Shown here: positions 1 to 64,000 of the stretch, one piece after another
Position numbering within the stretch: position 1 is the stretch's first letter
Layout: each line of letters starts with the position of its first letter
Source of the DNA: Rickettsiales bacterium
GTDB lineage: Bacteria > Pseudomonadota > Alphaproteobacteria > Rickettsiales > UBA998
Length of the DNA stretch: 64,000 nucleotides
Direction: 5' to 3'
Assembly (NCBI GenBank): GCA_046348685.1
Contig: JAXMDT010000006.1
Location: forward strand, 2,395-66,394
Program-made: the position numbers and the translations under genes
The notes under the pieces: generated by a model
What the model saw: only the letters and a program-made list of their open reading frames with translations
The model's database searches: none
Told to the model about the DNA's origin: nothing

Positions 1-1
1 G

Positions 2-271
2 GCAAGGGACATACCGGCGCCGAGCAAAAATTTCGCCGAGCGCATCATTCTGGCCGCGCACAGCACGCCGCAGCGCCGTCCGCTCAGCGTCTGGAATTAT
101 ATCCGCGAGGCGTTCGCCGAGTGCCTGGTGCCGAAGCCCGCGTTCGTGCTGGCATCGATGCTGGCGTTAGGGCTGGTATTTGGTTTCAATGCCGCTAATA
201 TGCAGTCACCGGCGAAGACCAGCGTGCAGTATGTGCAGGATGCATGGAGCAATCAGGGGTGGGGCATATGA
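2..271 (+). CDS. C-terminal fragment of a single-pass membrane protein, possibly an anti-sigma factor (5' end outside the window)
   Basis: The frame-2 ORF is open from the window edge to TGA at 269-271. It has one hydrophobic span (AFVLASMLALGLVFGF). Its stop overlaps the next start (ATGA). The function is guessed only from shape and context. Confidence 0.35.
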   Translation, partial: ARDIPAPSKNFAERIILAAHSTPQRRPLSVWNYIREAFAECLVPKPAFVLASMLALGLVFGFNAANMQSPAKTSVQYVQDAWSNQGWGI

Positions 272-753
272 AGAAGATTCAGATCGTCATCGTTCTCTCG
301 CTCATCTTGAATATGGTGCTGGGCGGGATGCTTATTGGCATGAAAATGCACGATCGGCCTCACTCGCCGATGACGACGCTGAAAGTCTGGGGCAAGAACG
401 AGCTGCCCGCCGAAAAGCAGCAGGCGTTTAATGTCATGATGCAGAAGCTGGATACCGATACGCACGACCTCCGCCAGCAGGTGAAGGAAGCGCGGCGCGA
501 GATGCACCGCCAGCTGGCTGCAGAAACCTATGACAAAGCGGCGTACCTGAAAGCGGTCGATAATTTCCAGAAGCTGATGAAAGCGCAGATGCGCCAGTTC
601 GCCGGTTCGGTCGCGGATTTCGCGACGCAGCTTACACCGGAGGAACGCGCCTCGCTCGTCAAGATGCTGAGCCGCCGCCCACCGCCACCGGGTGAAAAAC
701 CGGCGGAGCAAAAGCCTGGCTCATCCGAACCTGCCAAGTCTGAAGCGCACTAG
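268..753 (+). CDS. periplasmic Spy/CpxP/ZraP-like (LTxxQ-type) stress or metal sensor protein
   Basis: I moved the start to ATG 268 (MKKIQIVIVLSLILNMVLGG signal/anchor). The body is helical and Q/K/E/R-rich with an LTPEE motif, followed by a Pro-rich tail. Confidence 0.5.
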   Translation: MKKIQIVIVLSLILNMVLGGMLIGMKMHDRPHSPMTTLKVWGKNELPAEKQQAFNVMMQKLDTDTHDLRQQVKEARREMHRQLAAETYDKAAYLKAVDNFQKLMKAQMRQFAGSVADFATQLTPEERASLVKMLSRRPPPPGEKPAEQKPGSSEPAKSEAH

Positions 754-3700
754 TTTTTAAGGCCTAGCTTTTTTTCCAGTTCTGGATCAAGGCTATAGAG
801 CGGAAGATCAACATGGCGCTGCAGATACGCGTCGAAATTACCGAGATTTGCTGCGTTATACATTTGCCGGTGCTCGATATCTTCCTGTGCAATCACCGCC
901 GATAAAATGGCCTGATTCATGATATAAACCGGAGGAAGTTGCGGCGTATCGGGTGTCCCAGGTATGCCAGGCGAAGGCGGCGCGGGCACACCAGGATCGG
1001 ACGGAACAGGAGTCGATCCCGTATTGAGAGAACCGCTGCCGCCGCCCGTTTTGACATCGCGTGAACTATTGAACGTGACGCCGGTTCCGGTCGTGCCGGT
1101 AAAATCGATATCGTAGAACGTGCGGGCAGGGCCGCTGAAGGTGATGGAGGCATTGGTGCCGGGAGCGCCGGTCTGGCTGCCCATAAGGTTGATCAGACCG
1201 TTCGGCCCGGTCTTGAATTCAACCGGTGCGTCCCACATGTGCTGATTGATGTTGATGAAACCACTGCTGTCGGCTCGCCCGATCACCAGGCTACCCGCAT
1301 CGATACTGTTTAAAAACGCTTCCGTCAGTTGCAGCGTGCCCGGAGCACCGGCGACGCCGATATCGGTCGATGTAGAGGTCGGCGCAACCGTCACTACGCC
1401 AGTCGTTTGAACAGTCACCAGATTGTTTGACATCGTATTGGTGTTGATCGTGATGTTGCCGGTCGATGTGTTTTTGCCGAGATAATTAGTCAGGTCACCC
1501 ATGGACGAAAATGCCGGAGCGATACCGTTGCTTGTCGCGTTGATCGCGATGTTGCCATCTCCCGTGGTCCACACTTCGGCTGGCACATCGGCAACACTCG
1601 TGGCATCGGATAACATATAAAATCCGTAATTACTGGCGCCCGATCCGGTGCCGCCTTTTCCAGTAATATCAATGTCGCCGTCGACGGAATGGATAAAGCC
1701 GGCAACTGCAATAACCACGCCATGATCATTATCCAGGCTGCTGCCCCCCGTACCCTTAATGGTGATGTTCGCTGCCGTCGGTCCCGTGCCGGTGGACTCC
1801 ACGCCTGCATATAAATTAAAGAGTACGCCGCGCGCACGGTCTTCTGTCCCTGTGCCGCCTGTTCCTTCCATCGTAATGTCCCCGTATCCCGAGCGGACAA
1901 CAGCGTAATCCTCCACGCGCAGTCCCACGGCGCTGTTGGTACCGGAACCGCCATATCCCTTCATTTCAATTTTTGCGGCATTAGCGGTTGTCCCTAAGGA
2001 TTCCACGACCACCTGATCCGTGACAATGATTCCAAAATTGTTGGCGCCAGGAGCATTGCCGCCTCTGCCTTCAATATAAATATCGCCATCAATAGAAGTG
2101 ATCGCTGTATCCTGATCATTCAGATGTACGCCTTGATTGGAACCGGTCGTGCTGGTTCCCGCAATTCCGGTCAGGCTGATTTTACCCGCTGACGCTCCGG
2201 TGCCCGCCGACGTAATTTTAGCACCTTGTATCACGCCGATGCCTAGAACGTTTCCCCCATTGGTTCCCGTGCCGCCGGTGCCGTGCAGGATAATATCGGC
2301 ATCCACCGTCGATATTTCCGTATTCGCATTCGTGAGATAGATGCCGCTTTGCGTATTTAAATCCGTGCCGCCGACTCCGGTTATCCGGATGTCGCCGACA
2401 ACGCCGGTTCCAGCAGAGCTTATTTTTGCGCCGGTGGCCATCACTACGCCGCGATCGCCATTGCTGGTACTTGTGCCGCCTTTACCATATACTGTGATTG
2501 CGCCGCTGGTAGTCGCAAGTTCGGTGCCGGCTCCGTCAAGTGAAACGCCGCGGTTGGTGCTCGTTCCGGTGCCGCCAAATCCTATCAGCTTCATGTTTCC
2601 CGACGTGCTCTGGATGGAAGAACCGCCTTCCATTCTGATTCCCATAAGGCTGGCAGAGGAAGTGGTTGCGCCCTGTCCAAGAATAGTAACGCTCCCGGCA
2701 CCGGTGGTAATATCGCTATTATTAATGCGTACGCCGCTGACCAAGGCGCTGGTGCCAAGCGCAAAGTGATCCGGCCTGCCATCATTCGCGGCTCCATCGT
2801 TCAGGACATTTCCTGCAGTATCTGTAATATCAAAACCGTCATCCGCGCCGCCGCCCACATAAAAATCACCGCCGTTGGTCGTGATATTCGTGTTTACAAG
2901 AGAAACAGCGCCGCCCTCCGTCGTATCATGCAATCCTGCATCCGCCCAGAAAACCGTATGCAGCTTGCCAGTGCCGGTAGCCGTGATGGTGTTATTGCCG
3001 GTTGAATTGATGTAGCTATCGGCTTTTAAGGTCAGCGTGACATCCGTGGCGGATGTACTGGTGATATCCGCCGTGCCTAACGTAATGACACCGCTTTGAG
3101 TGGTTCCGGTTGTTCCCGTGGTAATCGTCACGTTGTTTCCGGCCGAGAGGGCGACGCCTATGCTCTCAGCGCTGATGCGGTAACTATCGGAAGGAGCATT
3201 TACAACACCGCCTGTGCCCGGTACGTTATTCTCAGCACCTGGTTGCGCATTGTTCTGAATGGTGACATTGCGTGGATCGAGCAGCCATTCGCCCACCGTG
3301 CCCCATGCGGAGGAGGCGTCTGCAGAACCGGTGAGGCCAAGGTTAATTTTACCCGAGGTTTCGATATGGCCGCCATTGCCATCATTAGGCCCACCCTTGG
3401 CGAGGATGGTGCCGTCGAATTGCGTGGTCTCATCCGACCATACGGCAACGATACCGCCATTGCCATTATCCGTTGCGCTGGCATTGATACGTGCGCCGGT
3501 TTTCACCGTTGTATTTTTTGCATTCCTGATCGTGCCTTTACCCTGCCAGCCGCCACCGACCTTCACAATCCCGCCGCCGTCTTTGCCAGTCGCACGCAGT
3601 CGAGCATCGGTTTCGAGCGTGACATTGCGCGCGGTGACTTCGATCTTGCCGCCGAAGGTGAGCGCGCCGTTTTCTATTCTGGCATCGCTGGCATCGATAA

Positions 3701-4448
3701 TACCATCCACGTTCACGGTGCTGTCGACCAGGCTGGCGGCATCTGTGGCAGTCAATGCCACATACGAAGCTGCGATCGTGCCGGTATGTGTTATAGACGT
3801 TTCTTTTGCGGCATCGGTAACAGCGATAGATACCAATCCATCGCCGTAAAGATCCAACGTTGCCGTTTCTGCCCCAGCGAGTTGTGCCTTGCCAAGCTTG
3901 GCGGTGATGATGCCGTTGTTCTCGACGTTAGGCGCAAGTATCGCTACTAAGCCTGCGTCTTTTGCGGTGATGGAACCGTTCGCAATAATTTTTGCATCTG
4001 CATGACCCGGTATGGTCAGTTTAAGCGGCCCGTCCTGCAGGAATGCATCGTTACTGATATCTGCTGTCGTGGCGATAAGGCTACCGACATCGACCTTGGA
4101 ATTCTTGCTGAAGACCATGCCGCTTGGGTTGGAAAGGATCACCGTACCATTCGCCGTGATGCTGCCGAGAATCTGCGATGGATTCTGATCATGGATGCGG
4201 TTCAGTGTGATGGCACTGGTGGACGGCTGTTTGAAATCAACGCGCTCACCTGCACCAATGTTAAAACTATTCCAGTCAATCGCTGCGCGGTTCGTACTTT
4301 GCGTGACCGTCGTAATATTTGCTGTTTGCCCGATGATTGCGCTGCCTGCAGACACAGTCCCGCCCGCCGGTGCAGCCTGGACGGGAATGCAAGGCAGGCA
4401 GCACAATGCTGTCGAGGCAAGGAGCGTACGGTAAAAGAAGGACTGCAT
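750..4448 (-). CDS. TpsA-type filamentous haemagglutinin-like exoprotein (two-partner secretion passenger)
   Basis: A signal peptide is followed by a TPS/haemagglutination-activity domain (NRAAIDWNSFNIGAGERVDF...NRI...SQILGSITANGTVILSNPSGMVF). There are more than 8 tandem ~40-aa G-x-GG-(T/S) beta-helix repeats and a Pro-rich C-terminal region. Confidence 0.85.
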   Translation of the reverse strand: MQSFFYRTLLASTALCCLPCIPVQAAPAGGTVSAGSAIIGQTANITTVTQSTNRAAIDWNSFNIGAGERVDFKQPSTSAITLNRIHDQNPSQILGSITANGTVILSNPSGMVFSKNSKVDVGSLIATTADISNDAFLQDGPLKLTIPGHADAKIIANGSITAKDAGLVAILAPNVENNGIITAKLGKAQLAGAETATLDLYGDGLVSIAVTDAAKETSITHTGTIAASYVALTATDAASLVDSTVNVDGIIDASDARIENGALTFGGKIEVTARNVTLETDARLRATGKDGGGIVKVGGGWQGKGTIRNAKNTTVKTGARINASATDNGNGGIVAVWSDETTQFDGTILAKGGPNDGNGGHIETSGKINLGLTGSADASSAWGTVGEWLLDPRNVTIQNNAQPGAENNVPGTGGVVNAPSDSYRISAESIGVALSAGNNVTITTGTTGTTQSGVITLGTADITSTSATDVTLTLKADSYINSTGNNTITATGTGKLHTVFWADAGLHDTTEGGAVSLVNTNITTNGGDFYVGGGADDGFDITDTAGNVLNDGAANDGRPDHFALGTSALVSGVRINNSDITTGAGSVTILGQGATTSSASLMGIRMEGGSSIQSTSGNMKLIGFGGTGTSTNRGVSLDGAGTELATTSGAITVYGKGGTSTSNGDRGVVMATGAKISSAGTGVVGDIRITGVGGTDLNTQSGIYLTNANTEISTVDADIILHGTGGTGTNGGNVLGIGVIQGAKITSAGTGASAGKISLTGIAGTSTTGSNQGVHLNDQDTAITSIDGDIYIEGRGGNAPGANNFGIIVTDQVVVESLGTTANAAKIEMKGYGGSGTNSAVGLRVEDYAVVRSGYGDITMEGTGGTGTEDRARGVLFNLYAGVESTGTGPTAANITIKGTGGSSLDNDHGVVIAVAGFIHSVDGDIDITGKGGTGSGASNYGFYMLSDATSVADVPAEVWTTGDGNIAINATSNGIAPAFSSMGDLTNYLGKNTSTGNITINTNTMSNNLVTVQTTGVVTVAPTSTSTDIGVAGAPGTLQLTEAFLNSIDAGSLVIGRADSSGFININQHMWDAPVEFKTGPNGLINLMGSQTGAPGTNASITFSGPARTFYDIDFTGTTGTGVTFNSSRDVKTGGGSGSLNTGSTPVPSDPGVPAPPSPGIPGTPDTPQLPPVYIMNQAILSAVIAQEDIEHRQMYNAANLGNFDAYLQRHVDLPLYSLDPELEKKLGLKN

Positions 4449-4619
4449 GTCCTTGATATTACCAGACGTTTCTTAATAAAAAGGTATATGATATAAGCAT
4501 TTACCTTAAATATGATTTAGTCCGGCAAGCCATCGAAAAAAAAGAATATACGGCGGAGATTTTATACCATGTGGTCGTATCATGTGTGGGTCGGATGTCT
4601 GATCCGGAAAAGGATATGT

Positions 4620-5228
4620 ATGAAAACGTCTTTTGTTTTGATGATGGGATTGATCGGTGCGGCGCCTCTTGCCCTAGATGCGCATGCAGGAAATCATGTA
4701 TCGTTCGGCTATTCACAGTCGGTCACGACATACGACACGCCGCCGGTGGTTTATAACGCTCCGGCGCCAGTCGTCTATAATTCTGGGGTTCAGCCTTATT
4801 GCCGCGAATATAATGGCCAGGTGATTGTCGGCGGCCGCTACCAGCAAAGCTATGGCACAGCCTGCATGCAGCCGGATGGCGCGTGGCAGATTCAAACGCC
4901 GAATGGCGTCGGCACGCCGGTTGGCTATATCGCCCCTCCTGTCGTCCCCGCGCAGCCGGTTGGTTACTATTCGGGTACGACCTACTATCCGTCCACCTAT
5001 GGCGCGCCGACCTATTATACACCACCTGCTTATAACCGCTCATCGTTCAGCGTGTTTGTAGGGGGCAACGATTGGAACCGCGGGCATGGCTGGGGCGGAC
5101 GCAGCTTCAGAGGCCCGGACTGCGATGATAATCGTGGCTGGGGCGGGCATCGCGTCTACCGCGACGACTGGAACCGCGGGCATGGCTGGGGTCATGGCGG
5201 AAGGCACGGCGGCGGCCATTGGCGCTAA
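4620..5228 (+). CDS. secreted surface-antigen-like protein with a Gly/His/Trp/Arg-rich repeat tail
   Basis: ATG 4620 follows an AAGGA-like RBS. The signal peptide is MKTSFVLMMGLIGAAPLALDAHA. The core YCREYNGQ...GTACMQPDGAWQIQ resembles the COG4520-type surface antigen motif. The C-terminus carries DWNRGHGWG repeats. Confidence 0.5.
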   Translation: MKTSFVLMMGLIGAAPLALDAHAGNHVSFGYSQSVTTYDTPPVVYNAPAPVVYNSGVQPYCREYNGQVIVGGRYQQSYGTACMQPDGAWQIQTPNGVGTPVGYIAPPVVPAQPVGYYSGTTYYPSTYGAPTYYTPPAYNRSSFSVFVGGNDWNRGHGWGGRSFRGPDCDDNRGWGGHRVYRDDWNRGHGWGHGGRHGGGHWR

Positions 5229-5236
5229 TTAAATAA

Positions 5237-5358
5237 CCTTCTCCCTCATTGAGGGAGAAGGTAGGATGAGGGTGAAAGGCGTAAGCCTTTTTGAATCAAA
5301 CCGCTTACCCTCACCCGCTCGCAATGCTCGCACCCTTTCCCGCAATGCAGGAGAGGGT
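5237..5358. repeat. family A ('GEG-type') palindromic MITE-like element, ORF-less copy
   Basis: The left arm is ccttctccctcattgagggagaaggtaggatgagggtgaa. The right arm is ...ccctcaccc...accctttcccgcaatgcaggagagggt, in inverted orientation. The arm design matches the copies at 29682-29775 and 56989-57417. Confidence 0.7.
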
Positions 5359-5369
5359 TTTATTTGTCG

Positions 5370-5801
5370 CTATGCCTTCCTAAGTTTCTCCTGGAATTCC
5401 CGCGCGAGCTGATCGGCCCGTTCGTTCATGGGATTTCCATCATGGCCTTTCACCCAGTGCCAGCGCATTGTATGGCGCTGGGTGGCGGCCAGCAAACGCT
5501 CCCATAAATCGACGTTTTTCACTTTGCCTTTTTTCCAGTCGCTTTTGATCCAGCCGTGAATCCATTCGGTGATGCCGCGGCGAACATATTCGCTATCGGT
5601 ATAAAGATCGATCTCGCACGGCTCTTTCAAGCTTTCCAGCGCCATGATCGCCGCCATCAATTCCATGCGGTTGTTGGTGGTGGATTCCTCGCCGCCGCAT
5701 AAATCCTTTTCATGCTTGCCATAAATCAGCACCGCGCCCCAACCGCCGGGGCCAGGATTTCCGGAGCAGGCGCCGTCCGTGTAGATGGTGACGTGTTTCA
5801 T
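5370..5801 (-). CDS. rnhA: ribonuclease HI
   Basis: Motifs [20 protein letters not shown]...[11 protein letters not shown]...DSEYV...W.WVKGH.G...NERADQLA are present and the length is 143 aa. Confidence 0.95.
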
Positions 5802-5875
5802 AGTCGATAGTTGGTAGTCGTTAGTCGCTGGTGGAGCAATTATTTTATCGACTAACGACTAGGGACTATAGACTA
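5801..5875. repeat. family D ('TAGTCG') hairpin element exactly filling the thrB-rnhA spacer
   Basis: The arms are tagtcgatagttggtagtcgttagtcg (5801-5827) and cgactaacgactagggactatagacta (5849-5875). They match 23/27 as an inverted repeat. The terminal CTA is the thrB stop codon. Confidence 0.75.
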
Positions 5876-6835
5876 TAGTCCATACTCCCCCACACTTTTC
5901 ACGCGCTGGTGGAACTGCAATTTCTTCACATATTCCATCGGATTTTTGGGGGTGACGATGGCATTCGGGTCGTGGAAGACCATGTCGTGCGCCCGTGTCA
6001 GCAGGAAGCGCAGCGACGCGCCGCGTGCGAGCAGGGGCATGGCATCCATTTCCGCTTTGGTGAGGGGCTTTACCTGGTTATAGGCAGAGAGCAGCAATCC
6101 TGCTTTCGTGACGTTAAATTGCCCATGTTCGAAGCACCAGGCATTCATCGTGATGATAAGGTCGTAGATATAAAAATCCGTACAGGCGAAATAGAAATCG
6201 ATGAAGCCGGAGAGCGTACCATCACGATAGAACACGTTATCGGGAAATAGGTCGGCGTGGATCACCCCGCGCGGCAGATCGGTATCTTTCGGCCAATGCG
6301 CTTCGAGGTAGGCAAGTTCGTCCGCAATCATCGCTGCAAGCCCCGGCTGAATGTCATCCGCCCTGTTGCCGATTTTTTCAGTGAGCGTGTGCCAGCCTGA
6401 GACCGAAAGATCGTTGACGCGCGTGCCGGAAAATCCCTCCGATGTCAGATGCATCTTTGCCATCATCGCGCCAAGCGGTCGCATATGTTCGTTGCGAATC
6501 GCGGCCGGGCTTTTGCCTTCCAAAAACGTAACGATCGCCGCCTTCTTTTCGCCCAGCGCATAGGTGCTTTCGCCCGATGTCGTATGCAGCGGCAGCGGGC
6601 AGGGGATGCCATGTTCCGCGAGATGCTCCATGATGCCGAGGAAGAAGGGGATATCCTCCAGCCTCACGCGTTTTTCATAGATAGTTAAGATATATTTCGT
6701 TTCGCCGGTGGCGATCAGATAGTTGCTGTTTTCCACCCCTTCGGCGATGGCTTTTTTGTGCACAATTTTTCCCAGCGCATAGCTGTCAGCAATGCGCTGG
6801 ATATCGTCGTCGGTCAGGTGCGTGTAAACGGCCAT
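5873..6835 (-). CDS. thrB: homoserine kinase (type II, APH-fold ThrB)
   Basis: MAVYTHLTDDDI...GVENSNYLI...HADLFPDNVF...IDFYFAC is typical of the alphaproteobacterial ThrB family. The length is 320 aa. Confidence 0.85.
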   Translation of the reverse strand: MAVYTHLTDDDIQRIADSYALGKIVHKKAIAEGVENSNYLIATGETKYILTIYEKRVRLEDIPFFLGIMEHLAEHGIPCPLPLHTTSGESTYALGEKKAAIVTFLEGKSPAAIRNEHMRPLGAMMAKMHLTSEGFSGTRVNDLSVSGWHTLTEKIGNRADDIQPGLAAMIADELAYLEAHWPKDTDLPRGVIHADLFPDNVFYRDGTLSGFIDFYFACTDFYIYDLIITMNAWCFEHGQFNVTKAGLLLSAYNQVKPLTKAEMDAMPLLARGASLRFLLTRAHDMVFHDPNAIVTPKNPMEYVKKLQFHQRVKSVGEYGL

Positions 6836-6974
6836 GCACGACCCTTATGGGATTCGTGCATTTTTGTCACGCCTGATTCGCGTTCCAAAATCGGTTGACG
6901 CATGATATAATTGCGATTAAGCACAATAGATAACCCATAAAAAACGGTTCCCCGGCCAGCAAAGGAGAACACGC

Positions 6975-7613
6975 ATGTTTCGCCGCAAAGAAGATCTGCT
7001 TAACCCCGAAGAATACGATGCCGCCATCGATACAGGAGAAAAATCTATGTCCACCGCCACTGCACCCGCTCAACCCGCCGCCGCTAATACGAATGCCGCT
7101 CCCGCTGCATCGACGCCGGCAACCGCTCCGTCACCGTCCGCACCGGTAGGTCGCGCGCCGATGGCGCCCGCTACCCCGGCATTCCGTCCGCAAGGCGCGG
7201 GTATGGCGAAGCCGGGTGAAAACCGTGCATCCGCGCCGAGCGCGATTGCGAGCGGCAAGGGCAGCAAGCGTATACTGACGGTCGGTAACGACATCACCCT
7301 GAACGGTGAAATTGCCAGCTGCGATCGTATTGTGATCGAGGGCCGCGTCGATGCGATCCTGAAAGAAGTTCACACCGTGGAAATCGCCGAGAGCGGTTCC
7401 TTCAAAGGCAAAGCCGAAATCGAAGATGCAGAAATTTCCGGCGTGTTCGATGGCGAGCTCGTTGTGCGCAACCGCCTGACAATTTACTCCACCGGCAAAG
7501 TCCGCGGCAAAATCGCGTACGGTGAAATCGAGATCGAGCGCGGCGGTGAAATCACCGGCGAGATCGTCCACGGAGCAGCCGCCAGCGGTGCGAAGAAATC
7601 CGCTGCGGCATAA
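6975..7613 (+). CDS. bactofilin-family cytoskeletal protein
   Basis: An Ala/Pro-rich N-terminal tail precedes a bactofilin beta-helix core (ITLNGEIASCDRIVIEGRVDA...FKGKAEIEDAEISGVFDGELVV...GKVRGKIAYGEIEIERGGEITGEI). The start could instead be the internal ATG (MSTATAP). Confidence 0.85.
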   Translation: MFRRKEDLLNPEEYDAAIDTGEKSMSTATAPAQPAAANTNAAPAASTPATAPSPSAPVGRAPMAPATPAFRPQGAGMAKPGENRASAPSAIASGKGSKRILTVGNDITLNGEIASCDRIVIEGRVDAILKEVHTVEIAESGSFKGKAEIEDAEISGVFDGELVVRNRLTIYSTGKVRGKIAYGEIEIERGGEITGEIVHGAAASGAKKSAAA

Positions 7614-7620
7614 CTGACTT

Positions 7621-7672
7621 TGTCATCCCGGCCCCGTTCTTCAACGGGATAAACTCCGGCCGGGATCCACGT
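7621..7672. repeat. family C hairpin element (GTCATCCCGGC...GCCGGGATCCACG type)
   Basis: The sequence is tgtcatcccggccccgttcttcaacgggataaactccggccgggatccacg. It has the same termini as the copies at 24651, 58346 and 58764. Confidence 0.7.
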
Positions 7673-7681
7673 CTTATAAAT

Positions 7682-7716
7682 AAAAAAGGGAGCCAAACCT
7701 GGCTCCCTTTTTGTTT
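7682..7716. terminator. bidirectional rho-independent terminator
   Basis: An 8-bp stem gggagcca/tggctccc with loop aacc is flanked by an A-run and a T-run. It lies between convergent genes that end at 7613 and 7728. Confidence 0.75.
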
Positions 7717-7727
7717 TAGTATAAGAA

Positions 7728-8390
7728 TTATTTTGAGTTACCCTGTTTTTCTGCTCTACCTACGCATGTATTGAGACCGAATAATCCTGGCTCTAAATGG
7801 CCACCGTCTTTTATACACGCCACATCGCCACCTTTAGCGAGTGCTTCTGGGGCTTTACCGGCTGCACTCGCCGCACCTGCTATGCCATCGCGAGCCTTTG
7901 CAGCATATTCACCTAAAGTATCTGTTACGCGATCTTGAACAGCTGGCGTAGGCGTGTAAAACGATAAATCCACGCCTTTAACTGATTCAATTGCTCCGAG
8001 AAATTCGGGGGTACCAATCAAATGTTTTTGATCTGCTGAAATAACCGTATTTGGGTCAATGCCATTCGCTTTCGCAAATTCCGTTACGCCTGCCCGTGTT
8101 TTTGGTCCAACGGCACCTTGGCTTAAACCGAGTGCAGATTGTACTTCTTTCACTTCATTTGCGGTAAGTTCACGTGGCGCTTCTTCTCCGGTGATGGCAC
8201 GAAGAACAGAAGCTCCTGTTTCTTTTGCCTGATCATACCGACGAGCAGCTTCGTCTTTTAATTGCTGAGCGCGTCTATCGGCTTCTGCCTGTCCACCCGT
8301 AACTACGTCTTCGCCTTTTTGGAGCGCACCTGTTGGATCAGCTTTTTTAATTGCGCCCCAAAGTGCACCAAGTGGATTATCATCAGCCAT
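7728..8390 (-). CDS. hypothetical protein with a possible peptidoglycan-binding-like segment
   Basis: This 220-aa ORF has no signal peptide. The segment EVKEVQSALGLSQGAVGPKTRAGVTEFAKANGI resembles the PG_binding_1 pattern. The G+C is lower than the neighbours. Confidence 0.45.
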   Translation of the reverse strand: MADDNPLGALWGAIKKADPTGALQKGEDVVTGGQAEADRRAQQLKDEAARRYDQAKETGASVLRAITGEEAPRELTANEVKEVQSALGLSQGAVGPKTRAGVTEFAKANGIDPNTVISADQKHLIGTPEFLGAIESVKGVDLSFYTPTPAVQDRVTDTLGEYAAKARDGIAGAASAAGKAPEALAKGGDVACIKDGGHLEPGLFGLNTCVGRAEKQGNSK

Positions 8391-8698
8391 AATTTCCCCC
8401 TAAAATTAATACTAAATTAGTTATACTTAATGTTTGTGACGGTATGATGACGGGATTGAAAATATTTAAACATATGAAGTAATTCCATAATATTGGAATT
8501 ATGGTATTTGCGAATAGTCCCTTCCGGGAGATAATTTACTCATTATCATGAATTCTGACGTTGTTCCTGTCGCTCGCCCGGGCAGCAATGGATTTGGCAC
8601 GGCGTCAATGCAGCGTGAGGTCTCACCTGATCTCGCGCTGCCTGCCTTAACACGGCAGGTGGCGTGGGATAAATTTTTGAACGTTCCTATAAAACCAT

Positions 8699-8718
8699 AT
8701 CCCGCATTATTGCGGGAT
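8699..8718 (-). terminator. putative terminator hairpin downstream of ppdK
   Basis: The palindrome atcccgca-ttat-tgcgggat is followed on the minus strand by ..GGTTTTAT. Confidence 0.45.
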
Positions 8719-8773
8719 CGCTAGACCCCGCAACGAGTGCGGCGCACGTCTGAATCTTAGGTTCAGGCCATTT

Positions 8774-11467
8774 TTACTTCTTCTGAATCGCCGCTTGCGC
8801 TGCCGCCAGGCGTGCGATCGGTACGCGGTACGGAGAGCAGGATACATAATTAAGTCCGGCTTTCTGGCAGAAACTGATCGAGCGCGGATCGCCGCCATGT
8901 TCGCCGCAGATGCCGAGCTTAATGTCACTGCGCGTTTTCTTGCCGCGTTCCGCTGCGAGCTGGATCAGCTCGCCTACGCCGTCCTGGTCGAGCGAGACGA
9001 AGGGGTCTACCTCGACGATGCCTTGTTTCTTATAAGCCTCGATAAAATTGGCCGAATCGTCGCGGCTGATGCCGAAGGTCGTCTGCGTCAGATCGTTGGT
9101 GCCGAAGCTGAAGAACTGCGCAGACTCGGCAATCTCACCGGCACGTAATGCGGCACGCGGTAGCTCAATCATGGTGCCGACAAGGTAATCGATCTTCTTG
9201 CCTTTTTCCTGCATCACCGCTTCGGCGGTTTTGTCGATCAATGCCTTCAGGATTTTCAGCTCGCTATGAGTCATGATCAGCGGGATCATGATTTCCGGTA
9301 CAACGGGTGAGCCGTCAGTTGCATCGATCGCTGCTTCGAAAATCGCGCGCGCCTGCATCTCATAGATTTCCGGATAGGTGATCCCGAGGCGGCAACCACG
9401 GTGGCCAAGCATGGGGTTCGATTCCTTGAGTGCGCCCGAGCGTTGTTTCACATAGTCAACACTGACGCCCGCCGACTGTGCCACTTCTTTAATCTCGGCT
9501 TCCGAGTGCGGCAGGAATTCATGCAGCGGTGGATCGAGCAAGCGGATCGTCACCGGCAGGCCTTCCATGATTTTGAAAAGGTCGGTGAAATCCTGGCGCT
9601 GCATCGGCAGCAGTTTTGCGAGTGCGGCGCGACGCTGCGTTTCCGTTTCGGAGAGAATCATCTCGCGCATGCTGGAAATACGCGCAGCATCAAAGAACAT
9701 ATGTTCGGTGCGGCATAGACCGATGCCTTCGGCGCCGAACTCGCGCGCGGTTTTCGCATCGAGCGGAGTTTCGGCATTGGTGCGGACTTTCAGCGTGCGG
9801 ACTTCATCGGCCCACTGCATGAGCTTGGCGAAATCCCCAGAAAGGTTCGGCTGGATGGTCGGCACCTTGCCGAGCATGACTTCTCCCGTCGAGCCGTTGA
9901 TGGTGATGATCTCGCCTTCCTTGATCACTTTGCCGCCGGCTTTGAATTCGCCTTTCGCATAATCGATGGCAAGCTCTCCTGCACCGGAGACGCAGGGTTT
10001 GCCCATGCCACGGGCAACAACTGCAGCATGACTGGTCATGCCGCCGCGTGCGGTCAGGATGCCTTCGGAGACATGCATGCCGTGAATATCTTCCGGGCTG
10101 GTTTCAATGCGCACCAGCAAGACCGACTCGCCTTTCTTCGCCAGTTCCTCCGCCTTGTCCGAGGAGAAAATCACTTTACCGCATGCCGCGCCCGGTGAGG
10201 CAGGAAGGCCTTTGGCAACAATCGTTTTCGGCGCTTTCGGGTCGAGCGTCGGGTGCAGCAATTGATCGAGCGCCATCGGGTCGACGCGCATCACGGCTTC
10301 TTCCTTGGTGATGAGTTTTTCATCCATCATATCGACAGCGATTTTCACGCTCGCCGCGGCGGTGCGCTTGCCGTTACGGGTTTGAAGCATATAGAGCTTG
10401 CGGTTCTGCACCGTAAACTCAATGTCCTGCATGTCGCGGTAATGTTTTTCGAGTTTGTCGAAGACGGCTGCGAGTTGTTTATACACATCCGGCATGACTT
10501 CTTCCATCGATGGCAGGTCACCGCCTTCGGCTTTGCCTTTGATAGTCAGCGGCTGCGGCGTGCGGATACCGGCGACGACATCTTCACCTTGTGCATTCAC
10601 CAGATATTCGCCGTAATAGGCATGCTCGCCCGTCGAGGGGTTGCGCGTGAAAGCAACGCCAGTGGCGCAATCATCGCCCATATTGCCGAACACCATCGAC
10701 TGGACATTGACCGCCGTACCCCAGCTTTCCGGAATATTGTGCAGGCGGCGGTAGGTATTGGCGCGGGCATTCATCCAGGAGTCGAAAACGGCCTGGATCG
10801 CTCCCCAGAGCTGCTCGGTCGGATCGGAAGGGAAGTCCTTGCCGAGTTCTTCCGCGACTTTGTCTTTGTAAAGCTCAACGATTTCTTTTAAATCGTTGGC
10901 GGAAAGCTCGGTATCGAGCGAGACATCCTTATCGCGTTTCAGCTGCTCAAGAATTTCCTCGAAGTGATAATGATCGACGCCCAGCACCACATCCGAATAC
11001 ATCTGGATAAAGCGGCGGTAGCTGTCATACGCGAAGCGCGGGTTATTCGTTTTCTTGGCGAGGCCTTCCGTCGTCGCATCGTTGAGGCCAAGGTTCAGGA
11101 TCGTATCCATCATTCCTGGCATCGAGGCGCGTGCGCCCGAGCGCACGGAGACGAGAAGGGGATTAGCCGGATCGCCGAACGTATAGCCGGTGGAAGCTTC
11201 GATTTTTTTGAGGCCTGCCATGACTTGCTCATTCAGGCTTTCCGGCAACTTCTTGCCGTTAGCGTAATAGGCGACGCAGACTTCGGTGGTGATGGTGAAT
11301 CCAGGGGGAACAGGCAGGCCGAGCGATGACATCTCCGCAAGGTTCGCGCCTTTGCCGCCGAGCAGGTCGCGCATGTCGACCTTGCCTTCGGACGTGCCGT
11401 CGCCGAAACTGTAGACGTATTTCGCGGCGTCGCTGCTCATTTTTTTAGCGGCGTTCGTGGTAGCCAT
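8774..11467 (-). CDS. ppdK: pyruvate, phosphate dikinase
   Basis: The ORF is 897 aa. Motifs GGKGANLAEM, the GGMTSHAAVVARGMGKPCV phospho-His loop and a C-terminal PEP-utilising TIM-barrel motif (GLCRTEHMF) are present. Confidence 0.95.
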   Translation of the reverse strand: MATTNAAKKMSSDAAKYVYSFGDGTSEGKVDMRDLLGGKGANLAEMSSLGLPVPPGFTITTEVCVAYYANGKKLPESLNEQVMAGLKKIEASTGYTFGDPANPLLVSVRSGARASMPGMMDTILNLGLNDATTEGLAKKTNNPRFAYDSYRRFIQMYSDVVLGVDHYHFEEILEQLKRDKDVSLDTELSANDLKEIVELYKDKVAEELGKDFPSDPTEQLWGAIQAVFDSWMNARANTYRRLHNIPESWGTAVNVQSMVFGNMGDDCATGVAFTRNPSTGEHAYYGEYLVNAQGEDVVAGIRTPQPLTIKGKAEGGDLPSMEEVMPDVYKQLAAVFDKLEKHYRDMQDIEFTVQNRKLYMLQTRNGKRTAAASVKIAVDMMDEKLITKEEAVMRVDPMALDQLLHPTLDPKAPKTIVAKGLPASPGAACGKVIFSSDKAEELAKKGESVLLVRIETSPEDIHGMHVSEGILTARGGMTSHAAVVARGMGKPCVSGAGELAIDYAKGEFKAGGKVIKEGEIITINGSTGEVMLGKVPTIQPNLSGDFAKLMQWADEVRTLKVRTNAETPLDAKTAREFGAEGIGLCRTEHMFFDAARISSMREMILSETETQRRAALAKLLPMQRQDFTDLFKIMEGLPVTIRLLDPPLHEFLPHSEAEIKEVAQSAGVSVDYVKQRSGALKESNPMLGHRGCRLGITYPEIYEMQARAIFEAAIDATDGSPVVPEIMIPLIMTHSELKILKALIDKTAEAVMQEKGKKIDYLVGTMIELPRAALRAGEIAESAQFFSFGTNDLTQTTFGISRDDSANFIEAYKKQGIVEVDPFVSLDQDGVGELIQLAAERGKKTRSDIKLGICGEHGGDPRSISFCQKAGLNYVSCSPYRVPIARLAAAQAAIQKK

Positions 11468-11503
11468 GGGTCCCTCTCCAAGGTTGATTGTATTTTCTTG
11501 TTT

Positions 11504-13567
11504 TTATACGTCCGCTATCAACCCGAAATTGGCGATACTGTCAAGTAATCCACGCACTTCCGAGAGCAATTTCAAACGGTTTTCGCGTATTTTTTTATCC
11601 TCGGCATTAACCATTACGCCCACAAAAAACGCATCCACCGCAGGGCGCAGCGCCGCAACCCGTTGCATGACCTGAATATAATCTTCGTTTTTGAGTGAAG
11701 CGGCAATATCGCTGCGGGTTTTTTCGAGTTCCGTATGCAGGGTTTTTTCCGCTGGCTCTGTCAGCAGGCTGCTATCGACCTTGCCAACATATTGCGTTTT
11801 ATCTTTTTTCTCTTCTTTCTCGACGATGTTTACCGCGCGGCGGTAGCCCGCGAGCAGGTTTTTGCCGTCTTCCGTACCGATGAAGGACTGGATGGCGTTG
11901 GCACGGGCGATAAGGCGCACCAGATCGTCTTCCTTGCCGCCGTCAAAGATCGCCTCGATCAGGTCATGGCGCACACCTTCGGTTTTTAAAATCACCTTCA
12001 GGCGGTCGGAGAAGAAGGCAAGGAGTTCTTCAACCAATGCATCAGGCTTTGCTTGTTTGGCAAATGACGTGAGCGCAGTCTTTAGCATTTCACGCAGCGA
12101 CAGGCGCAGCTTATTATCCAGAATGATACGAATGATACCAAGCGCCGAACGGCGGAGCGCAAAGGGATCTTTCGAGCCGGTGGGTTTTTCGCCCGCCGCA
12201 AAAAGTCCGCACAGGCTATCGAGTTTGTCGGCCAGCGCGACTGTGATCGCCAGCTTACTTTGCGGCAGCGCATCTTCCGCGCCTTGCGGTTTATAATGAT
12301 CGCGAATCGCGTCGGCGATATCAGTGGGAAGTTTCTGTTCAAGCGCATAGTAGCGGCCCATGACGCCTTGCAATTCCGGGAACTCGCCGACCATGCCGGT
12401 GACTAAATCCGCTTTGCAGAGCGATGCTACTTGCTCCGCTTTTTTCGAATCAGCGCCGGTGATTTTGCTGAGCGATGCGCTGAGCGCGGTGATACGCTTT
12501 ACCTTCTCGCCCATGCTGCCGAGCTTGGCGTGGAACAGCATGTCATCAAGGCCCTTGTTCCACTCGCCAAGCGGTTTTTTCTTATCCTGCTCCCAGTAGA
12601 ATTTTCCATCTTCAAGGCGGGCACGGACGACGCGTTCATTGCCGGCGATGATCTTATTGCCATCGTCGCGGGCAATCATGTTGGCGGTGATGAGAAAGCG
12701 GTTGGAGAGCGAGCCGTCCTTGTTCAGGAGCGCAAAATATTTCTGGTGGTGGCGCATTTCCAGAATGGGCACTTCCGGCGGCAGCGCCAGAAATTCCTTA
12801 TCGAACGTTCCGACCAGCATGACCGGCCATTCGACGAGTCCGGTCACTTCATTCAGCAATCCTTCATCTTCTTTCAGCACAAGGCCGTGTTCATTCGCAA
12901 TGTGATTTGCTTCTTTCGCGATCCAGGCTTTGCGTTCTTCGGCGCTCGCAATCACGGACGCATGTTTCAACGCTTCGACGTACTCATTCGGATGCTTGAT
13001 GGTAATAGTTTCCTTCGAGAGGAAACGGTGGCCGCGTGTGGTATTGCCGGAGGTGACATGGCCGATAGTGAGCGGTACGACATCATGATCGAACAAGCAG
13101 ATGATGGAGCGTAGCGGGCGCACCCAGCTCATTGGAGTGGCTCCCCAGCGCATGGATTTCGGCCAGGGGAAATCTTTGAGCGCGTTTTCGATGAGGCTGG
13201 TCAGCGCTTCTTTGGTCGGCTGGCCTTTTTGCTCAATCACCGCGAAATAGACCTGCTGGCCTTTGATGTCGCGCTTTTCTAATTGATCAACCGAAAGTCC
13301 GGCCGATTTGCAAAAGCCTTCGATGGCCTGCGCCGGTGCTGAAACGTTCGGGCCTTTCTTCTCAACCGTCAGGTCAGGCTGCGCCGCGGGTACATCATGC
13401 GCGATAATGGCGAGACGGCGCGGCGTGACAAAACTTTCGATTTTAGACGGCTTTAAACGCGCATCTTCCAATGCCTTGCTAATACGCGACTGCAATTCGC
13501 CAATCGCCGCTGCCTGCATACGGGCAGGAATTTCTTCGGAGAATAATTCGAGGAGGAGGCTAGGCAT
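11504..13567 (-). CDS. glyS: glycine--tRNA ligase beta subunit
   Basis: I moved the start to ATG 13567 ([18 protein letters not shown], the canonical GlyS N-terminus). The 17 upstream codons in the ORF track (..[12 protein letters not shown]) are read-through of a family B repeat arm. Confidence 0.9.
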   Translation of the reverse strand: MPSLLLELFSEEIPARMQAAAIGELQSRISKALEDARLKPSKIESFVTPRRLAIIAHDVPAAQPDLTVEKKGPNVSAPAQAIEGFCKSAGLSVDQLEKRDIKGQQVYFAVIEQKGQPTKEALTSLIENALKDFPWPKSMRWGATPMSWVRPLRSIICLFDHDVVPLTIGHVTSGNTTRGHRFLSKETITIKHPNEYVEALKHASVIASAEERKAWIAKEANHIANEHGLVLKEDEGLLNEVTGLVEWPVMLVGTFDKEFLALPPEVPILEMRHHQKYFALLNKDGSLSNRFLITANMIARDDGNKIIAGNERVVRARLEDGKFYWEQDKKKPLGEWNKGLDDMLFHAKLGSMGEKVKRITALSASLSKITGADSKKAEQVASLCKADLVTGMVGEFPELQGVMGRYYALEQKLPTDIADAIRDHYKPQGAEDALPQSKLAITVALADKLDSLCGLFAAGEKPTGSKDPFALRRSALGIIRIILDNKLRLSLREMLKTALTSFAKQAKPDALVEELLAFFSDRLKVILKTEGVRHDLIEAIFDGGKEDDLVRLIARANAIQSFIGTEDGKNLLAGYRRAVNIVEKEEKKDKTQYVGKVDSSLLTEPAEKTLHTELEKTRSDIAASLKNEDYIQVMQRVAALRPAVDAFFVGVMVNAEDKKIRENRLKLLSEVRGLLDSIANFGLIADV

Positions 13568-13949
13568 CAACAGGTTCCAGGTTTCGGGTTTCAGGTTCCA
13601 GAGAGCGTAACAGTCCATTTAGCATGCGGCTAATCTCTGCTGTTTTATGAGTGAGTTCTTCCAATTTTTCACGAGATAAAAATTGAAGATCACAGGCTAA
13701 AATCAGTTGAGTTTCTAATTCAGCTAGAGAACCGGTGGCCACCCTTAGATGATATGTAAACTCTTTTTTAGATGAGCGGCATCTCCCTTCCGCAATATTG
13801 GATGGAATAGAAATAGCTGCTCGCTGAATCTGCTGAGTAAGTGCATATATTTCTGTTTTAGGAAAGTCCTGGGTAGCCAAATATACTTCTTTCACAAGTA
13901 ATCTGGATTTTTTCCATACATCTAAATCCTGATACGAAAGAATGGTCAT
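13560..13949 (-). CDS. four-helix-bundle protein (23S rRNA intervening-sequence protein / Avd-like family)
   Basis: [18 protein letters not shown]...[16 protein letters not shown]...[17 protein letters not shown] is characteristic of this family. The C-terminal [14 protein letters not shown] is encoded by the repeat arm. The ORF overlaps the panD stop (ATGA) and the glyS start. Confidence 0.85.
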
Positions 13950-13990
13950 TTTTTCTTTCCCTGGAACCCGGCACCTGAAACCCGAGACCT
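13571..13990. mobile_element. family B ('PETRN') element carrying a four-helix-bundle ORF
   Basis: The inverted arms are caggttccaggtttcgggtttcaggttccag (13571-13601) and ctggaacccggcacctgaaacccgagacct (13961-13990). They bracket ORF 13560-13949. Confidence 0.7.
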
Positions 13991-14329
13991 ATTCTTCTCA
14001 TCGACGAGCACAATCGTCGGCTTCCATTTTTTTGCAGTCTTTTCTTCCATGCGGCAGAAGGCGCAGATGATGACGAGATCACCTTTCTGCACGAGGCGGG
14101 CGGCGGCGCCATTGACGGTGATTTCGCCGGAACCGGATTTTTTCCCGGCAATCGCGTACGTCGTAAACCGTGCGCCGTTGGCGATGTTCAACACATCGAC
14201 CTGTTCATATTCCAGAATGCCGGAGGCTTTGAGAAGGGCAGGGTCAATCGTGATCGAGCCCTCGTAATTGAGATCACTACCCGTGACGGTGGCGCGGTGC
14301 AGTTTGGTTTTAAGCAACGTGAGATACAT
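13946..14329 (-). CDS. panD: aspartate 1-decarboxylase
   Basis: [29 protein letters not shown] contains the processing Gly-Ser site. The last ~14 codons ([13 protein letters not shown]) are encoded by a family B arm. Confidence 0.9.
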
Positions 14330-14331
14330 AA

Positions 14332-15279
14332 TTAGCTTCCAGCTGCCAGGTTTCGGGTTTCGGAAGGTATCGTGTTAGGCTCTTTTTCCTGGAACCCGGA
14401 ACCTGGAACCCGAATTCCATCTAACCAAGCAGAACAACACCCTTTAGCCAGCGCGCGCACGCGTCCTATATAAGCCGCACGCTCGGTGACGCCGATAGCG
14501 CCGCGCGAATCGAGCAGGTTGAAGAGATGGCTCGCCTTCAGGCAGTAATCATAGGCGGGCAGCGCCATGCCGCCAATATCGAGCAGGCGCGCGCATTCTT
14601 TTTCCACGTCGTTAAAATGGCGGAACAGCATTTCCGTGTTGGCATGCTCCAGATTGAAGCCGGAGAATTCCACCTCGTTGCGTTTGAAGACATCGCCGTA
14701 GGTTTTCTGCGGATAGCCTTCGGGCGGGTTATTCCATTTGAGATCGTAGACGTTATCGACGCCCTGGATATACATAGCGAGGCGCTCGATGCCGTATGTC
14801 AATTCACCAGAAACGGGGCTGCATTCAAAGCCGCCCACTTGTTGAAAATACGTGAATTGCGTTACTTCCATGCCGTCGCACCAGACTTCCCAGCCAAGCC
14901 CCCACGCGCCGAGCGTCGGGCTTTCCCAGTCATCCTCAACGAAGCGTATATCATGTTCATGCGGGTCGATGCCGAGTTCGACGAGGCTGCCGAGATACAA
15001 ATCCTGAATGTTGTCCGGGGAGGGTTTCAGGATCACCTGAAACTGGTAGTAATGCTGCAAGCGGTTCGGATTCTCACCATATCGGCCATCTTTTGGACGG
15101 CGGGATGGCTGCACATAGGCCACATTCCATGTTTCGGGGCCGAGGGTGCGCAGCGTCGTTGCGGTGTGGAAGGTGCCGGCCCCGACTTCCATATCATAGG
15201 GCTGCAAAATAACGCAGCCGCGATCTCCCCAATAGCGCTGGAGGGTTAAGATAATGTCCTGGAAGCTTTTAACCGTCAT
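14332..15279 (-). CDS. glyQ: glycine--tRNA ligase alpha subunit
   Basis: [12 protein letters not shown]...[19 protein letters not shown] is present. The ~25-aa C-terminal extension (..[25 protein letters not shown]) is encoded by a family B repeat. Confidence 0.95.
14346..14415. repeat. family B hairpin element inside the 3' end of glyQ
   Basis: The sequence is ccaggtttcgggtttcgga...tcctggaacccggaacctggaacccgaa. Confidence 0.7.
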
Positions 15280-15361
15280 CGAGAAGCCGTGTGAATTACG
15301 CGGCTTGTTTTAGCGGAAACCAGAGATACTGCAATGGTTTTTAGGAACAAAAAGGAGATTA

Positions 15362-15982
15362 TTACGCGTGGCCGACGATGGGGGAAAAGCGCCACATATC
15401 GACGCCAAGGGCTTTCGCGCTCACCGTCCATTTCATATCATCGGGCGTATGGAAGAGCAGTTCCGGCGTGGCGGGAACGGTGATCCAGCTGTTGGCTTCG
15501 ATTTCGGCTTCCAGCTGACCCGGCGCCCATCCCGAATAGCCAATGCAGAGCAACGCTTTATCCGGACCTTTTCCAAGAGCCATATCGCGCAAAATTGCGG
15601 CGCTTGAAGTAACAGCGATATTCGAATCCTGCTCGACGGAGTCTTCCGACTTATAATCGTTGCTGTGAATGACGAAGCCGCGGGTTTCTTCCACCGGGCC
15701 GCCATGGTAGATGCCGATCGGCTTGGTTTCCGGCGTCAGGTCGATGCCGACTTGCTCGAACAGCGAGGTATAATGAATCGTATCGAGCGGCTTGTTGATG
15801 ACAACGCCCATGGCTCCACTCGCATTATGCGCGAAAAGGTAGATGACGGACTGCTGAAATACCGGCCCGCCGACCGTCGGCGTGGCGACCAGCAGGCGGC
15901 CTTCGAGATAGCCCTCATGATTGACGCGGCGTTGTTCTGTGAGATAGGGACTGGCGTTTAAAATGATGCGATCGATACTCAT
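15362..15982 (-). CDS. YqgE/AlgH family protein (UPF0301)
   Basis: LLVATPTVGGPVFQQSVIYLFAHNASGAMGVVINKPL is the family signature. Confidence 0.85.
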   Translation of the reverse strand: MSIDRIILNASPYLTEQRRVNHEGYLEGRLLVATPTVGGPVFQQSVIYLFAHNASGAMGVVINKPLDTIHYTSLFEQVGIDLTPETKPIGIYHGGPVEETRGFVIHSNDYKSEDSVEQDSNIAVTSSAAILRDMALGKGPDKALLCIGYSGWAPGQLEAEIEANSWITVPATPELLFHTPDDMKWTVSAKALGVDMWRFSPIVGHA

Positions 15983-16074
15983 GTGGTATCCAATATAGGA
16001 TGAATCGGCGCCGAATCAATAGCTCATCATAGCACAAGCGGATATTTCTGTCACGGAGCCTATAAGAGATTGTT

Positions 16075-16140
16075 TAGTCATTAGTCTTCAGTCGAGAGCC
16101 GATAGCCAAATAACGACTAACGACAAAGAACTATCGACTA
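16075..16140. repeat. family D ('TAGTCG') hairpin element, second copy
   Basis: The sequence is tagtcattagtcttcagtcg...cgactaacgacaaagaactatcgacta. Its right arm matches the 5801-5827 arm at 24/27 when inverted. The terminal CTA is the ygfZ stop codon. Confidence 0.7.
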
Positions 16141-17022
16141 TATATGCCATTCCGGAAAGGTGATGACTAGCGGCACGCCGCCGGCGGTGGGCACATGCCC
16201 CGTGTTCATGGCGAGTTGCCACTCCTCGATGCGTATCACGCCAAGACCGACATGGCCGCAGGAGGAACGCATCTCGCCGAGCGGGATATCGCCGGCAATG
16301 ATTTCGGTGCCGAGCGGCGGCAGGTTCTGGTCTGCCGAAATGCAGAATAATTTTTTCCGCACCACGCCGCGATGGGTCGTGCGCGCAATAACCTCCTGGC
16401 CGACATAGCAGCCTTTTTTATAATCAATGCCATTAAGTTCGTCATAGCCGGTTTCAAGCACGATGGTGCGATCAATAATCGCATCCTTGCTGCCTTCGGG
16501 AATACCGTGCAACAAGCGAATCCGTTCGTAATTTTCCAGCCCCGCTTCGAGCGTCGGCACCGGCAGGATATCTTGCGTCGCATAGGCGGGCGTGATCATG
16601 CGTACGCCCATCGGCAGCCAGCGCGGATCGGCATAAACGATGCTGTCGCCAAGAGTTTTGGTGTCGCCCGCTTTATCGGAAAGCCCCATCGTCGTATGCG
16701 CCGATTCGTTGAGCAGGGCGACGACTTTTTTATCGCTGCGCGCTATGTTCACTTTGGCACGGAGTTTATACATGCCGAGTTTCTTGATAAGCTCATCGGC
16801 TCGCGGCGCTTCGGTGTCGAGCAGGTATCCATCCGCTTTTTTCGCAATGAAGAAATCGAAAAGAAATTTTCCCTGTGGCGCGAGCAAGGCGGCAAAGATC
16901 GTCTGCTCCGGCGTTGCCTTTTCAATATCGTTGGTAATCAGTCCCTGCAAAAAGGACGCAGCATCCTCGCCCGTGATGTCCACCACGGCTCGGTCGGTCA
17001 GGGGTATCCACGAAAGCACCAT
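16138..17022 (-). CDS. ygfZ: folate-binding protein YgfZ (CAF17 family)
   Basis: A GcvT-like fold is suggested by DRAVVDITGEDAASFLQGLITNDI and the KKGCYVGQEVIART motif. Confidence 0.85.
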   Translation of the reverse strand: MVLSWIPLTDRAVVDITGEDAASFLQGLITNDIEKATPEQTIFAALLAPQGKFLFDFFIAKKADGYLLDTEAPRADELIKKLGMYKLRAKVNIARSDKKVVALLNESAHTTMGLSDKAGDTKTLGDSIVYADPRWLPMGVRMITPAYATQDILPVPTLEAGLENYERIRLLHGIPEGSKDAIIDRTIVLETGYDELNGIDYKKGCYVGQEVIARTTHRGVVRKKLFCISADQNLPPLGTEIIAGDIPLGEMRSSCGHVGLGVIRIEEWQLAMNTGHVPTAGGVPLVITFPEWHI

Positions 17023-17045
17023 GCGCCTAACCTAGGTGTATGGGC

Positions 17046-18107
17046 TTAACTGTCAAGCGCTTCAGCGTGATTGATGGGAATCATGCCGCATACCTCGCGT
17101 AGGACAAGGTCGATGCGCTGGGAGACGAATTCCATGGAATAACGGGTTTTTACCGTGTCATAGGCATGGCGGGCCATCTCGCGGGCTTCGTCCTCTTGTG
17201 AAATCATCGTCTGCAGCGCACCTGCCAATGCTTCCGGTTGATTGCGTGGTACGAGGATGCCGCTTTCGCCGTTTTTTAAGATCTCGCGTGGGCCTTCGCT
17301 GTCGGTCGCCACGATCGGCAGTTTGGCCGCCATCGCTTCCAGCAGCACAATGCCGAACGGCTCGTGGCGTGAGGGCAGGCAGAAAATATCGACCGTTTTT
17401 AAAAAGGCGCGCGGGTCTTCGATCCATCCCGGAAAGGAGACAAAATTTTCAAGATCGTGCCGCGCCACCTGGTGGCGAAGATTGGTTTCCTCCTCGCCCG
17501 CGCCGCCGAGAACCGCCTGAAAGGGGATTTCACGGTCTCTCAGCAGGCGAAGCGCTTCAATGAAAAGATCGAACCCTTTTTTCTTCTCGAACCTGCCTAA
17601 CGTGCCAATGACAGGCTTTTGATTCCAGGTGCGGCGGATGAAGCCATGATCGAGCGTGATCATGTTCGGCACCTCGATGATCTTGTCTTCTGAAATACCG
17701 TAAGCAATCAGCTTTTCCACCATATCGCGCGTGACGGCGAAAATGGCATCGGCCTCAGCAAGGGCGCTGCAGAAACGGTAATTATGGGAGACGGCGATGA
17801 CTTTTGCATCGCCTTTTGCTTTTGCTGCGAAGGTAATGGCGCGGCTGCCATGCGCGATGATGCAATCAACCGGATAATGCTTCAGCAGAGAGCGCAGCTT
17901 ACTTGGCGCAAACGGATCCCATGGACCCATATTGGTGAAGACCTGAAAGGGAATGTTCGTCTGTGTGAGCTCATGATTAATGGCGGCATCGGGATCGCTG
18001 ATCATATAGACGTCATTACCCATGTGACGCTGGCCGAGCGCATAATCGATGCTGGAGCGTTCGATGCCCCCCAGTTTCTTCCCCAGCATGATGTTCGCTA
18101 TCCGCAT
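17046..18107 (-). CDS. glycosyltransferase family 4 (GT-B fold)
   Basis: RFEKKKGFDLFIEA...PSRHEPFGIVLLEAMAAKLPIVATDSEGPREIL contains the E-x7-E region. Confidence 0.85.
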   Translation of the reverse strand: MRIANIMLGKKLGGIERSSIDYALGQRHMGNDVYMISDPDAAINHELTQTNIPFQVFTNMGPWDPFAPSKLRSLLKHYPVDCIIAHGSRAITFAAKAKGDAKVIAVSHNYRFCSALAEADAIFAVTRDMVEKLIAYGISEDKIIEVPNMITLDHGFIRRTWNQKPVIGTLGRFEKKKGFDLFIEALRLLRDREIPFQAVLGGAGEEETNLRHQVARHDLENFVSFPGWIEDPRAFLKTVDIFCLPSRHEPFGIVLLEAMAAKLPIVATDSEGPREILKNGESGILVPRNQPEALAGALQTMISQEDEAREMARHAYDTVKTRYSMEFVSQRIDLVLREVCGMIPINHAEALDS

Positions 18108-18269
18108 GGCGATCCAGTATCTTTTCTTCCTCTCGCCTGCAAGTAGTAAAAAGTTTATGCCTCAAAACCGAAGCGTTAAATATTTGCAAAACGGCAGGCA
18201 GTTTGTATGGTTGCGAAGCCTAAGCTTGGGTTTGCTTAAGTCTCGCATATATTTTTAAGGTTTGCACGT

Positions 18270-18956
18270 ATGAAACACGTGGCGTTGTTCCTGATACTAT
18301 TATTGCCGGCATTCTGCCTGGCCGAGGAGAGCTTGCCCGCACGGGAGGCAAATCTCATCCTGAACTGGCTGGCGGCTACTTCGGAAACCAATGCGCACCA
18401 GATGAATGGCGCAGCAGAAAACAAGCTATGGGTATCACAGAATGGCCTTTGCGAAGCAGTGCACGACAAAGACGGCAAGCTAGTGCAGGACGGGGTGAAC
18501 GATGGTTCATTCAATTATTTCCACCCTGCAGAGCAGCCCGCCGACCATTTTATTTACGATGTGCTGCCGTGGATCGAGTACGGAAACAGCGCTTCCGATA
18601 AGACCGCGGAAAATGACCGCATCAATGCTTATATCCGCGATTTGAGCGGTGGATTATTCAAGGCCGCGCATGCACTGAAAAAAACCTTCGACCTGACAAC
18701 GTTGACGAATGACCAGAAATCCGTTTTGCAGGCGTTTGTGACGACGATTCGCGATGTGAAACTGACCGGTCTTTATGATTATCTCGAAAACCCGGAAGCA
18801 CAGGCAAAAGAGCTGAAGCCGCTGCTTACCGGCTTGTTCGAGCCGATGAAGGCAACCTTGCGCAAACTGGCGCAGCAGCCATTCGATATGAATTATTTGA
18901 TGGCGCGTAAAGCGAAGCTGGAAAGCCGGTCAAGCGGCAAGAACGCCTGTCAATAG
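18270..18956 (+). CDS. hypothetical secreted protein
   Basis: The signal peptide is MKHVALFLILLLPAFCLAEE. I recognise no family. Confidence 0.5.
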   Translation: MKHVALFLILLLPAFCLAEESLPAREANLILNWLAATSETNAHQMNGAAENKLWVSQNGLCEAVHDKDGKLVQDGVNDGSFNYFHPAEQPADHFIYDVLPWIEYGNSASDKTAENDRINAYIRDLSGGLFKAAHALKKTFDLTTLTNDQKSVLQAFVTTIRDVKLTGLYDYLENPEAQAKELKPLLTGLFEPMKATLRKLAQQPFDMNYLMARKAKLESRSSGKNACQ

Positions 18957-18958
18957 CT

Positions 18959-19240
18959 CTAATGAATGCGGATAACGCTGCTGAGGTTATGATACTCGGC
19001 TGCTTTGACGAGTTCGCAGCTGGTAACCTTCACGGAAAATAATTTTCCTTCGATTTCCTTTTCCCAGAAATGGAGGAATTTTTTAAGCACGGGGAAATCC
19101 GGGGTGAGATCGAGGTCCTGCCACACATAGGTTTGCAGCAGTGATGGATGATCGGGGAAGCGGTAGAGAATTTCAGCGGTCGCCAGCCGGTAGTCCTCGA
19201 TCAGGATGCGTTTGAGGTCAGAAATACGTTTTCCTCCCAT
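18959..19240 (-). CDS. Usg family protein
   Basis: LATAEILYRFPDHPSLLQTYVWQDLDLTPDFPVLKKFLHFWEKEIEGKL matches the Usg-like family pattern. Confidence 0.8.
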   Translation of the reverse strand: MGGKRISDLKRILIEDYRLATAEILYRFPDHPSLLQTYVWQDLDLTPDFPVLKKFLHFWEKEIEGKLFSVKVTSCELVKAAEYHNLSSVIRIH

Positions 19241-19298
19241 AACGCGTCATTTTAAGACGCTTTCCTTTTTTTTCAATATAGCATAATCCAAAAGCAGA

Positions 19299-20234
19299 AT
19301 GTATCGTTTTTTGATTGTTTTCTGCCTGTTGGCGATATCGGCCTGCACACCCAGCGAACAGGATTTTGCAGCGCGCAATAAACCGCCGGTTTTAAAGGAT
19401 AAATGTATCCAGACCGGCGATCTTGCCGACCTGCCGCTGCGTAAATGGCTGCCGGACAAGAAAGTCCAGGCAGTGGTGCTGGCCATTCACGGCTTCAATG
19501 ATTATTCCAACGGGTTCGATGCGGCGGGAACCTATTTCGCGGAGCATGGTATTGCGATCTATGCTTACGACCAGCGTGGTTTTGGAAAAGCGCCGCACTG
19601 GACGACATGGCCCGGGGAGGCAAACCTGACTGCCGATGTTATCGACGCGGTGAAAGCGCTGCATGTGTTTTATCCCGGCACACCGCTTTATATCATGGGC
19701 GAGAGTATGGGCGCGGCGGTGACGATCCTGACGCTCGCCCGTCATGAGGTGCCGGAAGTGCAGGGCGCGGTGCTTGTTTCACCGGCGGTCTGGGGCGATG
19801 ATGCCATGCCGTTTTACTACAAAGGCGGCCTGTGGTTCGCGGCGCATACCGTGCCGCAGATGCGTGTCTCCGGTAAGGGACTCAACCGCTGGCCGTCGGA
19901 CAATATCGAAATGCTGCGCGCCTTGGGGCGCGATCCGCTCATCATCAAACATACGCGCATCGATGCGATTTATGGCCTCGTGCATCTGATGGGCAATGCG
20001 CGGCGGGAAATCAGTAAGGTGCAAACTCCGATGCTGGTTCTCTATGGTGAGAACGACCAGATCGTGCCGCCACCGGCGATGGCGAGCCTCGATGATTTGA
20101 TCAAGGCACCGCACCGGATGATCCATTACAACACCGGCTATCACATGTTGCTGCGCGATCTGAAAGGCGAGCGCGTGATGAAGGACGTGGTGAAGTGGAT
20201 TGAAGACTCGGATAAGGCATCCCATGCTGACTAA
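19299..20234 (+). CDS. alpha/beta hydrolase (lysophospholipase-like), probable lipoprotein
   Basis: A lipobox is present (LLAISAC). The oxyanion region is HGFNDYS and the nucleophile elbow is GESMGAA. Confidence 0.75.
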   Translation: MYRFLIVFCLLAISACTPSEQDFAARNKPPVLKDKCIQTGDLADLPLRKWLPDKKVQAVVLAIHGFNDYSNGFDAAGTYFAEHGIAIYAYDQRGFGKAPHWTTWPGEANLTADVIDAVKALHVFYPGTPLYIMGESMGAAVTILTLARHEVPEVQGAVLVSPAVWGDDAMPFYYKGGLWFAAHTVPQMRVSGKGLNRWPSDNIEMLRALGRDPLIIKHTRIDAIYGLVHLMGNARREISKVQTPMLVLYGENDQIVPPPAMASLDDLIKAPHRMIHYNTGYHMLLRDLKGERVMKDVVKWIEDSDKASHAD

Positions 20235-20865
20235 ACCAAAAATCGAAGACTTATTCACGCGGTTTGAAAAACACGAGCCACATCCGAAAACGGAGCTGGT
20301 AGCGCCGAATGAATTCTGCCTGCTGGTGGCGATCGTGCTCTCGGCGCAGGCGACGGATGTCTCGGTGAACAAGGCGACGAAAGCGCTTTTCAAAGTGGCA
20401 GACACGCCGCAGAAAATGGTAAAGCTCGGCGAAGCGAAACTGAAAGAGTATATCAAGACGATCGGGCTTTTTAATGCGAAGGCGAAGAATGTCATCGCGC
20501 TTTCCAAGGCGTTGATCGAAACCTATGGCGGCACGGTTCCGGAGAACCGGGATGATCTGCAAACATTGCCGGGCGTGGGGCGCAAGACGGCGAATGTCTG
20601 GCTCAATTGCGCACGCGGCGAGCCGACGATTGCGGTCGATACGCATGTGTTCCGCGTGGCGAACCGGCTGGGTCTGACCAAAAGCAAAAACCCCCTGGAG
20701 ACGGAGTTACAACTCGAGAAAAAAATCCCGCTGCATTTTAAGACGCATGCGCATCACTGGCTCATTTTACATGGACGCTATGTCTGCAAAGCACGCAAAC
20801 CCCAATGCTGGCGGTGCATGGTGGTGGATATTTGTGAATTTACAGAAAAGAATCTGAAGCCTTAG
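20224..20865 (+). CDS. nth: endonuclease III
   Basis: I moved the start to ATG 20224 (MLTKPKIEDLF). HhH-GPD is present (LPGVGRKTANVW), as is the 4Fe-4S cluster loop C..ARKPQCWRCMVVDIC. Confidence 0.9.
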   Translation: MLTKPKIEDLFTRFEKHEPHPKTELVAPNEFCLLVAIVLSAQATDVSVNKATKALFKVADTPQKMVKLGEAKLKEYIKTIGLFNAKAKNVIALSKALIETYGGTVPENRDDLQTLPGVGRKTANVWLNCARGEPTIAVDTHVFRVANRLGLTKSKNPLETELQLEKKIPLHFKTHAHHWLILHGRYVCKARKPQCWRCMVVDICEFTEKNLKP

Positions 20866-21188
20866 TTATTATCCTTTGAACGGAACCGGCGTTTCATTTG
20901 CGGGCCGAAGGTGCCGTCCGGCCAGATGGCAAAGACATCCTTTTCACGGCCAACAAGTTCGGAGCCGCTTCCATTTGCCGTTAGCAGCGTCATCTTCGCC
21001 TCGGGAAAAGCGCTAAGATAATAAGTTTGACCTGCAGGAATATCGACAATTGTAGTGTGGTTTCCGGACATGCGTACCGACACCTGATGCGGGACATTCG
21101 CTAAGTTGACAATGCTTAAGGCATGAGCTTCCTGTTGAAAGATAAAGAAAAGCGAAGCAAAAGTGAAAAGCTGTAACAAAAGCTTCAT
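20862..21188 (-). CDS. hypothetical small secreted protein
   Basis: The signal peptide is MKLLLQLFTFASLFFIFQQEAHA. The ORF is 108 aa. Confidence 0.5.
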   Translation of the reverse strand: MKLLLQLFTFASLFFIFQQEAHALSIVNLANVPHQVSVRMSGNHTTIVDIPAGQTYYLSAFPEAKMTLLTANGSGSELVGREKDVFAIWPDGTFGPQMKRRFRSKDNN

Positions 21189-21319
21189 AATCTGAGCCTA
21201 CACTAAGTGGTACGGTGCGGTAATGCCGCAAGTTTAGTATTTGTATATAAAATAACAACAAGGTTTTGTGGTTTTGATTCAGGCACGCAATTTGCTGTGT
21301 TAGGAATTGAAGTAGAATA

Positions 21320-22348
21320 ATGATAAAAATTTGGGCTTTAGGAGTGGTTGCCATAAGCATATCCCTGGGATGTGCAGCCGCTGCGCGCGCCGATGATACT
21401 AATATCAATCAGGAAGCCATGCTGCGCAATGCCCGTTACTGCACGCAATATTTTTCCCGCTACGAGCGAACGAACGGTATTCCGAAGAACCTGCTGATGG
21501 CAATTTCCTCCACGGAGTCAGGCCGTTATAACGAGCGCGTGAAAATGACGCTGCCCTGGCCGTGGACGATCAACGTGGACGGGCAGGGAAAATATTTTAA
21601 TACCATGCATGAAGCCGTGGTCGCCACCCGCAATGCGCTCAACAGCGGCGCAAACAACGTGGATGTCGGTTGCATGCAGATCAGCCTGAAACACCATCCC
21701 GACGCTTTCGTCAGCCTGACCGATGCCTTCAGCCCGGAAAAAAATGTCGCGTACGGCGCGAAGTTCCTGCGCGAAAAATACGATGAAGAACGTTCCTGGA
21801 AAAAGGCGATTGCGGCCTATCACTCCAAGACAACGAGCTACGGACAGAAATATTACGCAAGTATCATCCGCACCTGGCGCAATGTGCTCTCCGCCCTCGG
21901 CAACGGATTCGATGTTTCGCCTTCGAGCACGTACGTGATCGACGTGGCAAGCAACGAACGCACGCTCGGCGGCCTGGTGCGCTCTCGTGAAGGGTTGTTT
22001 GATGAAAAAGCGGCATCGCGCAGGCCGAAGGCAGGGGCATCCATGCCGACGATGAAAGTGATTCAGGTGACAACCCGCGCGGATCAGGCGAAGCGTCCCG
22101 AGGTGCTGGTCATTCGTCCGGCAAGCGCTGTGGTGGAACCAAACGTCAAAGTGGCATCGAACACCGTGCTGAATAATAAGCCGGGACTGAACAAGCCAGG
22201 CTTCGATTTTGTCATGGATGTCGGTGAAAGGCAGGAAGCCGATGTCTCGGAGACCATTGCCAAAGTAGAGCCTAAAGTTTCCACGCCTGCCAGCGTGCAG
22301 CGCGTCTCCTCGCCGAAGCGCGGCCCCAACTTCATATTTGCCGAATAG
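21320..22348 (+). CDS. lytic transglycosylase (SLT domain) protein
   Basis: A signal peptide is followed by LLMAISSTESGRYN (catalytic Glu), WPWTINVDG and VDVGCMQI. Confidence 0.8.
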   Translation: MIKIWALGVVAISISLGCAAAARADDTNINQEAMLRNARYCTQYFSRYERTNGIPKNLLMAISSTESGRYNERVKMTLPWPWTINVDGQGKYFNTMHEAVVATRNALNSGANNVDVGCMQISLKHHPDAFVSLTDAFSPEKNVAYGAKFLREKYDEERSWKKAIAAYHSKTTSYGQKYYASIIRTWRNVLSALGNGFDVSPSSTYVIDVASNERTLGGLVRSREGLFDEKAASRRPKAGASMPTMKVIQVTTRADQAKRPEVLVIRPASAVVEPNVKVASNTVLNNKPGLNKPGFDFVMDVGERQEADVSETIAKVEPKVSTPASVQRVSSPKRGPNFIFAE

Positions 22349-22393
22349 CAATCACGGGTTGCAGACTGCGAATTTTTATCCTATCTAAGGGAT

Positions 22394-22573
22394 ATGAAAA
22401 TATCCGTCGCCCCGACCACGCCGTTTGAGATCATCAAGGTCGATCATTCCGAAGTCGCCTGTGATGGCGGCACGCTCGGGCATCCGAAAGTGTACCTGCA
22501 TATCGAGCGCGAAACGGGCGAAGTGACCTGCCCGTATTGCAGCCGTACTTTTGTCCTGAAGAACGGGCATTAA
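22394..22573 (+). CDS. zinc-finger (zf-CHCC, NDUFS6-like) protein
   Basis: This 59-aa ORF falls below the ORF-track cut-off. The sequence is MKISVAPTTPFEIIKVDHSEVACDGGTLGHPKVYLHIERETGEVTCPYCSRTFVLKNGH. Confidence 0.75.
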   Translation: MKISVAPTTPFEIIKVDHSEVACDGGTLGHPKVYLHIERETGEVTCPYCSRTFVLKNGH

Positions 22574-22574
22574 T

Positions 22575-22781
22575 ATGAACCTTGCGATTATTCTCATCAT
22601 TGCGCTCATGGCGGCGACGTTCGTCGTGCTTCTGCTGGGTATCGTGCAGATGGCAAAAGGCGGCAAAGGCAATGCGCTGGAACAGGGCGAGCGTTCAAAT
22701 AAGCTCATGGTCTGGCGCGTGACGCTGCAGGGCGCAGCACTGCTCATCGCATTCCTCGTCATGTATGCGATGAAAAAATAG
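22575..22781 (+). CDS. twin-transmembrane-helix small protein (HIG1 domain)
   Basis: Two TM helices have an intervening loop KGGKGNALEQGERSNKLMVWRV. The ORF is 68 aa. Confidence 0.75.
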   Translation: MNLAIILIIALMAATFVVLLLGIVQMAKGGKGNALEQGERSNKLMVWRVTLQGAALLIAFLVMYAMKK

Positions 22782-22879
22782 CTTTATTTCAATGACGCAG
22801 CGCAACAGTTAAGACATCATTAACCAGTCTTTGTTGAAATAAAACCCATAGCGCAGTGCGTCAGCCCGTAAGGAAAACG

Positions 22880-23629
22880 ATGAAGATTCTTGTCCCTGTT
22901 AAACGCGTTCTCGATTACACGATTAAAGCGCGCGTCAAGCCGGATGGCTCAGGTGTCGATCTTTCGAATGTCAAGATGTCGATGAACCCCTTCGACGAAA
23001 TCGCGGTAGAAGAGGCATTGAAACTCAAAGAAAAAGGTGTGGCGGCGGAAGTCATCGTGCTTTCCATCGGCACGGATGCCGTCGTGGAAACGTTGCGCAC
23101 CGGACTTGCCATGGGCGCCGACCGCGCGATTCACATTAAGACGGACCAGCTGATCCAGCCGCTTGCCGCAGCAAAACTCATCAAGCATGTCGTGGAAAAA
23201 GAATCGCCGCAGATCGTGATCCTCGGAAAGCAGGCGATCGATGACGATGCCAATCAAACCGGCCAGATGCTGGCAGCGTTGCTTAACTGGGGGCAGGGAA
23301 CCTTTGCCTCGAAAGTGGACATCGGGGATGGCACTGCGAACGTGACGCGCGAAGTCGATGGCGGACTGATGCGTGTTTCGCTGAAACTGCCATGCGTTAT
23401 CACGACCGATCTACGCCTCAACCAGCCGCGCTATGCGTCGCTGCCCAATATCATGAAAGCGCGTTCGAAACCGGTGGAAGCGATCGATGCGGCCAGCCTC
23501 GGCATTGATCTCGCGCCGCGCCTTTCGGTGCAGAAAGTAGAAGAGCCGCCAAAGCGCAAAGGCGGCGGCAAAGTGAAATCAGTGGAAGAGTTGGTCGATA
23601 AACTGAAGAACGAGGCGAAGGTACTTTAG
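22880..23629 (+). CDS. etfB: electron transfer flavoprotein beta subunit
   Basis: I moved the start to ATG 22880 ([13 protein letters not shown]). The sequence is typical ETF-beta throughout. Confidence 0.95.
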
Positions 23630-23630
23630 C

Positions 23631-23717
23631 GTCATCCTGAGCGTAGCGAAGGATCTAGATTCTTCGCCTTCGGCTCAGAATGACAATAACTGGATTCCAG
23701 CTTTCGCTGGAATGACG
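23631..23717. repeat. two family C hairpins between etfB and etfA
   Basis: They are gtcatcctgagcgtagcgaaggatctagattcttcgccttcggctcagaatgaca (23631-23685) and ctggattccagctttcgctggaatgacg (23690-23717, the 'WIPAFAGMT' unit). Confidence 0.8.
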
Positions 23718-23725
23718 AGGACAAG

Positions 23726-24649
23726 ATGACGATACTAGTCTTAGCAGAACAGCACAGCGGCGCGATCACGCCAGCCACGCGCGCGACGGTGACGGCGGGC
23801 GTGCAGCTGGGTGGCGGCGTGCATATATTGGTAATCGGCAACGATATTTCCGGCGTTGCGGCGACGGCGAAATTAAATGGCGTTGAAAAAATCCTGACGC
23901 TGGACGGTGCGCCGTATGAGCATGGGCTTTCGGAAAATATCGCGCCAGCGGTTGCAGGCATCGCTAAAAATTATTCGCATGTGATTGCCGCGGCGACGAC
24001 GTTCGGCAAAGATGTGCTGCCGCGTATCGCGGCACTGCTCGATGTGGCGCAGGTCTCGGATGTGATTCGCATCGTTTCTCCCGATACGTTCGTGCATCCT
24101 GTCTATGCCGGTAACGTGCTCGAAACGGTGCAGGCGAAAGACGCGATTAAAGTGCTGACGATTCGCCCCACCAGTTTTGATAAAGCAGCCGATGGCGGCA
24201 GTGCAGTAGTGGAAGCTGTTAGCGCTGGAAGTGACAGCGGGCTTTCAAGTTTCGTGAGTCTGGAGGAAAGTAAATCGGCGCGGCCTGAATTGACCTCGGC
24301 GCGCGTCGTGATTTCCGGCGGACGCGGTTTAGGTTCGGCAGAAAATTTTAAATTGCTGGAGAAGATTGCCGATAAATTGAATGCGGCGATTGGCGCTTCG
24401 CGCGCGGCAGTGGATGCGGGTTATGTTCCGAACGACTACCAAGTGGGACAGACCGGCAAAGTTGTTGCGCCCGAGCTTTATATCGCAATCGGGATTTCCG
24501 GCGCCATCCAGCACTTGGCGGGCATGAAAGACAGCAAGATCATCGTCGCCATCAACAAGGACGAAAACGCCCCGATCTTCGAAATCGCCGACTATGGGTT
24601 AGTAGGCGATTTATTCGAGATACTGCCGAAGTTAGAGCAAACTATATGA
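23726..24649 (+). CDS. etfA: electron transfer flavoprotein alpha subunit
   Basis: MTILVLAEQ...[36 protein letters not shown] contains the FAD-binding signature. Confidence 0.95.
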
Positions 24650-24650
24650 T

Positions 24651-24678
24651 CGTGGATCCCGGCCTTCGCCGGGATGAC
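24651..24678. repeat. family C hairpin (CGTGGATCCCGGCCTTCGCCGGGATGAC)
   Basis: The unit is near-identical to the copy at 58764-58791. Confidence 0.8.
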
Positions 24679-24698
24679 CACATCAATTAAAAAATTTA

Positions 24699-25547
24699 TT
24701 ACAGCCTTACGATAATCGAACGCAGTGACTTGCCGACGCTAACGGTGGTATCCGCCGTGTTGCCGTCCAGTTCTGCGTGGATTTTGTAGGTGCCGGGTTT
24801 CAGGCGGGCAAGCAGGATCGGCCCGTCGGTTGCCTGATTGTAGAGCGTATTGCCTTCCTTATCGGTGATGCTGGCATTGACGATCGCCAGATAATCACCG
24901 TTCTTGCCGGCGAACAGCACTTTCAGCGTGTAATCTTTTTCAATCGACTGCATGCGCGCCTGATCGGAACTGCCGACACCACCACTCACAAAATCTCCAT
25001 TCGTATTGGAGTCAGGAGCCTGTCCCATCGGAGCGGAGTATCCGACGCCCGGAGGTGCGGCATTGCCACCGAACGGCTGAGGGCTGAACCCTTGTTGAGG
25101 TGCAGGTGCCGCGTTATTGTAGCTCGGTGCGGGTGGTGGAGGAGGTGGCGGCGGTGGTGAAGGCACGTTGTAGCCGCCGGTAAAACCTATAGCAGGTGCT
25201 TGATACCCTGCAGCGGGTGCAGCGCCATTATAGCTGGGCGCCGGAGCGGGTGGCTGCACGGGCGGGGAATAATTCGGATCCGGGTTAGGAGCATAAACTG
25301 GAGCTGCCTGTTGATTATAGGCAGGCTGGCCGTATCCGGAAGTCGAAGGATTGGAATAGGCCGAATTCGATGAACCGCCATAATAGCTTCCAGAGGAAGC
25401 CGTATTGGATGTCGGCTGCTGCGACGGGGCGGAGCCGATGCTGGGGACGTAATGATCCGGCGGGGTCTGATTGAGATATTGGGCAAGAGCCGGTGAAGCA
25501 GCGAGAACGCTGACGGCCACAACGGTTACAAATGGGGCAAACAACAT
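24699..25547 (-). CDS. secreted Pro/Ala/Gly-rich protein with a C-terminal carboxypeptidase-regulatory-like domain
   Basis: I moved the start to ATG 25547, preceded by AAAGGAGGA. The signal peptide is MLFAPFVTVVAVSVLAASPALA. A PPPPPPPPAP run is present. The C-terminal beta-sandwich-like segment is ASITDKEGNTLYN...RLKPGTYKIHAELDG. Confidence 0.6.
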   Translation of the reverse strand: MLFAPFVTVVAVSVLAASPALAQYLNQTPPDHYVPSIGSAPSQQPTSNTASSGSYYGGSSNSAYSNPSTSGYGQPAYNQQAAPVYAPNPDPNYSPPVQPPAPAPSYNGAAPAAGYQAPAIGFTGGYNVPSPPPPPPPPPAPSYNNAAPAPQQGFSPQPFGGNAAPPGVGYSAPMGQAPDSNTNGDFVSGGVGSSDQARMQSIEKDYTLKVLFAGKNGDYLAIVNASITDKEGNTLYNQATDGPILLARLKPGTYKIHAELDGNTADTTVSVGKSLRSIIVRL

Positions 25548-25611
25548 GATATCCTCCTTTAGAGGTTGAGTGCGAGAGTAATATAGTGCAAAAGAACGAA
25601 ATAAAAAGTCT

Positions 25612-27255
25612 ATGATGCAACTATACCTTTCACAGATAAATCCTATTGTGGGCGACCTCAAGGGAAACCATGAAAAACTTTGCTCTGCGTGGAAAAAAGC
25701 AAAGGAAATGGGCGCTGATCTCATTGTTTTTCCGGAGCTTGCCATTACAGGTTATCCACCCGAAGACCTGGTGCTAATGCCATCTTTCCAGCAGGCGGCG
25801 ATGCAGGCAGTCGAAAAGCTGGCCAACGAAACGGTGGATGGCCCTGCCATCATTACCGGCGGAATCTGGCACGACGGCACACAGCTTTATAATTCCGCGT
25901 TTCTGATTGAAGAAGGGAATATCGCCCGCATCCAGTTCAAGCATCATCTGCCGAATTATGGCGTATTTGACGAAAAACGCGTCTTTGCCTGCGGCCCGCT
26001 GCCGGAGGTTGTCGAATGGAGAGGAATCAGAATCGGCCTGCTCGTCTGCGAAGACATGTGGGGCGATGAATCGGTTGCGCACGTGGCGAAACAAAATCCG
26101 GATGTGCTGATTTCCATTAATGCTTCCCCCTATGAACGCGGTAAAATGAGCGCGCGAGAAGAGGTGGCGCGCGATGCGGTATCCACCTGCCGTGCGCCGC
26201 TGTTTTATGTGAATACGGTCGGCGGGCAGGATGAAATCGTCTTTGACGGCCGTTCATTTGTGATGGATGCATCCGGTGAGGTATGCGGCAAGTTCAAGGC
26301 ATTCGAAGAGCAGGTTTCGGGTTTCGGGTTTCAGGTTTCGGGAAAAGAAATTGAATTACTCTCCCCTGACAGCTGGAACCTGGAACCTAAAGCGTTAGAG
26401 CTGCTCTACCTCGCCATGATGACCGGCGTGCGGGATTACGTGGAAAAAAATAATTTTCCCGGCGTGGTGATCGGGCTGTCGGGGGGAATCGATTCGGCAT
26501 TGACGGCGTGTGTGGCGGTGGATGCGCTCGGGCCGGAGCGGGTGCATTGCGTAATGATGCCCTCGAAGTATACCTCCGATATCAGTGTCGTCGATGCGAC
26601 TAAACTTGCCACCGAACTTGGCGTGACCTACAACATCGTCACCATCGCGCAAGGCATGGAAGCGGTGGAGGGTATGCTGGCCGGTATACGCGATCAGCTG
26701 ACCTCGCTGGCGATGGAAAATATCCAGCCGCGGATTCGCGGATTGCTGTTGATGGCGATCAGCAATTCCACCGGTAAAATCCTGCTGACGACCGGTAATA
26801 AATCCGAAATGGCGACCGGTTATGCCACGCTTTACGGGGATATGTGCGGTGCATTCAATGTATTGAAAGACCTTTATAAAATGGAAGTCTATGCGCTCTC
26901 CGAATGGCGCAATATGTCGATGCCGCAAGGTGCGAAAGGGCCGGAAGGTGCGGTGATTCCAGAGAGGATTATATCCCGCCCGCCCAGCGCCGAACTGAAG
27001 CCGGACCAAACTGATCAGGATACACTGCCGCCCTATGCGACACTCGATGCGATCCTGAAAGGGCTGGTGGAGGAACGCTTGTCTGTAGAGGATCTGACCG
27101 CGCGCGGATTTGAAAAAACGATGATCGAACAGGTGGCTGGCATGCTGTTTCGCTCGGAATATAAACGCCGGCAAGCCCCGCCGGGGGTCAAACTCTCCTC
27201 GATGAGCTTTGGCCGCGATCGGAGATACCCGCTGACCAACGGGTTTAAACTCTAA
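25612..27255 (+). CDS. nadE: glutamine-dependent NAD+ synthetase
   Basis: An N-terminal CN-hydrolase domain (FPELAITGYPPEDL...LVCEDMW) is followed by a C-terminal synthetase domain (GLSGGIDSAL). The two are separated by a 26-codon repeat insertion. Confidence 0.95.
   Translation: MMQLYLSQINPIVGDLKGNHEKLCSAWKKAKEMGADLIVFPELAITGYPPEDLVLMPSFQQAAMQAVEKLANETVDGPAIITGGIWHDGTQLYNSAFLIEEGNIARIQFKHHLPNYGVFDEKRVFACGPLPEVVEWRGIRIGLLVCEDMWGDESVAHVAKQNPDVLISINASPYERGKMSAREEVARDAVSTCRAPLFYVNTVGGQDEIVFDGRSFVMDASGEVCGKFKAFEEQVSGFGFQVSGKEIELLSPDSWNLEPKALELLYLAMMTGVRDYVEKNNFPGVVIGLSGGIDSALTACVAVDALGPERVHCVMMPSKYTSDISVVDATKLATELGVTYNIVTIAQGMEAVEGMLAGIRDQLTSLAMENIQPRIRGLLLMAISNSTGKILLTTGNKSEMATGYATLYGDMCGAFNVLKDLYKMEVYALSEWRNMSMPQGAKGPEGAVIPERIISRPPSAELKPDQTDQDTLPPYATLDAILKGLVEERLSVEDLTARGFEKTMIEQVAGMLFRSEYKRRQAPPGVKLSSMSFGRDRRYPLTNGFKL
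26311..26388. repeat. family B hairpin element inserted in frame in nadE
   Basis: The sequence caggtttcgggtttcgggtttcaggtttcggg...agctggaacctggaacct is 78 bp (26 codons) and encodes QVSGFGFQVSGKEIELLSPDSWNLEP. Confidence 0.8.
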
Positions 27256-27258
27256 TAT

Positions 27259-27393
27259 GTCATACCGGCCTTCGCCGGTGCGATATTATCTCAGTAACGA
27301 AGTTTTGTTGTAATTCCCGCTCCTGGCCTTTATATCGTCATCCTGAGCGCTGCGAAGGATCTGGAGATTCTTCGCCTACGGCTCAGAATGACA
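27259..27393. repeat. family C hairpins in the gltX leader
   Basis: They are gtcataccggccttcgccggtgcgat (27259-27284) and gtcatcctgagcgctgcgaaggatctggagattcttcgcctacggctcagaatgaca (27337-27393). Confidence 0.75.
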
Positions 27394-27400
27394 AAAGAAT

Positions 27401-28744
27401 ATGACCCAAAAAATTAAAGTCCGTTTTGCCCCATCCCCTACGGGATATCTCCATGTCGGTAACGTGCGCACGGCGCTCGTCAATTGGCTGTTCGTGAAAA
27501 AACACGGCGGCACGTTTTTGCTGCGCATCGATGATACGGATATGGAACGCTCCAGGGTGGAGTATGAGGAAGCCATCGCCGAAGACCTCACCTGGCTCGG
27601 ACTAAACTGGGATGAGGGTGCAAAGCAATCCGACCGCATGAACCGCTATGAACTCGCCAAGCAAAAGCTGGTGGATTCGGGAAGGCTTTATCCTTGCTAC
27701 GAAACGCAGGAAGAACTGGACGTGCGCCGCAAGCTCCAGGTCTCGCGCGGCAAGCCGCCGATCTACGACCGCGCCGCGCTGGAAATGACCGACGAGCAGA
27801 AGCAAAAATACGAAGCGGAAGGCAGAAAACCGCACTGGCGCTTCAAGCTGGAAAATAAAAGCATCGTCTGGGACGACATGGTGCGCGGCAAGTGTGAGTT
27901 TCACGGTACGCATGTGAGCGATCCGGTGCTGGTGCGCGAAGACGGCGTGCCGCTTTATACGCTTTCTTCCGTCGTCGATGACGGCGAGATGAATATCACG
28001 CATATCATTCGTGGTGAAGACCATGTGAGCAATTCGGCCGTGCAGGTGCAGCTGTTTGAGGCGCTTGGATTCGCCGTGCCGCAGATGGCGCATATCGCGC
28101 TGCTCAAAATGAAAGACGGAGAACTTTCCAAACGCAAAGGCGGCGGCGACATTCGCTCCATGCGCGCCAAGGGCATTTTCCCGATGGCGATCAATTCGCT
28201 GCTCGCGGCGATCGGAACATCCGATGCGGTGGAATTGGCGCCGTCGCTGGATGTGCTGGCGGACAAGTTCGACTTCAAAAAATTCGGCCGCGCCGTTGCG
28301 CAATATGATGAAGACGAACTGCTCCGCCTCAATACGAAATTGCTGCATTCGCTTTCTTACGCAGAGGTGCATGACAAGCTCGAAGCACTGGACCTGCATC
28401 ATATTCCTGAAAATTTCTGGCTCGCCATCCGCGAGAACCTGACGACGCTGCCGGAAGCGAAAGTCTGGTGGGAACTCGTGCAATTGCCGCTGACGCCGGT
28501 GATCCAGGATGCGGATTATCTTTCCAAAGCAGCAGAACTGCTGCCGAGCGGCGAGTGGGATGCAACGACGTGGAAGAGTTTCACGGAAGCCGTGAAAAAC
28601 GCCACCGGTCGCAAGGGAAAAGATCTTTTCATGCCTCTGCGACTTGCGCTGACGGCACGCGAAGACGGCCCTGACCTCAGCAAAGTCTTCCAGCTACTCG
28701 GGCGCGAAAAAGCTGAACAACGGATGCTGGGTAAAGCGGCATAA
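27401..28744 (+). CDS. gltX: glutamate--tRNA ligase
   Basis: RFAPSPTGYLHVGNVRTAL contains the HIGH motif. ELSKRKG is the KMSKS-like motif. Confidence 0.95.
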   Translation: MTQKIKVRFAPSPTGYLHVGNVRTALVNWLFVKKHGGTFLLRIDDTDMERSRVEYEEAIAEDLTWLGLNWDEGAKQSDRMNRYELAKQKLVDSGRLYPCYETQEELDVRRKLQVSRGKPPIYDRAALEMTDEQKQKYEAEGRKPHWRFKLENKSIVWDDMVRGKCEFHGTHVSDPVLVREDGVPLYTLSSVVDDGEMNITHIIRGEDHVSNSAVQVQLFEALGFAVPQMAHIALLKMKDGELSKRKGGGDIRSMRAKGIFPMAINSLLAAIGTSDAVELAPSLDVLADKFDFKKFGRAVAQYDEDELLRLNTKLLHSLSYAEVHDKLEALDLHHIPENFWLAIRENLTTLPEAKVWWELVQLPLTPVIQDADYLSKAAELLPSGEWDATTWKSFTEAVKNATGRKGKDLFMPLRLALTAREDGPDLSKVFQLLGREKAEQRMLGKAA

Positions 28745-28747
28745 ACT

Positions 28748-28840
28748 GAATTCCAGATTGCGATGCCTTCGGCATCTTGTCTGGAATGACAATTATAAAA
28801 TGTTAGTGTATGCGTCATTCCAGCGAAAGCTGGAATCCAG
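28748..28840. repeat. family C hairpins upstream of GIY-YIG gene 1
   Basis: They are gaattccagattgcgatgccttcggcatcttgtctggaatgac (28748-28790) and cgtcattccagcgaaagctggaatccag (28813-28840). Confidence 0.8.
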
Positions 28841-28849
28841 GTCTTAATC

Positions 28850-29137
28850 ATGCAGCAGTCATATGTTTATATCATGGCTAGCAAGCGAAATGGGACGCTT
28901 TATATCGGCGTTACATCCAATCTTACTCAGCGAGTCTATCAGCATAAAGAAGGTTTGGCTGATGGCTTCACCAAAAAGTATAATATCAAACTGCTGGTTT
29001 ATTATGAAATTCACGAAGAAATAGAGCAAGCTATCCTCCGGGAGACACAGATGAAGGCATGGCAGCGAAAATGGAAGCTGGAATTGATAGAAAAGTTCAA
29101 TCCGGACTGGAAAGATTTATATGAAACCATTATTTAG
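28850..29137 (+). CDS. GIY-YIG nuclease family protein (UPF0213/COG2827-like)
   Basis: YVYIMASKRNGTLYIGVTSNLTQRVYQHKEG...KLLVYYE...A..RE.Q.K.W.R.WK is present. The ORF is 95 aa. Confidence 0.9.
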   Translation: MQQSYVYIMASKRNGTLYIGVTSNLTQRVYQHKEGLADGFTKKYNIKLLVYYEIHEEIEQAILRETQMKAWQRKWKLELIEKFNPDWKDLYETII

Positions 29138-29220
29138 TCTGGATTCCAGCTTTCGCCGCCGCCACGGTGGCTGGAATGACGACCTAACTCTACTGGATTC
29201 CAGCTTTCGCTGGAATGACG
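29138..29220. repeat. family C hairpins downstream of GIY-YIG gene 1
   Basis: tctggattccagctttcgccgccgccacggtggctggaatgacg (29138-29181) and ctggattccagctttcgctggaatgacg (29192-29220) are inverted relative to 28813-28840. Confidence 0.8.
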
Positions 29221-29227
29221 TTTTTAA

Positions 29228-30802
29228 ATGACCATCTCCCTCTATAACACGCTCACCCGCCAGAAAGACGCCCTTGTTCCTGAGAATGAGAAGAATGTCC
29301 GCATGTATGTGTGCGGGCCGACGGTGTATGACCGGGCGCATCTGGGTAATGCGCGCTCGGTGGTGGTGTATGATGTGCTCTACCGGCTGCTGCGGCATGT
29401 GTACGGCGAAAAGCAGGTTACCTATGTGCGCAACATCACCGATGTCGATGACAAGATCAACAAGGCCGCCGTTGAGCGCGGCATCACGATTCAACAGCTG
29501 ACGCAGGAAGTCACCGGCTGGTTCCATGCCGATATGGAAGCGCTGAATTGCTTAGAGTTGCCGGAAAAAAATCAGCCGCGTGCAACACAGTATATTAAAC
29601 AAATGATCAAGATGATCGAAAGCCTGATTGCGAATGGCAATGCTTACGTGGCCGAAGGGCATGTTTTGTTTGATGTAAACACCTCCCCCAGTAGGGGGGA
29701 GGATGGGAGGGGGGCGTTGGATGCTCAGAGTTCCCAAAGCCCCCACCCTAACCTTTCCCCTACTGGGGTGGGAAATTGGTATTATGGCATGCTTTCGGGA
29801 CGTTCGCTGGATGATCTGATTGCCGGGGCGCGGGTGGAAGTTGCGCCGTACAAGAAAAGTCCCGGTGATTTTGTGCTGTGGAAACCCGCAGCGGCGACCG
29901 ACGATGCATCGAGCAAATTTGAATCCCCCTGGGGAGTAGGGCGTCCCGGCTGGCATATCGAATGCTCGGCGATGGCGACGGAACTTCTCGGCGATACTTT
30001 CGATATACATGGCGGCGGCGCGGATTTGATGTTCCCGCACCATGAGAACGAAATCGCGCAGGCCTGCGCCGCCAATCCCGGATCACGCTTCGCGAAGATG
30101 TGGGTGCATAACGGATTCCTCACCGTGCATGGCGAGAAGATGAGCAAATCGCTCGGCAATTTCATCACCGTGCGCGATTTGCTGGATAAGGGCGTGCATG
30201 GCGAAGTGATCCGCTTCGCGCTGCTCTCAACGCATTACCGCAAACCGCTCGACTGGACGGACAAGCTGGTTGAAGAAGCTTTTTTTGATCTCAAGTATTT
30301 TGCTCAATATCTATGGCAGAATCAGGGTTTTAAATTTGATAAATTTGAAAAAGAATGGAAAACATTTTCACGCGAACCTGAAGCACAAATTTATCTTTCA
30401 AGATTTTACGAGAGCTTAGAAAGCGATCTCAACTTTAGTGTTGCAAAAACTGTTATTTACGATGTTATTGATGAAATTAAAAAACATGTTTTTAATTTAG
30501 AAGATAAAGAAGACAATCAAGAAAATGAAAAAAACTATTTCATTTATCGTTCAACATTACGGGAAATGTGTGAATTTCTGGGATTATGTACTGTCAACTT
30601 TGTTGAGTGGCAAAAGCAGGAAGAAGCCAACAAAAATAGCGGTAGCGATGTAGAAGCGATTCAAAATCGCATCGGAGCGCGGAAAGCAGCTAAGCTTGCC
30701 AAGAACTGGGCGGAGGCAGACCGCATACGCGATGAACTAAAAGCCGAGGGCATCCTGCTCGAAGACAAGCCGGGTGATGTGACGGAGTGGAGAAGGCTTT
30801 AA
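29228..30802 (+). CDS. cysS: cysteine--tRNA ligase
   Basis: [18 protein letters not shown] contains the HIGH motif and KMSKSLGN is present. At 524 aa it is longer than usual because of a ~30-codon repeat insertion. It contains a strongly AT-rich internal segment. Confidence 0.95.
29682..29775. repeat. family A ('GEG-type') MITE-like element in frame in cysS
   Basis: cctcccccagtaggggggaggatgggagggggg...cccccaccctaacctttcccctactggggtgggaaa encodes [31 protein letters not shown], between FDV and YGMLSG. Confidence 0.75.
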
Positions 30803-31698
30803 TGGCTAGCCTTCTTGAATACTTCTACAATGATTTTTGGCGATATAGAGCGTATGGATCAAATTGGCCTTTAGCCCTCTTTTTAGGTGAAAAATATCCT
30901 TCACCTAGTTTATCAGGGTCAAGCTTTTTAGGGTTACCAGAATTACAAGAGCACAGCTTTTTATATGCTCATAGATACGACGAAGCTACCCGAAGCTTTC
31001 CATTAATTTTCTATATTCCAGCAATTGAAGAACATGAGATTCTAATTATAAGAATATTAGAAAACCTACATTACTTCTTAGATCATGGACTTCTAAAAAC
31101 AGGCCCTATATTCAATGAAAAAATACTAAATGAAGAGTTGGATTTTAGCGGAACAATATATTTTTATTCAGAAAATATTATCGGCGTTGAAACGCAAAAG
31201 AAACTGGAAGAATATGCGGGTTTACGAATTATAATTAGAGAAAAACTTTACGCTGAAGAAAAATCTAAAGTTGAAAAACCAGTTGCATTTATTTCCTATG
31301 ATAATCGCGATAAAGAAGTTGCTGAGCAGATAGTCTTTGGACTCCAAAAAATGAATTTTCCTGCACCAATATGGTTTGATCAATATTCCCTTAAGTGGGG
31401 CAATAATATGAGAAAGACTATTGAAGATGGCTTAAAAAGATCAAAAAAATGCATAGTTGTTCTATCTCAAAATTATATGGAAAACAGAAGCTGGGCTGCA
31501 GAAGAATTTGAAAGCGCCTACCAAAAAGGTTTGCACGAAAAAGAAGATATTTTTCTTCCGATATGGAAAGGCGTTACAGAAAAAGAAGTTTATGAATTTT
31601 CACCTAAGCTTAAAAATGTAAAAGGCATTATTTGGAGCGAAGATAATAAAGATAAAAATATGCGTAACGTATTCGATGTTCTAAAAGAGTTACTATGA
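30802..31698 (+). CDS. TIR-domain protein with an uncharacterised ~165-aa N-terminal domain
   Basis: The C-terminal TIR pattern is VAFISYDNRDKEVAE...IWFDQYSLKWG...KKCIVVLSQNYMENRSWAAEEFE...IFLPIW. The gene is strongly AT-rich. Its start overlaps the cysS stop (TAATG); a GTG at 30787 is an alternative start. Its stop overlaps the next start (ATGA). Confidence 0.8.
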   Translation: MASLLEYFYNDFWRYRAYGSNWPLALFLGEKYPSPSLSGSSFLGLPELQEHSFLYAHRYDEATRSFPLIFYIPAIEEHEILIIRILENLHYFLDHGLLKTGPIFNEKILNEELDFSGTIYFYSENIIGVETQKKLEEYAGLRIIIREKLYAEEKSKVEKPVAFISYDNRDKEVAEQIVFGLQKMNFPAPIWFDQYSLKWGNNMRKTIEDGLKRSKKCIVVLSQNYMENRSWAAEEFESAYQKGLHEKEDIFLPIWKGVTEKEVYEFSPKLKNVKGIIWSEDNKDKNMRNVFDVLKELL

Positions 31699-32324
31699 AC
31701 AAAGGAAAACTGACCATTGTCGGGTCACTGACCAGCCCGTTTGTGAGGGTGGTGCGGACGGTGTGCGAGGAACTGCAGCTGCCCTACGACATGGATTTGA
31801 CCGTCTTTTTCGCCAAGCAGGATGAAGCGGCGAAAGAACATCTCTCGCAGCACAATCCCTTGATGCGGGTGCCGGTGCTGATCGACGGCGAAAAACATAT
31901 ACTCGATTCGCGGATTATTCTCAGCTATCTGCTGAAGCATCCGGACGCCAAACCGCTCACCGATTTCCGCGCGGATTTTCCGCGGGGACTGGAAGACGAA
32001 AACCGCCTTTCGGTGCTTTATGGGATCGTCGATGCCGGGGTGCTGTACTTCATTATGCGCAACCTTCACCCGGAAGTAAAACCGGACACAGGCTACCTGG
32101 TGCAATCCCAGCGCCGCATCCGGCAGGGGCTGGAGTGGCTAGATAAAGATAAGGAGCTAGGCGAAGGTTTCGGGATTCCGGAACTGGTTCTCCTCTGCGG
32201 GCTGGAATGGTTCAAGAAGAGGGAAGTGGTTGAATGGACAGGATATTCGCATCTTAGAGCCGTCCATGCGCGTTACCATGAGCGGCCATCTCTCGTAAAA
32301 ACATGTATTCCGGAAAACGCTTAA
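31695..32324 (+). CDS. glutathione S-transferase family protein
   Basis: The thioredoxin-like N-terminal domain reads SPFVRVVR...HNPLMRVPVLIDGEKHILDSRIILSYL. The G+C is normal. Confidence 0.7.
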   Translation: MNKGKLTIVGSLTSPFVRVVRTVCEELQLPYDMDLTVFFAKQDEAAKEHLSQHNPLMRVPVLIDGEKHILDSRIILSYLLKHPDAKPLTDFRADFPRGLEDENRLSVLYGIVDAGVLYFIMRNLHPEVKPDTGYLVQSQRRIRQGLEWLDKDKELGEGFGIPELVLLCGLEWFKKREVVEWTGYSHLRAVHARYHERPSLVKTCIPENA

Positions 32325-32371
32325 TTCCCGCTTTCGTAATAGCAGCAATTCTATTAGAACATTTAAAAGAA

Positions 32372-32420
32372 ACTGGATTCCAGCTGTAGTTTATCCCGGC
32401 GAAGGCCGGGACGGGAACGA
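32372..32420. repeat. family C composite hairpin
   Basis: The sequence is actggattccagctgtagtttatcccggcgaaggccgggacgggaacga. Confidence 0.6.
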
Positions 32421-32432
32421 CAAAAGGCACGC

Positions 32433-34019
32433 ATGACAGACCGCGTTTATCTTTATGATTCGACCTTACGCGACGGCTCGCAGGCGCGCGGGGTGGATTT
32501 CACGCTCGCCGACAAGCTGGCGATTGCGAAGGCGCTCGACGCATTCGGAATTGATTACATCGAAGGTGGCTGGCCCGGCGCGAACCCGAAAGACGATGCG
32601 TTTTTTGCGGAAAAGCCCGCGACTAAAACATCGAAGATTTCTGCGTTCGGCATGACGCGAAAGAACGGCCGCTCGGCCGATAACGATCCGGGGCTGGCAG
32701 CACTGCTGCAAACGGAAACGCCCTCCATCTGCATCGTCGGCAAGACGTGGGATTTTCATATTGAGAAAGCGCTCGAGATCACGGCGGAAGAAAACCGCAA
32801 AATGATCGAGGACTCGGTGAAGTACCTCGCCAAGCACAAACGCGAAGTGCTGTTCGACGCCGAGCATTTTTTTGATGGTTATAAACATAACAAGCCGGTG
32901 GCGCTGGAGATGATCAAGGCGGCGCACGATGCGGGCGCGCGGTGGATTGTCCTTTGCGATACGAACGGCGGCACGCTGCCGCACCAGATCGGCGAGATCG
33001 TGCGCGACGTGACGCAGCATGTTCCGGGCGCGCATCTCGGCATCCATTGCCATAACGATACGGAGAACGCGGTGGCCAATTCGCTGGCGGCGGTGCTGGC
33101 GGGCGTGCGGCAGGTGCAGGGGACGATCAACGGGATTGGCGAGCGCTGCGGCAATGCCAACCTGATTTCGATTATTCCGAACCTGATGCTGAAGATGGGA
33201 TTCGATACCGGTATTTCGCATGACAAGCTGACAGAGCTGACAAAGCTGTCGCGCCTGATCGACGAGCGGCTGAGTAAAACGCCGAATATGCATGCGCCGT
33301 ATGTCGGCCCTGCGGCTTTCGCGCACAAAGGCGGGCTGCATGTATCGGCGATGGCGAAGGATACCGCATCCTACGAACATATCGAGCCGGAAGCGGTGGG
33401 CAATGAACGCACTATTCTGGTTTCCGATAAAGCAGGCAAATCGAATATCGTGGCGCGGCTGAAGCAGCTGGGACTGGAAGCGGAAGCGAACAGCGATCAC
33501 ATCGAAAAACTTGTCGAGATCGTGAAGGAACAGGAAACGCAGGGCTATGCGTATGAAGGCGCCGATGCCAGTTTTGAATTGCTGGCGCGCAGGCTGCTGA
33601 CTGGCGTTCCGGCCTTCTATGACATCAGCAGTTTTCGTGTGATGGACGAGCGCCGCTGGAACGCGAAAGGTACATTGGTGACGGTGTCGGAAGCGACAGT
33701 GAAACTTTCGGTAAACGGCGAAAAAGTGATGTCCGTCGCCGAAGGAAACGGGCCGGTAAATGCCCTCGACGGCGCGATCCGGAAAGCCTTAGTCGCACAT
33801 TATCCGGTGCTCGCCGACATCAAACTCACCGACTATAAAGTACGCATCCTCACACCGCAGGAAGGTACCGGCGCGATGACGCGCGTGCTGATCGAGAGCC
33901 GCGATTCCACCGGCAAGGTGTGGAACACGATCGGCGTTTCCCACAACGTGATCGATGCATCCTTCAATGCGCTGAATGATTCGCTGACCTACAAGTTGAT
34001 TCACGCCGCTGTTCACTAA
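32433..34019 (+). CDS. cimA: citramalate synthase (LeuA/CimA family)
   Basis: LYDSTLRDGSQARGVDF...HCHNDTENAVANSLAAV is followed by a LeuA-dimer-type C-terminal regulatory domain. The ORF is 528 aa. Confidence 0.75.
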   Translation: MTDRVYLYDSTLRDGSQARGVDFTLADKLAIAKALDAFGIDYIEGGWPGANPKDDAFFAEKPATKTSKISAFGMTRKNGRSADNDPGLAALLQTETPSICIVGKTWDFHIEKALEITAEENRKMIEDSVKYLAKHKREVLFDAEHFFDGYKHNKPVALEMIKAAHDAGARWIVLCDTNGGTLPHQIGEIVRDVTQHVPGAHLGIHCHNDTENAVANSLAAVLAGVRQVQGTINGIGERCGNANLISIIPNLMLKMGFDTGISHDKLTELTKLSRLIDERLSKTPNMHAPYVGPAAFAHKGGLHVSAMAKDTASYEHIEPEAVGNERTILVSDKAGKSNIVARLKQLGLEAEANSDHIEKLVEIVKEQETQGYAYEGADASFELLARRLLTGVPAFYDISSFRVMDERRWNAKGTLVTVSEATVKLSVNGEKVMSVAEGNGPVNALDGAIRKALVAHYPVLADIKLTDYKVRILTPQEGTGAMTRVLIESRDSTGKVWNTIGVSHNVIDASFNALNDSLTYKLIHAAVH

Positions 34020-34020
34020 T

Positions 34021-34130
34021 CCTTATCGCTTGCTGCAAGCAACGGATTACTGCTTCCGTTGCTCACGTACTAAACGTACGCTCCGCTACGGTTCTCATAA
34101 TCCGCCGCTTTCACTGACGCGCTAAGAATT
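34021..34130. repeat. family E long imperfect palindrome (probable terminator) after cimA
   Basis: Arms ..cttatcgc..agcaacggatta..ccgttgctcacgta / tacgctccgctacgg..taatccgccgct..gcgctaag are present. The TGCTCACGTA...TACGCT core is shared with 57503-57620. Confidence 0.45.
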
Positions 34131-34162
34131 AGTTTAAGATGCCGTTATTTATATAAAAATGT

Positions 34163-34178
34163 TGTCATAAAAGCTTCA
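34163..34178 (+). promoter_or_regulatory. conserved upstream motif copy 1 (TGTCATAAAAGCTTCA)
   Basis: It lies 46 nt upstream of ATG 34225. A TAAAAT -10-like hexamer follows 24 nt downstream. Confidence 0.55.
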
Positions 34179-34224
34179 TTGGTAGTGGTAAGAAGTGTCG
34201 CGTAAAATAAGCATAGGAAATTCT

Positions 34225-34998
34225 ATGCTTTTTTTGATTCCACTTGCTGCTGAAGGAATCGCCGCCTTGTTTGGCGGCGGCGCGGCTGCGGCTGCCGGTA
34301 CGGCGGCGGTCGTGGGAACGGAAGCGGCCATCGGAACGGCAGCTGCCGTTGGCACCGCTGCCGTGGCAACCGAAGCGGCCGCTGTAGCAGCAGGTACGAC
34401 GGCTGCCGTCGGCGGCACGGCGGCAAGCGCCGGATTGCTGGCAAGCGTGGGGCTTTGGGGTAGCCGCTTGATTGCGCCGGCACGGTGGGCATTTAGTGCC
34501 TTGCGTTCGGGCGGATTAGTCCGCGGTGGAAAGATTGGATTGGAAGCAGCTGAAAAAGTTGCAACGAGCGGTGGCGCGCGAACCGCACTGACAAAAGTCG
34601 GATTAGCAGGCGGTGGCGCGGCGCTCGGCGCGACGGGCGCTACAGCGACATGGGCGGCATCGACTGCGATTACTCTGTCAATTTTTGCGGGGATCGCCCT
34701 TGCCGTTGCCATTGGCGGATTTGCGCTTTACCGCGCGTTTGCCAGCCCAAGTGACGTCTCGGAAAGCACAATGCGTGAAAAACCGCGGGATATTCCCCAG
34801 CCGGCGATGCAGGTGCCGCAGCAGCAGGTCATGATGCAGCCGCAGCAACAGCAACCCGTCATAATGATGCAGGCGCCGCAGCCGCAAGGCTACTGGGTGC
34901 AGCGCGTCGCCACACCGCAGATACAGCAGCAATCCTTCGCCGCTGCCGAAGACCAACGCCGCCAGCAGGCAGCCTTAGCGCAGAACGTTGTCCAATAA
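34225..34998 (+). CDS. Gly/Ala/Thr-rich membrane protein with a Q/P/M-rich C-terminal tail
   Basis: I prefer ATG 34225 (RBS AGGAAA) over GTG 34195. A low-complexity GTAAAVG-type region and TM helices are followed by the tail PQQQVMMQPQQQQPVIMMQAPQPQGYWVQ. Confidence 0.55.
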   Translation: MLFLIPLAAEGIAALFGGGAAAAAGTAAVVGTEAAIGTAAAVGTAAVATEAAAVAAGTTAAVGGTAASAGLLASVGLWGSRLIAPARWAFSALRSGGLVRGGKIGLEAAEKVATSGGARTALTKVGLAGGGAALGATGATATWAASTAITLSIFAGIALAVAIGGFALYRAFASPSDVSESTMREKPRDIPQPAMQVPQQQVMMQPQQQQPVIMMQAPQPQGYWVQRVATPQIQQQSFAAAEDQRRQQAALAQNVVQ

Positions 34999-35073
34999 GG
35001 TTTCAGCTTTCAGGTTTCAGGTTTTAGTATATTTATAAACCATGCTGACACCTGAAACCCGGCACCTGAATCC
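34999..35073. repeat. family B hairpin element spanning the methyltransferase start codon
   Basis: The sequence is ggtttcagctttcaggtttcaggtttt-agtatatttataaaccATGctgaca-cctgaaacccggcacctgaatcc. Confidence 0.75.
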
Positions 35074-35776
35074 CCCCACCGTCATTCTCGATCGCCCGCA
35101 GATGGGCGAAAACATCGGCGCGGTGGCGCGCGCGATGATGAATTTCGGCATGCGCGAATTGCGGCTGGTGAACCCGCGCGACGGCTGGCCGAATCCGAAG
35201 GCGCATGAGATGAGCGCCAATGCCGATGTGATCATCGAGGCGGCACGCGTATACGATACGTTTTCCTCGGCGCTTGCCGATTGCCATTTCGTGATTGCGG
35301 CGACCGCCCGAAAACGCGAATTGGAAATTCCGACTTACACGCCGCGCGAATCGGCTTCTCTGCTGCTCGAAAAAATGCGCGATGGCGAAAAGGTAGGCAT
35401 CGTGCTCGGCGGCGAGCGGGCGGGACTTGCCAATGAAGATATCGTTCACTGCCAGGCGATCTGCACGATCCCTACCGACCCTGCCAATGCCTCGCTGAAT
35501 ATCGCACAGAGCATGGTGATTTTAGGCTATGAATGGTGGATGGCCACTCTGCAGGACGCAGAGCATAGCGGCCCGGAGATGGCCCATGCCACCAACGGCG
35601 AGCGGCAGGCGCTCTACGAGCACCTCGTCTGGGCGCTCGATAATAGCCAGTATTTCCAACACGAGGGCAGGGCGCTCGTCATGCAGCGCAACCTTCGTTC
35701 CATGCTGGCGCGGCTTCCTCTAACATCCCAGCAAATACAGTCGCTTAGGGGCATGATTCGGGCGCTGATGTCTTAA
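35042..35776 (+). CDS. TrmH/SpoU-family RNA methyltransferase (TrmJ/LasT-like, group 1)
   Basis: VILDRPQMGENIGAVARAMMNFGMRELRLVNPR...VLGGERAGLANED...IPTDPANASLNIAQSM is present. The first ~10 codons (MLTPETRHLNP) come from the repeat. Confidence 0.8.
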   Translation: MLTPETRHLNPPTVILDRPQMGENIGAVARAMMNFGMRELRLVNPRDGWPNPKAHEMSANADVIIEAARVYDTFSSALADCHFVIAATARKRELEIPTYTPRESASLLLEKMRDGEKVGIVLGGERAGLANEDIVHCQAICTIPTDPANASLNIAQSMVILGYEWWMATLQDAEHSGPEMAHATNGERQALYEHLVWALDNSQYFQHEGRALVMQRNLRSMLARLPLTSQQIQSLRGMIRALMS

Positions 35777-35790
35777 TATTTTTACGTATT

Positions 35791-35806
35791 TGTCATCGAA
35801 GCTTCA
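35791..35806 (+). promoter_or_regulatory. conserved upstream motif copy 2 (TGTCATCGAAGCTTCA)
   Basis: It lies 53 nt upstream of ATG 35860. TATAAT at 35830-35835 follows 23 nt downstream. Confidence 0.6.
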
Positions 35807-35859
35807 TACATAATCGGCGGGAAGCGGCGTATAATACTCATATAAAATAGGATCATCGC

Positions 35860-36222
35860 ATGAGCATTTTAGGAACCGCCTGGAATACTGTTACCGCCCC
35901 AATCAGGGGTATTTTTTCCGGTCTGGCGACCTGGAGCGATGTATCGACGGCGACTCTTGTCCCACTTATGGTCGTTGGCGGTGCCGTTGGGCTTTTTTTT
36001 GGTCCGGGAGCGGCGCTTGTCGGCGTTGCAGGAGGCGCGCTTGCCGCTGCGGGGTTAGGAATGGTAGCGGGTGCGGGAGACGCGGCGATTTCAACGACGA
36101 CCAATGTGGCCAGCGCTGTTTTTGGCGGCAGCAGTGAACAGACAGCCAGCGCCGGTGAAGAACAGGCTGTGGAATCCGGCCTGCCGGCAAAAGGCAAAGA
36201 ATCAGGCGGGAGAACGGTTTAA
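35860..36222 (+). CDS. small glycine-zipper membrane protein
   Basis: The 120-aa ORF contains VVGGAVGLFFGPGAALVGVAGGALAAAGLGMVAGAG (GxxxG-rich) and an acidic/Ser-rich tail. Confidence 0.55.
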   Translation: MSILGTAWNTVTAPIRGIFSGLATWSDVSTATLVPLMVVGGAVGLFFGPGAALVGVAGGALAAAGLGMVAGAGDAAISTTTNVASAVFGGSSEQTASAGEEQAVESGLPAKGKESGGRTV

Positions 36223-36235
36223 CAAGAAATTAAAT

Positions 36236-36251
36236 GTCACAGAAGCTTAAC
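36236..36251 (+). promoter_or_regulatory. conserved upstream motif copy 3 (TGTCACAGAAGCTTAA)
   Basis: It lies 54 nt upstream of ATG 36306. TATAGT at 36275-36280 follows 23 nt downstream. Confidence 0.6.
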
Positions 36252-36305
36252 ACACAGGACAAAGCAAATCCCCTATAGTTAGGGTGTAATAATAGAGAAA
36301 AACTT

Positions 36306-36809
36306 ATGGCAAACTATCGTGACTCTTATGAACCATCCGGCGCCCGCGTTGCTGCAACAGCAGCAAGCGAAACGGCACGCGGTGTTGGAATTGGGCTAGC
36401 ACTGACTGGCGCGTTGCTGATTGGCACGCCGATTGTTGCTTTCTGGGCAGGCGCTCCCATCATCGGTGCAATCGCAACGGCTGTGGCGATTGGCGCAGCA
36501 ATATTCGCGCCCGTGGTTTTTGGTATCGCAGGCGTTGCTGGTGCTATCTCAGGATTCAAAAAAGGCACGGAGAAAATCGATAACGATTATGCCCGTGCAC
36601 ATGAAATTCAAAAAGCCCAATCCGTACTGACATCTCAGGAGCGTGAAATGGGCCGTGCGGAAGCTTACGCTGAAATGAATCAGCCTCGCTCCGCTTTCAT
36701 GGCACAGGCTCCGGTCTATGTTTCGACGGGTGAATGCCCACATTGCAAGGTAAACAGCATGAATTACCAGGGTCAAGCCGTTGCCCTGCAACATGGAATT
36801 GCGAGCTAG
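36306..36809 (+). CDS. glycine-zipper membrane protein with a C-terminal CPHC and YQGQ motif
   Basis: The 167-aa ORF has TM/Gly-Ala region GVGIGLALTGALLIG...GAIATAVAIGAAIFAPVVFGIAGVAGAISG. The tail reads ...FMAQAPVYVSTGECPHCKVNSMNYQGQAVALQHG. Confidence 0.55.
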   Translation: MANYRDSYEPSGARVAATAASETARGVGIGLALTGALLIGTPIVAFWAGAPIIGAIATAVAIGAAIFAPVVFGIAGVAGAISGFKKGTEKIDNDYARAHEIQKAQSVLTSQEREMGRAEAYAEMNQPRSAFMAQAPVYVSTGECPHCKVNSMNYQGQAVALQHGIAS

Positions 36810-36818
36810 GAGTAAGTT

Positions 36819-38282
36819 ATGGCACGTTGGTGGAATAAGACGAAAAAGGCTGTAGGAAACGCTACGATTGGCGAGCAGGCACGTTATAACCGGCTAAACG
36901 CTGCTGTGGGCGCAACAGAAGACGAGCTGAGCAGACTTGAGACTGGGACCGGGGGTACAAGGGGTCTCCTCGACCTCGAGCATGAGCATGAGGAAGCTGT
37001 TGCTAAACATGCTGAAGCGGCAGCCGCGCATGCAGAAGCAAAAGACGCATTTACCCCAATTGATATTCAGCAGAAAAAACTACAAGCGGAAGTTACAGGT
37101 GCGAAAACGCGCCTTGAGGCACTTCAAAAAGCTCATGAAGCTGCAGAAAAGGCCCATGCCGATCATCAAGCGAAAATTAGCGATATTGAAAGCCGTGTCG
37201 GTTCGGCTTCGGTTGAAGACCTTGCGCAAGCTAGGCAAGATGCCGAAATTGCCCGTGCTCAGGCACGTCACCCACTTAAAAAACTCGAGACTACGTTGCC
37301 TGGTGGAAGTACAGGTAATATTGATGAGTACTTTAAAAATGAACGGGAGAGATATAAAGAAGCCAAGCGTAAAATTAAATCCGCTTTAGGCACGCCTCGT
37401 GAAGAGACTGCAATAAAAGAGTTTAATGAAGCAAGAGCAAATCTTGTTGAAGCCCGAAAGATTCGACGTGGTACTGAAGAATACAGGGTATGGAGCGCAG
37501 CTAACAACGAGTACCTTGCAGCAGAAGCACTGCATGAGGAAGCAAAAGCCCTTGGCGGACTCCGAGCGAAATCAGATGGATTGAAAAAAGCAGCTGATCA
37601 AGCAGAAGCAAAACTCACAGGGAGTCCTGATCATGTGAAGCTTAAGGAAGCAGAAGCGGCATTGGAGACTCACACAACGGAAGTACATACACCTGCTGCA
37701 AACAGGTTGGCATTAGCAAAAGAGGCAGTTGAAGGCGGATCCGTTACAGGCACTCGCGAAGCAATGAAAAACGCTGAGCATGCACTTAAATCGACAACCC
37801 GCCGCCAGGAATTACTGGAAGGCCGACTTGAGCGCCAAACAAAACGCTTGGAGCAGGTCGGCGAAAAATGGCGGATCGGCAAGTCTGGTAAGATTGTGAC
37901 GGGTCCAATGAAATTTGCTGGAAAAACGTTGAAATGGGGTGGTCTTGGTGTGTTGGCAGCCGGCGCTGGCGCTTTGGCTTACAATGCGCTAAAGCCTTCA
38001 AATCGCGGTTCTGATGAGGCGCTGCAAGGTCTGAAAGACCAGATCGCCGAAAATGAAGCGAAGCTGACGGCGATTCAGACGATGCAGCCGCAGCAGCCGG
38101 TGATGCAGCAGCCGATCATGGTTGCCGCGACGCCGCAAGGCCCGGTCGCAACGCAATATCCGCCCGTAATGATGGTTCCGGCGAACAGCAATGTTCCAGC
38201 AACCTCGATTACCAGCGCCGGCCTGCAGTACCAGGGTCAGCTGATAGCGAATCAAGGCCAGATGATGGGAGCGCCTGCGTAG
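36819..38282 (+). CDS. coiled-coil protein with a C-terminal TM anchor and Q/P/M-rich tail
   Basis: This 487-aa ORF starts 9 nt after the previous stop. Long heptad-like Ala/Glu/Lys helices are followed by TM WGGLGVLAAGAGALAYNAL. The tail is MQPQQPVMQQPIMVAATPQG...LQYQGQLIANQGQ. Confidence 0.6.
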   Translation: MARWWNKTKKAVGNATIGEQARYNRLNAAVGATEDELSRLETGTGGTRGLLDLEHEHEEAVAKHAEAAAAHAEAKDAFTPIDIQQKKLQAEVTGAKTRLEALQKAHEAAEKAHADHQAKISDIESRVGSASVEDLAQARQDAEIARAQARHPLKKLETTLPGGSTGNIDEYFKNERERYKEAKRKIKSALGTPREETAIKEFNEARANLVEARKIRRGTEEYRVWSAANNEYLAAEALHEEAKALGGLRAKSDGLKKAADQAEAKLTGSPDHVKLKEAEAALETHTTEVHTPAANRLALAKEAVEGGSVTGTREAMKNAEHALKSTTRRQELLEGRLERQTKRLEQVGEKWRIGKSGKIVTGPMKFAGKTLKWGGLGVLAAGAGALAYNALKPSNRGSDEALQGLKDQIAENEAKLTAIQTMQPQQPVMQQPIMVAATPQGPVATQYPPVMMVPANSNVPATSITSAGLQYQGQLIANQGQMMGAPA

Positions 38283-38292
38283 GCTTCATCCC

Positions 38293-38347
38293 CAGCTTTC
38301 AGGTTTCAGGTTAATCGGGTTCAGCATGCTGAACCCGATTTTCTTTT
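38293..38347 (+). terminator. repeat-derived rho-independent terminator
   Basis: A family B half-arm cagctttcaggtttcaggtt is followed by the hairpin aatcgggttcagc/gctgaacccgatt and TTCTTTT. Confidence 0.7.
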
Positions 38348-38402
38348 AGCGACAGGGCGTTGCAATAACACGTAACCCGTTGCGGGAAACCTACCTTAGT
38401 GT

Positions 38403-38430
38403 TTGACAAACGCGAAAATCCGGCTATATT
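38403..38430 (+). promoter_or_regulatory. sigma-70-like promoter of rpsD
   Basis: TTGACA (38403-38408), a 16-nt spacer and TATATT (38425-38430) lie ~35 nt upstream of the GTG start. Confidence 0.6.
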
Positions 38431-38463
38431 CCCCATTCTTTCAAAGAGATATGAGGCAAAACA

Positions 38464-39081
38464 GTGTCTAAACGTCTGGATTCAAAATATAAAATCAGCC
38501 GCCGCCTGGGTGAAAATCTGTGGGGCAGAGCGAAAGATCCCGTGCTGAAACGCGATTACGGCCCAGGCCAGCATGGTCCGGCTCGCCGCCGCAAACTGTC
38601 GGACTACGGTCTGCAGCTGCGTGCGAAGCAAAAACTGCGCGGCTACTATGGCAGCATCAATGAGCGCCAGTTCCGTAAGATTTATCAGGAAGCCGTGCGC
38701 CGCAAAGGTGATACGTCGGAAAACCTGGTTGGCATTTTAGAAAGCCGCCTCGATGCATTCGTATTCCGTATGGGCGTCGTGCCGACTGTATTCGCGGCGC
38801 GTCAGTTCATTAACCACGGCCATATCACGCTGAACGGCAAGAAAGCCAACATCAGCTCCATCCAGCTGAAAGAAGGCGATGTCGTGCAGGTGAAAGAAAA
38901 ATCCCGTCAGATGAACATGGTTCTGGAAGCGATGAAAAACGCCGAGCGTACCGTGCCGGATTATATCGAGATGGATAACGATAACCTGAAGGGTAAATTT
39001 ATCCGCGTTCCGAAATTCATGGAAATCCCATATCCGGTGAAAATGGAACCGAACCTCGTCATCGAATTTTACTCTCGCTAA
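38464..39081 (+). CDS. rpsD: 30S ribosomal protein S4
   Basis: The start is [23 protein letters not shown]...[11 protein letters not shown]...[10 protein letters not shown] contains the S4 domain. Confidence 0.95.
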
Positions 39082-39103
39082 GCGGGACTATCTGAATTTT
39101 AAA

Positions 39104-39130
39104 GGGAGCTTCGGCTCCCTTTTTTATTTT
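39104..39130 (+). terminator. rho-independent terminator of rpsD
   Basis: The stem gggagc-ttcg-gctccc is followed by TTTTTTATTTT. Confidence 0.8.
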
Positions 39131-39149
39131 AAAGACCTATATTACTTCC

Positions 39150-39668
39150 ATGGCTTCAAATGACGATACCACCGATGCACGCTTTCTGAGCGAGGCGGAA
39201 TCCGACCAGTTCAAAACCTTTGAACAGGAGATCGCCAAGCTTGCCGAGCGGGCTGCGGCGGGTGCGGAAAACATCGATATGGAACTGGCCAACCTGCTGG
39301 TTGGCGTGCCTGATTCCGTGCGCAATGAAGCGGTGGCCCAGTTTCGCGCGCTGGTCAAAGAGATGCAGCAGGAAAAGGGCCAAAGCGCCGTTCTCTCGCC
39401 GGAGCAGGAAAAACAGATGACGCTGCTCAAAGAACAGGAGCGCCAATTTCTTGCGCACTGGCTTTCAGATAAAACGCTAAAGAAGCTGCGTGAGGCGATT
39501 CTTTCCAACCCGCTATTTATGTCGCAGGTGATGAATATCGGCGATGAGCTTTACAAACGCGGCGTGTTTGTGACGCTGGATAAAGATATGCCGCAAACTG
39601 GCCAGCAGGTCACCGCGCAGCCGGTGATTGCCCCGGGCCACGAGCGTGGCGAGGGCCGGAAGCGCTGA
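39150..39668 (+). CDS. hypothetical protein
   Basis: This 172-aa helical, E/Q/K-rich ORF belongs to no family I recognise. Its 3' end overlaps the convergent ORF 39610-41166 by 59 nt, so one of the two ends may be mis-set. Confidence 0.45.
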   Translation: MASNDDTTDARFLSEAESDQFKTFEQEIAKLAERAAAGAENIDMELANLLVGVPDSVRNEAVAQFRALVKEMQQEKGQSAVLSPEQEKQMTLLKEQERQFLAHWLSDKTLKKLREAILSNPLFMSQVMNIGDELYKRGVFVTLDKDMPQTGQQVTAQPVIAPGHERGEGRKR

Positions 39669-41166
39669 TATGTTCTTCACCTGATTTAAGCCGTGCTAAC
39701 AATTCATCAAATGGCTTACTGTTTTTCGCTGCCTCATAAAGTGCATGCTCATCTACCGTACCATGAGCAAACAATTCCTGCTCAATTGCCTGGATAATTG
39801 GTCTGTTCATTGCGTCGGCATTTTCTCCTACGTAAAAACCGATCTGCAAAAGCGCATTACGCGCTTGAGCTGCCCTTTCCGCTATCACATGGTGTTTTGC
39901 GATTGCATCTTCCAGTGCTTCCTGAAGTGGTTGCCAAGCAGCTTCATATGCTGTGGCAAATCCTTTTATATAGTGTGTTGCTAAGGCATGGTCATACAGA
40001 TGATTTTGAATAAGGCTCTGCTGAATCTGAAAATCATTTTTGCCTTCATAATGTTTTCTAAAAATAGCTAGAGAGTCTGCATCGATAAAAACAGGCAGGC
40101 GGTGTGGATCGACAGCGGTATCAAACTGAATTGTCAATGGCTTGTTGGGGTGCTTTTCATGGTCAGCGAGTAAAACAGCGGCATTGCTAACACTAAAATT
40201 GGGATTCGGTTTACCTGGAATGGCTTCCTGAAGTTCAAACGTCAGCGGGCTTACCACAACTGTGCTGGGCTCTGCGTAGCCGCCTAGGATATCTGCGGAA
40301 ATAATATCAACATTCTTTTGAGATAAATAACTCAGGACGTTTTCCAAATTTGCGTGGGAGCGTGGGTTACTGTCGAAACGTGCGCCAATCAATCTAACTT
40401 GTAGTTTTCGATCGCCAAACCGCTTGAAGAAGCTATCGAGGCTTTGCGTATCCGATTCGTAATTTAAATGTACGATACCTGTTTTCTTAGTAGCCGGATC
40501 GCGTGCGATAATAGTGACGCATTCCCCGATATTGTCCGTGCCAATACAGGTTTTATTAGAAAAACCGGCTTCGCCTTCTTCAACGCGCTTTGCGGTAACA
40601 TCTGTATTGCCTCCAGATTGCATATGCCGAGACATGCGCAAAGCTTGCTCCTGGACACCGGCCAATCTTTCTTGATAGCGTCTCGCGGTAGAGGGGGCGC
40701 TTCCAGCATAATGGGAGATCGTCTTGCCTAAAGCACTGTAGAGATAATCGATATCACGAAAGGCATGGTCTGTGCGTCCTAAATTTTCATGAATATCGAC
40801 TGCCTTTTGTAATAGCGGAATGCCATATTCTGCAGCAGGTTTTCCGTCTACATCGCCCTCTATGTTCAAGCATGACTGCCCTGCCATGGAATATGTATTA
40901 CCTTGTTCAACATATTTTCCCTCGTGCCCATATGCATCTCCGGCTAGCTTATGTGACAGAATGCTTTCAGGTATATTTCCAGAGTTGAATGCATCATAAC
41001 CTTTTTGCTCCGCAGCACCTGCGGTAGAGTTTATATTTAAAACATATTGCAGGTTGGATTGCACGCGAGTGCGCGTGTTGAAACCGGATGGAAGCTTCAT
41101 CAAGCGATCAATGAGATCGTTGAAAGCCGTAGATGTAATGGGTTCACCTTGGATAGAAAATGACAT
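39610..41166 (-). CDS. hypothetical 518-aa protein with a CheD/CNF1-like Thr-Cys-His motif (candidate deamidase or effector)
   Basis: The central segment CIGTDNIGECVTIIARDPATKKTGIVHLNYESD has Thr at -6 and His at +17 relative to the Cys. G+C is lower than in the flanks. There is no signal peptide and no chemotaxis context. Confidence 0.5.
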   Translation of the reverse strand: MSFSIQGEPITSTAFNDLIDRLMKLPSGFNTRTRVQSNLQYVLNINSTAGAAEQKGYDAFNSGNIPESILSHKLAGDAYGHEGKYVEQGNTYSMAGQSCLNIEGDVDGKPAAEYGIPLLQKAVDIHENLGRTDHAFRDIDYLYSALGKTISHYAGSAPSTARRYQERLAGVQEQALRMSRHMQSGGNTDVTAKRVEEGEAGFSNKTCIGTDNIGECVTIIARDPATKKTGIVHLNYESDTQSLDSFFKRFGDRKLQVRLIGARFDSNPRSHANLENVLSYLSQKNVDIISADILGGYAEPSTVVVSPLTFELQEAIPGKPNPNFSVSNAAVLLADHEKHPNKPLTIQFDTAVDPHRLPVFIDADSLAIFRKHYEGKNDFQIQQSLIQNHLYDHALATHYIKGFATAYEAAWQPLQEALEDAIAKHHVIAERAAQARNALLQIGFYVGENADAMNRPIIQAIEQELFAHGTVDEHALYEAAKNSKPFDELLARLKSGEEHISASGPRHARGPGQSPAAR

Positions 41167-41223
41167 ATCTAAATTCTTATTATTGGACGACGGATCGTCA
41201 TATTCAGATATATCAATAGTTTG

Positions 41224-41239
41224 TTACGCTTTTATGGCA
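41224..41239 (-). promoter_or_regulatory. conserved upstream motif copy 4 (TGCCATAAAAGCGTAA on the minus strand)
   Basis: It lies 57 nt upstream of ATG 41166. It matches the copies at 34163, 35791 and 36236 at 13-14 of 16 positions. Confidence 0.5.
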
Positions 41240-41251
41240 GCGATTAAAAAT

Positions 41252-41584
41252 CTAAGCGGCTGATTTAATGCCTTTTTCGGCGAGAAGGCTTTGCAGTTCG
41301 CCTGATTCATACATTTCGCGGACGATGTCGCAGCCGCCGAGAAATTCGCCTTTGACGTAAAGCTGCGGGATCGTCGGCCAGTTGGCGAAGTCCTTGATAC
41401 CTTGACGAATATCGGGATCAGTAAGGACGTTCACATCATAGACATCCACGCCAAGGCGCTCCATAATGCTGGCAACCGCCGCAGAAAACCCGCACTGCGG
41501 CAGTTTTTTGCTGCCCTTCATGTAGAGTACGACGTCGTGGCTCGAAATGTCGTTCTGAATGCGGTCGAAAACGGGGTTGCTCAT
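41252..41584 (-). CDS. grxD: monothiol glutaredoxin (Grx4 family)
   Basis: VVLYMKGSKKLPQCGFS...WPTIPQLYVKGEFLGGCDI is present. Confidence 0.95.
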   Translation of the reverse strand: MSNPVFDRIQNDISSHDVVLYMKGSKKLPQCGFSAAVASIMERLGVDVYDVNVLTDPDIRQGIKDFANWPTIPQLYVKGEFLGGCDIVREMYESGELQSLLAEKGIKSAA

Positions 41585-41641
41585 AAGTTCTGATGTAGTG
41601 ATTTCTGCCGCAAAAGCAAGTGAAACGCTTCGTAACGGCGA

Positions 41642-41878
41642 TTATGCAGGCCTGGTGACGGTTTTAAAGCTGAATGCATGCAGCGTGGTCCCCATGTCGG
41701 TGCCCAAGGCATCGTAAATCAGCTGATGCTGCCTGACGCGGGGAAGACCGGAAAATGCGGAAGAAACAATGGTCGCCTGCCAATGATCGCCATCGCCCGC
41801 AAGATCAGTGAAATCGATTTCGGCATCTGGCAGCTTCGCTTTGATGCGCCGCGCGATTTCTTCCGAAGACATGGGCAT
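41642..41878 (-). CDS. BolA family protein
   Basis: GDGDHWQATIVSSAFSGLPRVRQHQLIYDAL...LHAFSFKT is present. The ORF is 78 aa. Confidence 0.9.
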   Translation of the reverse strand: MPMSSEEIARRIKAKLPDAEIDFTDLAGDGDHWQATIVSSAFSGLPRVRQHQLIYDALGTDMGTTLHAFSFKTVTRPA

Positions 41879-43227
41879 TATTTCTTCGCCGTGCGCTTCA
41901 AGCTATTCGCATGCAAAACATCAGGTGTCACGTATGCCGGAACAGATGAATGGCGCAAGAAAACAATATCATGAGCGCGCAAATCTTTATAAAGTTGTTT
42001 AAAATGCCTACTTACTTCTTCGCGAGATAGATTCATTCGCTGGCTTACTTCATCTAAAATATTGCCAATTGTACGATTACCATCCATGGCCAAAACAAGT
42101 GCTGCTGTTGATGGAAAAATATCTACGATAATTGGGTCGTTCATCATGGGATTCATAAACATGATGTTGTTGCCTTCCGCAGTCAAAACCATTTTCAAGA
42201 ACGGCTTCATGTGAGCCGAAAAGCTATAATTAACAACAGGAATAAAATTCTCATCCGTTTCATCTGGTTCTGTAAGATCATAACGCGCGGCGTAAAATGT
42301 GTGCATTATTATATTACAGGACAAATTTTCCGCCAATGCCTGCTTTTCAATAGGCGTTAGACTTTCAATTTCTGACTGAAGCGCTTCATTTAAAATAAAG
42401 TGCGAAGGGTCGTAAATGCGGGCACCGCTTGTAAAGGGATGCTGCAGGCTAATCGATTTTAAACCTGCCGATGCTACAAATTCGTAAAGTTCGGGAATAG
42501 TATAGGCTCTGTCTTGAGGGTGTAAAAGCAAATCAAAGATTCCGCTATCGGTCGCTAAATCCTCCCGAAACATTTTTTGGGCGAACATAAACCAATTACC
42601 CAAAGGTAAGTTGCTTAGCAGATCACGCGTCATTTTGATTTTTTTTGCTCGTGAATCCACATTACGTAACATAGTGCGAAGAGCATCCTGAAGTGGATAC
42701 ACTCCTAATCTTCCATATTTTCCGTATACCATAAGACACATAACGCCTTCCGGCGATAGCACGGATGTTAACGATGCAAGTCCTTCTTCTGGGTCATTCA
42801 AATGGTGAAGGACACCGGAGCAGTTGATATAGTCAAATTTGCCAAGGCCCATTTTAGGAATGTCAAGAAGAGATGCATGTAGAAAAGTGATGTTATTTTT
42901 CAGTCCGCGAATTTCGGCGCGCTCCTTCGCTATGGCAATAGATGCTTTACTCAAGTCTACATGTACGACTTCGGCGCCAAGAGTTCCATACTGTTCAGCT
43001 GTGTAAATTGTCGTATCACCCGTACCACCACCAGCAACAAGAATTCTAAAATTTTTATCAAACTGTTTTTTCCCACCAAAACAATAGTGATTAAGTCTAT
43101 CCGGCATCTCTACGTAAGGTGCCATTATACCAATTTTTTCAGATTGCGGATCGCGCGGCGGGTACGGATAATCCTCGTACTGCTCTTTTACTTCCTGCAG
43201 AAAATTCGCCTTATTCGCTTTTGCCAT
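41878..43227 (-). CDS. class I SAM-dependent methyltransferase with a ~250-aa uncharacterised C-terminal region
   Basis: ILVAGGGTGDTT (motif I)...VHVDLS...INCSGVLHHLNDPEEGLASLTSVLSPEGVMCLMVYG is present. G+C is lower than in the neighbours. TAATG overlaps occur at both ends. Confidence 0.75.
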   Translation of the reverse strand: MAKANKANFLQEVKEQYEDYPYPPRDPQSEKIGIMAPYVEMPDRLNHYCFGGKKQFDKNFRILVAGGGTGDTTIYTAEQYGTLGAEVVHVDLSKASIAIAKERAEIRGLKNNITFLHASLLDIPKMGLGKFDYINCSGVLHHLNDPEEGLASLTSVLSPEGVMCLMVYGKYGRLGVYPLQDALRTMLRNVDSRAKKIKMTRDLLSNLPLGNWFMFAQKMFREDLATDSGIFDLLLHPQDRAYTIPELYEFVASAGLKSISLQHPFTSGARIYDPSHFILNEALQSEIESLTPIEKQALAENLSCNIIMHTFYAARYDLTEPDETDENFIPVVNYSFSAHMKPFLKMVLTAEGNNIMFMNPMMNDPIIVDIFPSTAALVLAMDGNRTIGNILDEVSQRMNLSREEVSRHFKQLYKDLRAHDIVFLRHSSVPAYVTPDVLHANSLKRTAKK

Positions 43228-45440
43228 TACGCATTGCCTTTCATGTAGGTGGGCATCCAGGTTTCGTTGAGCTGGCGCAGCGCGGTTATAGATTCCGCAA
43301 ACACGCCATCCAGTTTCAGCTGATCGCCGCCGGTTTTGCCAATCTCTGCAATTGCGATGCCAGCTTTTTTAGCCTCAGATAATACTGTATTTTTTGCGTG
43401 CTGTTTGACGGCCAGGATATAGCGGGCTTGGTCTTCTCCAAATAGAAACGCGGTGTCCATGCCGCAGGCGAGGGAAGCGCCAATGCCGCTGCCAAGGCAC
43501 ATTTCGGCGATGCTAATCAGTAGGCCGCCATCCGATATATCATGACAGGCGGCGATAGTTCCAGACTGAATCTGGGCGCGAACGAAATCACCATTTTTCT
43601 TTTCCGCAGCGAGGTCGACCGGCGGCGGCGCGCCTTCTTCGCGACCATGGATTTCACGCAAGTAGAGCGATGCACCGAGATGCCCTTTTGTCTCGCCAAC
43701 GAGAAACAGCGCGAGGTTTTCTTCCTTGATCACATGCGAGACATGTTTCGTTGAATCTTTAAGGATGCCAACACCTCCAATCGCGGGCGTGGGCTGAATA
43801 CCGCTGCCGTTGGTTTCATTGTAAAGCGAGACGTTGCCGCTGATGATGGGGTAATTGAGCGCCGTGCATGCTTCGGCCATACCTTGCAGGCAGCCGACGA
43901 TCTGTCCCATGATTTCCGGCTTTTCCGGATTGCCGAAATTGAGGCAGTTGGTGATGGCGAGCGGCGATCCGCCAACGGCGGTGATGTTACGCCAGGTTTC
44001 GGCAACGGCTTGCTTGCCGCCTTCGACCGGATCGGAATAGCAATAACGCGGCGTGCAGTCCGTACTAATGGCGAGCGCTTTTTTGGTGCCATGGACGCGC
44101 ACGAGCGCGGCATCGCCTCCCGGCTTGATGACCGTATCGTTCATCACCTGATGGTCGTACTGTTCCCAGATCCAGCGCTTGGATGCGAGGTCTGGGCAGC
44201 CGAGCAATTTTTTCAGCGAAAGGGCAATGTCGGGATGCGAGTCAATCTTCGGGGATGCTGATTGATCGCCACGCTTCTTCACTTCGTACGGGCGCTGGTA
44301 AACAGGAGATTCAGATGAAATCGGTGCAACGGGCATATCGCCAACGACTTCGCCATTCATCTTGAGGACGAGGCGGCCAGTGTCGGTGAGATGGCCGATG
44401 GTCGCGAAATCAAGCTCCCATTTTTTGAAAATCTCTTCGGCCATTTTGGTGCGCTCGGGCTTCAGCACCATCAGCATGCGCTCCTGCGATTCGGAGAGCA
44501 TGATTTCATACGGCGTCATGTTTTCCTCGCGCTGGGGCACATGCTCCAGATTAAGCTCGATGCCGAGATTCCCTTTACCCGCCATTTCGAGCGAGGAGCA
44601 GGTAAGGCCCGCTGCGCCCATATCCTGAATGGCGATGATGGCATCGGTCTGCATCAATTCGAGGCACGCTTCAATGAGGAGTTTTTCGGTGAACGGATCG
44701 CCAACTTGCACGGTGGGGCGTTTTTCTTCGGTGCCCTCGGAGAATTCAGCGGATGCCATCGTTGCGCCGTGAATCCCGTCACGGCCGGTTTTCGAGCCAA
44801 CATAGACGACCGGATTGCCGACGCCAGCTGCGGCGGAATAAAAAATCTTGTCCTGATCGGCGAGACCCACCGTCATCGCGTTGACGAGGATATTCCCGTT
44901 GTAGGAGGGATGGAAAATACATTCGCCGCCAACTGTTGGCACGCCAACGCAATTGCCATAAAATCCGATGCCGCTGACGACGCCGGAAATCAGGTGGCGC
45001 GTTTTTGGGTGATCCGGCGAGCCGAAGCGCAGCGCGTTCATGTTGGCGATCGGACGCGCGCCCATCGTGAACACATCGCGGAGAATACCGCCGACACCAG
45101 TGGCCGCGCCCTGAAACGGTTCGATGAAGGAGGGGTGGTTGTGCGATTCCATTTTAAAGATCGCGGCCTGGTTATCACCAATGTCAATAACCCCTGCATT
45201 CTCGCCGGGACCGCAAATGACCCACGGCGCTTTTGTCGGCAGTTTGGAGAGCCAGGGGCGTGTGGTTTTATAGGAGCAGTGCTCGCTCCACATGACGGAG
45301 AAAATGCCAAGCTCGACGAGGTTCGGCTCGCGGCCCATGATGTCTAGAATTTTCTGGTATTCTTCAGAGGTCAGCCCGTGCTCTTTAACAACGTCCGGAG
45401 TGATGGCTGATTGTGTTTTGGAAATAGCGGCTTGCTGCAT
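43227..45440 (-). CDS. purL: phosphoribosylformylglycinamidine synthase subunit PurL
   Basis: The 737-aa ORF contains [15 protein letters not shown] and the duplicated AIRS-type domains. Confidence 0.95.
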
Positions 45441-45490
45441 GAAAGCAGCGTATAAAGCATAATTCTTAACGGGTCAAATGGTTGAACGTG

Positions 45491-46519
45491 CTATCCAACC
45501 TGCACGCTATCCACCTTGCTGGCCTGGAATTCCTGCTGGGCGACCTGCGCATTCCGAATTGTCGGCGAGCCATGTTCGGCATGATGGGCATCGGCCACTT
45601 CCATCATACCCGAAACCAGGCCAGATTTTGCTAGCAAGGCTTTTATTTCGGCCGCCTTCTCAAAGGCGGCCATTTCTGACGTTTTCGTATGACCAGTGGG
45701 CGATTCCCATTTGTACGTTGCAGGAAGCAAATTTTCTGACAATACGATTTGATCTTCCACAGCAGCAATGCGTTCTTGAGTGGTTCGCTCTGGAACTGGT
45801 TCAGCTTTCGCCAGCACTGCTTCCTGGCCGTCAGGTACTTTACCATCGCGGTCTTTCTCAGCTGTTTTTTTCGCTTCCAATTCCTCTGCACCGCGCTCTC
45901 TTTCCTGATCGCGCTGGGCGACTTCAGCAACCTTAGTGGCTTCCTGCTGTTCGGCTGTTTCGCGTTTGCCTGAATCCTCTCTTTGCGCAGCTTCTGATTC
46001 AGCTTTTTTGGCATCGCTTTCAGGATGATCTTTGTCAGCTTCTGCGGCAGATTTTTCTTTAGGTTTTTGTTCTGTCAGCATCTGATGTGCAATATCACCA
46101 TCTAGGTCTGCTTGTGCAACAACGGGCTGTGTGCCCGCGGTATCCAAATCGTTTTCTTTTCCTTCCGCTACGACTTCGGAATCATCTCCCGATTCGGCGT
46201 CCGCGGTTTGCGTTTCTCTTTCCGTTTCGGCGGCAGCGCGAGCGTTATGTTCGTGTTCTGCTTGTGCGGCAATAGCATCCGCCATCCGCTGCTCCTGCAC
46301 ATTTTCAAGGGCAGTCTTGGCCTGCTCCGCTTCCATTTGCTGCTGGGCTGCCAGTACGCAATCTTCGTTGGGATGCAGCAAACCAAGCCAAGTCGCCTTG
46401 ATAGCGTTTTCAAGCTCGGCCGCATCGAATTTGCCTGCCCCATATTCCTTGGCGCAGCCCGTGGCCTCGCTAAAGGAAATAGCCGTTTTCATTGGATCGA
46501 AGCTAATATCATCCGTCAT
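45491..46519 (-). CDS. hypothetical acidic protein with a long E/A/K/Q-rich, probably disordered centre
   Basis: The ORF is 342 aa. Structured-looking N- and C-terminal ends flank a ~200-aa low-complexity acidic region. I recognise no family. Confidence 0.45.
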   Translation of the reverse strand: MTDDISFDPMKTAISFSEATGCAKEYGAGKFDAAELENAIKATWLGLLHPNEDCVLAAQQQMEAEQAKTALENVQEQRMADAIAAQAEHEHNARAAAETERETQTADAESGDDSEVVAEGKENDLDTAGTQPVVAQADLDGDIAHQMLTEQKPKEKSAAEADKDHPESDAKKAESEAAQREDSGKRETAEQQEATKVAEVAQRDQERERGAEELEAKKTAEKDRDGKVPDGQEAVLAKAEPVPERTTQERIAAVEDQIVLSENLLPATYKWESPTGHTKTSEMAAFEKAAEIKALLAKSGLVSGMMEVADAHHAEHGSPTIRNAQVAQQEFQASKVDSVQVG

Positions 46520-46583
46520 GCTTTGAGAATACTAAGCAAGTGTTAACAAACAGTAATAATTATAGCAGAATAGCGGATTTTTT

Positions 46584-46865
46584 CTAGGAAAGATCAGGTT
46601 CCAGTGTCCCTGCCGCTTCATAGGATGACTGTCCGCTGAAGACAATTCCTGCCAATTCAGACGCTCTAAGAAATAAGGCGGCTTTTTCTCCGGCATCAAT
46701 CAAATTATAAGTCGCGAGGTCGTAATGATTCGTAAGTTCAATGAGTTGCTTAAAAACCGAGCTAGCGATTTCAGCTTCTAAGTAGCGCTTAGAGCTAGTC
46801 TGTGACTCAGCCAGGTAATGCGCAAGGCAGGTTTCCGAGTCATTTTTTGTCCATGAATCCAGCAT
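46584..46865 (-). CDS. hypothetical small protein
   Basis: This 93-aa helical ORF sits immediately upstream of 45491-46519 on the same strand. Confidence 0.4.
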   Translation of the reverse strand: MLDSWTKNDSETCLAHYLAESQTSSKRYLEAEIASSVFKQLIELTNHYDLATYNLIDAGEKAALFLRASELAGIVFSGQSSYEAAGTLEPDLS

Positions 46866-46951
46866 TGCTTAACTATAACAGATACAGCGTCCTGCAAAAT
46901 TGAAGAAATAATTACAAAACAATTAATTACAGTTTTGTTACAACGGAATAT

Positions 46952-47665
46952 TCAGGCAGCGAGCAGGCTTAAAAATACCCCTTTGCCGTCCGTGCCGCCA
47001 GTAGCGATGTCGCAGACACGTTCTGGATGCGGCATCATACCAAGGACGTTTTTTTCCTTATTGAAAATGCCCGCGATGTGATTAAGCGAGCCATTCGGAT
47101 TATAGCTAACGGCCAGTTTTCCTTCAGGGGAGCAGTAACGGAATGCGACCTGCGCGTTATCCTCGATGGCTTTGATCGTATCGCTATCCGCCGTATAATT
47201 GCCGTCATGGTGTGCGACCGGCACTTCCAGCACCTGATCTTTTTGATACTGGCTGGTGAAGACGGTTTGGTTGTTTTCCACCCTCAAATGAACATGTCTG
47301 CAAACGAAGGAAAGGCCTGCATTGCGCATCAGCGTGCCAGGCAGCAGCCCGGATTCGGTAAGAATCTGGAAGCCGTTGCAGATGCCCATGACGTAGCGGC
47401 CTTCGGACGCATGTCTCTTGATCGCGGCCATGATGGGCGAGCGTGCGGCCATGGCGCCACTGCGGAGGTAATCTCCGTACGAAAACCCACCGGGAACAAT
47501 CACCAGATCGAGTTTGGGCATTGACGTATCGCGGTGCCAGATATAGCTGGCTTCGCCCTTGGCATTGGCAGCTTCTGCCCATGCGCCGGAAAGCAAGGAT
47601 TTTGAGGTGCTTAATGCATCCCGATCGCAGTTAGAGCCGGGGAATTGAATGACGCCTATTTTCAT
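46952..47665 (-). CDS. purQ: phosphoribosylformylglycinamidine synthase subunit PurQ (glutaminase)
   Basis: MKIGVIQFPGSNCDRD...GICNGFQIL...MPHPER is present. Confidence 0.95.
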   Translation of the reverse strand: MKIGVIQFPGSNCDRDALSTSKSLLSGAWAEAANAKGEASYIWHRDTSMPKLDLVIVPGGFSYGDYLRSGAMAARSPIMAAIKRHASEGRYVMGICNGFQILTESGLLPGTLMRNAGLSFVCRHVHLRVENNQTVFTSQYQKDQVLEVPVAHHDGNYTADSDTIKAIEDNAQVAFRYCSPEGKLAVSYNPNGSLNHIAGIFNKEKNVLGMMPHPERVCDIATGGTDGKGVFLSLLAA

Positions 47666-47905
47666 TTATGCGATTTCGACTTTGTAATTCTCGATAACCG
47701 TATTGGCGAGCAGCTGATCGCACATGGATTTCAGCTTCTGCTCAGCTTTGGATTTGTCTTTTTCGTTTACTTCAACTTCGATGAATTTACCGACACGGAC
47801 ATTTTCGACTTCGCTGAAGCCAAGGCTATGGAGCGCATTATTAATGGCTTTACCTTGCGGGTCTAAAACACCATTTTTCAAAGTGATATGGACAGTGGCT
47901 TTCAT
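47666..47905 (-). CDS. purS: phosphoribosylformylglycinamidine synthase subunit PurS
   Basis: MKATVHITLKNGVLDPQGKAI is present. The ORF is 79 aa and abuts purQ. Confidence 0.9.
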   Translation of the reverse strand: MKATVHITLKNGVLDPQGKAINNALHSLGFSEVENVRVGKFIEVEVNEKDKSKAEQKLKSMCDQLLANTVIENYKVEIA

Positions 47906-47986
47906 AATCTATAAATATTAAAATAACTTAACTTTAATCTATTTTTGCGTTATACTACCGATCTAGTCAACAAAAAAGGAAATAAT

Positions 47987-48205
47987 ATGGCCGAAGATTT
48001 AACTCCAGAACGGTTTGCTGAACAAGAGGCTCACCCCGAACAGGCAAAGCCTGCGTTTACTGCAGAACAATTTGCTGCAATATTAAATAAGGCAGGTCAC
48101 CGTAAACCACAGGGAGTTTCAGACCCGCAACACGCATCTGACCATGGTGCGCCGAATTCAGTGGGTGGGAAAACCGCTACAAAAGGCGACCTTCCACCAC
48201 ACTAA
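47987..48205 (+). CDS. hypothetical small protein
   Basis: ATG 47987 follows AAAGGA. A TATACT -10-like box lies at 47951-47956. The 72-aa product is polar with no recognisable domain. Confidence 0.35.
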   Translation: MAEDLTPERFAEQEAHPEQAKPAFTAEQFAAILNKAGHRKPQGVSDPQHASDHGAPNSVGGKTATKGDLPPH

Positions 48206-48210
48206 CATTA

Positions 48211-48978
48211 CTAATCTTCCTTTTTAGCCGGTTCCAACTCAGCGACTTCCGCGCTAGGGAGCACTCCAAGGCGCCGCGCGACTTCCTGATACGCTTCTTC
48301 GATATCGCCTAAATCACGGCGGAAGCGATCCTTGTCCAGCTTCTCATTGGTTTTGACATCCCACAGGCGGCAAGAATCCGGGCTGATTTCATCAGCGAGC
48401 AGAATACGCGAACGCCCATCTTCCGTGTAGGAACGGCCAAATTCAATTTTGAAATCAACAAGCTTGATACCGACGCCGAGGAACAGGCCGGACAGGAAAT
48501 CATTGATGCGCAAAGTCATCATACGGATTTCCTCAACTTCCATCGGATCGGCGATGTCGAACGCAAAGATCAGCTCTTCGGAAATAAATGGATCACCCAG
48601 CTTATCGTTCTTCAGGCAATATTCAACGATCGGCATTTTAAGCGCCATGCCTTCATCCAGCCCAAAGCGCTCGGCGAAACTACCCGCCGCTACATTGCGC
48701 ACAATGACTTCCAGCGGAATGATCTCCACGGCGCGGATCAGCTGCTCGCGCATATTGAGCGTGCGGATGAAGTGGGTCGGAATGCCCATATCGCCAAGAC
48801 GGGTCATGAAGAATTCGGAAATGCGGTTATTAATCACGCCCTTGCCGCGGATCGTGCCTTTTTTCTTATTGTTGAACGCAGTCGCATCATCCTTGAAATG
48901 CTGGATAAGCGTACCCGGTTCCGGGCCTTCAAAGAGTTGCTTTGCCTTGCCCTCATAGATCGGAATTTTTTTGGCCAT
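48211..48978 (-). CDS. purC: phosphoribosylaminoimidazole-succinocarboxamide synthase
   Basis: I moved the start to ATG 48978 ([18 protein letters not shown]). The sequence is a typical SAICAR synthetase. Confidence 0.95.
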
Positions 48979-49190
48979 ACGTGGATTTTGCCCTAATTTA
49001 TGCAACATATGCTTTTCTCTTACTGAAGTTTGCCGCCGAGAGCAATGATATATAGGCCGGAGATGTAAAATTTAAAGCCAGAAGGTCAAAAAGGTTGATT
49101 TGCCTTAAGCTACTGGCAAGGTAAGGTATTTTCATAAATCAGTTGCTCGGCCTTCACACCTATATTACATACACCCGCAAACTGGAGGAA

Positions 49191-49517
49191 ATGATGACCA
49201 CATTCGACGACCGCGACCGCGCTTTTGAAAACAAATTCGCCCACGACCAGGAACTGCAATTCAAGGTCCTTGCTCGTCGCAACAAGCTGCTCGGGCTATG
49301 GGCGGCAGCGCAGCTCGGTAAGTCCGGTGAAGATGCGACGGCCTATGCGAAAGAAGTCGTCCTTGCCGATTTTGAGGAAGCGGGCGACGGAGACGTGCTG
49401 CGCAAAGTACTGGGTGATCTGGGGAAAGCCGGCATCAAAATGAGCGATGTGGAATTACGCGCTAAAATGGACAGTCTCCTTGATGAAGCCAAAAAGCAGG
49501 TCATGGCGGAAGTTTAG
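49191..49517 (+). CDS. DUF1476 protein (F1-ATPase inhibitor zeta-subunit-like)
   Basis: I moved the start to ATG 49191, after GGAGG. DRDRAFENKFAHDQELQFKVLARRNKLLGLWAA...ADFEEAGDGDV is present. Confidence 0.8.
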   Translation: MMTTFDDRDRAFENKFAHDQELQFKVLARRNKLLGLWAAAQLGKSGEDATAYAKEVVLADFEEAGDGDVLRKVLGDLGKAGIKMSDVELRAKMDSLLDEAKKQVMAEV

Positions 49518-49604
49518 TGTCATTCCGGTATAGACCGTTATTCACGATTTTTTCTGGAACTAGAAATTAAGTAAGCCGTAGACCCCGGTCTGCGCCGAGG
49601 TGAT
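49518..49604. repeat. degenerate family C hairpins
   Basis: They are gtgtcattccggtatagaccg...tctggaac and ccgtagaccccggtctgcgccgaggtgat. Confidence 0.5.
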
Positions 49605-49607
49605 ATC

Positions 49608-50957
49608 TTAAGTGGTTTTGAATCTAATTTCGACGCCAAGCCCGGGCTGTTTATCTCTGAAAGACATTTCTGCATTGTGAAGCTTTAAAATCGCATCGAC
49701 GACGCTGAGACCAATGCCGGTGCCCGGTGTGGTTCGGCTTTCCTCGAGCCGGAAAAAGCGCTCTTTTACTTTGTTATGATAGGCATTCGGAATGCCCGGG
49801 CCGCGATCTTCAATAGTGAGAATGATCGTATCATTATCCGCCACGGCTTTGAGCATGACACTCCCCTTAGCGGGCGAAAATTTGATGGCGTTGTCGAGCA
49901 GGTTGGCAATTGCCTGGGTAAGCAGCTGGCGATCGCCAGTGATATGCAATCCGGGTGACACATGCGAGGTGATGGCAACCTGCTTTTCTTCCGCCAGCGG
50001 CAAATAAAAATCGAGCACATCATCCAGTATATCGGAAAGCGCGATATCGGAAAAATGATCCGCTTCCACGCGCGACTCCGCACGCGAGATGACAAGCAGC
50101 GCATCGCACAGATCGCGCAGGCGGTCGATTTCGGCAATGGCTTCGGATAGCGGCTGGCGCATATTATCCGGAGTGGCCGGCAGTGCCAGCATATGTTCGA
50201 GGCGCAGGCGATGGCGATTAAGTGGTGTGCGAAGATCATGCGCCATATTGTCCGAGGTGGCGCGCACGTTATCGATCAGTTCATTGATGCGGCCGAGCAT
50301 ACGGTTGAAGTTTTCACCCAGCTGATCGAATTCGTCATGGCTGCCGGTGACCGGCACGCGTGCGGAAAGATCGCCCTCCATGAGGATGCGGCATGTATGA
50401 TTTACCTGGCGCAGCTTGCGCGTGATGAAAAGCGTAATCAGCGTGCTGCAGAAAATAGCGGCGGCGAGGGAAAGCAGGAAGTCGGTAAACAGGCGGCTGA
50501 TAACGATCTGCTCAATCTTCCGTACATGTTTTAAGCTGTATCCAATGATAAACTGGCCGCCTTCGGAATAGCGATGGTATCGGATAAGATATTCATCGCC
50601 CCCCATATGGAGCCTATAATATTTTTCACGCTTTTCCGGCATATGCGGAATATAATCCAGATTGCCTTCCAGCTTGCGCCCATGCGGGTCAAAATAGGCG
50701 ATGATGAATAAATTTTCTTCATCATTATCCAGCAATGCACTGATAAGGTTTAGCGCGCGCGGCGTGAGATTGTGGCCAAGGGCGGAATCGACTTCGCTAT
50801 ATTCCTGCTCGACAATTCCCCGCACCTCACGCAGCGCTTCCTGTACGGTGCCATAATAAATCAAAGTGCGCAGCACCAGCAGCACCACGAAAAATGCCAG
50901 AAAGCACAGCATTGTCAGCCTGAAGCTATAAGACTTGAGTACGGGCTTATGCCACAT
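49608..50957 (-). CDS. sensor histidine kinase (two TM segments, HAMP, HisKA, HATPase_c)
   Basis: I moved the start to ATG 50957 (MWHKPVLKS..). The H-box is MAHDLRTPLNR and the G-boxes are DRGPGIP and GTGIGLS. It overlaps the regulator stop. Confidence 0.85.
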   Translation of the reverse strand: MWHKPVLKSYSFRLTMLCFLAFFVVLLVLRTLIYYGTVQEALREVRGIVEQEYSEVDSALGHNLTPRALNLISALLDNDEENLFIIAYFDPHGRKLEGNLDYIPHMPEKREKYYRLHMGGDEYLIRYHRYSEGGQFIIGYSLKHVRKIEQIVISRLFTDFLLSLAAAIFCSTLITLFITRKLRQVNHTCRILMEGDLSARVPVTGSHDEFDQLGENFNRMLGRINELIDNVRATSDNMAHDLRTPLNRHRLRLEHMLALPATPDNMRQPLSEAIAEIDRLRDLCDALLVISRAESRVEADHFSDIALSDILDDVLDFYLPLAEEKQVAITSHVSPGLHITGDRQLLTQAIANLLDNAIKFSPAKGSVMLKAVADNDTIILTIEDRGPGIPNAYHNKVKERFFRLEESRTTPGTGIGLSVVDAILKLHNAEMSFRDKQPGLGVEIRFKTT

Positions 50958-51621
50958 CGAGCTTGTATCCCACCCCGCGTAGCGTATGGATGAGGGGCTT
51001 TTCAAAACCTTTGTCGATTTTCTGACGCAACCGGCTGATCTGCGCATCGATCAGGTTGGTCTGCGGATTGAAGTGGAAATCCCATACGCCTTCGAGCAGC
51101 ATCGTGCGCGTGATGACCTGTCCGGGGCGACGCATCATGTATTCAAGGAGGCGGAATTCACGGTTGAGGAGCGCAATCTCCTTTCCCGAGCGCATGACTT
51201 TCCGGTGCAGCAGATTAAGCTCGAGGTCGGAAAATTTAAGCACTGTCTGCTCGGTGGGCGACGCGGTGCGGCGTACCAAGGCTTCGACACGGGCCAGCAG
51301 TTCGGCAAAGGAAAACGGTTTGGTGAGATAATCGTCGCCGCCGGAGCGCAGTCCTTTGATGCGTTCTTCAACCTGATTCAGCGCGCTCAGCACCAGGGCA
51401 GGGGTGTGGTTGCTTGACTGGCGGAGCGTCTGTATCATGGCGAGGCCGTCGATCTTCGGCAACATGCGGTCAACGACAAGTGCATCGTATATGCCCTCCG
51501 TTGCCATATAGAGGCCTTCCATGCCATCTTTCGCCCAGTCAGCATTATGGCCCGCTTCTTTCAGGCCATCGGTTATGTACTGGCCGGTAACCTCATCATC
51601 CTCTACGATCAATATGTGCAT
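50947..51621 (-). CDS. OmpR-family response regulator
   Basis: The receiver reads MHILIVEDDE...DALVVDRMLPKIDG...LTKPF. The winged-helix region reads ..RGVGYKL. Confidence 0.9.
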   Translation of the reverse strand: MHILIVEDDEVTGQYITDGLKEAGHNADWAKDGMEGLYMATEGIYDALVVDRMLPKIDGLAMIQTLRQSSNHTPALVLSALNQVEERIKGLRSGGDDYLTKPFSFAELLARVEALVRRTASPTEQTVLKFSDLELNLLHRKVMRSGKEIALLNREFRLLEYMMRRPGQVITRTMLLEGVWDFHFNPQTNLIDAQISRLRQKIDKGFEKPLIHTLRGVGYKLDVA

Positions 51622-51658
51622 TGCTCTACTATGCCGGTAAAATATTCAGTCGCTGCAT

Positions 51659-51704
51659 CGAAAAAAGGAATGCCGTGGGATAGGGAGCATTCCGCACGGC
51701 ATTC
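51659..51704 (-). terminator. rho-independent terminator (minus strand)
   Basis: On the minus strand, the stem gaatgccgtg/cacggcattc is followed by CTTTTTTT. It lies ~150 nt downstream of the 51852 stop. Confidence 0.5.
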
Positions 51705-51851
51705 TAGCTGAAAAGGGATTGTGTAAAAGGGATAATTTTCACAATTATCGCCAGGGGCGCTCAGATTCCTGCACATTGGGATGATGGCGTAATGGCACTA
51801 ACAGCTCTCATCCATTAGAATCATGCGCGCGCCCGGCGTAATTGCTACACG

Positions 51852-52112
51852 CTAGTTGGTCTTGGTCGTGCCAGTCCCTTCCGCGCATTTCAGATATTGG
51901 GCGTGATCGTTCGGATATTGCTTCATGCATTTATCCTGCAGCGCTTTTTTAGCTGCCGCCGTGTTCGATGCGACTACATGCGATTTCGCTGTAGCGCTGG
52001 CGGTCTTTGCAGGCGTGGTGGTATGAACGGTTTTTGCAGGCTCGGCCGCAACTGCGCCCATCGCCAGCATAGCGACTGCTAAAAAAGCAGGAACGGATTT
52101 CGTGAAAGTCAT
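51852..52112 (-). CDS. hypothetical small secreted protein
   Basis: The signal peptide is MTFTKSVPAFLAVAMLAMGAVAA. An Ala/Thr-rich linker precedes a two-Cys C-terminus. Confidence 0.5.
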   Translation of the reverse strand: MTFTKSVPAFLAVAMLAMGAVAAEPAKTVHTTTPAKTASATAKSHVVASNTAAAKKALQDKCMKQYPNDHAQYLKCAEGTGTTKTN

Positions 52113-52249
52113 AGTGAATCTCCTATTTGTGTATGTGGTTATTCGCCACGAGCCGGATCATGGCACAGCCCTTCTTTCGTGACTGTGACAGGGACGTGAA
52201 ATCGACGTAATGTTTGACGCAGGGATTCTTTGCCCTCATAAACGGGACC

Positions 52250-53437
52250 ATGTCAGAAACAAGAGCAACGAACCCATTCAAAAAATTCTTCGCGCTGGAA
52301 TCGGCGGGAGGCATTGTCCTTTTTCTGGTGGCGGTGCTGGCGCTGCTGTGTGCTAATAGCCCGCTCGCCGAGGCGTATCATGCATTTGTACACTTCCCTC
52401 TCGGTATTTCTCTAGGCGGAATCGGATTTTCCGCTCCACTGGAATTATGGATCAATGATGGATTGATGGCCATTTTCTTTTTGCTCGTCGGCATGGAAAT
52501 CAAACGCGAATTGCTGGAAGGCGAGCTTTCGTCCCTCGGGCAGGCGGTTCTGCCATTTTTCGCGGCAGTTGGCGGTGTAGCACTGCCTGCGGTCATTTAT
52601 GTCTGTTTTAACTGGGAACATCCCGAAAACATGCGGGGCTGGGCTATTCCCACGGCAACCGATATTGCGTTTTCCATCGGCGTGCTGGCGCTTTTCGGCT
52701 CGCGTTTATCGCTGGGCCTGAAAGTGTTCCTGACGGCGGTAGCGGTGATCGATGACCTGATTGCGATTGTTGTGATTGCAGTGTTCTACACAAGCGAAAT
52801 TTCAGAGCAAAATCTCCTGATGGCAGCGTTATGCCTGCTGGCGCTTGCCGTTTTCAATCGGCGAAAAGTCAACCTCTACTGGCCGTATTTGCTGGTGGGA
52901 GCGCTCATGTGGTATTTCACGCTGAAATCCGGTATCCATGCCACTATCGCCGGTGTGATGCTTGGCGCGATGATGCCTCTGAAACTGGAACGGCATGGTA
53001 GCGGCTCCATGCTAAAGTATCTTGAGCATCTGCTGCAGCCTTGGGTTGTTTTTTTCATTATGCCTATTTTTGCTTTCGCTAACGCGGGTATCAATTTTGA
53101 AGGAATTACCTTGGCGAGTCTTGCCGACCCGGTGCCGGCAGGAATCGCTGTAGGATTATTCGCCGGTAAGCAGATCGGTATTTTCACGACAGCGCTCATC
53201 CTGATTAAACTGGGAATAGCGCGCCTGCCAGAAGGCGCTACATGGGCGCAGTTTTATCTTGTCTGCATGATCGCCGGTATCGGCTTCACGATGAGCCTTT
53301 TTGTCGGCGGCCTGGCATTCCAGGACGCGCAGCATGCAACTTCAATACGCTTGGGCGTCATGCTAGGCTCGCTTGCTTCCGCCATCGTTGGCGGTGCGCT
53401 CCTTCATTTTACACTTAGAAAGCCTAAAACCTTGTGA
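52250..53437 (+). CDS. nhaA: Na+/H+ antiporter NhaA
   Basis: I moved the start to ATG 52250. FFALESAGGIVL...WINDGLMAIFFLLVGMEIKRE...PTATDIAF is present. Confidence 0.95.
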   Translation: MSETRATNPFKKFFALESAGGIVLFLVAVLALLCANSPLAEAYHAFVHFPLGISLGGIGFSAPLELWINDGLMAIFFLLVGMEIKRELLEGELSSLGQAVLPFFAAVGGVALPAVIYVCFNWEHPENMRGWAIPTATDIAFSIGVLALFGSRLSLGLKVFLTAVAVIDDLIAIVVIAVFYTSEISEQNLLMAALCLLALAVFNRRKVNLYWPYLLVGALMWYFTLKSGIHATIAGVMLGAMMPLKLERHGSGSMLKYLEHLLQPWVVFFIMPIFAFANAGINFEGITLASLADPVPAGIAVGLFAGKQIGIFTTALILIKLGIARLPEGATWAQFYLVCMIAGIGFTMSLFVGGLAFQDAQHATSIRLGVMLGSLASAIVGGALLHFTLRKPKTL

Positions 53438-54453
53438 TCGACGCGCGACAACGCGAGGGCAGAAATATCGTCCCGCGTGTACCAGTTCGGCGAGTTTTTC
53501 TTCTGCGGAATCTCCAAGAGATAAATGTCGCCCTTTAAGCGAAAATGCGAATAAACCTGGGTTATCTGCCCAAGCTTTTTTAAAGACTTTAGAGGGTATG
53601 ACGTATCCTGAAAGGACAGGGATGAAGCGATCTCGTATTGCGGGAAACCATAAAGCCCCCCGAGAAGTTTTTCGCCGCGAGTTTCCAAGAATAATTTCCC
53701 TGCAGCGTCGCGCGCTACAAGCACTATGCGTTCGCGTGTAGGAACGGCAGGTTTCTGTTTTGGCAGAGGATATGTTTCAGGCGCCGCTTTACCTTTGCAG
53801 CCTGTAGCGAGCGGACAAATAAAACATTTCGGCGCTTTCGGCGTGCAGATCATCGCGCCGATATCCATCATGGCCTGGTTGTGCGTGAATGGGTCGTGAC
53901 GATCGAGCAGGCTGTCCGCCGCCTGCCAGAGTTCATCAGTCGAAAGGCCCTTGCTGGCATGCAAACGGTGCAGGACGCGTTTCACATTCGCTTCCATCAC
54001 CGGCACCGGCAGATGGTAAGCAAATGCCGCTACTGCATGCGCGGTGTTACGGCCAATGCCGGGCAGCGCCATAAGCTCCTCTACAGTTTTCGGCAGGGCG
54101 GGGGCCGCTGCTTTCGCCGCCGCATGCAGATTGCGCGCCCGGCTGTAATATCCCATACCTTCCCAGGCCTTTAATACTTTTTCCTGCGGTGCGTCTGCCA
54201 GGGCCTGCAGGGTTGGAAACTGCTCGAGAAATGGACGGTAAAAACGCTCAAGGACAGTTTTCACCTGCGTCTGCTGCAGCATGATCTCGCTGATGTAAAT
54301 AGCGTAAGCGTCCTCAGTGTTGCGCCAGGGCAGGTCTTTGCGGCCATGTCGGGCATACCATTCAGAAAGATGCACGGCAGCATTGTTTAGAGCGCCCGCA
54401 GACGCTATATTAGTATGTGAGCCTGTTTTGCGCAGGCGGGAGGATCGTTTCAT
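53404..54453 (-). CDS. mutY: A/G-specific adenine DNA glycosylase
   Basis: LPWR...AYAIYISEIMLQQTQV and HhH LPGIGRNTA are present, with the 4Fe-4S loop C.PKAPKCFICPLATGC and a NUDIX-like C-terminus. Confidence 0.9.
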   Translation of the reverse strand: MKRSSRLRKTGSHTNIASAGALNNAAVHLSEWYARHGRKDLPWRNTEDAYAIYISEIMLQQTQVKTVLERFYRPFLEQFPTLQALADAPQEKVLKAWEGMGYYSRARNLHAAAKAAAPALPKTVEELMALPGIGRNTAHAVAAFAYHLPVPVMEANVKRVLHRLHASKGLSTDELWQAADSLLDRHDPFTHNQAMMDIGAMICTPKAPKCFICPLATGCKGKAAPETYPLPKQKPAVPTRERIVLVARDAAGKLFLETRGEKLLGGLYGFPQYEIASSLSFQDTSYPLKSLKKLGQITQVYSHFRLKGDIYLLEIPQKKNSPNWYTRDDISALALSRVDHKVLGFLSVK

Positions 54454-55081
54454 GCGCGCACGTTTTATTGTTTCTCTCCTGGTATGGGTATTTCTGGCCG
54501 TATCGTCAACCCCGGCTTTCGCGGGGCCAACGGTTAGAATTACTATCTTCGGCGACGATCTAACCAGCGGCTACGGCATCAGCAATCCGGATGACAAGTT
54601 GCAAGCGATATTATCGGCCAAACTTAAAAAAGATGCCTTGAATGCTACGGTCACGAATTTGAGCCTTGATGGGGAAACCACTTCCACTGCGCTCAAACGT
54701 CTTCCCCAAATTGCTGCAAATCCCACAGAGATTCTTATTTTAGCGCTGGGTAATAACGATGCGCTCCGCCAGACCGATCCCGAAATCATACGTAATAATC
54801 TAGACCAGATTTTGACTCAGATGGAAGGCCGGTCTTATACGTTGTTTACAGGTGCACGGGCACGCCCTGGATCCGGAACGGAATATGCCTTGCATTTTAA
54901 CAACGTTTTCCCCGAGCTCTCCGAGCATCATAAAGTTATATTTTATCCATTCCTGCTCGAGGGTATCGCAGGTAAAACTGAGTATTTCCAGCGCGACGGC
55001 GTTCATCCTAATGAAGAGGGTGTCCAAGAGATGGCGGATAAATTATACCCCGTCATGGTGCAGATGGTTCGCAAATACTAA
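54452..55081 (+). CDS. SGNH/GDSL hydrolase (arylesterase/TesA-like), secreted
   Basis: I moved the start to ATG 54452. After the signal peptide come FGDDLTSGYG (block I), LGNNDA (block III) and DGVHPN (block V). Confidence 0.8.
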   Translation: MRARFIVSLLVWVFLAVSSTPAFAGPTVRITIFGDDLTSGYGISNPDDKLQAILSAKLKKDALNATVTNLSLDGETTSTALKRLPQIAANPTEILILALGNNDALRQTDPEIIRNNLDQILTQMEGRSYTLFTGARARPGSGTEYALHFNNVFPELSEHHKVIFYPFLLEGIAGKTEYFQRDGVHPNEEGVQEMADKLYPVMVQMVRKY

Positions 55082-55175
55082 GTTATTTACTTTTTTGCAC
55101 GCTTTAAAAATTCGCTGATTGCGCTTGCGCTGACCTAAAAAAAGCCTAGGCTCTCCCTGCAATAAAAAGGAGTAG

Positions 55176-57497
<2,322 letters not shown>

Positions 57498-57502
57498 AAC
57501 TG

Positions 57503-57620
57503 TGCGCCTTTCATTTTTTCCGTATGCGTCGTTATCCTTCGGTCTCGCAATGCTCACGTAGCGCTGCTACGCTGCGCTCACTCACCTCGGCTGCCTCGCC
57601 TACGAAAATCTGAAAGACGC
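57503..57620. repeat. family E long imperfect palindrome after thiC
   Basis: The arms are gcgcctttcattttttccgtatgcg... and ...cgcctacgaaaatctgaaagacgc. The core is tgctcacgtagcgctgctacgctgcgctca. Confidence 0.55.
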
Positions 57621-57624
57621 TTAT

Positions 57625-58293
57625 ATGGCTAACTATATTGTTCATTCGGAAATACAGGATTTCAAAAAAGTTAGAGAAACTGATCCATTTCAATTAGAGC
57701 TGAAAAAAGATCCATTAAAACAGGCAATCACTTTATTGCAGCTTGCGGATAACGACTATCTATCAGCAAGAATATTATTATTAAACGGCCTATGGCAAAC
57801 TGGAATACCTAAAGCAAATGAAGTGATAGAAAAAGTTTTAAAGGCAATTCTTATTTTGAGAGCTGTAGAGTTAGACCAGCTTGAAAAGCTAAGCCTAAAA
57901 TCCTATTACCACGACACGCCTAAATTATTTGAGGAATTAAAAAAATATTTGAATATTAAGGAAGGGGATTTTCAAAGAGAAAATAGTATCCTTAGTAATT
58001 ACTATCTATGTTATGAGCGCAGATATGAAAATTGGCTCTCGCATGGCATTACTTGTATGGATGCGTCAGTAAATTCAACCGATAGAATATATACTTTTTT
58101 AAGGAATTTTTTTGTTTCCAAAATTCCTGATTCTTTAAGAGAAGAAGCGAAAGTATTTGGCTTTTATCTATCTCCGCTTAACTCCTATGAAAAGAATCAC
58201 CCAGAGCGAAGAAAAATAAATAATTTAAAAGAACAAAATGCGGTCTTTTCTGCCTTGGAGATCAATCAAGAAAAATTAGAAAAATTATTATAG
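57625..58293 (+). CDS. hypothetical AT-rich protein, possibly HEPN-like
   Basis: This 222-aa ORF is very AT-rich. The N-terminal helices AITLLQLADNDYLSARILLLNG...ANEVIEKVLKAIL resemble HEPN. A candidate R-x6-H lies in ERRYENWLSH. The assignment is weak. Confidence 0.35.
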   Translation: MANYIVHSEIQDFKKVRETDPFQLELKKDPLKQAITLLQLADNDYLSARILLLNGLWQTGIPKANEVIEKVLKAILILRAVELDQLEKLSLKSYYHDTPKLFEELKKYLNIKEGDFQRENSILSNYYLCYERRYENWLSHGITCMDASVNSTDRIYTFLRNFFVSKIPDSLREEAKVFGFYLSPLNSYEKNHPERRKINNLKEQNAVFSALEINQEKLEKLL

Positions 58294-58345
58294 TTCATGG
58301 ATCTAATCCTTTTCCTCCATTTCCTCATTTGGCTTGCGGTTAGAG

Positions 58346-58433
58346 GTCATCCCGGCGAAGGCCGGGATCCACGAATTACTTTTTCCTCGACGCTTATATA
58401 ATAAGACGTAGACCCGGCCTACGCCGGGGTGAC
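58346..58433. repeat. family C hairpins upstream of GIY-YIG gene 2
   Basis: They are gtcatcccggcgaaggccgggatccacg (58346-58373) and cgtagacccggcctacgccggggtgac (58407-58433). Confidence 0.8.
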
Positions 58434-58477
58434 ATTAGTAGTTGTGCTGAAGGCTTTATAACGTAATTAGATAAACT

Positions 58478-58762
58478 ATGCCTTACTGGGTTTACATCGT
58501 CACCAATAAGCCGAATGGCATTCTGTATATTGGGGTGACGAATGATATTGCACGGCGAAGTTATGAGCATCGTGAAGGGCTCATTGAAGGCTTTACGAAA
58601 AAATATGGTCTGAAAATGCTTGTTTATGCAGAAGAATATGCCACGATTGAAGAAGCGATTCATCGTGAGAAGTGCATGAAAGAATGGAAGCGTGCATGGA
58701 AAATCAGGCGTATTTTAGAGGCAAATCCTGATTGGCATGACTTATTTGAAATCTTAGTGTAA
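58478..58762 (+). CDS. GIY-YIG nuclease family protein (second copy)
   Basis: YWVYIVTNKPNGILYIGVTNDIARRSYEHREG...KMLVYAE...REK.MKEWKRAWK is present. The ORF is 94 aa and is a clear paralogue of 28850-29137. Confidence 0.9.
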   Translation: MPYWVYIVTNKPNGILYIGVTNDIARRSYEHREGLIEGFTKKYGLKMLVYAEEYATIEEAIHREKCMKEWKRAWKIRRILEANPDWHDLFEILV

Positions 58763-58763
58763 A

Positions 58764-58791
58764 CGTGGATCCCGGCCTTCGCCGGGATGAC
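58764..58791. repeat. family C hairpin immediately after GIY-YIG gene 2
   Basis: cgtggatcccggccttcgccgggatgac starts 2 nt after the stop codon. Confidence 0.8.
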
Positions 58792-58793
58792 AT

Positions 58794-59717
58794 ATGTACA
58801 ATTTCATTTTATTTTTGCATCTCCTCATCTGGCTTTCGGCGGGGATTATTTATTCCAAGGTCAGCGGGTGGCCGTTTGAGCTGTTTACGCACTGGATCGT
58901 GACGTGGATTGTAACAGCTGCGATACTTTTGGGAGTAGCGATAGGCGAGAAACAATGGGTATACAGCATTTCGGCGTTGATACTGACGGTCGCGCTGAGT
59001 GCAAAACTGCTCACAGGCTATGCGTATGATACGGCCTGGTCGGACGCGAAGCCAGAGCACCCGGTCACACTCGCGCAGTGGAATATCTATAACGGCAATG
59101 ACTATGTCTTCCGCTGGATTGAATCGCTGAAGGGCGTCGATGTCGTCGTGCTAAACGAGGTGAAGCCTTGGGTGCGCGACCGGATTGCGGACAATCTGCC
59201 GGAGTATCCTTATAAATTGCTGCCGGAAGGGCTGGCGCCGGATACGGTCATCATCAGCAAGCTGTCGCTGCTGAATACGAGCATCACGCCCATCGAAGGC
59301 TCGCCACGTTTTATCCTGAAGGCAGAGATTGAGGAGGACGGCAAGCGTTTCGTCCTGCTTGCGGCGCATACGACCTCGCCGAGCCGTCCGGCACGCTACG
59401 CACGACGGGTAGCGGAACTGAAAGCCATCACCGCCGCGGTGCAGGCGGAAACGCTGCCGGTGGCCGTTGTTGGGGATTTGAATATCACGCCGTATTCGCC
59501 GGACTTCAAAAAACTCATGCAGGAAACGCAACTCGCATTGCCAGCCGCGCCGCTGGCATTACCGGTGACCTGGCCAAGCATCCTCGCGCTACCGGGATTT
59601 GGCCTGCCGATTGACCACATGCTCTCGAAAGGGCTGGCGGTTTATAGCCGCGCCGCGCCGGATTTTCTTTGCTGCTCTGACCACCGGCCGGTAGTGACGC
59701 GCTTTAAAATTAATTAG
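58794..59717 (+). CDS. endonuclease/exonuclease/phosphatase (EEP) family protein with an N-terminal membrane anchor
   Basis: Three N-terminal TM helices are followed by LAQWNIYNGN...VVVLNEV...VVGDLNITPYS...PIDHML...SDHRPV. Confidence 0.8.
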   Translation: MYNFILFLHLLIWLSAGIIYSKVSGWPFELFTHWIVTWIVTAAILLGVAIGEKQWVYSISALILTVALSAKLLTGYAYDTAWSDAKPEHPVTLAQWNIYNGNDYVFRWIESLKGVDVVVLNEVKPWVRDRIADNLPEYPYKLLPEGLAPDTVIISKLSLLNTSITPIEGSPRFILKAEIEEDGKRFVLLAAHTTSPSRPARYARRVAELKAITAAVQAETLPVAVVGDLNITPYSPDFKKLMQETQLALPAAPLALPVTWPSILALPGFGLPIDHMLSKGLAVYSRAAPDFLCCSDHRPVVTRFKIN

Positions 59718-59751
59718 CTGTTTTCGTTAAGGAATATTGTATAATTCGCGC

Positions 59752-60657
59752 ATGGTACATCTTTCCGCAACTCCTTTTGAGCCGCATCCTTTTGCGTCGA
59801 TTGTATCCAGCATTCCACCGGAATCAGGTTTTACCGAAGAGCTTTATAATAGCCAGATTGCACGTCTACACGCGCAGAGCGATATTATTGCTTCACGCAT
59901 TACTTATAAATCCGATGGATTCAACATAACTGGCGTACGTGTTCTACCGAAGTTGCTGGCTGGCCAGAAGGTGCCCATGGTGATTTACAATCGAGGGGGT
60001 AACCGGGAATTCGGCAAACTTGCCGTCGGCCAAATTTTATTTATGAGCCGTCTGATCAAGGCGTTTCCTGCGGGAATATTAGCCAGCAATTACCGTGGAA
60101 ACGATGGTGGTGAAGGAAAAGATGAATTCGGCGGCAGCGATATTCATGATGTCCTAGACCTGATTGAAGCAGGTAAAAAAGAGCCATGGTGGGATGGCAA
60201 AAATATATTTATGGTCGGAGGATCTCGTGGCGGGATGATGACTTATCTAGCGATTAAGCATGGCGCTCCGCTTAATGCGGCAGTGGCATGGGCGGGGCCA
60301 ACCGACCTGTTCGCCGCCGGAAAAGAAAGGCCCGAAATGGAAGAGAACGTACACAGTAAGATTATTCCGGGTGGACCTGAGGCACGTGATGCCGAGTATC
60401 GGGAACGCTCTGCAATATTTTGGCCGGAAAAACTGGATAAGCCATTGCTTATTCTCCATGGAGATGCGGATTGGAGAGTCGATGTTCACCACGCGCGCGA
60501 CTTAGCAAAAAAGCTAAAGGAATTGAAAAAACCTTATAGTTATATTGAATTCTCAGGCGATGATCATTTCCTGACAAAAAATAAAGATCAGGTTATCCCC
60601 TTAATAGCTGATTGGTTCCGCTCCCATTTGAAACAAAAAGATTCTCCTCAACGCTAA
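59752..60657 (+). CDS. alpha/beta hydrolase (S9 peptidase / dienelactone hydrolase-like)
   Basis: GGSRGGMMT is the nucleophile elbow. LILHGDADWRV and ...GDDHF are present. A TTG at 59737 is an alternative start. Confidence 0.75.
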   Translation: MVHLSATPFEPHPFASIVSSIPPESGFTEELYNSQIARLHAQSDIIASRITYKSDGFNITGVRVLPKLLAGQKVPMVIYNRGGNREFGKLAVGQILFMSRLIKAFPAGILASNYRGNDGGEGKDEFGGSDIHDVLDLIEAGKKEPWWDGKNIFMVGGSRGGMMTYLAIKHGAPLNAAVAWAGPTDLFAAGKERPEMEENVHSKIIPGGPEARDAEYRERSAIFWPEKLDKPLLILHGDADWRVDVHHARDLAKKLKELKKPYSYIEFSGDDHFLTKNKDQVIPLIADWFRSHLKQKDSPQR

Positions 60658-61061
60658 TGGCTTCTTTCTGGAAAACGACCCCGATGGAGAAGATGACGCA
60701 GGCGCAGTGGGAGTCTCTGTGCGATGGTTGTGGGTTGTGCTGCCAGATACGGGTAGAGGATATCGATACGGGTGAGCTGGCGGTCTCGAACGTGGCGTGC
60801 AAGATGCTCGATTTATGTACGCATCAGTGCATGTCGTATCCTAACCGGCACGACCTGGTGCCCGATTGCGTCAAGGTGACGCCGCAGAATGTGCGCGAAC
60901 TCTATTGGCTGCCTGCGACCTGTGCGTACCGGCTTGTGGCGGCGGGAAAGGATTTACCGTCGTGGCATTATCTGAAATGCGGCGACAAAACCCGCGTGCA
61001 CAAAAAAGGCCCGTCGATGATGGGATCGCTCATCTCTGAAGACGAAGCGGACTGGGAATGA
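60657..61061 (+). CDS. YcgN family cysteine-cluster protein (UPF0260)
   Basis: I moved the start to ATG 60657, which overlaps the previous stop (TAATG). WESLCDGCGLCC...CKMLD..TH.C..Y..R...VPDC is present. Confidence 0.85.
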   Translation: MASFWKTTPMEKMTQAQWESLCDGCGLCCQIRVEDIDTGELAVSNVACKMLDLCTHQCMSYPNRHDLVPDCVKVTPQNVRELYWLPATCAYRLVAAGKDLPSWHYLKCGDKTRVHKKGPSMMGSLISEDEADWE

Positions 61062-61129
61062 CGAGTCATAAGAAAAGGGCGGACATTGCTGCCCGCCCTA
61101 CCGAAGTCTAACCTGTAGTGCAATTTCGT

Positions 61130-64000
61130 CTAGCCAAAGTGGAAGTCCGCCGCGTTCCAGATATGGCCGTTATCTTCGGCGACGATGGCTTCATAACCCG
61201 CCGTCCCGTTCTTGAAGATAATGGTATCCGTACCGAAGCCGGTGACGACATCCGTGAGTTTATAGTTTGTCTGAATGATATCGCCTGCGGTGAAATCGTG
61301 GATCGCATCGACGCCGGAGCCTTTGTTGAAGACAAAGGTATCGTTGCCCGCACCGCCGTAGAGATGATCGCCCACGGTGACGTGGAAGGTGTTTTCCAAC
61401 ATATCGACCTTGACGCTGCGCACCATGAAATCGCTGCTGTCCTTGGCATTAGCGGTACCTAATGCTTTACCAGCCGCGCTTGACTGATTCGCATTCAGGC
61501 CATCGTACTGCTTGGCGCTGAGGACCACTTTATCGAAGCCGCCGGACGTCGAGAAATCGAGGGTCAGCAGGGATTCATTATTGCCGCTGCCGATCGTGGA
61601 TAATGTTGCGTGGTCTGTGTTATTTGTATCGTTGACGCCTGCAACGAAATCGCCCTGGCCGACAAGGATGCCGTCTTTATAGGCTTCCCAGTGTCCAACC
61701 TCGCTGTATTTCGTTCCGCCCAGATTATCCGCCCCGTTTGCTTTCGAGAAGAAAGCTGTCAGGTCAAACGCTGCCTTCGACATCAATTCGCCTTTGGAAT
61801 CGAAGACCAGTTTCTCGGATTGTTGCGTGCGTGGGTCGTAGCCAATTTCCTGATTAAGCGTTCCACCCAGATTCGCTTTGCCATCGGTACCAATACCGTT
61901 GGCATGCGCGTTGCCAGTGGTATTGTCAAACGACGGAATGCTCGAGGAAAATTTGTAACCCGTTGCTTCCGTTTCGCCGATACCTACTGCCGTAATATTG
62001 AACAGCGGCGTATATTGGCCCCAGGCCTTCGACCAGCCGATGGTGCTGGCGTTGCTGTCGGTATCCTTGGCAATGAGCGTCTCGCTGGTTTTCGTGCCGA
62101 GGAAGTAAGATACCTTCTCAACGGTAACGCAGCCTTTGTCGTCCCCGCCGGTGATCGTATCGTTGCCGGCACCACCTTTGAGTGTATCGTTTTTACTGGT
62201 GCCGTTGATAACTTTACCGCTCGATTTAACGGTGATATTGACATCCGCTGTATCGGTCGCACCGCTCGCATCCTTGATGCTGTAGGTGAATTTATCCGCA
62301 CCCGCATAACCGCTGGCTGCCGTATAGGTCAGCGTGCCATTGCCGTTGTTGACAACGGTGCCGTGCGCCGCAGCGACAGTGATGGAGTTGAAGTTGAACG
62401 TATCATCGACATCCTTATCGTTTGCAAGGAGGCTTGCGATGCTGATCACAAGCGGTGTGCCGGAGCTTGCTTCCAGCGTATCGTCACCCGCTACCGGGGC
62501 ATCGTTAACGCCGGTGACTTTCATGGTGACGGTGGCGGTGGACGTCGCCCCCGCTGCATCCTGCATGGTATAGGTGAAGGTTTCGGTGACGAGCTGGCCA
62601 GCCTTGAGCGCGTCGGCAGCATCCTTATCCGCAGCGTACACGAGGGATTGCGTCGCCGCGTTGAAAGTAACCGTGCCATAAATCAAACCAGCCGCATTGA
62701 CGGAGGCGATAGATTTCGTATCGCCCGCATCCGGATCGGTATCATTCGCAAGCAGGGTAGCGGTGAGATTTGCCGTCGTTGCATCTTCCTTGATATTAAC
62801 CGTATCGTTTACGGCTTTCGGACCATCATTGACGCCGGTCACGGTCACGGTAACTGTCGCCGTCGACGTCGCACCTGAACTATCTTTCATGGTGTATTTG
62901 AAGGTATCGGTCGCGGTCTGGCCAGCGCCCAGCGAGGTGAAGGCTGCATTATCCGCTTTGTAGGTGAGCGATTGCGTACCGGCGTTGAAGCTGACAATGC
63001 CTTTGGTGCCGGTTGTGTTGACCGAAGCGATGGCTTTCGTATCGCCGATATCGAGATCGGTATCGTTGCTGAGCAATGTACTGGTGATGTTCGCCGTGGT
63101 CGCGCCGGTAGCGATCGAGAATGCGTCGTTCACTGCCGTTGGGGTATCGTTGACCCCGACAACCGTCATAGTAACGGTGGCGGTAGATGTAGCGCCCGCC
63201 GCATCCTTCATGGTGTAGGTGAAGGTATCGGTTGCGGTTGCGCCTGCTTTCAAGCTATCGGCAGCTGCTTTGTCCGCAGCATAGGTGAGGGTCTGCGTGC
63301 CGGCGTTGAAGTTAACCGTGCCGAGCGTCGTGCCGCCTGCATTGACGGAAACGATTGACTTGGTGTCGCCTGCATCCGGGTCGGTATCGTTGGCAAGGAG
63401 CGCTGCCACGAGGTTCGCGGTGGTGGCATCTTCGTTGACACTCGCCGTGTCATTGACAGCGGTCGGGCCGTCATTGACACCCGTGACGGTGACAGTAACG
63501 GAAGTTTCGGAGGTCGCGCCATGCTCATCCGCCACGGTGTATTTGAAGGTGTCGGTTGCGGTCTGGCCCGCGCCAAGCGCGGTAAAGGCTGCGCTATTGG
63601 CGGCGTAGCTGAGCGTATGTGCTGCCGCATTGAAGGCAACGGTGCCTTGCGTACCGGTGGTATTGACAGACGCCACGTTCAGGATCGCGCCGTGATCGAT
63701 ATCGGTATCGTTACTGACAAGTGATGCATGGATGTTGCCGGTGGAAGCTCCTGCGTTGACCGCTGCCGTATCAGCGGTGGCAACCGGGCCATCGTTGGTG
63801 CCGGTAACGGTAATTGTCGCCGTGGCGGTCGAGGTCTCGCCGCTCGGATCCTTGATCGTGTAGGTAAAGGTTTCGGTTGCAGTTTCGCCTTCGGCCAGCG
63901 CATCTGCGGTCGCATTGTTCGCATGATAAACGAGAGTTTGCGCCGCTTCGTTGAAGGTAAGCGTGCCCAGCGTAATCGCGCTATTATCAACCGCGGTGAC
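61130..64000 (-). CDS. giant adhesin with VCBS/cadherin-like tandem repeats and a C-terminal RTX-type region (5' end outside the window)
   Basis: My hand translation shows the reading frame stays open upstream of the track's GTG (63676) to position 64000. At least 6 repeats of ~100 aa are present (VNDGP.AVNDT....TANL...LLANDTDPDAGDTK...TDTFTYT..D..GATSTATVT.TV.GVND). GGAGNDT nonapeptide-like motifs lie near the C-terminus. Confidence 0.85.
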   Translation of the reverse strand, partial: VTAVDNSAITLGTLTFNEAAQTLVYHANNATADALAEGETATETFTYTIKDPSGETSTATATITVTGTNDGPVATADTAAVNAGASTGNIHASLVSNDTDIDHGAILNVASVNTTGTQGTVAFNAAAHTLSYAANSAAFTALGAGQTATDTFKYTVADEHGATSETSVTVTVTGVNDGPTAVNDTASVNEDATTANLVAALLANDTDPDAGDTKSIVSVNAGGTTLGTVNFNAGTQTLTYAADKAAADSLKAGATATDTFTYTMKDAAGATSTATVTMTVVGVNDTPTAVNDAFSIATGATTANITSTLLSNDTDLDIGDTKAIASVNTTGTKGIVSFNAGTQSLTYKADNAAFTSLGAGQTATDTFKYTMKDSSGATSTATVTVTVTGVNDGPKAVNDTVNIKEDATTANLTATLLANDTDPDAGDTKSIASVNAAGLIYGTVTFNAATQSLVYAADKDAADALKAGQLVTETFTYTMQDAAGATSTATVTMKVTGVNDAPVAGDDTLEASSGTPLVISIASLLANDKDVDDTFNFNSITVAAAHGTVVNNGNGTLTYTAASGYAGADKFTYSIKDASGATDTADVNITVKSSGKVINGTSKNDTLKGGAGNDTITGGDDKGCVTVEKVSYFLGTKTSETLIAKDTDSNASTIGWSKAWGQYTPLFNITAVGIGETEATGYKFSSSIPSFDNTTGNAHANGIGTDGKANLGGTLNQEIGYDPRTQQSEKLVFDSKGELMSKAAFDLTAFFSKANGADNLGGTKYSEVGHWEAYKDGILVGQGDFVAGVNDTNNTDHATLSTIGSGNNESLLTLDFSTSGGFDKVVLSAKQYDGLNANQSSAAGKALGTANAKDSSDFMVRSVKVDMLENTFHVTVGDHLYGGAGNDTFVFNKGSGVDAIHDFTAGDIIQTNYKLTDVVTGFGTDTIIFKNGTAGYEAIVAEDNGHIWNAADFHFG

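Follow-up and report, generated by a model that had tools for sequence, protein, structure and literature searches.

The window, i.e. the whole 64-kb stretch of DNA that was analysed, contains four plus-strand genes, here named A to D, which encode uncharacterised membrane proteins. Gene A (34225-34998) encodes an Ala/Gly-rich protein of 257 aa with one C-proximal membrane helix and a Gln/Pro-rich tail containing the residues WVQRV. No Pfam or NCBIfam family was found for it. We assigned its start to the ATG at 34225 rather than to the GTG at 34195, because the latter lies upstream of the predicted transcription start. Gene B (35860-36222) codes for a small glycine-zipper membrane protein of 120 aa belonging to no known family. 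In the product of gene C (36306-36809, 167 aa), a Gly-rich membrane segment precedes a polar stretch that is conserved, and a YQGQ motif is located at the C-terminus. Its family is narrow, with only 5 representatives in 1.84 billion proteins. The product of gene D (36819-38282, 487 aa) combines a long coiled coil with a membrane helix near the C-terminus (AYNALKP) and a tail rich in Gln; its orthologs comprise 158-184 aa in the seven distant loci, those of the loci L011 and L012 466-469 aa. Gene D begins 9 nt past gene C, and therefore both are probably co-transcribed. The C-D transcript ends at an intrinsic-terminator-like hairpin with a T-run (38313-38340, plus strand; 12-pair stem with 6 G-C pairs). 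A paralogous relationship among these membrane proteins, as suggested in a preliminary description of this DNA, was not borne out, since profile-profile comparison of the ortholog sets yielded nothing significant (probabilities of 36% over 12 columns and of 0.4%).

In front of these genes lie copies of a 16-nt motif, for which the preliminary description had derived a consensus. A consensus search detected four exact matches as the only ones in the window. Testing this consensus against an expectation of zero is circular, because it was derived from the same four copies. The copies were therefore scored with a weight matrix trained on 24 sites from other genomes only, the window sites being left out. 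Box 1 (TGTCATAAAAGCTTCA, 34163-34178, plus strand) in the promoter of gene A reached 26.8 bits, box 2 (TGTCATCGAAGCTTCA, 35791-35806, plus strand) in the promoter of gene B 28.6 bits and box 3 (TGTCACAGAAGCTTAA, 36235-36250, plus strand) in the promoter of the C-D operon 27.7 bits. These values fall inside the range of the training sites (21-31.5 bits). The fourth copy (TGCCATAAAAGCGTAA, 41224-41239, minus strand) scored 12.3 bits. With both strands counted, about 0.005 matches of at least 21 bits would be expected per 64 kb, and the best chance score (shuffle maximum) averages 13.0 bits per 64 kb. Thus, boxes 1-3 are far beyond chance and the fourth copy is at chance level. The positions given earlier were correct except for box 3, which had been placed one nucleotide too far downstream (36236-36251). 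Likewise, the distances to the start codons of 46, 53 and 57 nt for the other copies were reproduced, and that of box 3 is 55 nt instead of 54 nt.

The consensus of the box is the 17-bp sequence TGTCAY-NNAAN-CTTCAY. It comprises two directly oriented TCAY half-sites at a distance of 11 bp, or one helical turn, and an A-rich spacer between them; T3, C4, A5, A9, A10, T14 and A16 are near-invariant in the other-genome matrix. The half-sites are consistently unequal (TGTCAY vs. CTTCAY). The second half reads CTTCA in 22 of the 27 sites of the clade and is one of the one-base variants TTTCA, CGTCA or CTTAA in the rest, and TGTCA did not occur there in any of the 27. The box lacks dyad symmetry. The boxes of the window's lineage contain the palindrome AAGCTT, but position 11 is free across the clade and the palindrome is not kept. 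One site of a related locus, L001 348(-), exhibits three half-sites at 11-bp spacing.

As described previously, -10-like hexamers follow the first three copies at 23-24 nt: TAAAAT (34203-34208) 24 nt after box 1, TATAAT (35830-35835) 23 nt after box 2 and TATAGT (36274-36279) 23 nt after box 3, all on the plus strand. A hexamer of the type TAnnnT is present 22-24 nt past the box in all 27 conserved sites, compared to 3.2% of random positions, and in most sites it lies 16-40 nt in front of the start codon. An extended -10 (TG at -15/-14) was detected in 11 of the 27 sites, with about 6% expected. A good -35 element was not found in these 27 sites; the best match averages 3 of 6 positions and never reaches 5 of 6. 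The DNA between box and -10 hexamer is not conserved between loci. The box occupies about -51 to -36, adjoining the upstream side of the degenerate -35, where these positions depend on transcription starts deduced from the -10 hexamer alone. The earlier interpretation as a promoter element at the position of an activator site is supported. Fixed orientation, fixed distance to the -10 hexamer and the missing -35 together indicate activation specific for one face of the helix, and not repression.

The gene order cysS-cimA-A-trmJ-B-C-D-rpsD-g39150-grx-bolA-purL is kept in seven MAG loci, the TrmJ proteins of which are only 44-53% identical to that of the window. The three syntenic positions of the box (behind cimA, behind trmJ and about 500 nt beyond) are occupied by it in nine other loci as well, namely these seven and two closer relatives, all from uncultured genomes read as fragments only. 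A counterpart of box 1 follows cimA in L001, L002, L003, L005, L007 and L009, and a counterpart of box 2 follows trmJ in each of the nine syntenic loci, the close relatives L011 and L012 among them. The TTAA variant of box 3 and its TATAGT hexamer recur unchanged in L011, L012 and L013. The box is under purifying selection at three syntenic promoters in a deep clade of distantly related uncultured alphaproteobacteria. In related genomes more boxes with the same geometry precede the genes of other orphan membrane proteins. Of 75 exact matches to box plus hexamer from metagenomes, 10 lay in a strict promoter context compared to 1.8% of random positions (p about 1e-6), and small Gly-zipper or orphan proteins are encoded downstream of most matches in promoter context. 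Directly downstream of one metagenome match (L134) lies an operon of an OmpR-family regulator and a kinase. The cross-genome conservation strengthens the previous suggestion of a small co-regulated set of uncharacterised membrane-protein genes linked by the motif.

A pair of TCAY half-sites with an 11-bp period and an A-rich spacer represents the anatomy of an activator site of the OmpR/PhoB family; direct-repeat sites are typical of this family, but not exclusive to it. It is therefore rather likely that genes A, B and C-D are driven by three sigma-70-type promoters with one common activator site, bound by an OmpR/PhoB-family response regulator. What we infer is the family of the binding protein, activation as the direction of control, the signal and which regulator is involved. 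A dimer of the phosphorylated regulator would bind head-to-tail on one face of the helix and, through sigma region 4 or the C-terminal domain of alpha, recruit RNA polymerase to promoters that would be weak by themselves. Thereby, the four Gly/Ala-rich membrane proteins would be induced together upon a signal sensed by the partner kinase, which would probably be envelope or osmotic stress. The unequal half-sites do not agree with the prediction of a simple tandem homodimer and count against this explanation. The only candidate regulator in the window is an OmpR/PhoB-family response regulator (50947-51621, minus strand), which lies 10 kb away and forms a pair with a kinase (49608-51047). This pair may perhaps regulate the box, to which we assign a rather low probability. 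The best NCBIfam match of the regulator is CusR/CopR-like, with 247.8 bits under a cut-off of 279.2 bits. An assignment as PhoB (179 vs. 296 bits cut-off) or CtrA (165 vs. 350 bits cut-off) was rejected. The matrix scan detected no box of the conserved type upstream of this regulator.

According to the preliminary description, all four copies are functional sites of one regulon that includes a putative CheD-like gene behind the fourth copy. This copy does have the right orientation and lies in an intergenic region of 85 nt, and metagenome boxes are often located upstream of orphan, effector-like genes. However, chance would give about 1.1 matches at its level per 64 kb, the otherwise invariant positions T3, T13 and C15 are mismatched in it, and a TAnnnT hexamer 22-24 nt past it is absent, the nearest hexamer being TATGAC at 21 nt. 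The downstream gene (39610-41166, minus strand; 518 aa, low G+C of 0.45) is an orphan and a lineage-specific insertion, the product of which matched only itself among 5.8 billion proteins; its CheD-like character is weakly indicated, by sub-threshold matches. Neither this gene, missing between g39150 and grx in the other loci, nor a counterpart of the site was found in any of the relatives. We consider a four-copy regulon unlikely, and the copy at 41224-41239 is excluded from the element. The preliminary description also proposed a -35 element of an alternative sigma factor; a further possibility of this kind would be a -24/-12 promoter resembling those of sigma-54. TGTCAY-N5-CTTCA and the sigma-54 consensus TGGCAC-N5-TTGCW do have the same 16-nt span and the letters TG-CAY...T-CA in common, but the invariant GG and GC read GT and TC in every site, and the conserved TAnnnT with its TG would be without a role. 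A -35/-10 pair of the sigma-70 family needs 16-19 nt, for which the 22-24 nt observed are too long. Recognition by an alternative sigma factor is very improbable. The box could further be the operator or activator site of a protein outside the OmpR/PhoB family, such as a factor acting as monomer or heterodimer, or a repressor blocking upstream polymerase contacts. The non-equivalent halves, the AAGCTT of the window's lineage and the fact that the box is linked to no regulator so far would agree with this. The lack of conservation of the palindrome across the clade and the lack of dyad symmetry argue against it, as does the activation signature against a repressor, so that we regard it as unlikely.

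Finally, the box might be the clade's version of the Pho box, bound by PhoB, with genes A-D belonging to a phosphate-starvation regulon. The classical Pho box CTGTCATAAAACTGTCAT follows the pattern CTGTCAT-N4-CTGTCAY in E. coli. It shares with the clade box the TGTCAY first half, the 4-bp A-rich spacer, the 11-bp period and promoters without -35; first half and spacer can even be identical (TGTCAT AAAA), and the E. coli pstS Pho box has 14 of 17 positions in common with box 1. Four metagenome matches to the box pattern (L027, L074, L092, L120) lie upstream of phnG, and in S. meliloti a Pho box, ATGTCACAAGCCTGTCAT, is predicted at phnG (PMC3616915, Table S14), so a CTTCAT second half is possible in PhoB sites. 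For Pho boxes and the candidate FeuP boxes of S. meliloti, the distance from the end of the box to the transcription start amounts to 22-25 nt (PMC3616915); the clade box is located about 12 bp further upstream than both, a point that speaks against our preferred explanation, too. Pho boxes take the place of the -35, leaving about 10 nt to the -10, from which the clade box is about 12-13 bp more distant. Moreover, the second half lacks TGTCA throughout the clade, and there are no known phosphate-acquisition genes among the downstream genes. A Pho box is thus quite unlikely.

The preferred reading, an activator site of the OmpR/PhoB family, has parallels in other systems. In Legionella and Coxiella, PmrA elements are tandem-repeat boxes of an OmpR-family regulator upstream of Dot/Icm effector genes, and at a fixed distance to the -10 they mark a set of otherwise unrelated orphan genes, the members of which can therefore be traced by the box. 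They differ from the clade box in a TTAAT-type half-site, in replacing the -35 and in their gammaproteobacterial hosts. No evidence of a secretion system or of effectors was obtained here. Another parallel is Motif 3 of S. meliloti, TTCA-N7-TTCA, the proposed site of the OmpR-family regulator FeuP, whose binding is only predicted (Schlueter et al. 2013, PMC3616915, text and Table S17). Both boxes are alphaproteobacterial, have the half-site core and the 11-bp period in common ((G/T)TCA-N7-TTCA, then Y or K), are co-directional with transcription and precede small hypothetical envelope proteins, membrane-bound or secreted (PMC3616915). However, the 16-mers of Motif 3 mostly end 23-25 nt (some 45-47 nt) before the mapped start and thereby overlap the -35, whereas the clade box ends about 36 nt before the predicted start. 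In addition, the first half is TTCAT instead of TGTCAY, and the sites of Motif 3 do not exhibit the A9 A10 spacer. The CenR box of Rhodobacter sphaeroides, TGA-N8-TGA, is conserved across alphaproteobacteria, the motif being low in information and cenR and cenK being unlinked (Lakey et al. 2022, PMC9275681). On the coding strand the clade box reads TCA-N8-TCA and matches it on the opposite strand only. Like the clade box, the CenR box is directly repeated with a period of 11 bp and immediately precedes the -35, and it activates genes with envelope-bound products (PMC9275681).

The degenerate 16-mer defined in the preliminary description has exactly four matches within the 64-kb window: at 34163-34178, 35791-35806 and 36235-36250 on the plus strand and at 41224-41239 on the minus strand, with start codons following 46, 53, 55 and 57 nt on, respectively. 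These positions are identical with those originally given, apart from the third copy, which had been placed one base too far downstream (36236-36251). The three plus-strand copies are followed by a putative -10 hexamer, TAAAAT at 24 nt in the first case and TATAAT and TATAGT, both at 23 nt, in the other two. A shuffle test using the 16-mer yielded zero matches; this test is circular, because the consensus was fitted to these same four copies. Real and false sites among them (three versus one) could be separated only by matrices trained on other genomes. The weight matrix used here was built from 24 sites outside the window (consensus T-G-T-C-A-Y-N-N-A-A-N-C-T-T-C-A-Y, near-invariant at T3, C4, A5, A9, A10, T14 and A16). 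With this matrix the three plus-strand copies reach 26.8, 28.6 and 27.7 bits, and the training sites themselves score 21.1-31.5 bits. In a shuffled 64-kb window the best match averages 13.0 bits (95th percentile 17.6), and 0.005 matches of at least 21 bits are expected per window. Matrix scores and conservation across genomes thus confirm three of the four copies, referred to here as boxes 1, 2 and 3.

The minus-strand copy at 41224-41239, proposed as a fourth site of the regulon, could not be upheld. It scores 12.3 bits, a value for which about 1.1 matches are expected per window, is mismatched at three near-invariant positions of the consensus and has TATGAC, at 21 nt, as its nearest hexamer. 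We count it as a chance match that is quite unlikely to be functional. A site at 21172-21187 (TGTAACAAAAGCTTCA, 21.2 bits) upstream of the gene for an SLT lytic transglycosylase was rejected as a fifth site of the window. It forms the start of a 107-aa minus-strand gene, in which ATGAAGCTTTTGTTACAG encodes MKLLLQ; in close relatives (L014-L016) its variation follows the codons and no TAnnnT hexamer is present, and the site is missing in more distant members of the clade, e.g. upstream of the SLT gene in L017/L018, which belong to the same genome as the syntenic locus L007. Likewise, a site at 31598 (11.4 bits) lies inside a TIR gene and is a chance match, and sites of about 15 bits in the final bolA codons of the closer relatives L011 and L012 reflect coding constraint.

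The boxes are located among housekeeping genes (glyQS, ppdK, etfBA, nadE, gltX, cysS, cimA, trmJ, rpsD, grx, bolA, purLQSC and thiC are present in the window, which has about 53% G+C). An exact-sequence look-up revealed no identical sequences of the window proteins on record in public assemblies, and no close relative turned up when one genome per species was scanned with the TrmJ protein. The scan returned ten loci with a TrmJ identity of 44-53%; the MAGs to which they belong are designated either "Rickettsiales bacterium" or "Alphaproteobacteria bacterium". The order cysS-(gst)-cimA-gap-trmJ-2-kb gap-rpsD-g39150-grx-bolA-purL is kept in seven of the ten, L001-L003, L005 and L007-L009, in which CimA and RpsD are about 74-76% identical. 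In the gaps after cimA and trmJ, the four kinds of genes known from the window recur: gene A (34225-34998), gene B (35860-36222), gene C (36306-36809) and gene D (36819-38282). Closer relatives, L011 and L012/L013 from public sequencing runs, were reached via homologs of gene C with 57-59% identity; they lack gene A and keep B, C and D. In every syntenic locus a box is placed after cimA (where gene A is present), after trmJ and again about 450-650 nt further on. The sequence between box and hexamer is unconserved; the box is therefore under selection of its own and not merely inherited.

Each of the 27 sites has a TAnnnT hexamer whose first base is 22-24 nt past the box (23 nt in 13 sites, 24 nt in 12 and 22 nt in two), and at random positions such a hexamer occurs with a frequency of 3.2%. 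An extended -10 element, TG at -15/-14 when anchored on the hexamer, is found in 11 of them. None of the 27 has a good -35 element; at 16-18-nt spacing the best match to TTGACA averages 3 of 6 bases and never reaches 5. The rpsD promoter of the same region has the canonical arrangement TTGACA-16-TATATT and no box. In most sites the start codon follows 16-40 nt past the hexamer, behind Shine-Dalgarno-like purines. If the hexamer covers -12 to -7, the box would extend from about -51 to about -36 and be centred near -43.5. This geometry, with TAnnnT at 22-24 nt and no good -35, supports the earlier reading as an activator site. Gene D begins 9 nt past gene C and is followed by a strong hairpin-plus-T terminator at 38313-38340, indicating that three promoters serve four genes.

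Within the box, TCAY half-sites occupy positions 3-6 and 14-17 of the 27 sites in direct orientation with an 11-bp period. Three such half-sites in phase are present at L001 348 (minus strand) and a run of four in the metagenome locus L134. The spacer between them is A-rich (A9 and A10 each 94% in the matrix and, before pseudocounts, invariant in the 24 training sites), positions 7-8 are A-biased, and dyad symmetry is absent from the box. Sites to which winged-helix response regulators of the OmpR/PhoB family bind head-to-tail are typically built in this way, from cores in the same orientation with an A-rich stretch between them. Scans of the 64-kb window with Rfam and for tRNAs gave no match, which means that the motif does not belong to any known RNA element. 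At the gathering score no Rfam family was found in the 64 kb, hence also no TPP riboswitch at 54453-55179 upstream of thiC (55179-57497), and no tRNA genes were found in the window.

Genes A to D keep their position beside cimA, trmJ and rpsD across a deep uncultured alphaproteobacterial clade, and none of them belongs to a family in Pfam or NCBIfam. Gene A, located after cimA, encodes an Ala/Gly-rich protein that has a Gln/Pro-rich tail and, close to its C-terminus, a single membrane helix, and gene B, located after trmJ, a small glycine-zipper membrane protein. The product of gene C has a Gly-rich membrane segment followed by a conserved polar stretch; that of gene D, immediately behind C, combines a Gln-rich tail with a single C-proximal membrane helix. 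The assumption that these proteins are paralogs was not substantiated, as profile-profile comparison of A, B, C and D (hhalign) revealed no homology; what they have in common is composition and architecture. At the sensitivity of HMMER, the family of gene C has five representatives among 1.84 billion proteins. Owing to a coiled-coil expansion at its N-terminus (about 300 aa), the gene D product has 466-487 aa in the window as well as in L011 and L012, compared with 158-184 aa in the seven more distant loci. Near the C-terminus of many box-driven proteins we detected the pattern [W/F/H]-x-[Q/D/N/S/E]-R-[V/L], about 3-fold enriched over other ORFs, a post hoc pattern from small numbers. It occurs e.g. 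as WVQRV, WQNRV, HAQRV, WEDRV and FRDRV in gene A, its orthologs and other box-driven genes (L002, L003, L007-L009, L020, L033, L050, L083). A Y/L-Q-G-Q-like motif near the end, also defined post hoc, is common to the products of genes A, C and D.

The 518-aa protein encoded behind the minus-strand copy of the 16-mer, at 39610-41166 (minus strand, 45% G+C), is an orphan with no match other than itself among 5.8 billion proteins, and a sequence search of the PDB revealed no relative. Its label as CheD-like, which would call for a significant match covering the Cys-His catalytic pair of the CheD/NTAN1/XopAK-type deamidases, goes back to sub-threshold matches around the stretch GECVTIIARD...GIVHL (CheD 17.6 bits with a cut-off of 223, PF14736 (NTAN1) 16.8 with a cut-off of 24, XopAK 14.1 with a cut-off of 150) and stays tentative; a single-sequence AlphaFold model has a pLDDT of 45. 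The gene is situated between g39150 and grx, which in all relatives adjoin or flank unrelated short orphans. This slot, as well as the grx-bolA slot in L011/L012, holds different orphans in each lineage and both are therefore regarded as insertion hot spots. The gene g39150 itself (39150-39668, plus strand) encodes a 172-aa protein of unassigned function with faint matches to PDCD5-type dsDNA-binding models (E 0.01-0.05) and is found beside rpsD, at 33-49% identity, in nearly every syntenic locus. Elsewhere, a TIR-domain protein (30787-31698, plus strand; PF13676, E 1.5e-15) is encoded in an island of 38-44% G+C between cysS and a GST-like gene, i.e. in the low-G+C stretch of the window at 30-32 kb, and is possibly a defence gene gained by transfer. 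Tandem heptamer repeats GGTTTCR (e.g. AGCTTTCAGGTTTCAGGTT) gave 8 matches versus 0.02 expected. They include 13572-13597, 14341-14359, 26312-26337, 34998-35023 and 38294-38312, all on the plus strand; two are located directly past the stop codon of gene A and that of gene D, the others at gene boundaries or inside nadE, and they have the appearance of a small family of dispersed repeats. Two similar genes of about 95 codons (28850-29137 and 58478-58762, both plus strand) have products that start alike (...YVYIMASKRNGTLYIGVT... and ...WVYIVTNKPNGILYIGVT...). Judged by eye these look like GIY-YIG-type proteins, and the genes may be dispersed selfish elements.

In about 330 kb of clade sequence, sites of at least 21 bits with the right hexamer were restricted to the three cluster promoters of each genome. 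Other orphan genes are preceded by a few boxes of lower score (17-21 bits) and correct geometry: L001 348 (minus), L139 13814 (minus), L142/L143 19165 (minus) and L139 15584 (plus), the last one upstream of an operon ending in a D-like tail-anchored protein. The related metagenome contig L139 also carries, at 6429-9558 between a DUF179 gene and an SLT gene, five tandem paralogous genes of 186-232 aa without a Pfam family. A metagenome scan for box plus hexamer matched at least 120 stretches, a mixture of real and chance sites in which chance matches within genes prevail. Strict promoter context was found for 10 of the 75 metagenome matches listed, compared to a rate of 1.8% at positions drawn at random from this DNA (p about 1e-6), and the genes behind them encode mostly small glycine-zipper or orphan proteins without a Pfam family. 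As close relatives of the organism studied here were not found among the matches listed, these loci show that the architecture recurs and give no information on the regulon content of this genome.

The sole OmpR-family regulator of the window is encoded at 50947-51621 (minus strand), together with an overlapping kinase (pair at 49608-51621). It is nearest to CusR/CopR-type models, below their cut-off, and is clearly neither PhoB nor CtrA. Looking for autoregulation, we did not find a box of the conserved type upstream of 50947-51621. Upstream of the neighbouring gene for an 86-aa secreted protein, TTTCACGTCCCTGTCAC (52185-52201, minus strand) contains two TCAC cores 11 bp apart, scores below 8 bits and is followed by CATGAT 23 nt later; we treat it as a lead at most. 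The match in L134 immediately precedes an operon for an OmpR-family regulator and a kinase.

Together, the box and genes A to D form a genuine small regulon switch, which is conserved and of a familiar type, in a lineage that is itself unstudied. Going beyond this, the box might mark a stress or envelope regulon that extends across the uncultured alphaproteobacterial clade and has not been described before, in which fast-evolving tail-anchored or glycine-zipper membrane proteins without detectable homology share the box and the C-terminal peptides ([W/F/H]-x-x-R-V, Y/L-Q-G-Q) and are run by an OmpR-family two-component system of their own, whose activation geometry would be unusual in lying so far upstream (-43.5). 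We consider this wider proposal rather doubtful. If it were true, the shared box and peptides would suggest a common partner or targeting step, and the box could enumerate the whole gene set, as PmrA boxes reportedly did in Legionella. In any case the box offers an entry point to dark-matter genes, since A to D can be treated as one co-regulated unit under a 17-bp switch. Its fixed geometry can be used for listing the regulon in complete genomes, for finding the regulator by phylogenetic profiling and for reporters.

Recognition of the motif by an alternative sigma factor, as also suggested in the preliminary description, is not compatible with the distance between box and -10 or with the missing sigma-54 dinucleotides. 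A sigma-54 promoter (TGGCAC-N5-TTGC) is excluded, as its invariant GG at -24 and GC at -12 are replaced by GT and TC in every site, and a conserved -10 sits 23 nt downstream of the box. The box as the -35 element of a sigma-70-family factor is excluded because the distance to the hexamer is 22-24 nt. A repressor operator is unlikely, since the -35 is missing and orientation and phase are strict.

Box 1 shares 14 of 17 positions with CTGTCATAAAACTGTCAT, which we take to be the Pho box of E. coli pstS, and several clade sites read TTCAC-N6-TTCAC, presumably the cre tag pattern of CreB. Among the metagenome matches listed, four pattern matches are located at promoters of phnG, a gene preceded by a Pho box in S. 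meliloti, indicating that PhoB can tolerate a CTTCAT half. The clade box has the first half in common with the 18-bp Pho box (CTGTCAT-N4-CTGTCAY), whereas the second half TGTCA is seen in none of the 27 clade sites (C12 and T13 each 90%). Pho boxes, tabulated for S. meliloti as well, overlap or replace the -35, their end being separated from the -10 by about 10 nt and from the start site by 22-25 nt (PMC3616915); unlike these, the clade box ends 22-24 nt from the -10. Furthermore, the Pho regulon serves phosphate acquisition, whereas genes A to D have no Pfam or NCBIfam family and resemble structural membrane proteins. We therefore regard a PhoB site as very unlikely. The CtrA box (TTAA-N7-TTAAC) was rejected, too: TTAAC occurs only in the second half of box 3 in the lineage of the window, and the first half is GTCA everywhere.

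A literature search by motif sequence words retrieved no matching report. Nothing known is overturned by the switch, which is of an ordinary type, and three described alphaproteobacterial motifs resemble it, one of them being the S. meliloti Pho boxes treated above. Motif 3 of S. meliloti, TTCA-N7-TTCA, is found upstream of 12 genes and was proposed as the FeuP site; its 16-mers, such as TTCATCTGGCGTTCAT, are situated ahead of genes for small proteins, hypothetical ones of the membrane or secreted type (PMC3616915). A comparison with Table S17 of that study (PMC3616915) shows that most clade sites contain (G/T)TCA-N7-TTCA co-directional with the gene, with variants such as TTAA (box 3 of the window, L011/L012), GTCA (L007 10787) and TTTTCA (L005 5438). 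Motif 3 16-mers mostly end 23-25 nt, a few 45-47 nt, before the start (PMC3616915), whereas the end of the clade box is about 36 nt upstream of the inferred start, about one helical turn above Motif 3 and Pho boxes. The CenR box of R. sphaeroides is a direct repeat directly upstream of the -35 and activates envelope genes (PMC9275681). It has the same 11-bp period and the position upstream of the -35 in common with the clade box, but its coding-strand TGA-N8-TGA matches TCA-N8-TCA on the opposite strand only. Direct repeats with a 10-11-bp period, an A/T-rich spacer, at which the wing of such regulators contacts the minor groove, and a fixed orientation and phase to a -35-poor promoter are found in the clade box as in OmpR/PhoB sites. 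Judging from these sequence features, we file it as a putative response-regulator site of the general OmpR/PhoB type, kept outside any named regulon because of its differences in position, second half and strand from the known motifs.

Follow-up and report, generated by a model that had tools for sequence, protein, structure and literature searches.

Four genes, called A, B, C and D below, lie close together on the plus strand of the DNA analysed here (one stretch of 64,000 nucleotides from a Rickettsiales bacterium; "the window"). We propose that they encode four lineage-restricted families which form one co-regulated envelope module, with the C-D pair displaying a short docking motif, and we give this reading about an even chance. 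As judged by comparative sequence analysis, the four genes are real, conserved and apparently co-expressed, and they are known only from rare uncultured Rickettsiales-like bacteria. Their positions and strand agree with the initial annotation of this DNA:

34225-34998, plus strand: gene A, 257 aa
34997-35024, plus strand: heptamer tandem repeat (AGGTTTC)n, directly 3' of the A stop codon
35042-35776, plus strand: trmJ-type gene for a SpoU RNA 2'-O-methyltransferase, housekeeping, without the promoter box described below
35050-35068: partial inverted copy of the heptamer repeat, within the first trmJ codons
35860-36222, plus strand: gene B, 120 aa
36306-36809, plus strand: gene C, 167 aa
36819-38282, plus strand: gene D, 487 aa
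38293-38312, plus strand: second copy of the heptamer repeat, 3' of D
38313-38340, plus strand: intrinsic terminator with a 12-bp stem plus T-run, closing the C-D unit
from 38403: rpsD's own promoter, TTGACA-16-TATATT

The order cimA-[A]-trmJ-B-C-D-rpsD was found on 11 metagenomic contigs from a single alphaproteobacterial clade, whose closest relatives with a name are MAGs labelled "Rickettsiales bacterium". The part from trmJ to rpsD is present in the window and at nine further loci (L001, L003, L004, L007, L083, L085, L087, L088, L089), and the short contigs L002, L084, L086 and L090 hold only a fitting part of the order. Across the syntenic loci the identity of rpsD falls from 96% to 66%. 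C and D are adjacent at 11 of 11 loci, separated by 1-17 nt (12 nt or less at 10 of them); in the window D starts 9 nt past the C stop codon. B orthologues were found at nine loci, and L003, L004 and L087 carry an A orthologue at the corresponding position. A is absent from three close relatives and so is dispensable in them. The module would have been inherited vertically between cimA/trmJ and rpsD in an uncultured Rickettsiales-like alphaproteobacterial clade.

A is set apart from B-C-D by the trmJ-type gene, whose product passes the TrmJ/YjtD model TIGR00050 (176.3 bits; cut-off 167.15) and matches the Pfam family SpoU_methylase (PF00588, E=2e-25). The idea that a repeat had rewired the start of this methyltransferase fits the heptamer repeat just upstream and its partial inverted copy in the first codons; the N-terminus reads MLTPETRHLNPPTV in the window, as opposed to MMPPIV in orthologues. 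An identical 20-mer of the heptamer repeat is also found 3' of the D stop codon.

The initial annotation recognised no family for the four proteins, and this was borne out: A, B, C and D had no match at family cut-offs or significant E-values in Pfam-A, NCBIfam, PHROGs, PADLOC or PDB sequences. Below threshold, low-complexity matches to PsbN (14 bits), LmuB (20 bits) and Snapin (19.7 bits; cut-off 29.6) were seen, together with PDB 9qef_E in the Gly-rich TM region (E=0.027). Among 5.8 billion proteins, D has three to six relatives and C has five; a search of 1.84 billion proteins gave 23 representatives of the C family, all of 158-242 aa. C and D evolve very fast, with 60% identity where rpsD has 96%, and synonymous differences are saturated everywhere in the cluster comparison (pS 0.6-0.8).

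The genes are also linked by their upstream regions. A box with the consensus TGTCAY-N6-CTTCAY, a TCA-N8-TCA direct repeat, lies ahead of A, B and C-D in every genome examined, and in the window the corresponding elements are:

34163-34179, plus strand: A upstream box, TGTCATAAAAGCTTCAT, PWM 27.6 bits
34203-34208, plus strand: A -10 hexamer TAAAAT, 23 nt from the box
35791-35807, plus strand: B upstream box, TGTCATCGAAGCTTCAT, PWM 25.8 bits
35830-35835, plus strand: B -10 hexamer TATAAT
36235-36251, plus strand: C-D operon upstream box, TGTCACAGAAGCTTAAC, PWM 24.2 bits
36274-36279, plus strand: C-D -10 hexamer TATAGT

A, B and C-D are predicted to be three transcription units, each with its own box-bearing promoter. 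Box scores range from 19 to 27.6 bits, compared with a shuffle maximum of about 16, and a TAnnnT hexamer follows 21-23 nt past the box at all 25 sites examined. All boxes are on the coding strand and span about -51 to -35, the -10 hexamer and the transcription start both being predicted. For A, the start codon ATG 34225 is favoured over GTG 34195, because the -10 would otherwise fall within the open reading frame; the box is also present upstream of the A orthologues in L003, L004, L087 and L010. The B box does not vary between the window, L001, L083 and L088, where synonymous sites of the neighbouring genes are saturated, and the C-D leader of 78 nt is about 90% identical in five genomes. Synteny on 11 contigs and an identical box on three promoters uphold the view that the genes make up one cluster, in the sense of a functional one.

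The box resembles the sites of the CenK-CenR regulon of Rhodobacter sphaeroides and Caulobacter crescentus, which share with it a direct repeat of 11-bp period, TGA/TCA-N8-TGA/TCA (PMC9275681). In R. sphaeroides the CenR box reads TGA-N8-TGA, with many TCAC variants, lies directly upstream of the -35 at activated promoters and is oriented with transcription, and 29 of 31 CenR target units are envelope-directed (PMC9275681). Here, the TCA-N8-TCA repeats ahead of A, B and C likewise lie directly upstream of the -35 position and point in the direction of transcription, and in both cases the targets are for the most part proteins of the membrane or envelope, many being hypothetical. Compared with 31 published CenR sites, the box PWM gave its best match in the expected register and orientation, a likeness that 11 of 2000 permutations reached (p about 0.005; the motif is of low information); the best single pair is identical at 13 of 15 positions. 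The two differ in that A-D are not among the described CenR targets and that the box here has additional conserved positions (TGTCAY, AA, CTTCAY). We regard the box as a putative binding site for a CenR-type response regulator of the OmpR family, which would activate the module along with other envelope genes. The window encodes a single response regulator, which is CopR/CusR-like and located 12 kb from the cluster. The Pho box of the PhoB regulon was considered as well. It consists of a pair of CTGTCAT repeats placed about 10 nt ahead of the -10; the first half-site here, TGTCAY, fits it, but the second one reads CTTCAY and the -10 follows after 21-23 nt instead of about 10. The Pho box, too, is a direct repeat of strict spacing (PMC10294691).

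The architecture of the four proteins, all features on the plus strand, is as follows:

34273-34434: A, Ala/Gly/Thr array, aa 17-70
34296-34347: A, 18-nt tandem repeat inside the Ala/Gly/Thr array
34651-34731: A, single, strongly hydrophobic TM, aa 143-169
34795-34890: A, Q/P/M run, aa 191-222
34891-34908: A, family motif YWVQRV, then a Q-rich end
35956-36078: B, Gly-zipper hydrophobic hairpin, aa 33-73
C aa 26-84 (59 aa): uncharged Gly/Ala-rich span, after an N-terminal motif
C aa 85-124: Q/A-rich helix
36696-36797: C, tail block FMAQAPVYVSTGECPHCKVNSMNYQGQAVALQHG, aa 131-164, with YQGQ at 36765-36776
D aa 1-352: coiled-coil head
37935-37991: D, Gly/Ala-rich anchor, aa 373-391
D aa 398-420: helix
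38079-38186: D, Q/P/M run, aa 421-456
38184-38261: D, block NSNVPATSITSAGLQYQGQLIANQGQ, aa 456-481, with YQGQ at 38229-38240

In the 64-kb window YQGQ occurs in C and D only, 11-14 residues from the C-termini. The C-D likeness in this motif, pointed out earlier, was confirmed and STRENGTHENED, and it is position-specific. The profile alignment of the two families covers 17 columns and ends in [YH]-x-G, which is YQGQ in the window (hhalign, P=1.2e-5, probability 81%). The score of 41.3 compares with a column-shuffle null that averages 7.7 and peaks at 12.3 (0 of 200 shuffles exceed this peak) and with 14.8 for the reversed alignment; the pairwise alignment of the C and D tails is weak by itself (p=0.08). 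About 20 of 24 C-family members have [YH]-x-G; among the D proteins, it is degenerate or missing in the most distant ones, those of L085 and L007.

The Q/P/M-rich tails of A and D gave a different result. They had been described as near-superimposable, but their local alignment score of 46 is no better than that of shuffles (38.4 +/- 6.6, p=0.14), and the hhalign score of 16.5, from five A-family and twelve D-family tails, is inside the column-shuffle null (maximum 17.5). The initial annotation had itself named an explanation by low-complexity composition as fatal to the likeness, and because of this p-value and this profile score the A/D likeness fails that test. The MxQAP piece said to link A to C is not significant either (p=0.56 against shuffles; hhalign P=0.49). 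HMMs of the A, C and D tails recovered no other family at E<1 among 7,665 ORFs. The term "paralogous" hence holds for the 17-column block of C and D and not for the rest, where tail HMMs do not cross families. A search of the window for more tail-bearing proteins, which had been suggested for the genome, found none, with YQGQ confined to C and D and the Q/P/M run to A and D. Q+P+M reaches 80% in the best 30-aa window of A and 60% in D, and is at most 43% in all other ORFs of the 64 kb; this richness is conserved within both families. The A family has a tail motif of its own, W-[VQ]-x-R-[VMT], and its member in L089 carries VYQGPML. On these alignments, the A/D likeness is one of common composition and not of descent, and the true tail motif is common to C and D only.

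One could go further and regard all tail likeness as low-complexity composition, the tails as unconstrained filler and the genes as unrelated neighbours. The shuffle results for A-D and A-C, the failure of each tail HMM to find the other families and the weak pairwise C-D alignment would agree with this. However, the C/D profiles score far above a composition-preserving null, synteny and the identical promoter box tie the genes together, and constraint within these fast-evolving proteins is greatest on the C and D tails, despite saturated synonymous sites. The last 41 residues of C are 76-85% identical, compared with 38-56% in its N-terminal and TM part; the D tail is 62-77% identical and the D head 26-40%; and pN is 0.06-0.16 in both tails as opposed to 0.42-0.51 in the D head. 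The notion of a variable head joined to a conserved tail is therefore true for D and C. The filler explanation is already disproved for C-D and for the whole cluster and stands only for the A-versus-D run; as a general account we consider it highly unlikely.

The rapid evolution of C and D, the bilobed hydrophobic span of C and the coiled coil of D could also be those of host-directed effectors or Inc-like proteins that an intracellular bacterium places in the membrane of its host or vacuole and that change under pressure from the host, the more so as TIR, FHA-like and deamidase-like proteins in the window suggest a host-associated lifestyle. We consider this very improbable: the genes keep a fixed chromosomal position among housekeeping genes throughout the clade, their promoter box is of envelope type, no secretion system or signal is evident, and selection on the tails is strongly purifying, not diversifying.

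The low-complexity head described for A is indeed present as its Ala/Gly/Thr array, and charge and span analysis places the A tail probably in the periplasm. The "Gly-zipper bundle" corresponds to the uncharged Gly/Ala-rich spans of B and C, about 46 and 59 aa long; the B tail is acidic and without Q/M enrichment. For C, the same analysis suggests a helical hairpin with a cytoplasmic tail, the AF2 model being of low confidence (mean pLDDT 46). The coiled coil of about 350 aa in D was corroborated by AF2, with pLDDT above 90 at about residues 55-310 and helices up to 352; the D tail has a pLDDT of about 30. The D anchor is a 19-aa span of marginal hydropathy that is not a helix in AF2 and is reduced to about 12 uncharged residues in the short orthologues; a TM helix ahead of the tail, originally ascribed to A and D, is found in A and C and is doubtful in D.

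The initial annotation took the tail for a common sorting, secretion or localisation signal on differing cargo heads. The variable head and conserved tail of D, and the recurrence of the short motif in C, D and the A-family member of L089, would be in line with this. Known C-terminal sorting signals (LPXTG, PEP-CTERM, GlyGly-CTERM) consist of a motif, then a TM, then a basic extreme C-terminus. Here, the hydrophobic segment precedes the motif, the tails run on for 11-40 residues beyond it, and the C-termini are Q/G/A-rich and non-basic; none of the NCBIfam sorting-domain models was matched by the cluster proteins. Moreover, C is hairpin-like with both ends cytoplasmic while the A tail is probably periplasmic, A is altogether missing in three close relatives, short D forms have almost no head and thus nearly no cargo, the window holds no further tail-bearing protein, and the cluster has no linked secretion genes. 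A sorting signal is, in our view, quite unlikely.

Another function for the tails would be the binding of soft metals such as Cu(I), with induction by a metal-sensing two-component system, or service as an oxidant sink of the envelope. Met accounts for 7.6-8.3% in the tails of A and D, compared with 2.5% in the background, the C tails of one subclade carry CPHC or CPNC and others have His-rich stretches around the motif, a CopR/CusR-like regulator and a kinase are encoded in the window, and the first half-site TGTCAT resembles Pho/Cus-box half-sites. Against this, Gln is the dominant enrichment (4-5 times background), Cys and His are not conserved family-wide, the box, a direct repeat, has its best match in CenR sites, and the two-component system is below curated metal-subfamily cut-offs and unlinked to the cluster. 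Of the soft-metal motifs considered (HMA-type MxCxxC; MxM, MxxM), none gave a fixed family-wide ligand pattern; Met is enriched threefold, and neither a regular MxM/MxxM pattern nor conserved Met spacing was seen by eye. A role in metal binding or as an oxidant sink is rated unlikely.

In the envelope module that we prefer, B and C would be oligomerising inner-membrane proteins of the glycine-zipper helical-hairpin type, and D a coiled-coil partner docking on C, with a D head that may have grown to a 350-aa coiled coil in some lineages. The C/D block would serve as a short linear docking motif, the two tails binding each other or one common partner, and the Q/P/M runs would be flexible spacers with selection on composition. 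AF2 gave no structural support for a C-D docking interface, C and the D tail being modelled with low confidence. Should the anchor of D cross the membrane, the tails of C and D would be on opposite sides and could have no common partner.

Parts of this architecture recall known membrane proteins. ElaB/YqjD-type proteins combine a coiled coil in the cytoplasm with an anchor at the C-terminus, and the long form of D similarly has a cytoplasmic helical head before a single C-terminal hydrophobic segment; however, D has no DUF883 match and has a conserved 96-residue tail beyond the anchor, and its head is lineage-specific and missing in short forms. B and C share with MamG/Mms-type magnetosome proteins, Mic10 and promethin uncharged Gly/Ala-rich spans, about 50-60 aa long and of GxxxG-type spacing, which are typical of oligomerising helical hairpins. 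The matches in this region are weak (MamG 18 bits, cut-off 100; Promethin 18 bits, cut-off 27), the cluster has no magnetosome or MICOS context, and those proteins have no counterpart to the conserved N-terminal motif, helix and [YH]-x-G tail of C. ZipA, FtsN, TonB and DamX are bitopic proteins of the envelope or of division whose linkers are rich in Pro and Gln. The cluster proteins have no sequence or Pfam relationship to them and no SPOR, TonB-C or FtsZ-binding domain, their terminal element is merely a short motif, and Met is enriched too; yet the plan is the same, an anchor followed by a low-complexity Pro/Gln-rich spacer and a short terminal interaction element, in which composition is kept and sequence is not.

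Between cimA and rpsD the window encodes four orphan proteins, A, B, C and D, together with a trmJ-type methyltransferase:

34225-34998, + strand, gene A, 257 aa, with an alternative GTG start at 34195
35042-35776, + strand, trmJ-type SpoU methyltransferase (TIGR00050, 176.3 versus a cut-off of 167.15)
35860-36222, + strand, gene B, 120 aa
36306-36809, + strand, gene C, 167 aa
36819-38282, + strand, gene D, 487 aa, with rpsD next downstream

Metagenomic data contain many orphan membrane proteins. The four families described here are new and very rare. Searches of Pfam, NCBIfam, PHROGs, PADLOC and PDB sequences with A, B, C and D gave nothing above noise, in agreement with the initial annotation, which had recognised no family. 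Among 5.8 billion proteins D had a handful of relatives and C five, an exhaustive HMMER search of 1.84 billion proteins returned 23 representatives of the C family (all 158-242 aa), and pattern scans for D and C found nothing in GTDB genomes and JGI metagenomes. MamG (magnetosome), Promethin, phage tape-measure proteins, LmuB and LeoBC were rejected, as all of these matches were sub-threshold and lay in low-complexity or coiled-coil regions. A match to PDB 9qef_E (E=0.027), entered in the PDB as a 'co-purified transmembrane protein' from the respiratory supercomplex of a mycobacterium, was likewise rejected, being confined to the Gly-rich TM region. Literature searches on YQGQ and on glycine zippers in connection with Holosporales found nothing relevant, and Rfam and tRNA scans of the window were empty.

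The gene order cimA-[A]-trmJ-B-C-D-rpsD is conserved on every recovered contig of the clade. It was seen in the window and on the relatives' metagenomic contigs L001, L003, L004, L007, L083, L085, L087, L088 and L089, and the short contigs L002, L084, L086 and L090 cover part of it. The gap between C and D is 1-17 nt on all of them. A is the facultative member: it was found in the window, L003, L004, L087, L089 and L010, the last with two copies, and the close relatives L001, L083 and L088 have no A between cimA and trmJ. Judged by CimA (76%), the closest genomes are MAGs that carry the label 'Rickettsiales bacterium'. Most clade genomes also have a conserved protein of 172-187 aa just after rpsD (39150-39668, + strand; orthologues in L001, L003, L007, L083, L085, L087 and L088), for which neither an upstream copy of the promoter box described below nor a family match was found.

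A repeat search retrieved TTGTCAT..AAGCTTCAT ahead of A, B and C. As a degenerate 17-mer this box is matched perfectly at exactly three places in the 64 kb (0.00 expected), and its consensus, TGTCAY-N6-CTTCAY, precedes the A, B and C orthologues in all clades. Between genomes with saturated synonymous sites, the non-coding leaders of B and C hardly vary. A TAnnnT hexamer lies 21-23 nt downstream of the box at 25/25 sites, a geometry which argues for the ATG at 34225 as start of A. Together with the conserved order, the common box supports the cluster noted in the initial annotation. Overall, the observation made there is partly confirmed and the interpretation partly supported. Several known boxes were rejected: the Pho box in its second half-site and its spacing, which was tested; the CtrA box, sigma-54 and the alphaproteobacterial LexA box on half-site or spacing, judged by their consensuses; and the ChvI box, whose GCC repeats with a distance of 11 nt do not fit.

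Two further sites in the window should be mentioned. A fourth strong match, TGTAACAAAAGCTTCAT (21172-21188, + strand; 24.5 bits), has a TACGGT hexamer 22 nt downstream and precedes the gene of an SLT-domain lytic transglycosylase (21320-22348; Pfam E=9e-10); the site shares bases with the start codon of an ORF on the minus strand, and no conserved copy precedes the L004 orthologue. The second, CGTCATCATACCGTCAC (8436-8452, - strand), is a clean TCA-N8-TCA with TAGTAT 21 nt downstream and only 14.2 bits in the PWM; it precedes a 220-aa protein without assigned function (7728-8390, - strand) that adjoins a bactofilin gene (6975-7613).

Purifying selection acts on the tails of C and D. In comparisons of the window with three or four orthologues, synonymous differences were saturated throughout (pS 0.6-0.8). 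Taken whole, C and D evolve fast, with 60% identity where rpsD has 96%. The head of D has a pN of 0.42-0.51 and 26-40% identity, its tail a pN of 0.16-0.26 and 62-77% identity. In C, the final 41 residues (pN 0.06-0.14, identity 76-85%) equal or exceed trmJ (77%). A variable head with a conserved tail, close to the modular organisation described in the initial annotation, is seen in D and C. The long form of D carries as head a long antiparallel coiled coil (AF2, pLDDT >90, residues 55-310), for which Foldseek returned generic long coiled coils only (MukB elbow, SH3BP5, dynein stalk; TM-score <=0.24); a short form of 158-205 aa also exists in the clade. The AF2 model of C was of too low quality for use.

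The initial annotation had further described A, C and D as paralogous membrane proteins with shared tail pieces. For C and D this holds in a block of 17 columns; it failed for both pairs that include A. YQGQ occurs in the window in C and D only. With small families their likeness was marginal (E=0.073, P=0.007 by HMM and hhalign), but after enlargement to 26 C and 12 D sequences the profile-profile alignment gave 17 columns that end at YQG of both proteins, with P=1.2e-5 and a probability of 81%. The score of 41.3 compares with 7.7 +/- 1.7 (maximum 12.3) in 200 column shuffles of the D alignment and with 14.8 for the reversed alignment. The likeness is therefore a real, position-specific block, N-x2-[AP]-x5-[SN]-x2-[YH]-x-G, of which the wider C family retains [YH]-[QDE]-G in ~20/24 members. 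The A-family tail of L089 also has the element (VYQGPML).

A and D resemble each other in composition. Q+P+M make up 80% of the best 30-residue window in the tail of A and 60% in D, versus <=43% in every other ORF of the 64 kb. The tails of 7 A and 13 D proteins have average contents of 7.6-8.3% Met, 13-15% Gln and 9-11% Pro (background 2.5, 3.1 and 4.5%), so that this composition is a trait of both families and no accident of the window genome. In pairwise alignment the tails stay within chance. The refuting condition that the initial annotation had set, no significance after compositional correction, applies to A and D: their best local alignment scores 46 compared to 38.4 +/- 6.6 in composition-preserving shuffles (p=0.14). 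The corresponding values are p=0.56 for A with C and p=0.08 for C with D. With 5 A tails and 12 D sequences hhalign reached 16.5, inside a column-shuffle null that extends to 17.5, and in 7,665 ORFs the tail HMMs never picked up another family at E<1. Gene conversion at the DNA level was set aside, since codon usage can account for the 28-nt stretch common to the A and D tail DNA (86% identical), where both encode the same Q/P/M residues. That the tail resemblance is purely compositional would thus describe A and D well; as an account of all the tails it is less well supported, given the C/D block. The A family has a conserved tail element of its own, W-[VQ]-x-R-[VMT] (YWVQRV in the window). 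Two other, paralogue-like proteins of the relatives deserve mention: a second A-like protein in L010 (8211-9179) with an extremely Met/Gln-rich tail and the motif TYWQDQV, and a 351-aa protein in L003 (6409-7464, - strand) that has a Gly/Ala anchor like that of D and terminates in ...QQQAMMNSQGGPGMGA.

The topology of A, C and D was deduced from hydropathy and charge only. A consists of an Ala/Gly/Thr array, one strong TM and the Q/P/M-rich tail; because the TM follows a 140-aa N-terminal part without signal peptide, the tail is probably periplasmic. Members of the C family have a single uncharged span of ~60 aa, whose two flanks contain 2.6 and 3.3 K/R per 20 aa; the simplest explanation is a helical hairpin with cytoplasmic termini. 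The anchor of D has 19 uncharged Gly/Ala-rich residues in long forms and only ~12 in short forms, and may therefore not span the membrane. These predictions suggest that the tail of A and those of C and D may lie in different compartments. A sorting or secretion signal, among the options named in the initial annotation, would fit the variable head and conserved tail of D, but is not supported by the analysis and ranks below the envelope module described below.

Other features of the region are repeats and further genes. Copies of a heptamer tandem repeat, (CAGGTTT/AGGTTTC)n, are dispersed over the window, with 8 matches versus 0.01 expected:

13571-13597, 14340-14359, 26311-26337, 34997-35024 and 38293-38312, copies of the heptamer repeat

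Identical 20-mers of it are found after the stop codon of A and after that of D, and a partial inverted copy (35050-35068) makes up the initial codons of trmJ, which differs from its orthologues at the N-terminus. The TM-coding part of C (36447-36464) and the 3' end of D (38261-38278) form a perfect 18-nt inverted repeat; it is not conserved in L001, L002, L083 or L088, was rejected on these grounds and is probably a by-product of Ala/Gly/Pro codons. Between cysS and cimA, a spot occupied by other genes in relatives, lies a low-GC (0.41) insertion (30787-32324) that encodes a ThsB-like TIR-domain protein (Pfam TIR_2 E=1.5e-15; PADLOC PDC-S66 E=8.6e-30) and a 209-aa ORF; the counterparts of this ORF in L083 and L087 have Pfam GST_N domains. 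A 518-aa protein (39610-41166, - strand) with weak matches to CheD, XopAK and N-terminal Asn amidohydrolase (E=0.002-0.02) may be a deamidase-type effector; L001, L083 and L085, compared by position, have other unannotated ORFs there. The window also encodes a protein of the filamentous-haemagglutinin type (E=2e-22 for the N-terminal domain) and an adhesin with VCBS/tandem-95 repeats (750-4448 and 61130-63676, both - strand), and two small paralogous ORFs, GIY-YIG nuclease-like by eye (28850-29137, 58478-58762).

Conserved gene order, purifying selection on the tails, the C/D block and the common box are shown; in the best-supported reading, the four orphan families make up an envelope module that is inherited vertically and co-regulated. 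Host-directed effectors would fit the fast evolution of C and D, but this alternative is less well supported. Met-based binding of metals or oxidants could account for the Met content of the A and D tails; it is likewise less well supported than the envelope module, in which the Q/P/M runs would be flexible spacers selected for composition. In such a module a CenR-type activator would drive expression, B and C would oligomerise as glycine-zipper hairpins, and D would dock on C by means of the common block, a short linear docking motif. It is tempting, though rather unlikely to be right in full, to see in the C/D block an undescribed short linear motif that holds together a clade-specific inner-membrane complex. 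Assembled from glycine-zipper hairpins with a coiled-coil partner and placed under envelope control of the CenR type, this complex would be a lineage-specific envelope or division scaffold of these Rickettsiales-like bacteria. If the envelope-module reading is right, an uncultured and poorly known branch of Rickettsiales-like alphaproteobacteria would have a core envelope module of its own, whose four orphan families belong to a conserved regulon of envelope stress and division, and the 17-nt box, three promoters and a 17-residue motif would offer a handle on the envelope biology of the clade. It would also give an example of fast-evolving bacterial membrane proteins in which constraint falls on intrinsically disordered tails, selected for their composition, and on a short linear motif.

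In the box, TCA recurs as a direct repeat of 11-bp period (TCA-N8-TCA), the hallmark of OmpR-family response regulators. Apart from the cluster, the window encodes an overlapping response regulator and histidine kinase (49608-51621, - strand) closest to the CopR/CusR/SilR heavy-metal subfamily, with scores below the curated cut-offs (247.8 vs 279.2 and 181.5 vs 292.6). Compared to the CenR PWM, the box aligned best at the expected register and orientation, a similarity reached by 11/2000 column permutations, and the best single pair of sites was identical in 13/15 positions. In Rhodobacter sphaeroides, CenR boxes lie directly upstream of the -35 element, oriented with transcription, and 29/31 target units are envelope-directed (PMC9275681). 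The regulation of the A-D module looks like a known kind, that of CenR: the TGA-N8-TGA of R. sphaeroides, with many TCAC variants (Table 1 in PMC9275681), is matched here by TCA-N8-TCA.

Follow-up and report, generated by a model that had tools for sequence, protein, structure and literature searches.

The closest described system to the locus analysed here is that of the Ssn nucleases and their hairpin targets (Chenal et al., Nat Commun 2025, PMC11893778). In Neisseria the hairpin, NTS, has the consensus CGTCATTCCCGCGMAVGCGGGAATCYRG, and the wider class is referred to as Ssn-related motifs (SRM). Four purified Ssn homologues bind the hairpin as single-stranded DNA only and on one strand only, cutting a few bases upstream, and members of the family leave double-stranded DNA uncut (PMC11893778). 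In the survey of homologues of the 94-aa SsnA (CDD cd10448), 71% had a nearby SRM and 42% had an SRM on both sides, and SsnA modulates transformation in N. meningitidis (PMC11893778). The association of gene and hairpin and the idea of a co-evolving pair are already published, and the insertion sequence (IS)-like layout of ssn cassettes is noted in the published discussion; paralogues within one genome are not mentioned (PMC11893778). Our literature search found no later paper on the Ssn family. No other site-specific nucleases are known to act on single-stranded DNA exclusively, and the Ssn enzymes are sought as tools.

Two other systems invite comparison. As with REP/BIME repeats and their RAYT enzymes (IS200/IS605-like, HUH), a small nuclease gene lies here between inverted copies of a genome-dispersed hairpin repeat, inverted doublets occur, and the hairpins would be recognised on single-stranded DNA. 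The enzyme here, however, is a GIY-YIG protein, with a fold unrelated to that of the HUH tyrosine enzyme and with neither a covalent intermediate nor strand transfer known for it, and several apparently orthogonal systems share one genome. Free-standing GIY-YIG homing endonucleases such as the phage T4 Seg proteins and I-TevI have the same core, with its Tyr-Tyr-Arg-His-Glu-Asn residues, but they act on one cognate site in double-stranded DNA and have a DNA-binding domain of their own beside the core, whereas the protein here is a bare core tied to a dispersed hairpin.

The window, a stretch of 64,000 nucleotides, covers positions 2395–66394 of contig C6 in a 1.97-Mb, 22-contig Rickettsiales assembly. 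Our reading is that the open reading frame at 58478–58762 encodes a nuclease of the Ssn kind, specific for single-stranded DNA, that the hairpins flanking it are its cognate SRMs, and that it belongs to one of four such lineages whose enzyme–hairpin pairs are largely independent; taken as a whole, we give this a probability of roughly 0.85. The likeness to the published system is close: here too, a 94-aa single-domain GIY-YIG protein is encoded between inverted 27–28-nt hairpins of the form GTCA-stem-loop-stem-TCYRS, with dozens of intergenic copies that lack the gene, in a small-genome, probably symbiotic alphaproteobacterium, a kind of host enriched in the published survey (PMC11893778). The differences are that four paralogues with separate hairpin families occur in this one genome, and that subtype A is distinguished by the CCCGGC stem of its hairpins, by the T that precedes GTCA and by a longer conserved tail.

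Nuclease gene A and its hairpins

Cassette A contains one gene and three hairpins:

58346–58373, + strand (GTCA-first): left SRM hairpin, subtype I, GTCATCCCGGCGAAGGCCGGGATCCACG, identical at 28/28 positions to the hairpin upstream of the L041 homologue
58407–58433, − strand: SRM hairpin, subtype II, cgtagacccggcctacgccggggtgac (GTCACCCCGGCGTAGGCCGGGTCTACG on the − strand), matching the published SRM motif
58478–58762 (stop codon included), + strand: ssn paralogue A, GIY-YIG nuclease (Pfam PF01541, E = 9e-16)
58764–58791, − strand: right SRM hairpin, subtype I, cgtggatcccggccttcgccgggatgac, inverted relative to the left one and matching the published SRM motif

Paralogue A is a single-domain protein of 94 aa, in which PF01541 spans residues 3–76 and no second Pfam domain was found. 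Residues Y6, Y17, R27, H31, E64 and N83 are invariant in the alignment of all four paralogues, and from what is generally known of I-TevI and UvrC we take these to be the catalytic residues. In an NCBIfam search the only matches of the protein were sub-threshold ones, to TIGR01453, a model of group I intron endonucleases (E = 2e-5). The sole match in a PDB sequence search was UPF0213 protein BH0048 (1ZG2, E = 0.005), so no Ssn structure was found there, and a contig search for the exact protein found no other contig that encodes it.

The three hairpins share the general form GTCA-stem-loop-stem-TCYACG. The first two make up an 88-bp doublet (58346–58433), which is also conserved in L151, a contig carrying the orthologous locus, and has homologues at C3:190842, C14:43752 and C19:12608 of this genome. 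The right hairpin is wedged between genes, 1 nt past the stop codon of ssn A and 2 nt ahead of the ATG of the next gene. Folded as single-stranded DNA, the three hairpins have energies of −7.9 to −10 kcal/mol, with z-scores of −2.5 to −4.1. The window contains 5 copies of the core CCCGGC-N4-GCCGGG, compared with 0 in 100 shuffles.

The original prediction, made from the letters of the window, had proposed a 94-aa GIY-YIG gene at 58478–58762, a related hairpin unit 44 nt before its start and an inverted copy at 58346–58373, and all three hold: the Pfam match identifies the gene, 58407–58433 lies 44 nt upstream of the ATG, and the left hairpin is as listed above. A further hairpin said to follow the stop after 2 nt is present, but the spacing is 1 nt. 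The prediction also listed five copies without an adjoining gene, at 7621, 24651, 27259, 32391 and 49576. All five exist; two are good copies, and the other three have degenerated through loss of GTCA or the tail. Together with one of another type, they are:

7622–7670, + strand: A-type SRM without ORF, 22-nt insertion in the loop, good copy
23690–23717, − strand: B-type SRM without ORF, intact
24652–24678, − strand: A-type SRM without ORF, intact, good copy
27259–27286, + strand: degenerate A-type hairpin, TACCGGC stem, tail lost
32391–32418, + strand: degenerate A-type hairpin, GTCA lost
49577–49604, − strand: degenerate subtype-II hairpin

Assignment to the Ssn family

The published SRM search motif, HGTCWYN(0-2)YYVSBRHN(0-5)WNVSBRGN(0-2)RNCYNB (PMC11893778), has 48 matches in the genome, compared with 6.6 ± 2.6 in dinucleotide shuffles. 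Two of these fall at cassette A (58408–58434 and 58765–58792, both on the − strand), and the left hairpin, 58346–58373, misses the motif by its first letter (G) alone. The hairpin of paralogue B differs from the NTS consensus by one complementary stem base pair and no more. Beyond this genome, the consensus over the gene-proximal hairpins of 24 diverse loci is NTS itself, and homologues at 55–66% identity (L011, L080, L089 and L116) are flanked by hairpins with the Neisseria NTS consensus. The homologue matches include Sphingomonas and a metagenome-assembled genome labelled Rickettsia typhi, genera that are both named in PMC11893778. Domain, size, motif matches and NTS consensus therefore place the finding under Ssn/SRM, an assignment of cassette A that appears well supported by domain content and the published motif.

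By analogy with the purified enzymes, we infer that paralogue A would cut single-stranded DNA only, in a strand-specific manner. It would bind the hairpin of the GTCA-first strand when the DNA is single-stranded, as during replication or repair or in incoming DNA, and would then nick a few bases 5′ of GTCA; this mechanism is extrapolated from the enzymes of Neisseria, N. elongata, N. wadsworthii and Wolbachia. Copies without a gene would be either targets of the nuclease or deletion derivatives of cassettes.

Four paralogues and four hairpin types in one genome

The original prediction of two GIY-YIG paralogues falls short: by tblastn, the genome has four ssn genes, A (window position 58478), B (window position 28850), C (C8:46821) and D (C11:12042, minus strand). 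All four proteins have 94–98 aa, and B–D are 44–54% identical to A. Paralogue B, the first cassette of the original prediction, also lies in the window:

28850–29137, + strand: ssn paralogue B, 95 aa, found by tblastn
28746–28790 (−), 28814–28840 (+), 29139–29180 (−) and 29193–29219 (−): TTCCAGC-type SRMs flanking B

Every paralogue is accompanied by hairpins of the general form GTCA-Y-stem-loop-stem-R-TC..., in four types that differ from one another. Type A has TCCCGGC, CCCCGGC or TACCGGC stems and a TCYACG tail; type B is TTCCAGC-GAAA with a TCCAG tail; type C has TCCCGCAY and a TCAAS tail; and type D is a two-tier, long-loop hairpin with TTCCCYGA and a TCCAGC tail. The hairpins adjoining each paralogue are all of that paralogue's single type, as had been predicted of the two cassettes first noticed; paralogue D lacks an upstream hairpin. 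The genome thus carries four Ssn nuclease lineages, in at least three protein clades, and four diverged enzyme–hairpin pairs coexisting in one small genome are a modest addition to a known family.

A genome-wide census (GTCA plus a near-perfect stem) gave 61 hairpins, 57 of which fall in the four types (25 B, 20 A, 6 C and 6 D, with 4 others). Crude ORF calls leave 56 of the 61 in intergenic DNA, and about 89% of the genome is coding. Outside the stem, the types differ in the base that precedes GTCA, which is T in A-type (16/20) and C-type (6/6) hairpins and C in most B-type ones (20/25), and A-type hairpins have an extended tail, ACG-N-CTTAYT. Each family is scattered through intergenic DNA, both as single hairpins and as inverted doublets of 54–135 bp; many copies are in such doublets, which have unrelated inner sequences and commonly end 8–10 nt ahead of a start codon. 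At C1:55982–56116 a B-type doublet encloses a nested doublet of another type (GTCATGCC... / TCCTGAA...GGATGAC), which indicates that hairpin units insert into one another.

The four nuclease–hairpin pairs may act largely independently. They differ in the stem, in the tail and in the base adjoining the cut site, and as four diverged pairs in a single genome they provide a ready 4 × 4 matrix for mapping specificity.

Hairpin type and protein phylogeny

The comparison drew on 31 related genomes, which supplied 30 loci, and on named genomes of many phyla, which supplied 80. Among 96 homologous loci examined across many phyla, 77 have a GTCA-hairpin within 120 nt of the gene. The commonest layout places a GTCA-first hairpin 5–45 nt upstream and an inverted one 0–35 nt downstream, with one stem sequence on both sides. 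After dropping proteins more than 85% identical, 62 non-redundant loci remained, over which protein distance and hairpin distance are correlated (Mantel Spearman r = 0.31, p ≤ 5e-4), most strongly for the 3′ tail (r = 0.33), then for the stem arm (0.25) and the loop (0.20).

On the maximum-likelihood protein tree, tail labels need 28 changes, compared with a mean of 39.3 and a minimum of 34 in 300 shuffles, and arm labels need 43, compared with a minimum of 47. Paralogue A groups with L153 and L041 (support 94), with TCCAC tails throughout; C groups with its counterpart in the relative G001, which likewise has a C-type hairpin; and a well-supported clade, mostly with TCCAG tails, contains both B and D. 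The three closest homologues of A elsewhere all have a TCCACG tail, on a TCCCGGC stem in two of them and a TGCCAGC stem in the third. On this evidence the four paralogues are old, separate lineages and not recent duplicates.

The check proposed with the original prediction, protein phylogeny against hairpin subtype, accordingly found the pairing to be consistent within the genome and, from the tree and the distances, across genomes, with fewer label changes for the 62 loci than in any of 300 shuffles. The co-diversification that it had suggested is supported, with a qualification: the hairpin does track protein phylogeny, but gene and hairpins are inherited as one cassette, and the correlation is therefore no proof of co-evolved specificity. 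A simple search for residues common to two independent clades with TCCAC tails and rare elsewhere found none.

History of cassette A

The best named homologue of A, L041, lies directly after thiC; it is 72% identical in amino acids and 70% in coding sequence, with an upstream hairpin identical at 28 of 28 positions. Closer still is the orthologue in L151, a metagenomic Logan contig from SRR12898368, with 92% amino acid identity and the order thiC, hairpin doublet, ssn, inverted hairpin and the endonuclease/exonuclease/phosphatase (EEP) gene that follows the cassette here too. Compared with this orthologue, A shows a dS of about 1.2 and a dN/dS of 0.04, and the hairpins are nearly unchanged; strong purifying selection has therefore acted on A while it kept a fixed position. 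The orthologues in L151 and L152 have a TAG at codon 74. A further homologue, L153, is 78% identical to A in an unrelated context and has a TGCCAGC stem and the TCCACG tail of A.

Comparison with L151 also reveals a foreign segment that abuts the left hairpin. The features around the cassette are:

57625–58293, + strand: AT-rich HEPN-domain gene, foreign insert (Pfam HEPN, E = 1.4e-4)
58297–58345, + strand: relic 5′ end of a diverged EEP allele, 16 codons, MDLILFLHFLIWLAVR, identified by a shared peptide and abutting the left hairpin
58794–59717, + strand: downstream EEP gene (Pfam PF03372, E = 2e-17; synteny with L151)

A 723-nt segment (57623–58345), comprising the HEPN gene and the relic, is absent from L151, where a 30-nt spacer stands in its place. 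Its left end follows a conserved element downstream of thiC; on the right it runs up to the GTCA of the left hairpin, and homology to L151 resumes exactly at 58346. The HEPN gene has a GC content of 32%, compared with about 51% genome-wide, and 150 other genomes of the order lack it. The downstream EEP gene, which has at most 29% identity in the genomes of relatives examined, begins MYNFILFLHLLIWLSAG, and a six-frame translation of the genome contains the peptide ILFLH[FL]LIWL no more than twice, once on each side of cassette A. The relic and the EEP copy differ at 8 of 30 nucleotides and at 1 residue (p about 2e-4 under random substitution), from which it follows that the two 5′ ends diverged as functional alleles. 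We had considered the relic as a replacement 5′ end carried by the cassette and dropped this idea, the L151 comparison placing the relic in the HEPN segment.

Two side observations concern thiC (55179–57497) and its flank. The gene contains an in-frame DUF559 insert (57012–57397) that is absent from the L151 copy, which aligns at about 90% on either side (56627–57011 and 57398–57622) and thus provides a natural empty site for the DUF559 cassette. The adjoining 125 nt downstream of thiC (57498–57622) are 89–93% identical to L151, compared with 74% for the neighbouring cassette and EEP region, and probably represent another repeat family because diverged copies (72–76%) occur at three other genome sites, C1:6909, C1:103182 and C2:104021.

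Possible mobility, and distribution among relatives

The hairpin–gene–hairpin unit could be an autonomous IS-like element, with the GIY-YIG nuclease as its sole mobility protein and the ORF-less doublets as MITEs moved in trans. We regard this as possible but rather doubtful. In its favour, cassette C (350 bp), like cassette A (446 bp), is bounded by inverted hairpins. The gap between mlaE and mlaF is 361 nt in this genome (G000) and 315 nt in G001, compared with at most 68 nt in 25 other relatives, so that cassette C is clearly an insertion, and an ancient one, into a normally tight junction, found in 2 of the 28 relatives in which that junction can be scored. In G001, which belongs to another genus, an internal deletion in cassette C (L122, G001:C202, about 300–680) has taken out the central part of the gene, with the catalytic Glu; this copy is intermediate between a complete cassette and a doublet that lacks the ORF. 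The ssn gene is present in 17 of 31 relatives, with copy numbers of 0–7, close homologues of A occur in unrelated contexts, as at L153, and the published discussion itself remarks on the IS-like layout (PMC11893778).

Against mobility of this kind, neither doublets nor cassettes showed target-site duplications, the inner sequences of the doublets are mutually unrelated, and the two outer cuts would be on opposite strands. To our knowledge, GIY-YIG enzymes have no strand-transfer chemistry, and cassette A has kept one position over a dS of 1.2 with a dN/dS of 0.04. Hairpins and gene can also part company. Strict hairpin pattern counts rise with the number of ssn copies (Spearman 0.49, p = 0.005), yet G006, G009, G015 and G024 have 146, 70, 70 and 17 strict SRM-pattern matches and UvrC as their sole GIY-YIG protein, and hairpins can therefore outlive the nuclease. 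In a separate relative, L130 (G017:C8), the mlaE–mlaF gap is about 457 nt, widened by an unrelated small ORF resembling a membrane protein, with no GIY-YIG cassette.

These data bear on whether such systems are selfish or domesticated: A is conserved in place under strong selection, C is a datable insertion decaying in a sister genus, and some relatives keep many hairpins without the nuclease. The system would lie somewhere between a selfish IS-like element and a domesticated recombination modulator.

Host function, gene capture and other readings

A domesticated host function, with a nuclease that trims or restricts single-stranded DNA wherever a hairpin marks it and in this way adjusts recombination or transformation near particular genes, as proposed for Neisseria, is conceivable, and we would hold it only tentatively. 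Such a role would fit the purifying selection on A and its stable position, the intergenic placement of 56 of 61 hairpins in a genome that is 89% coding, the joining of the foreign HEPN segment to the outer edge of a hairpin, a few bases from the published cleavage position, and the effect of SsnA on transformation in N. meningitidis (PMC11893778). It sits less easily with the patchy distribution in relatives and with the L151 orthologue, a pseudogene; four parallel systems are hard to justify by a single housekeeping task, and the recombination junction is one case.

That junction, within a few bases of where Ssn enzymes are reported to cut, is a lead and not a result. It would acquire a larger meaning if the four Ssn/SRM pairs were mutually orthogonal 'restriction-like' systems for single-stranded DNA, and if one-ended, homology-facilitated illegitimate joins started from their nicks at the edges of hairpins and captured foreign genes. 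We think this improbable; were it true, the AT-rich HEPN gene and the relic would have been welded in where Ssn would cut, and SRM hairpins would be hot spots of gene capture beyond being mere repeats.

The preferred reading, a nuclease specific for single-stranded DNA with cognate SRMs, leaves very little room for a classical free-standing homing endonuclease that cuts an empty double-stranded site and is copied in through repair. The GIY-YIG domain, the weak similarity to TIGR01453 (E = 2e-5, below the cut-off) and the intergenic spots between conserved genes would suit such an enzyme, but the 94-aa core has no further DNA-binding domain, related cassettes lie at unrelated sites, dozens of ORF-less hairpin copies are dispersed through the genome, and family members do not cut double-stranded DNA (PMC11893778). 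Least credible is that the hairpins are ordinary REP-like or terminator elements, placed near the gene by chance or regulating its mRNA only: despite GC-rich stems in intergenic DNA and one terminator-like match (minus strand, 58425–58405), the gene has such a hairpin beside it at 77 of 96 loci across phyla, the pairing is type-specific within the genome, binding and cleavage have been shown for homologues (PMC11893778), and the terminator reading of the cassette A hairpins was rejected because no T-tracts follow the stems.

Two open frames among the relatives are recorded as side observations. In L006 (G025:C8, minus strand, 1–1773), an ssn ORF without a stop codon runs through the downstream hairpin (...WFVMDPRVKPEDD...) into the gene for the glutamate synthase large subunit, giving an apparent fusion of ssn and glutamate synthase. 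A similar open frame of 1699 aa occurs at G014:C19.
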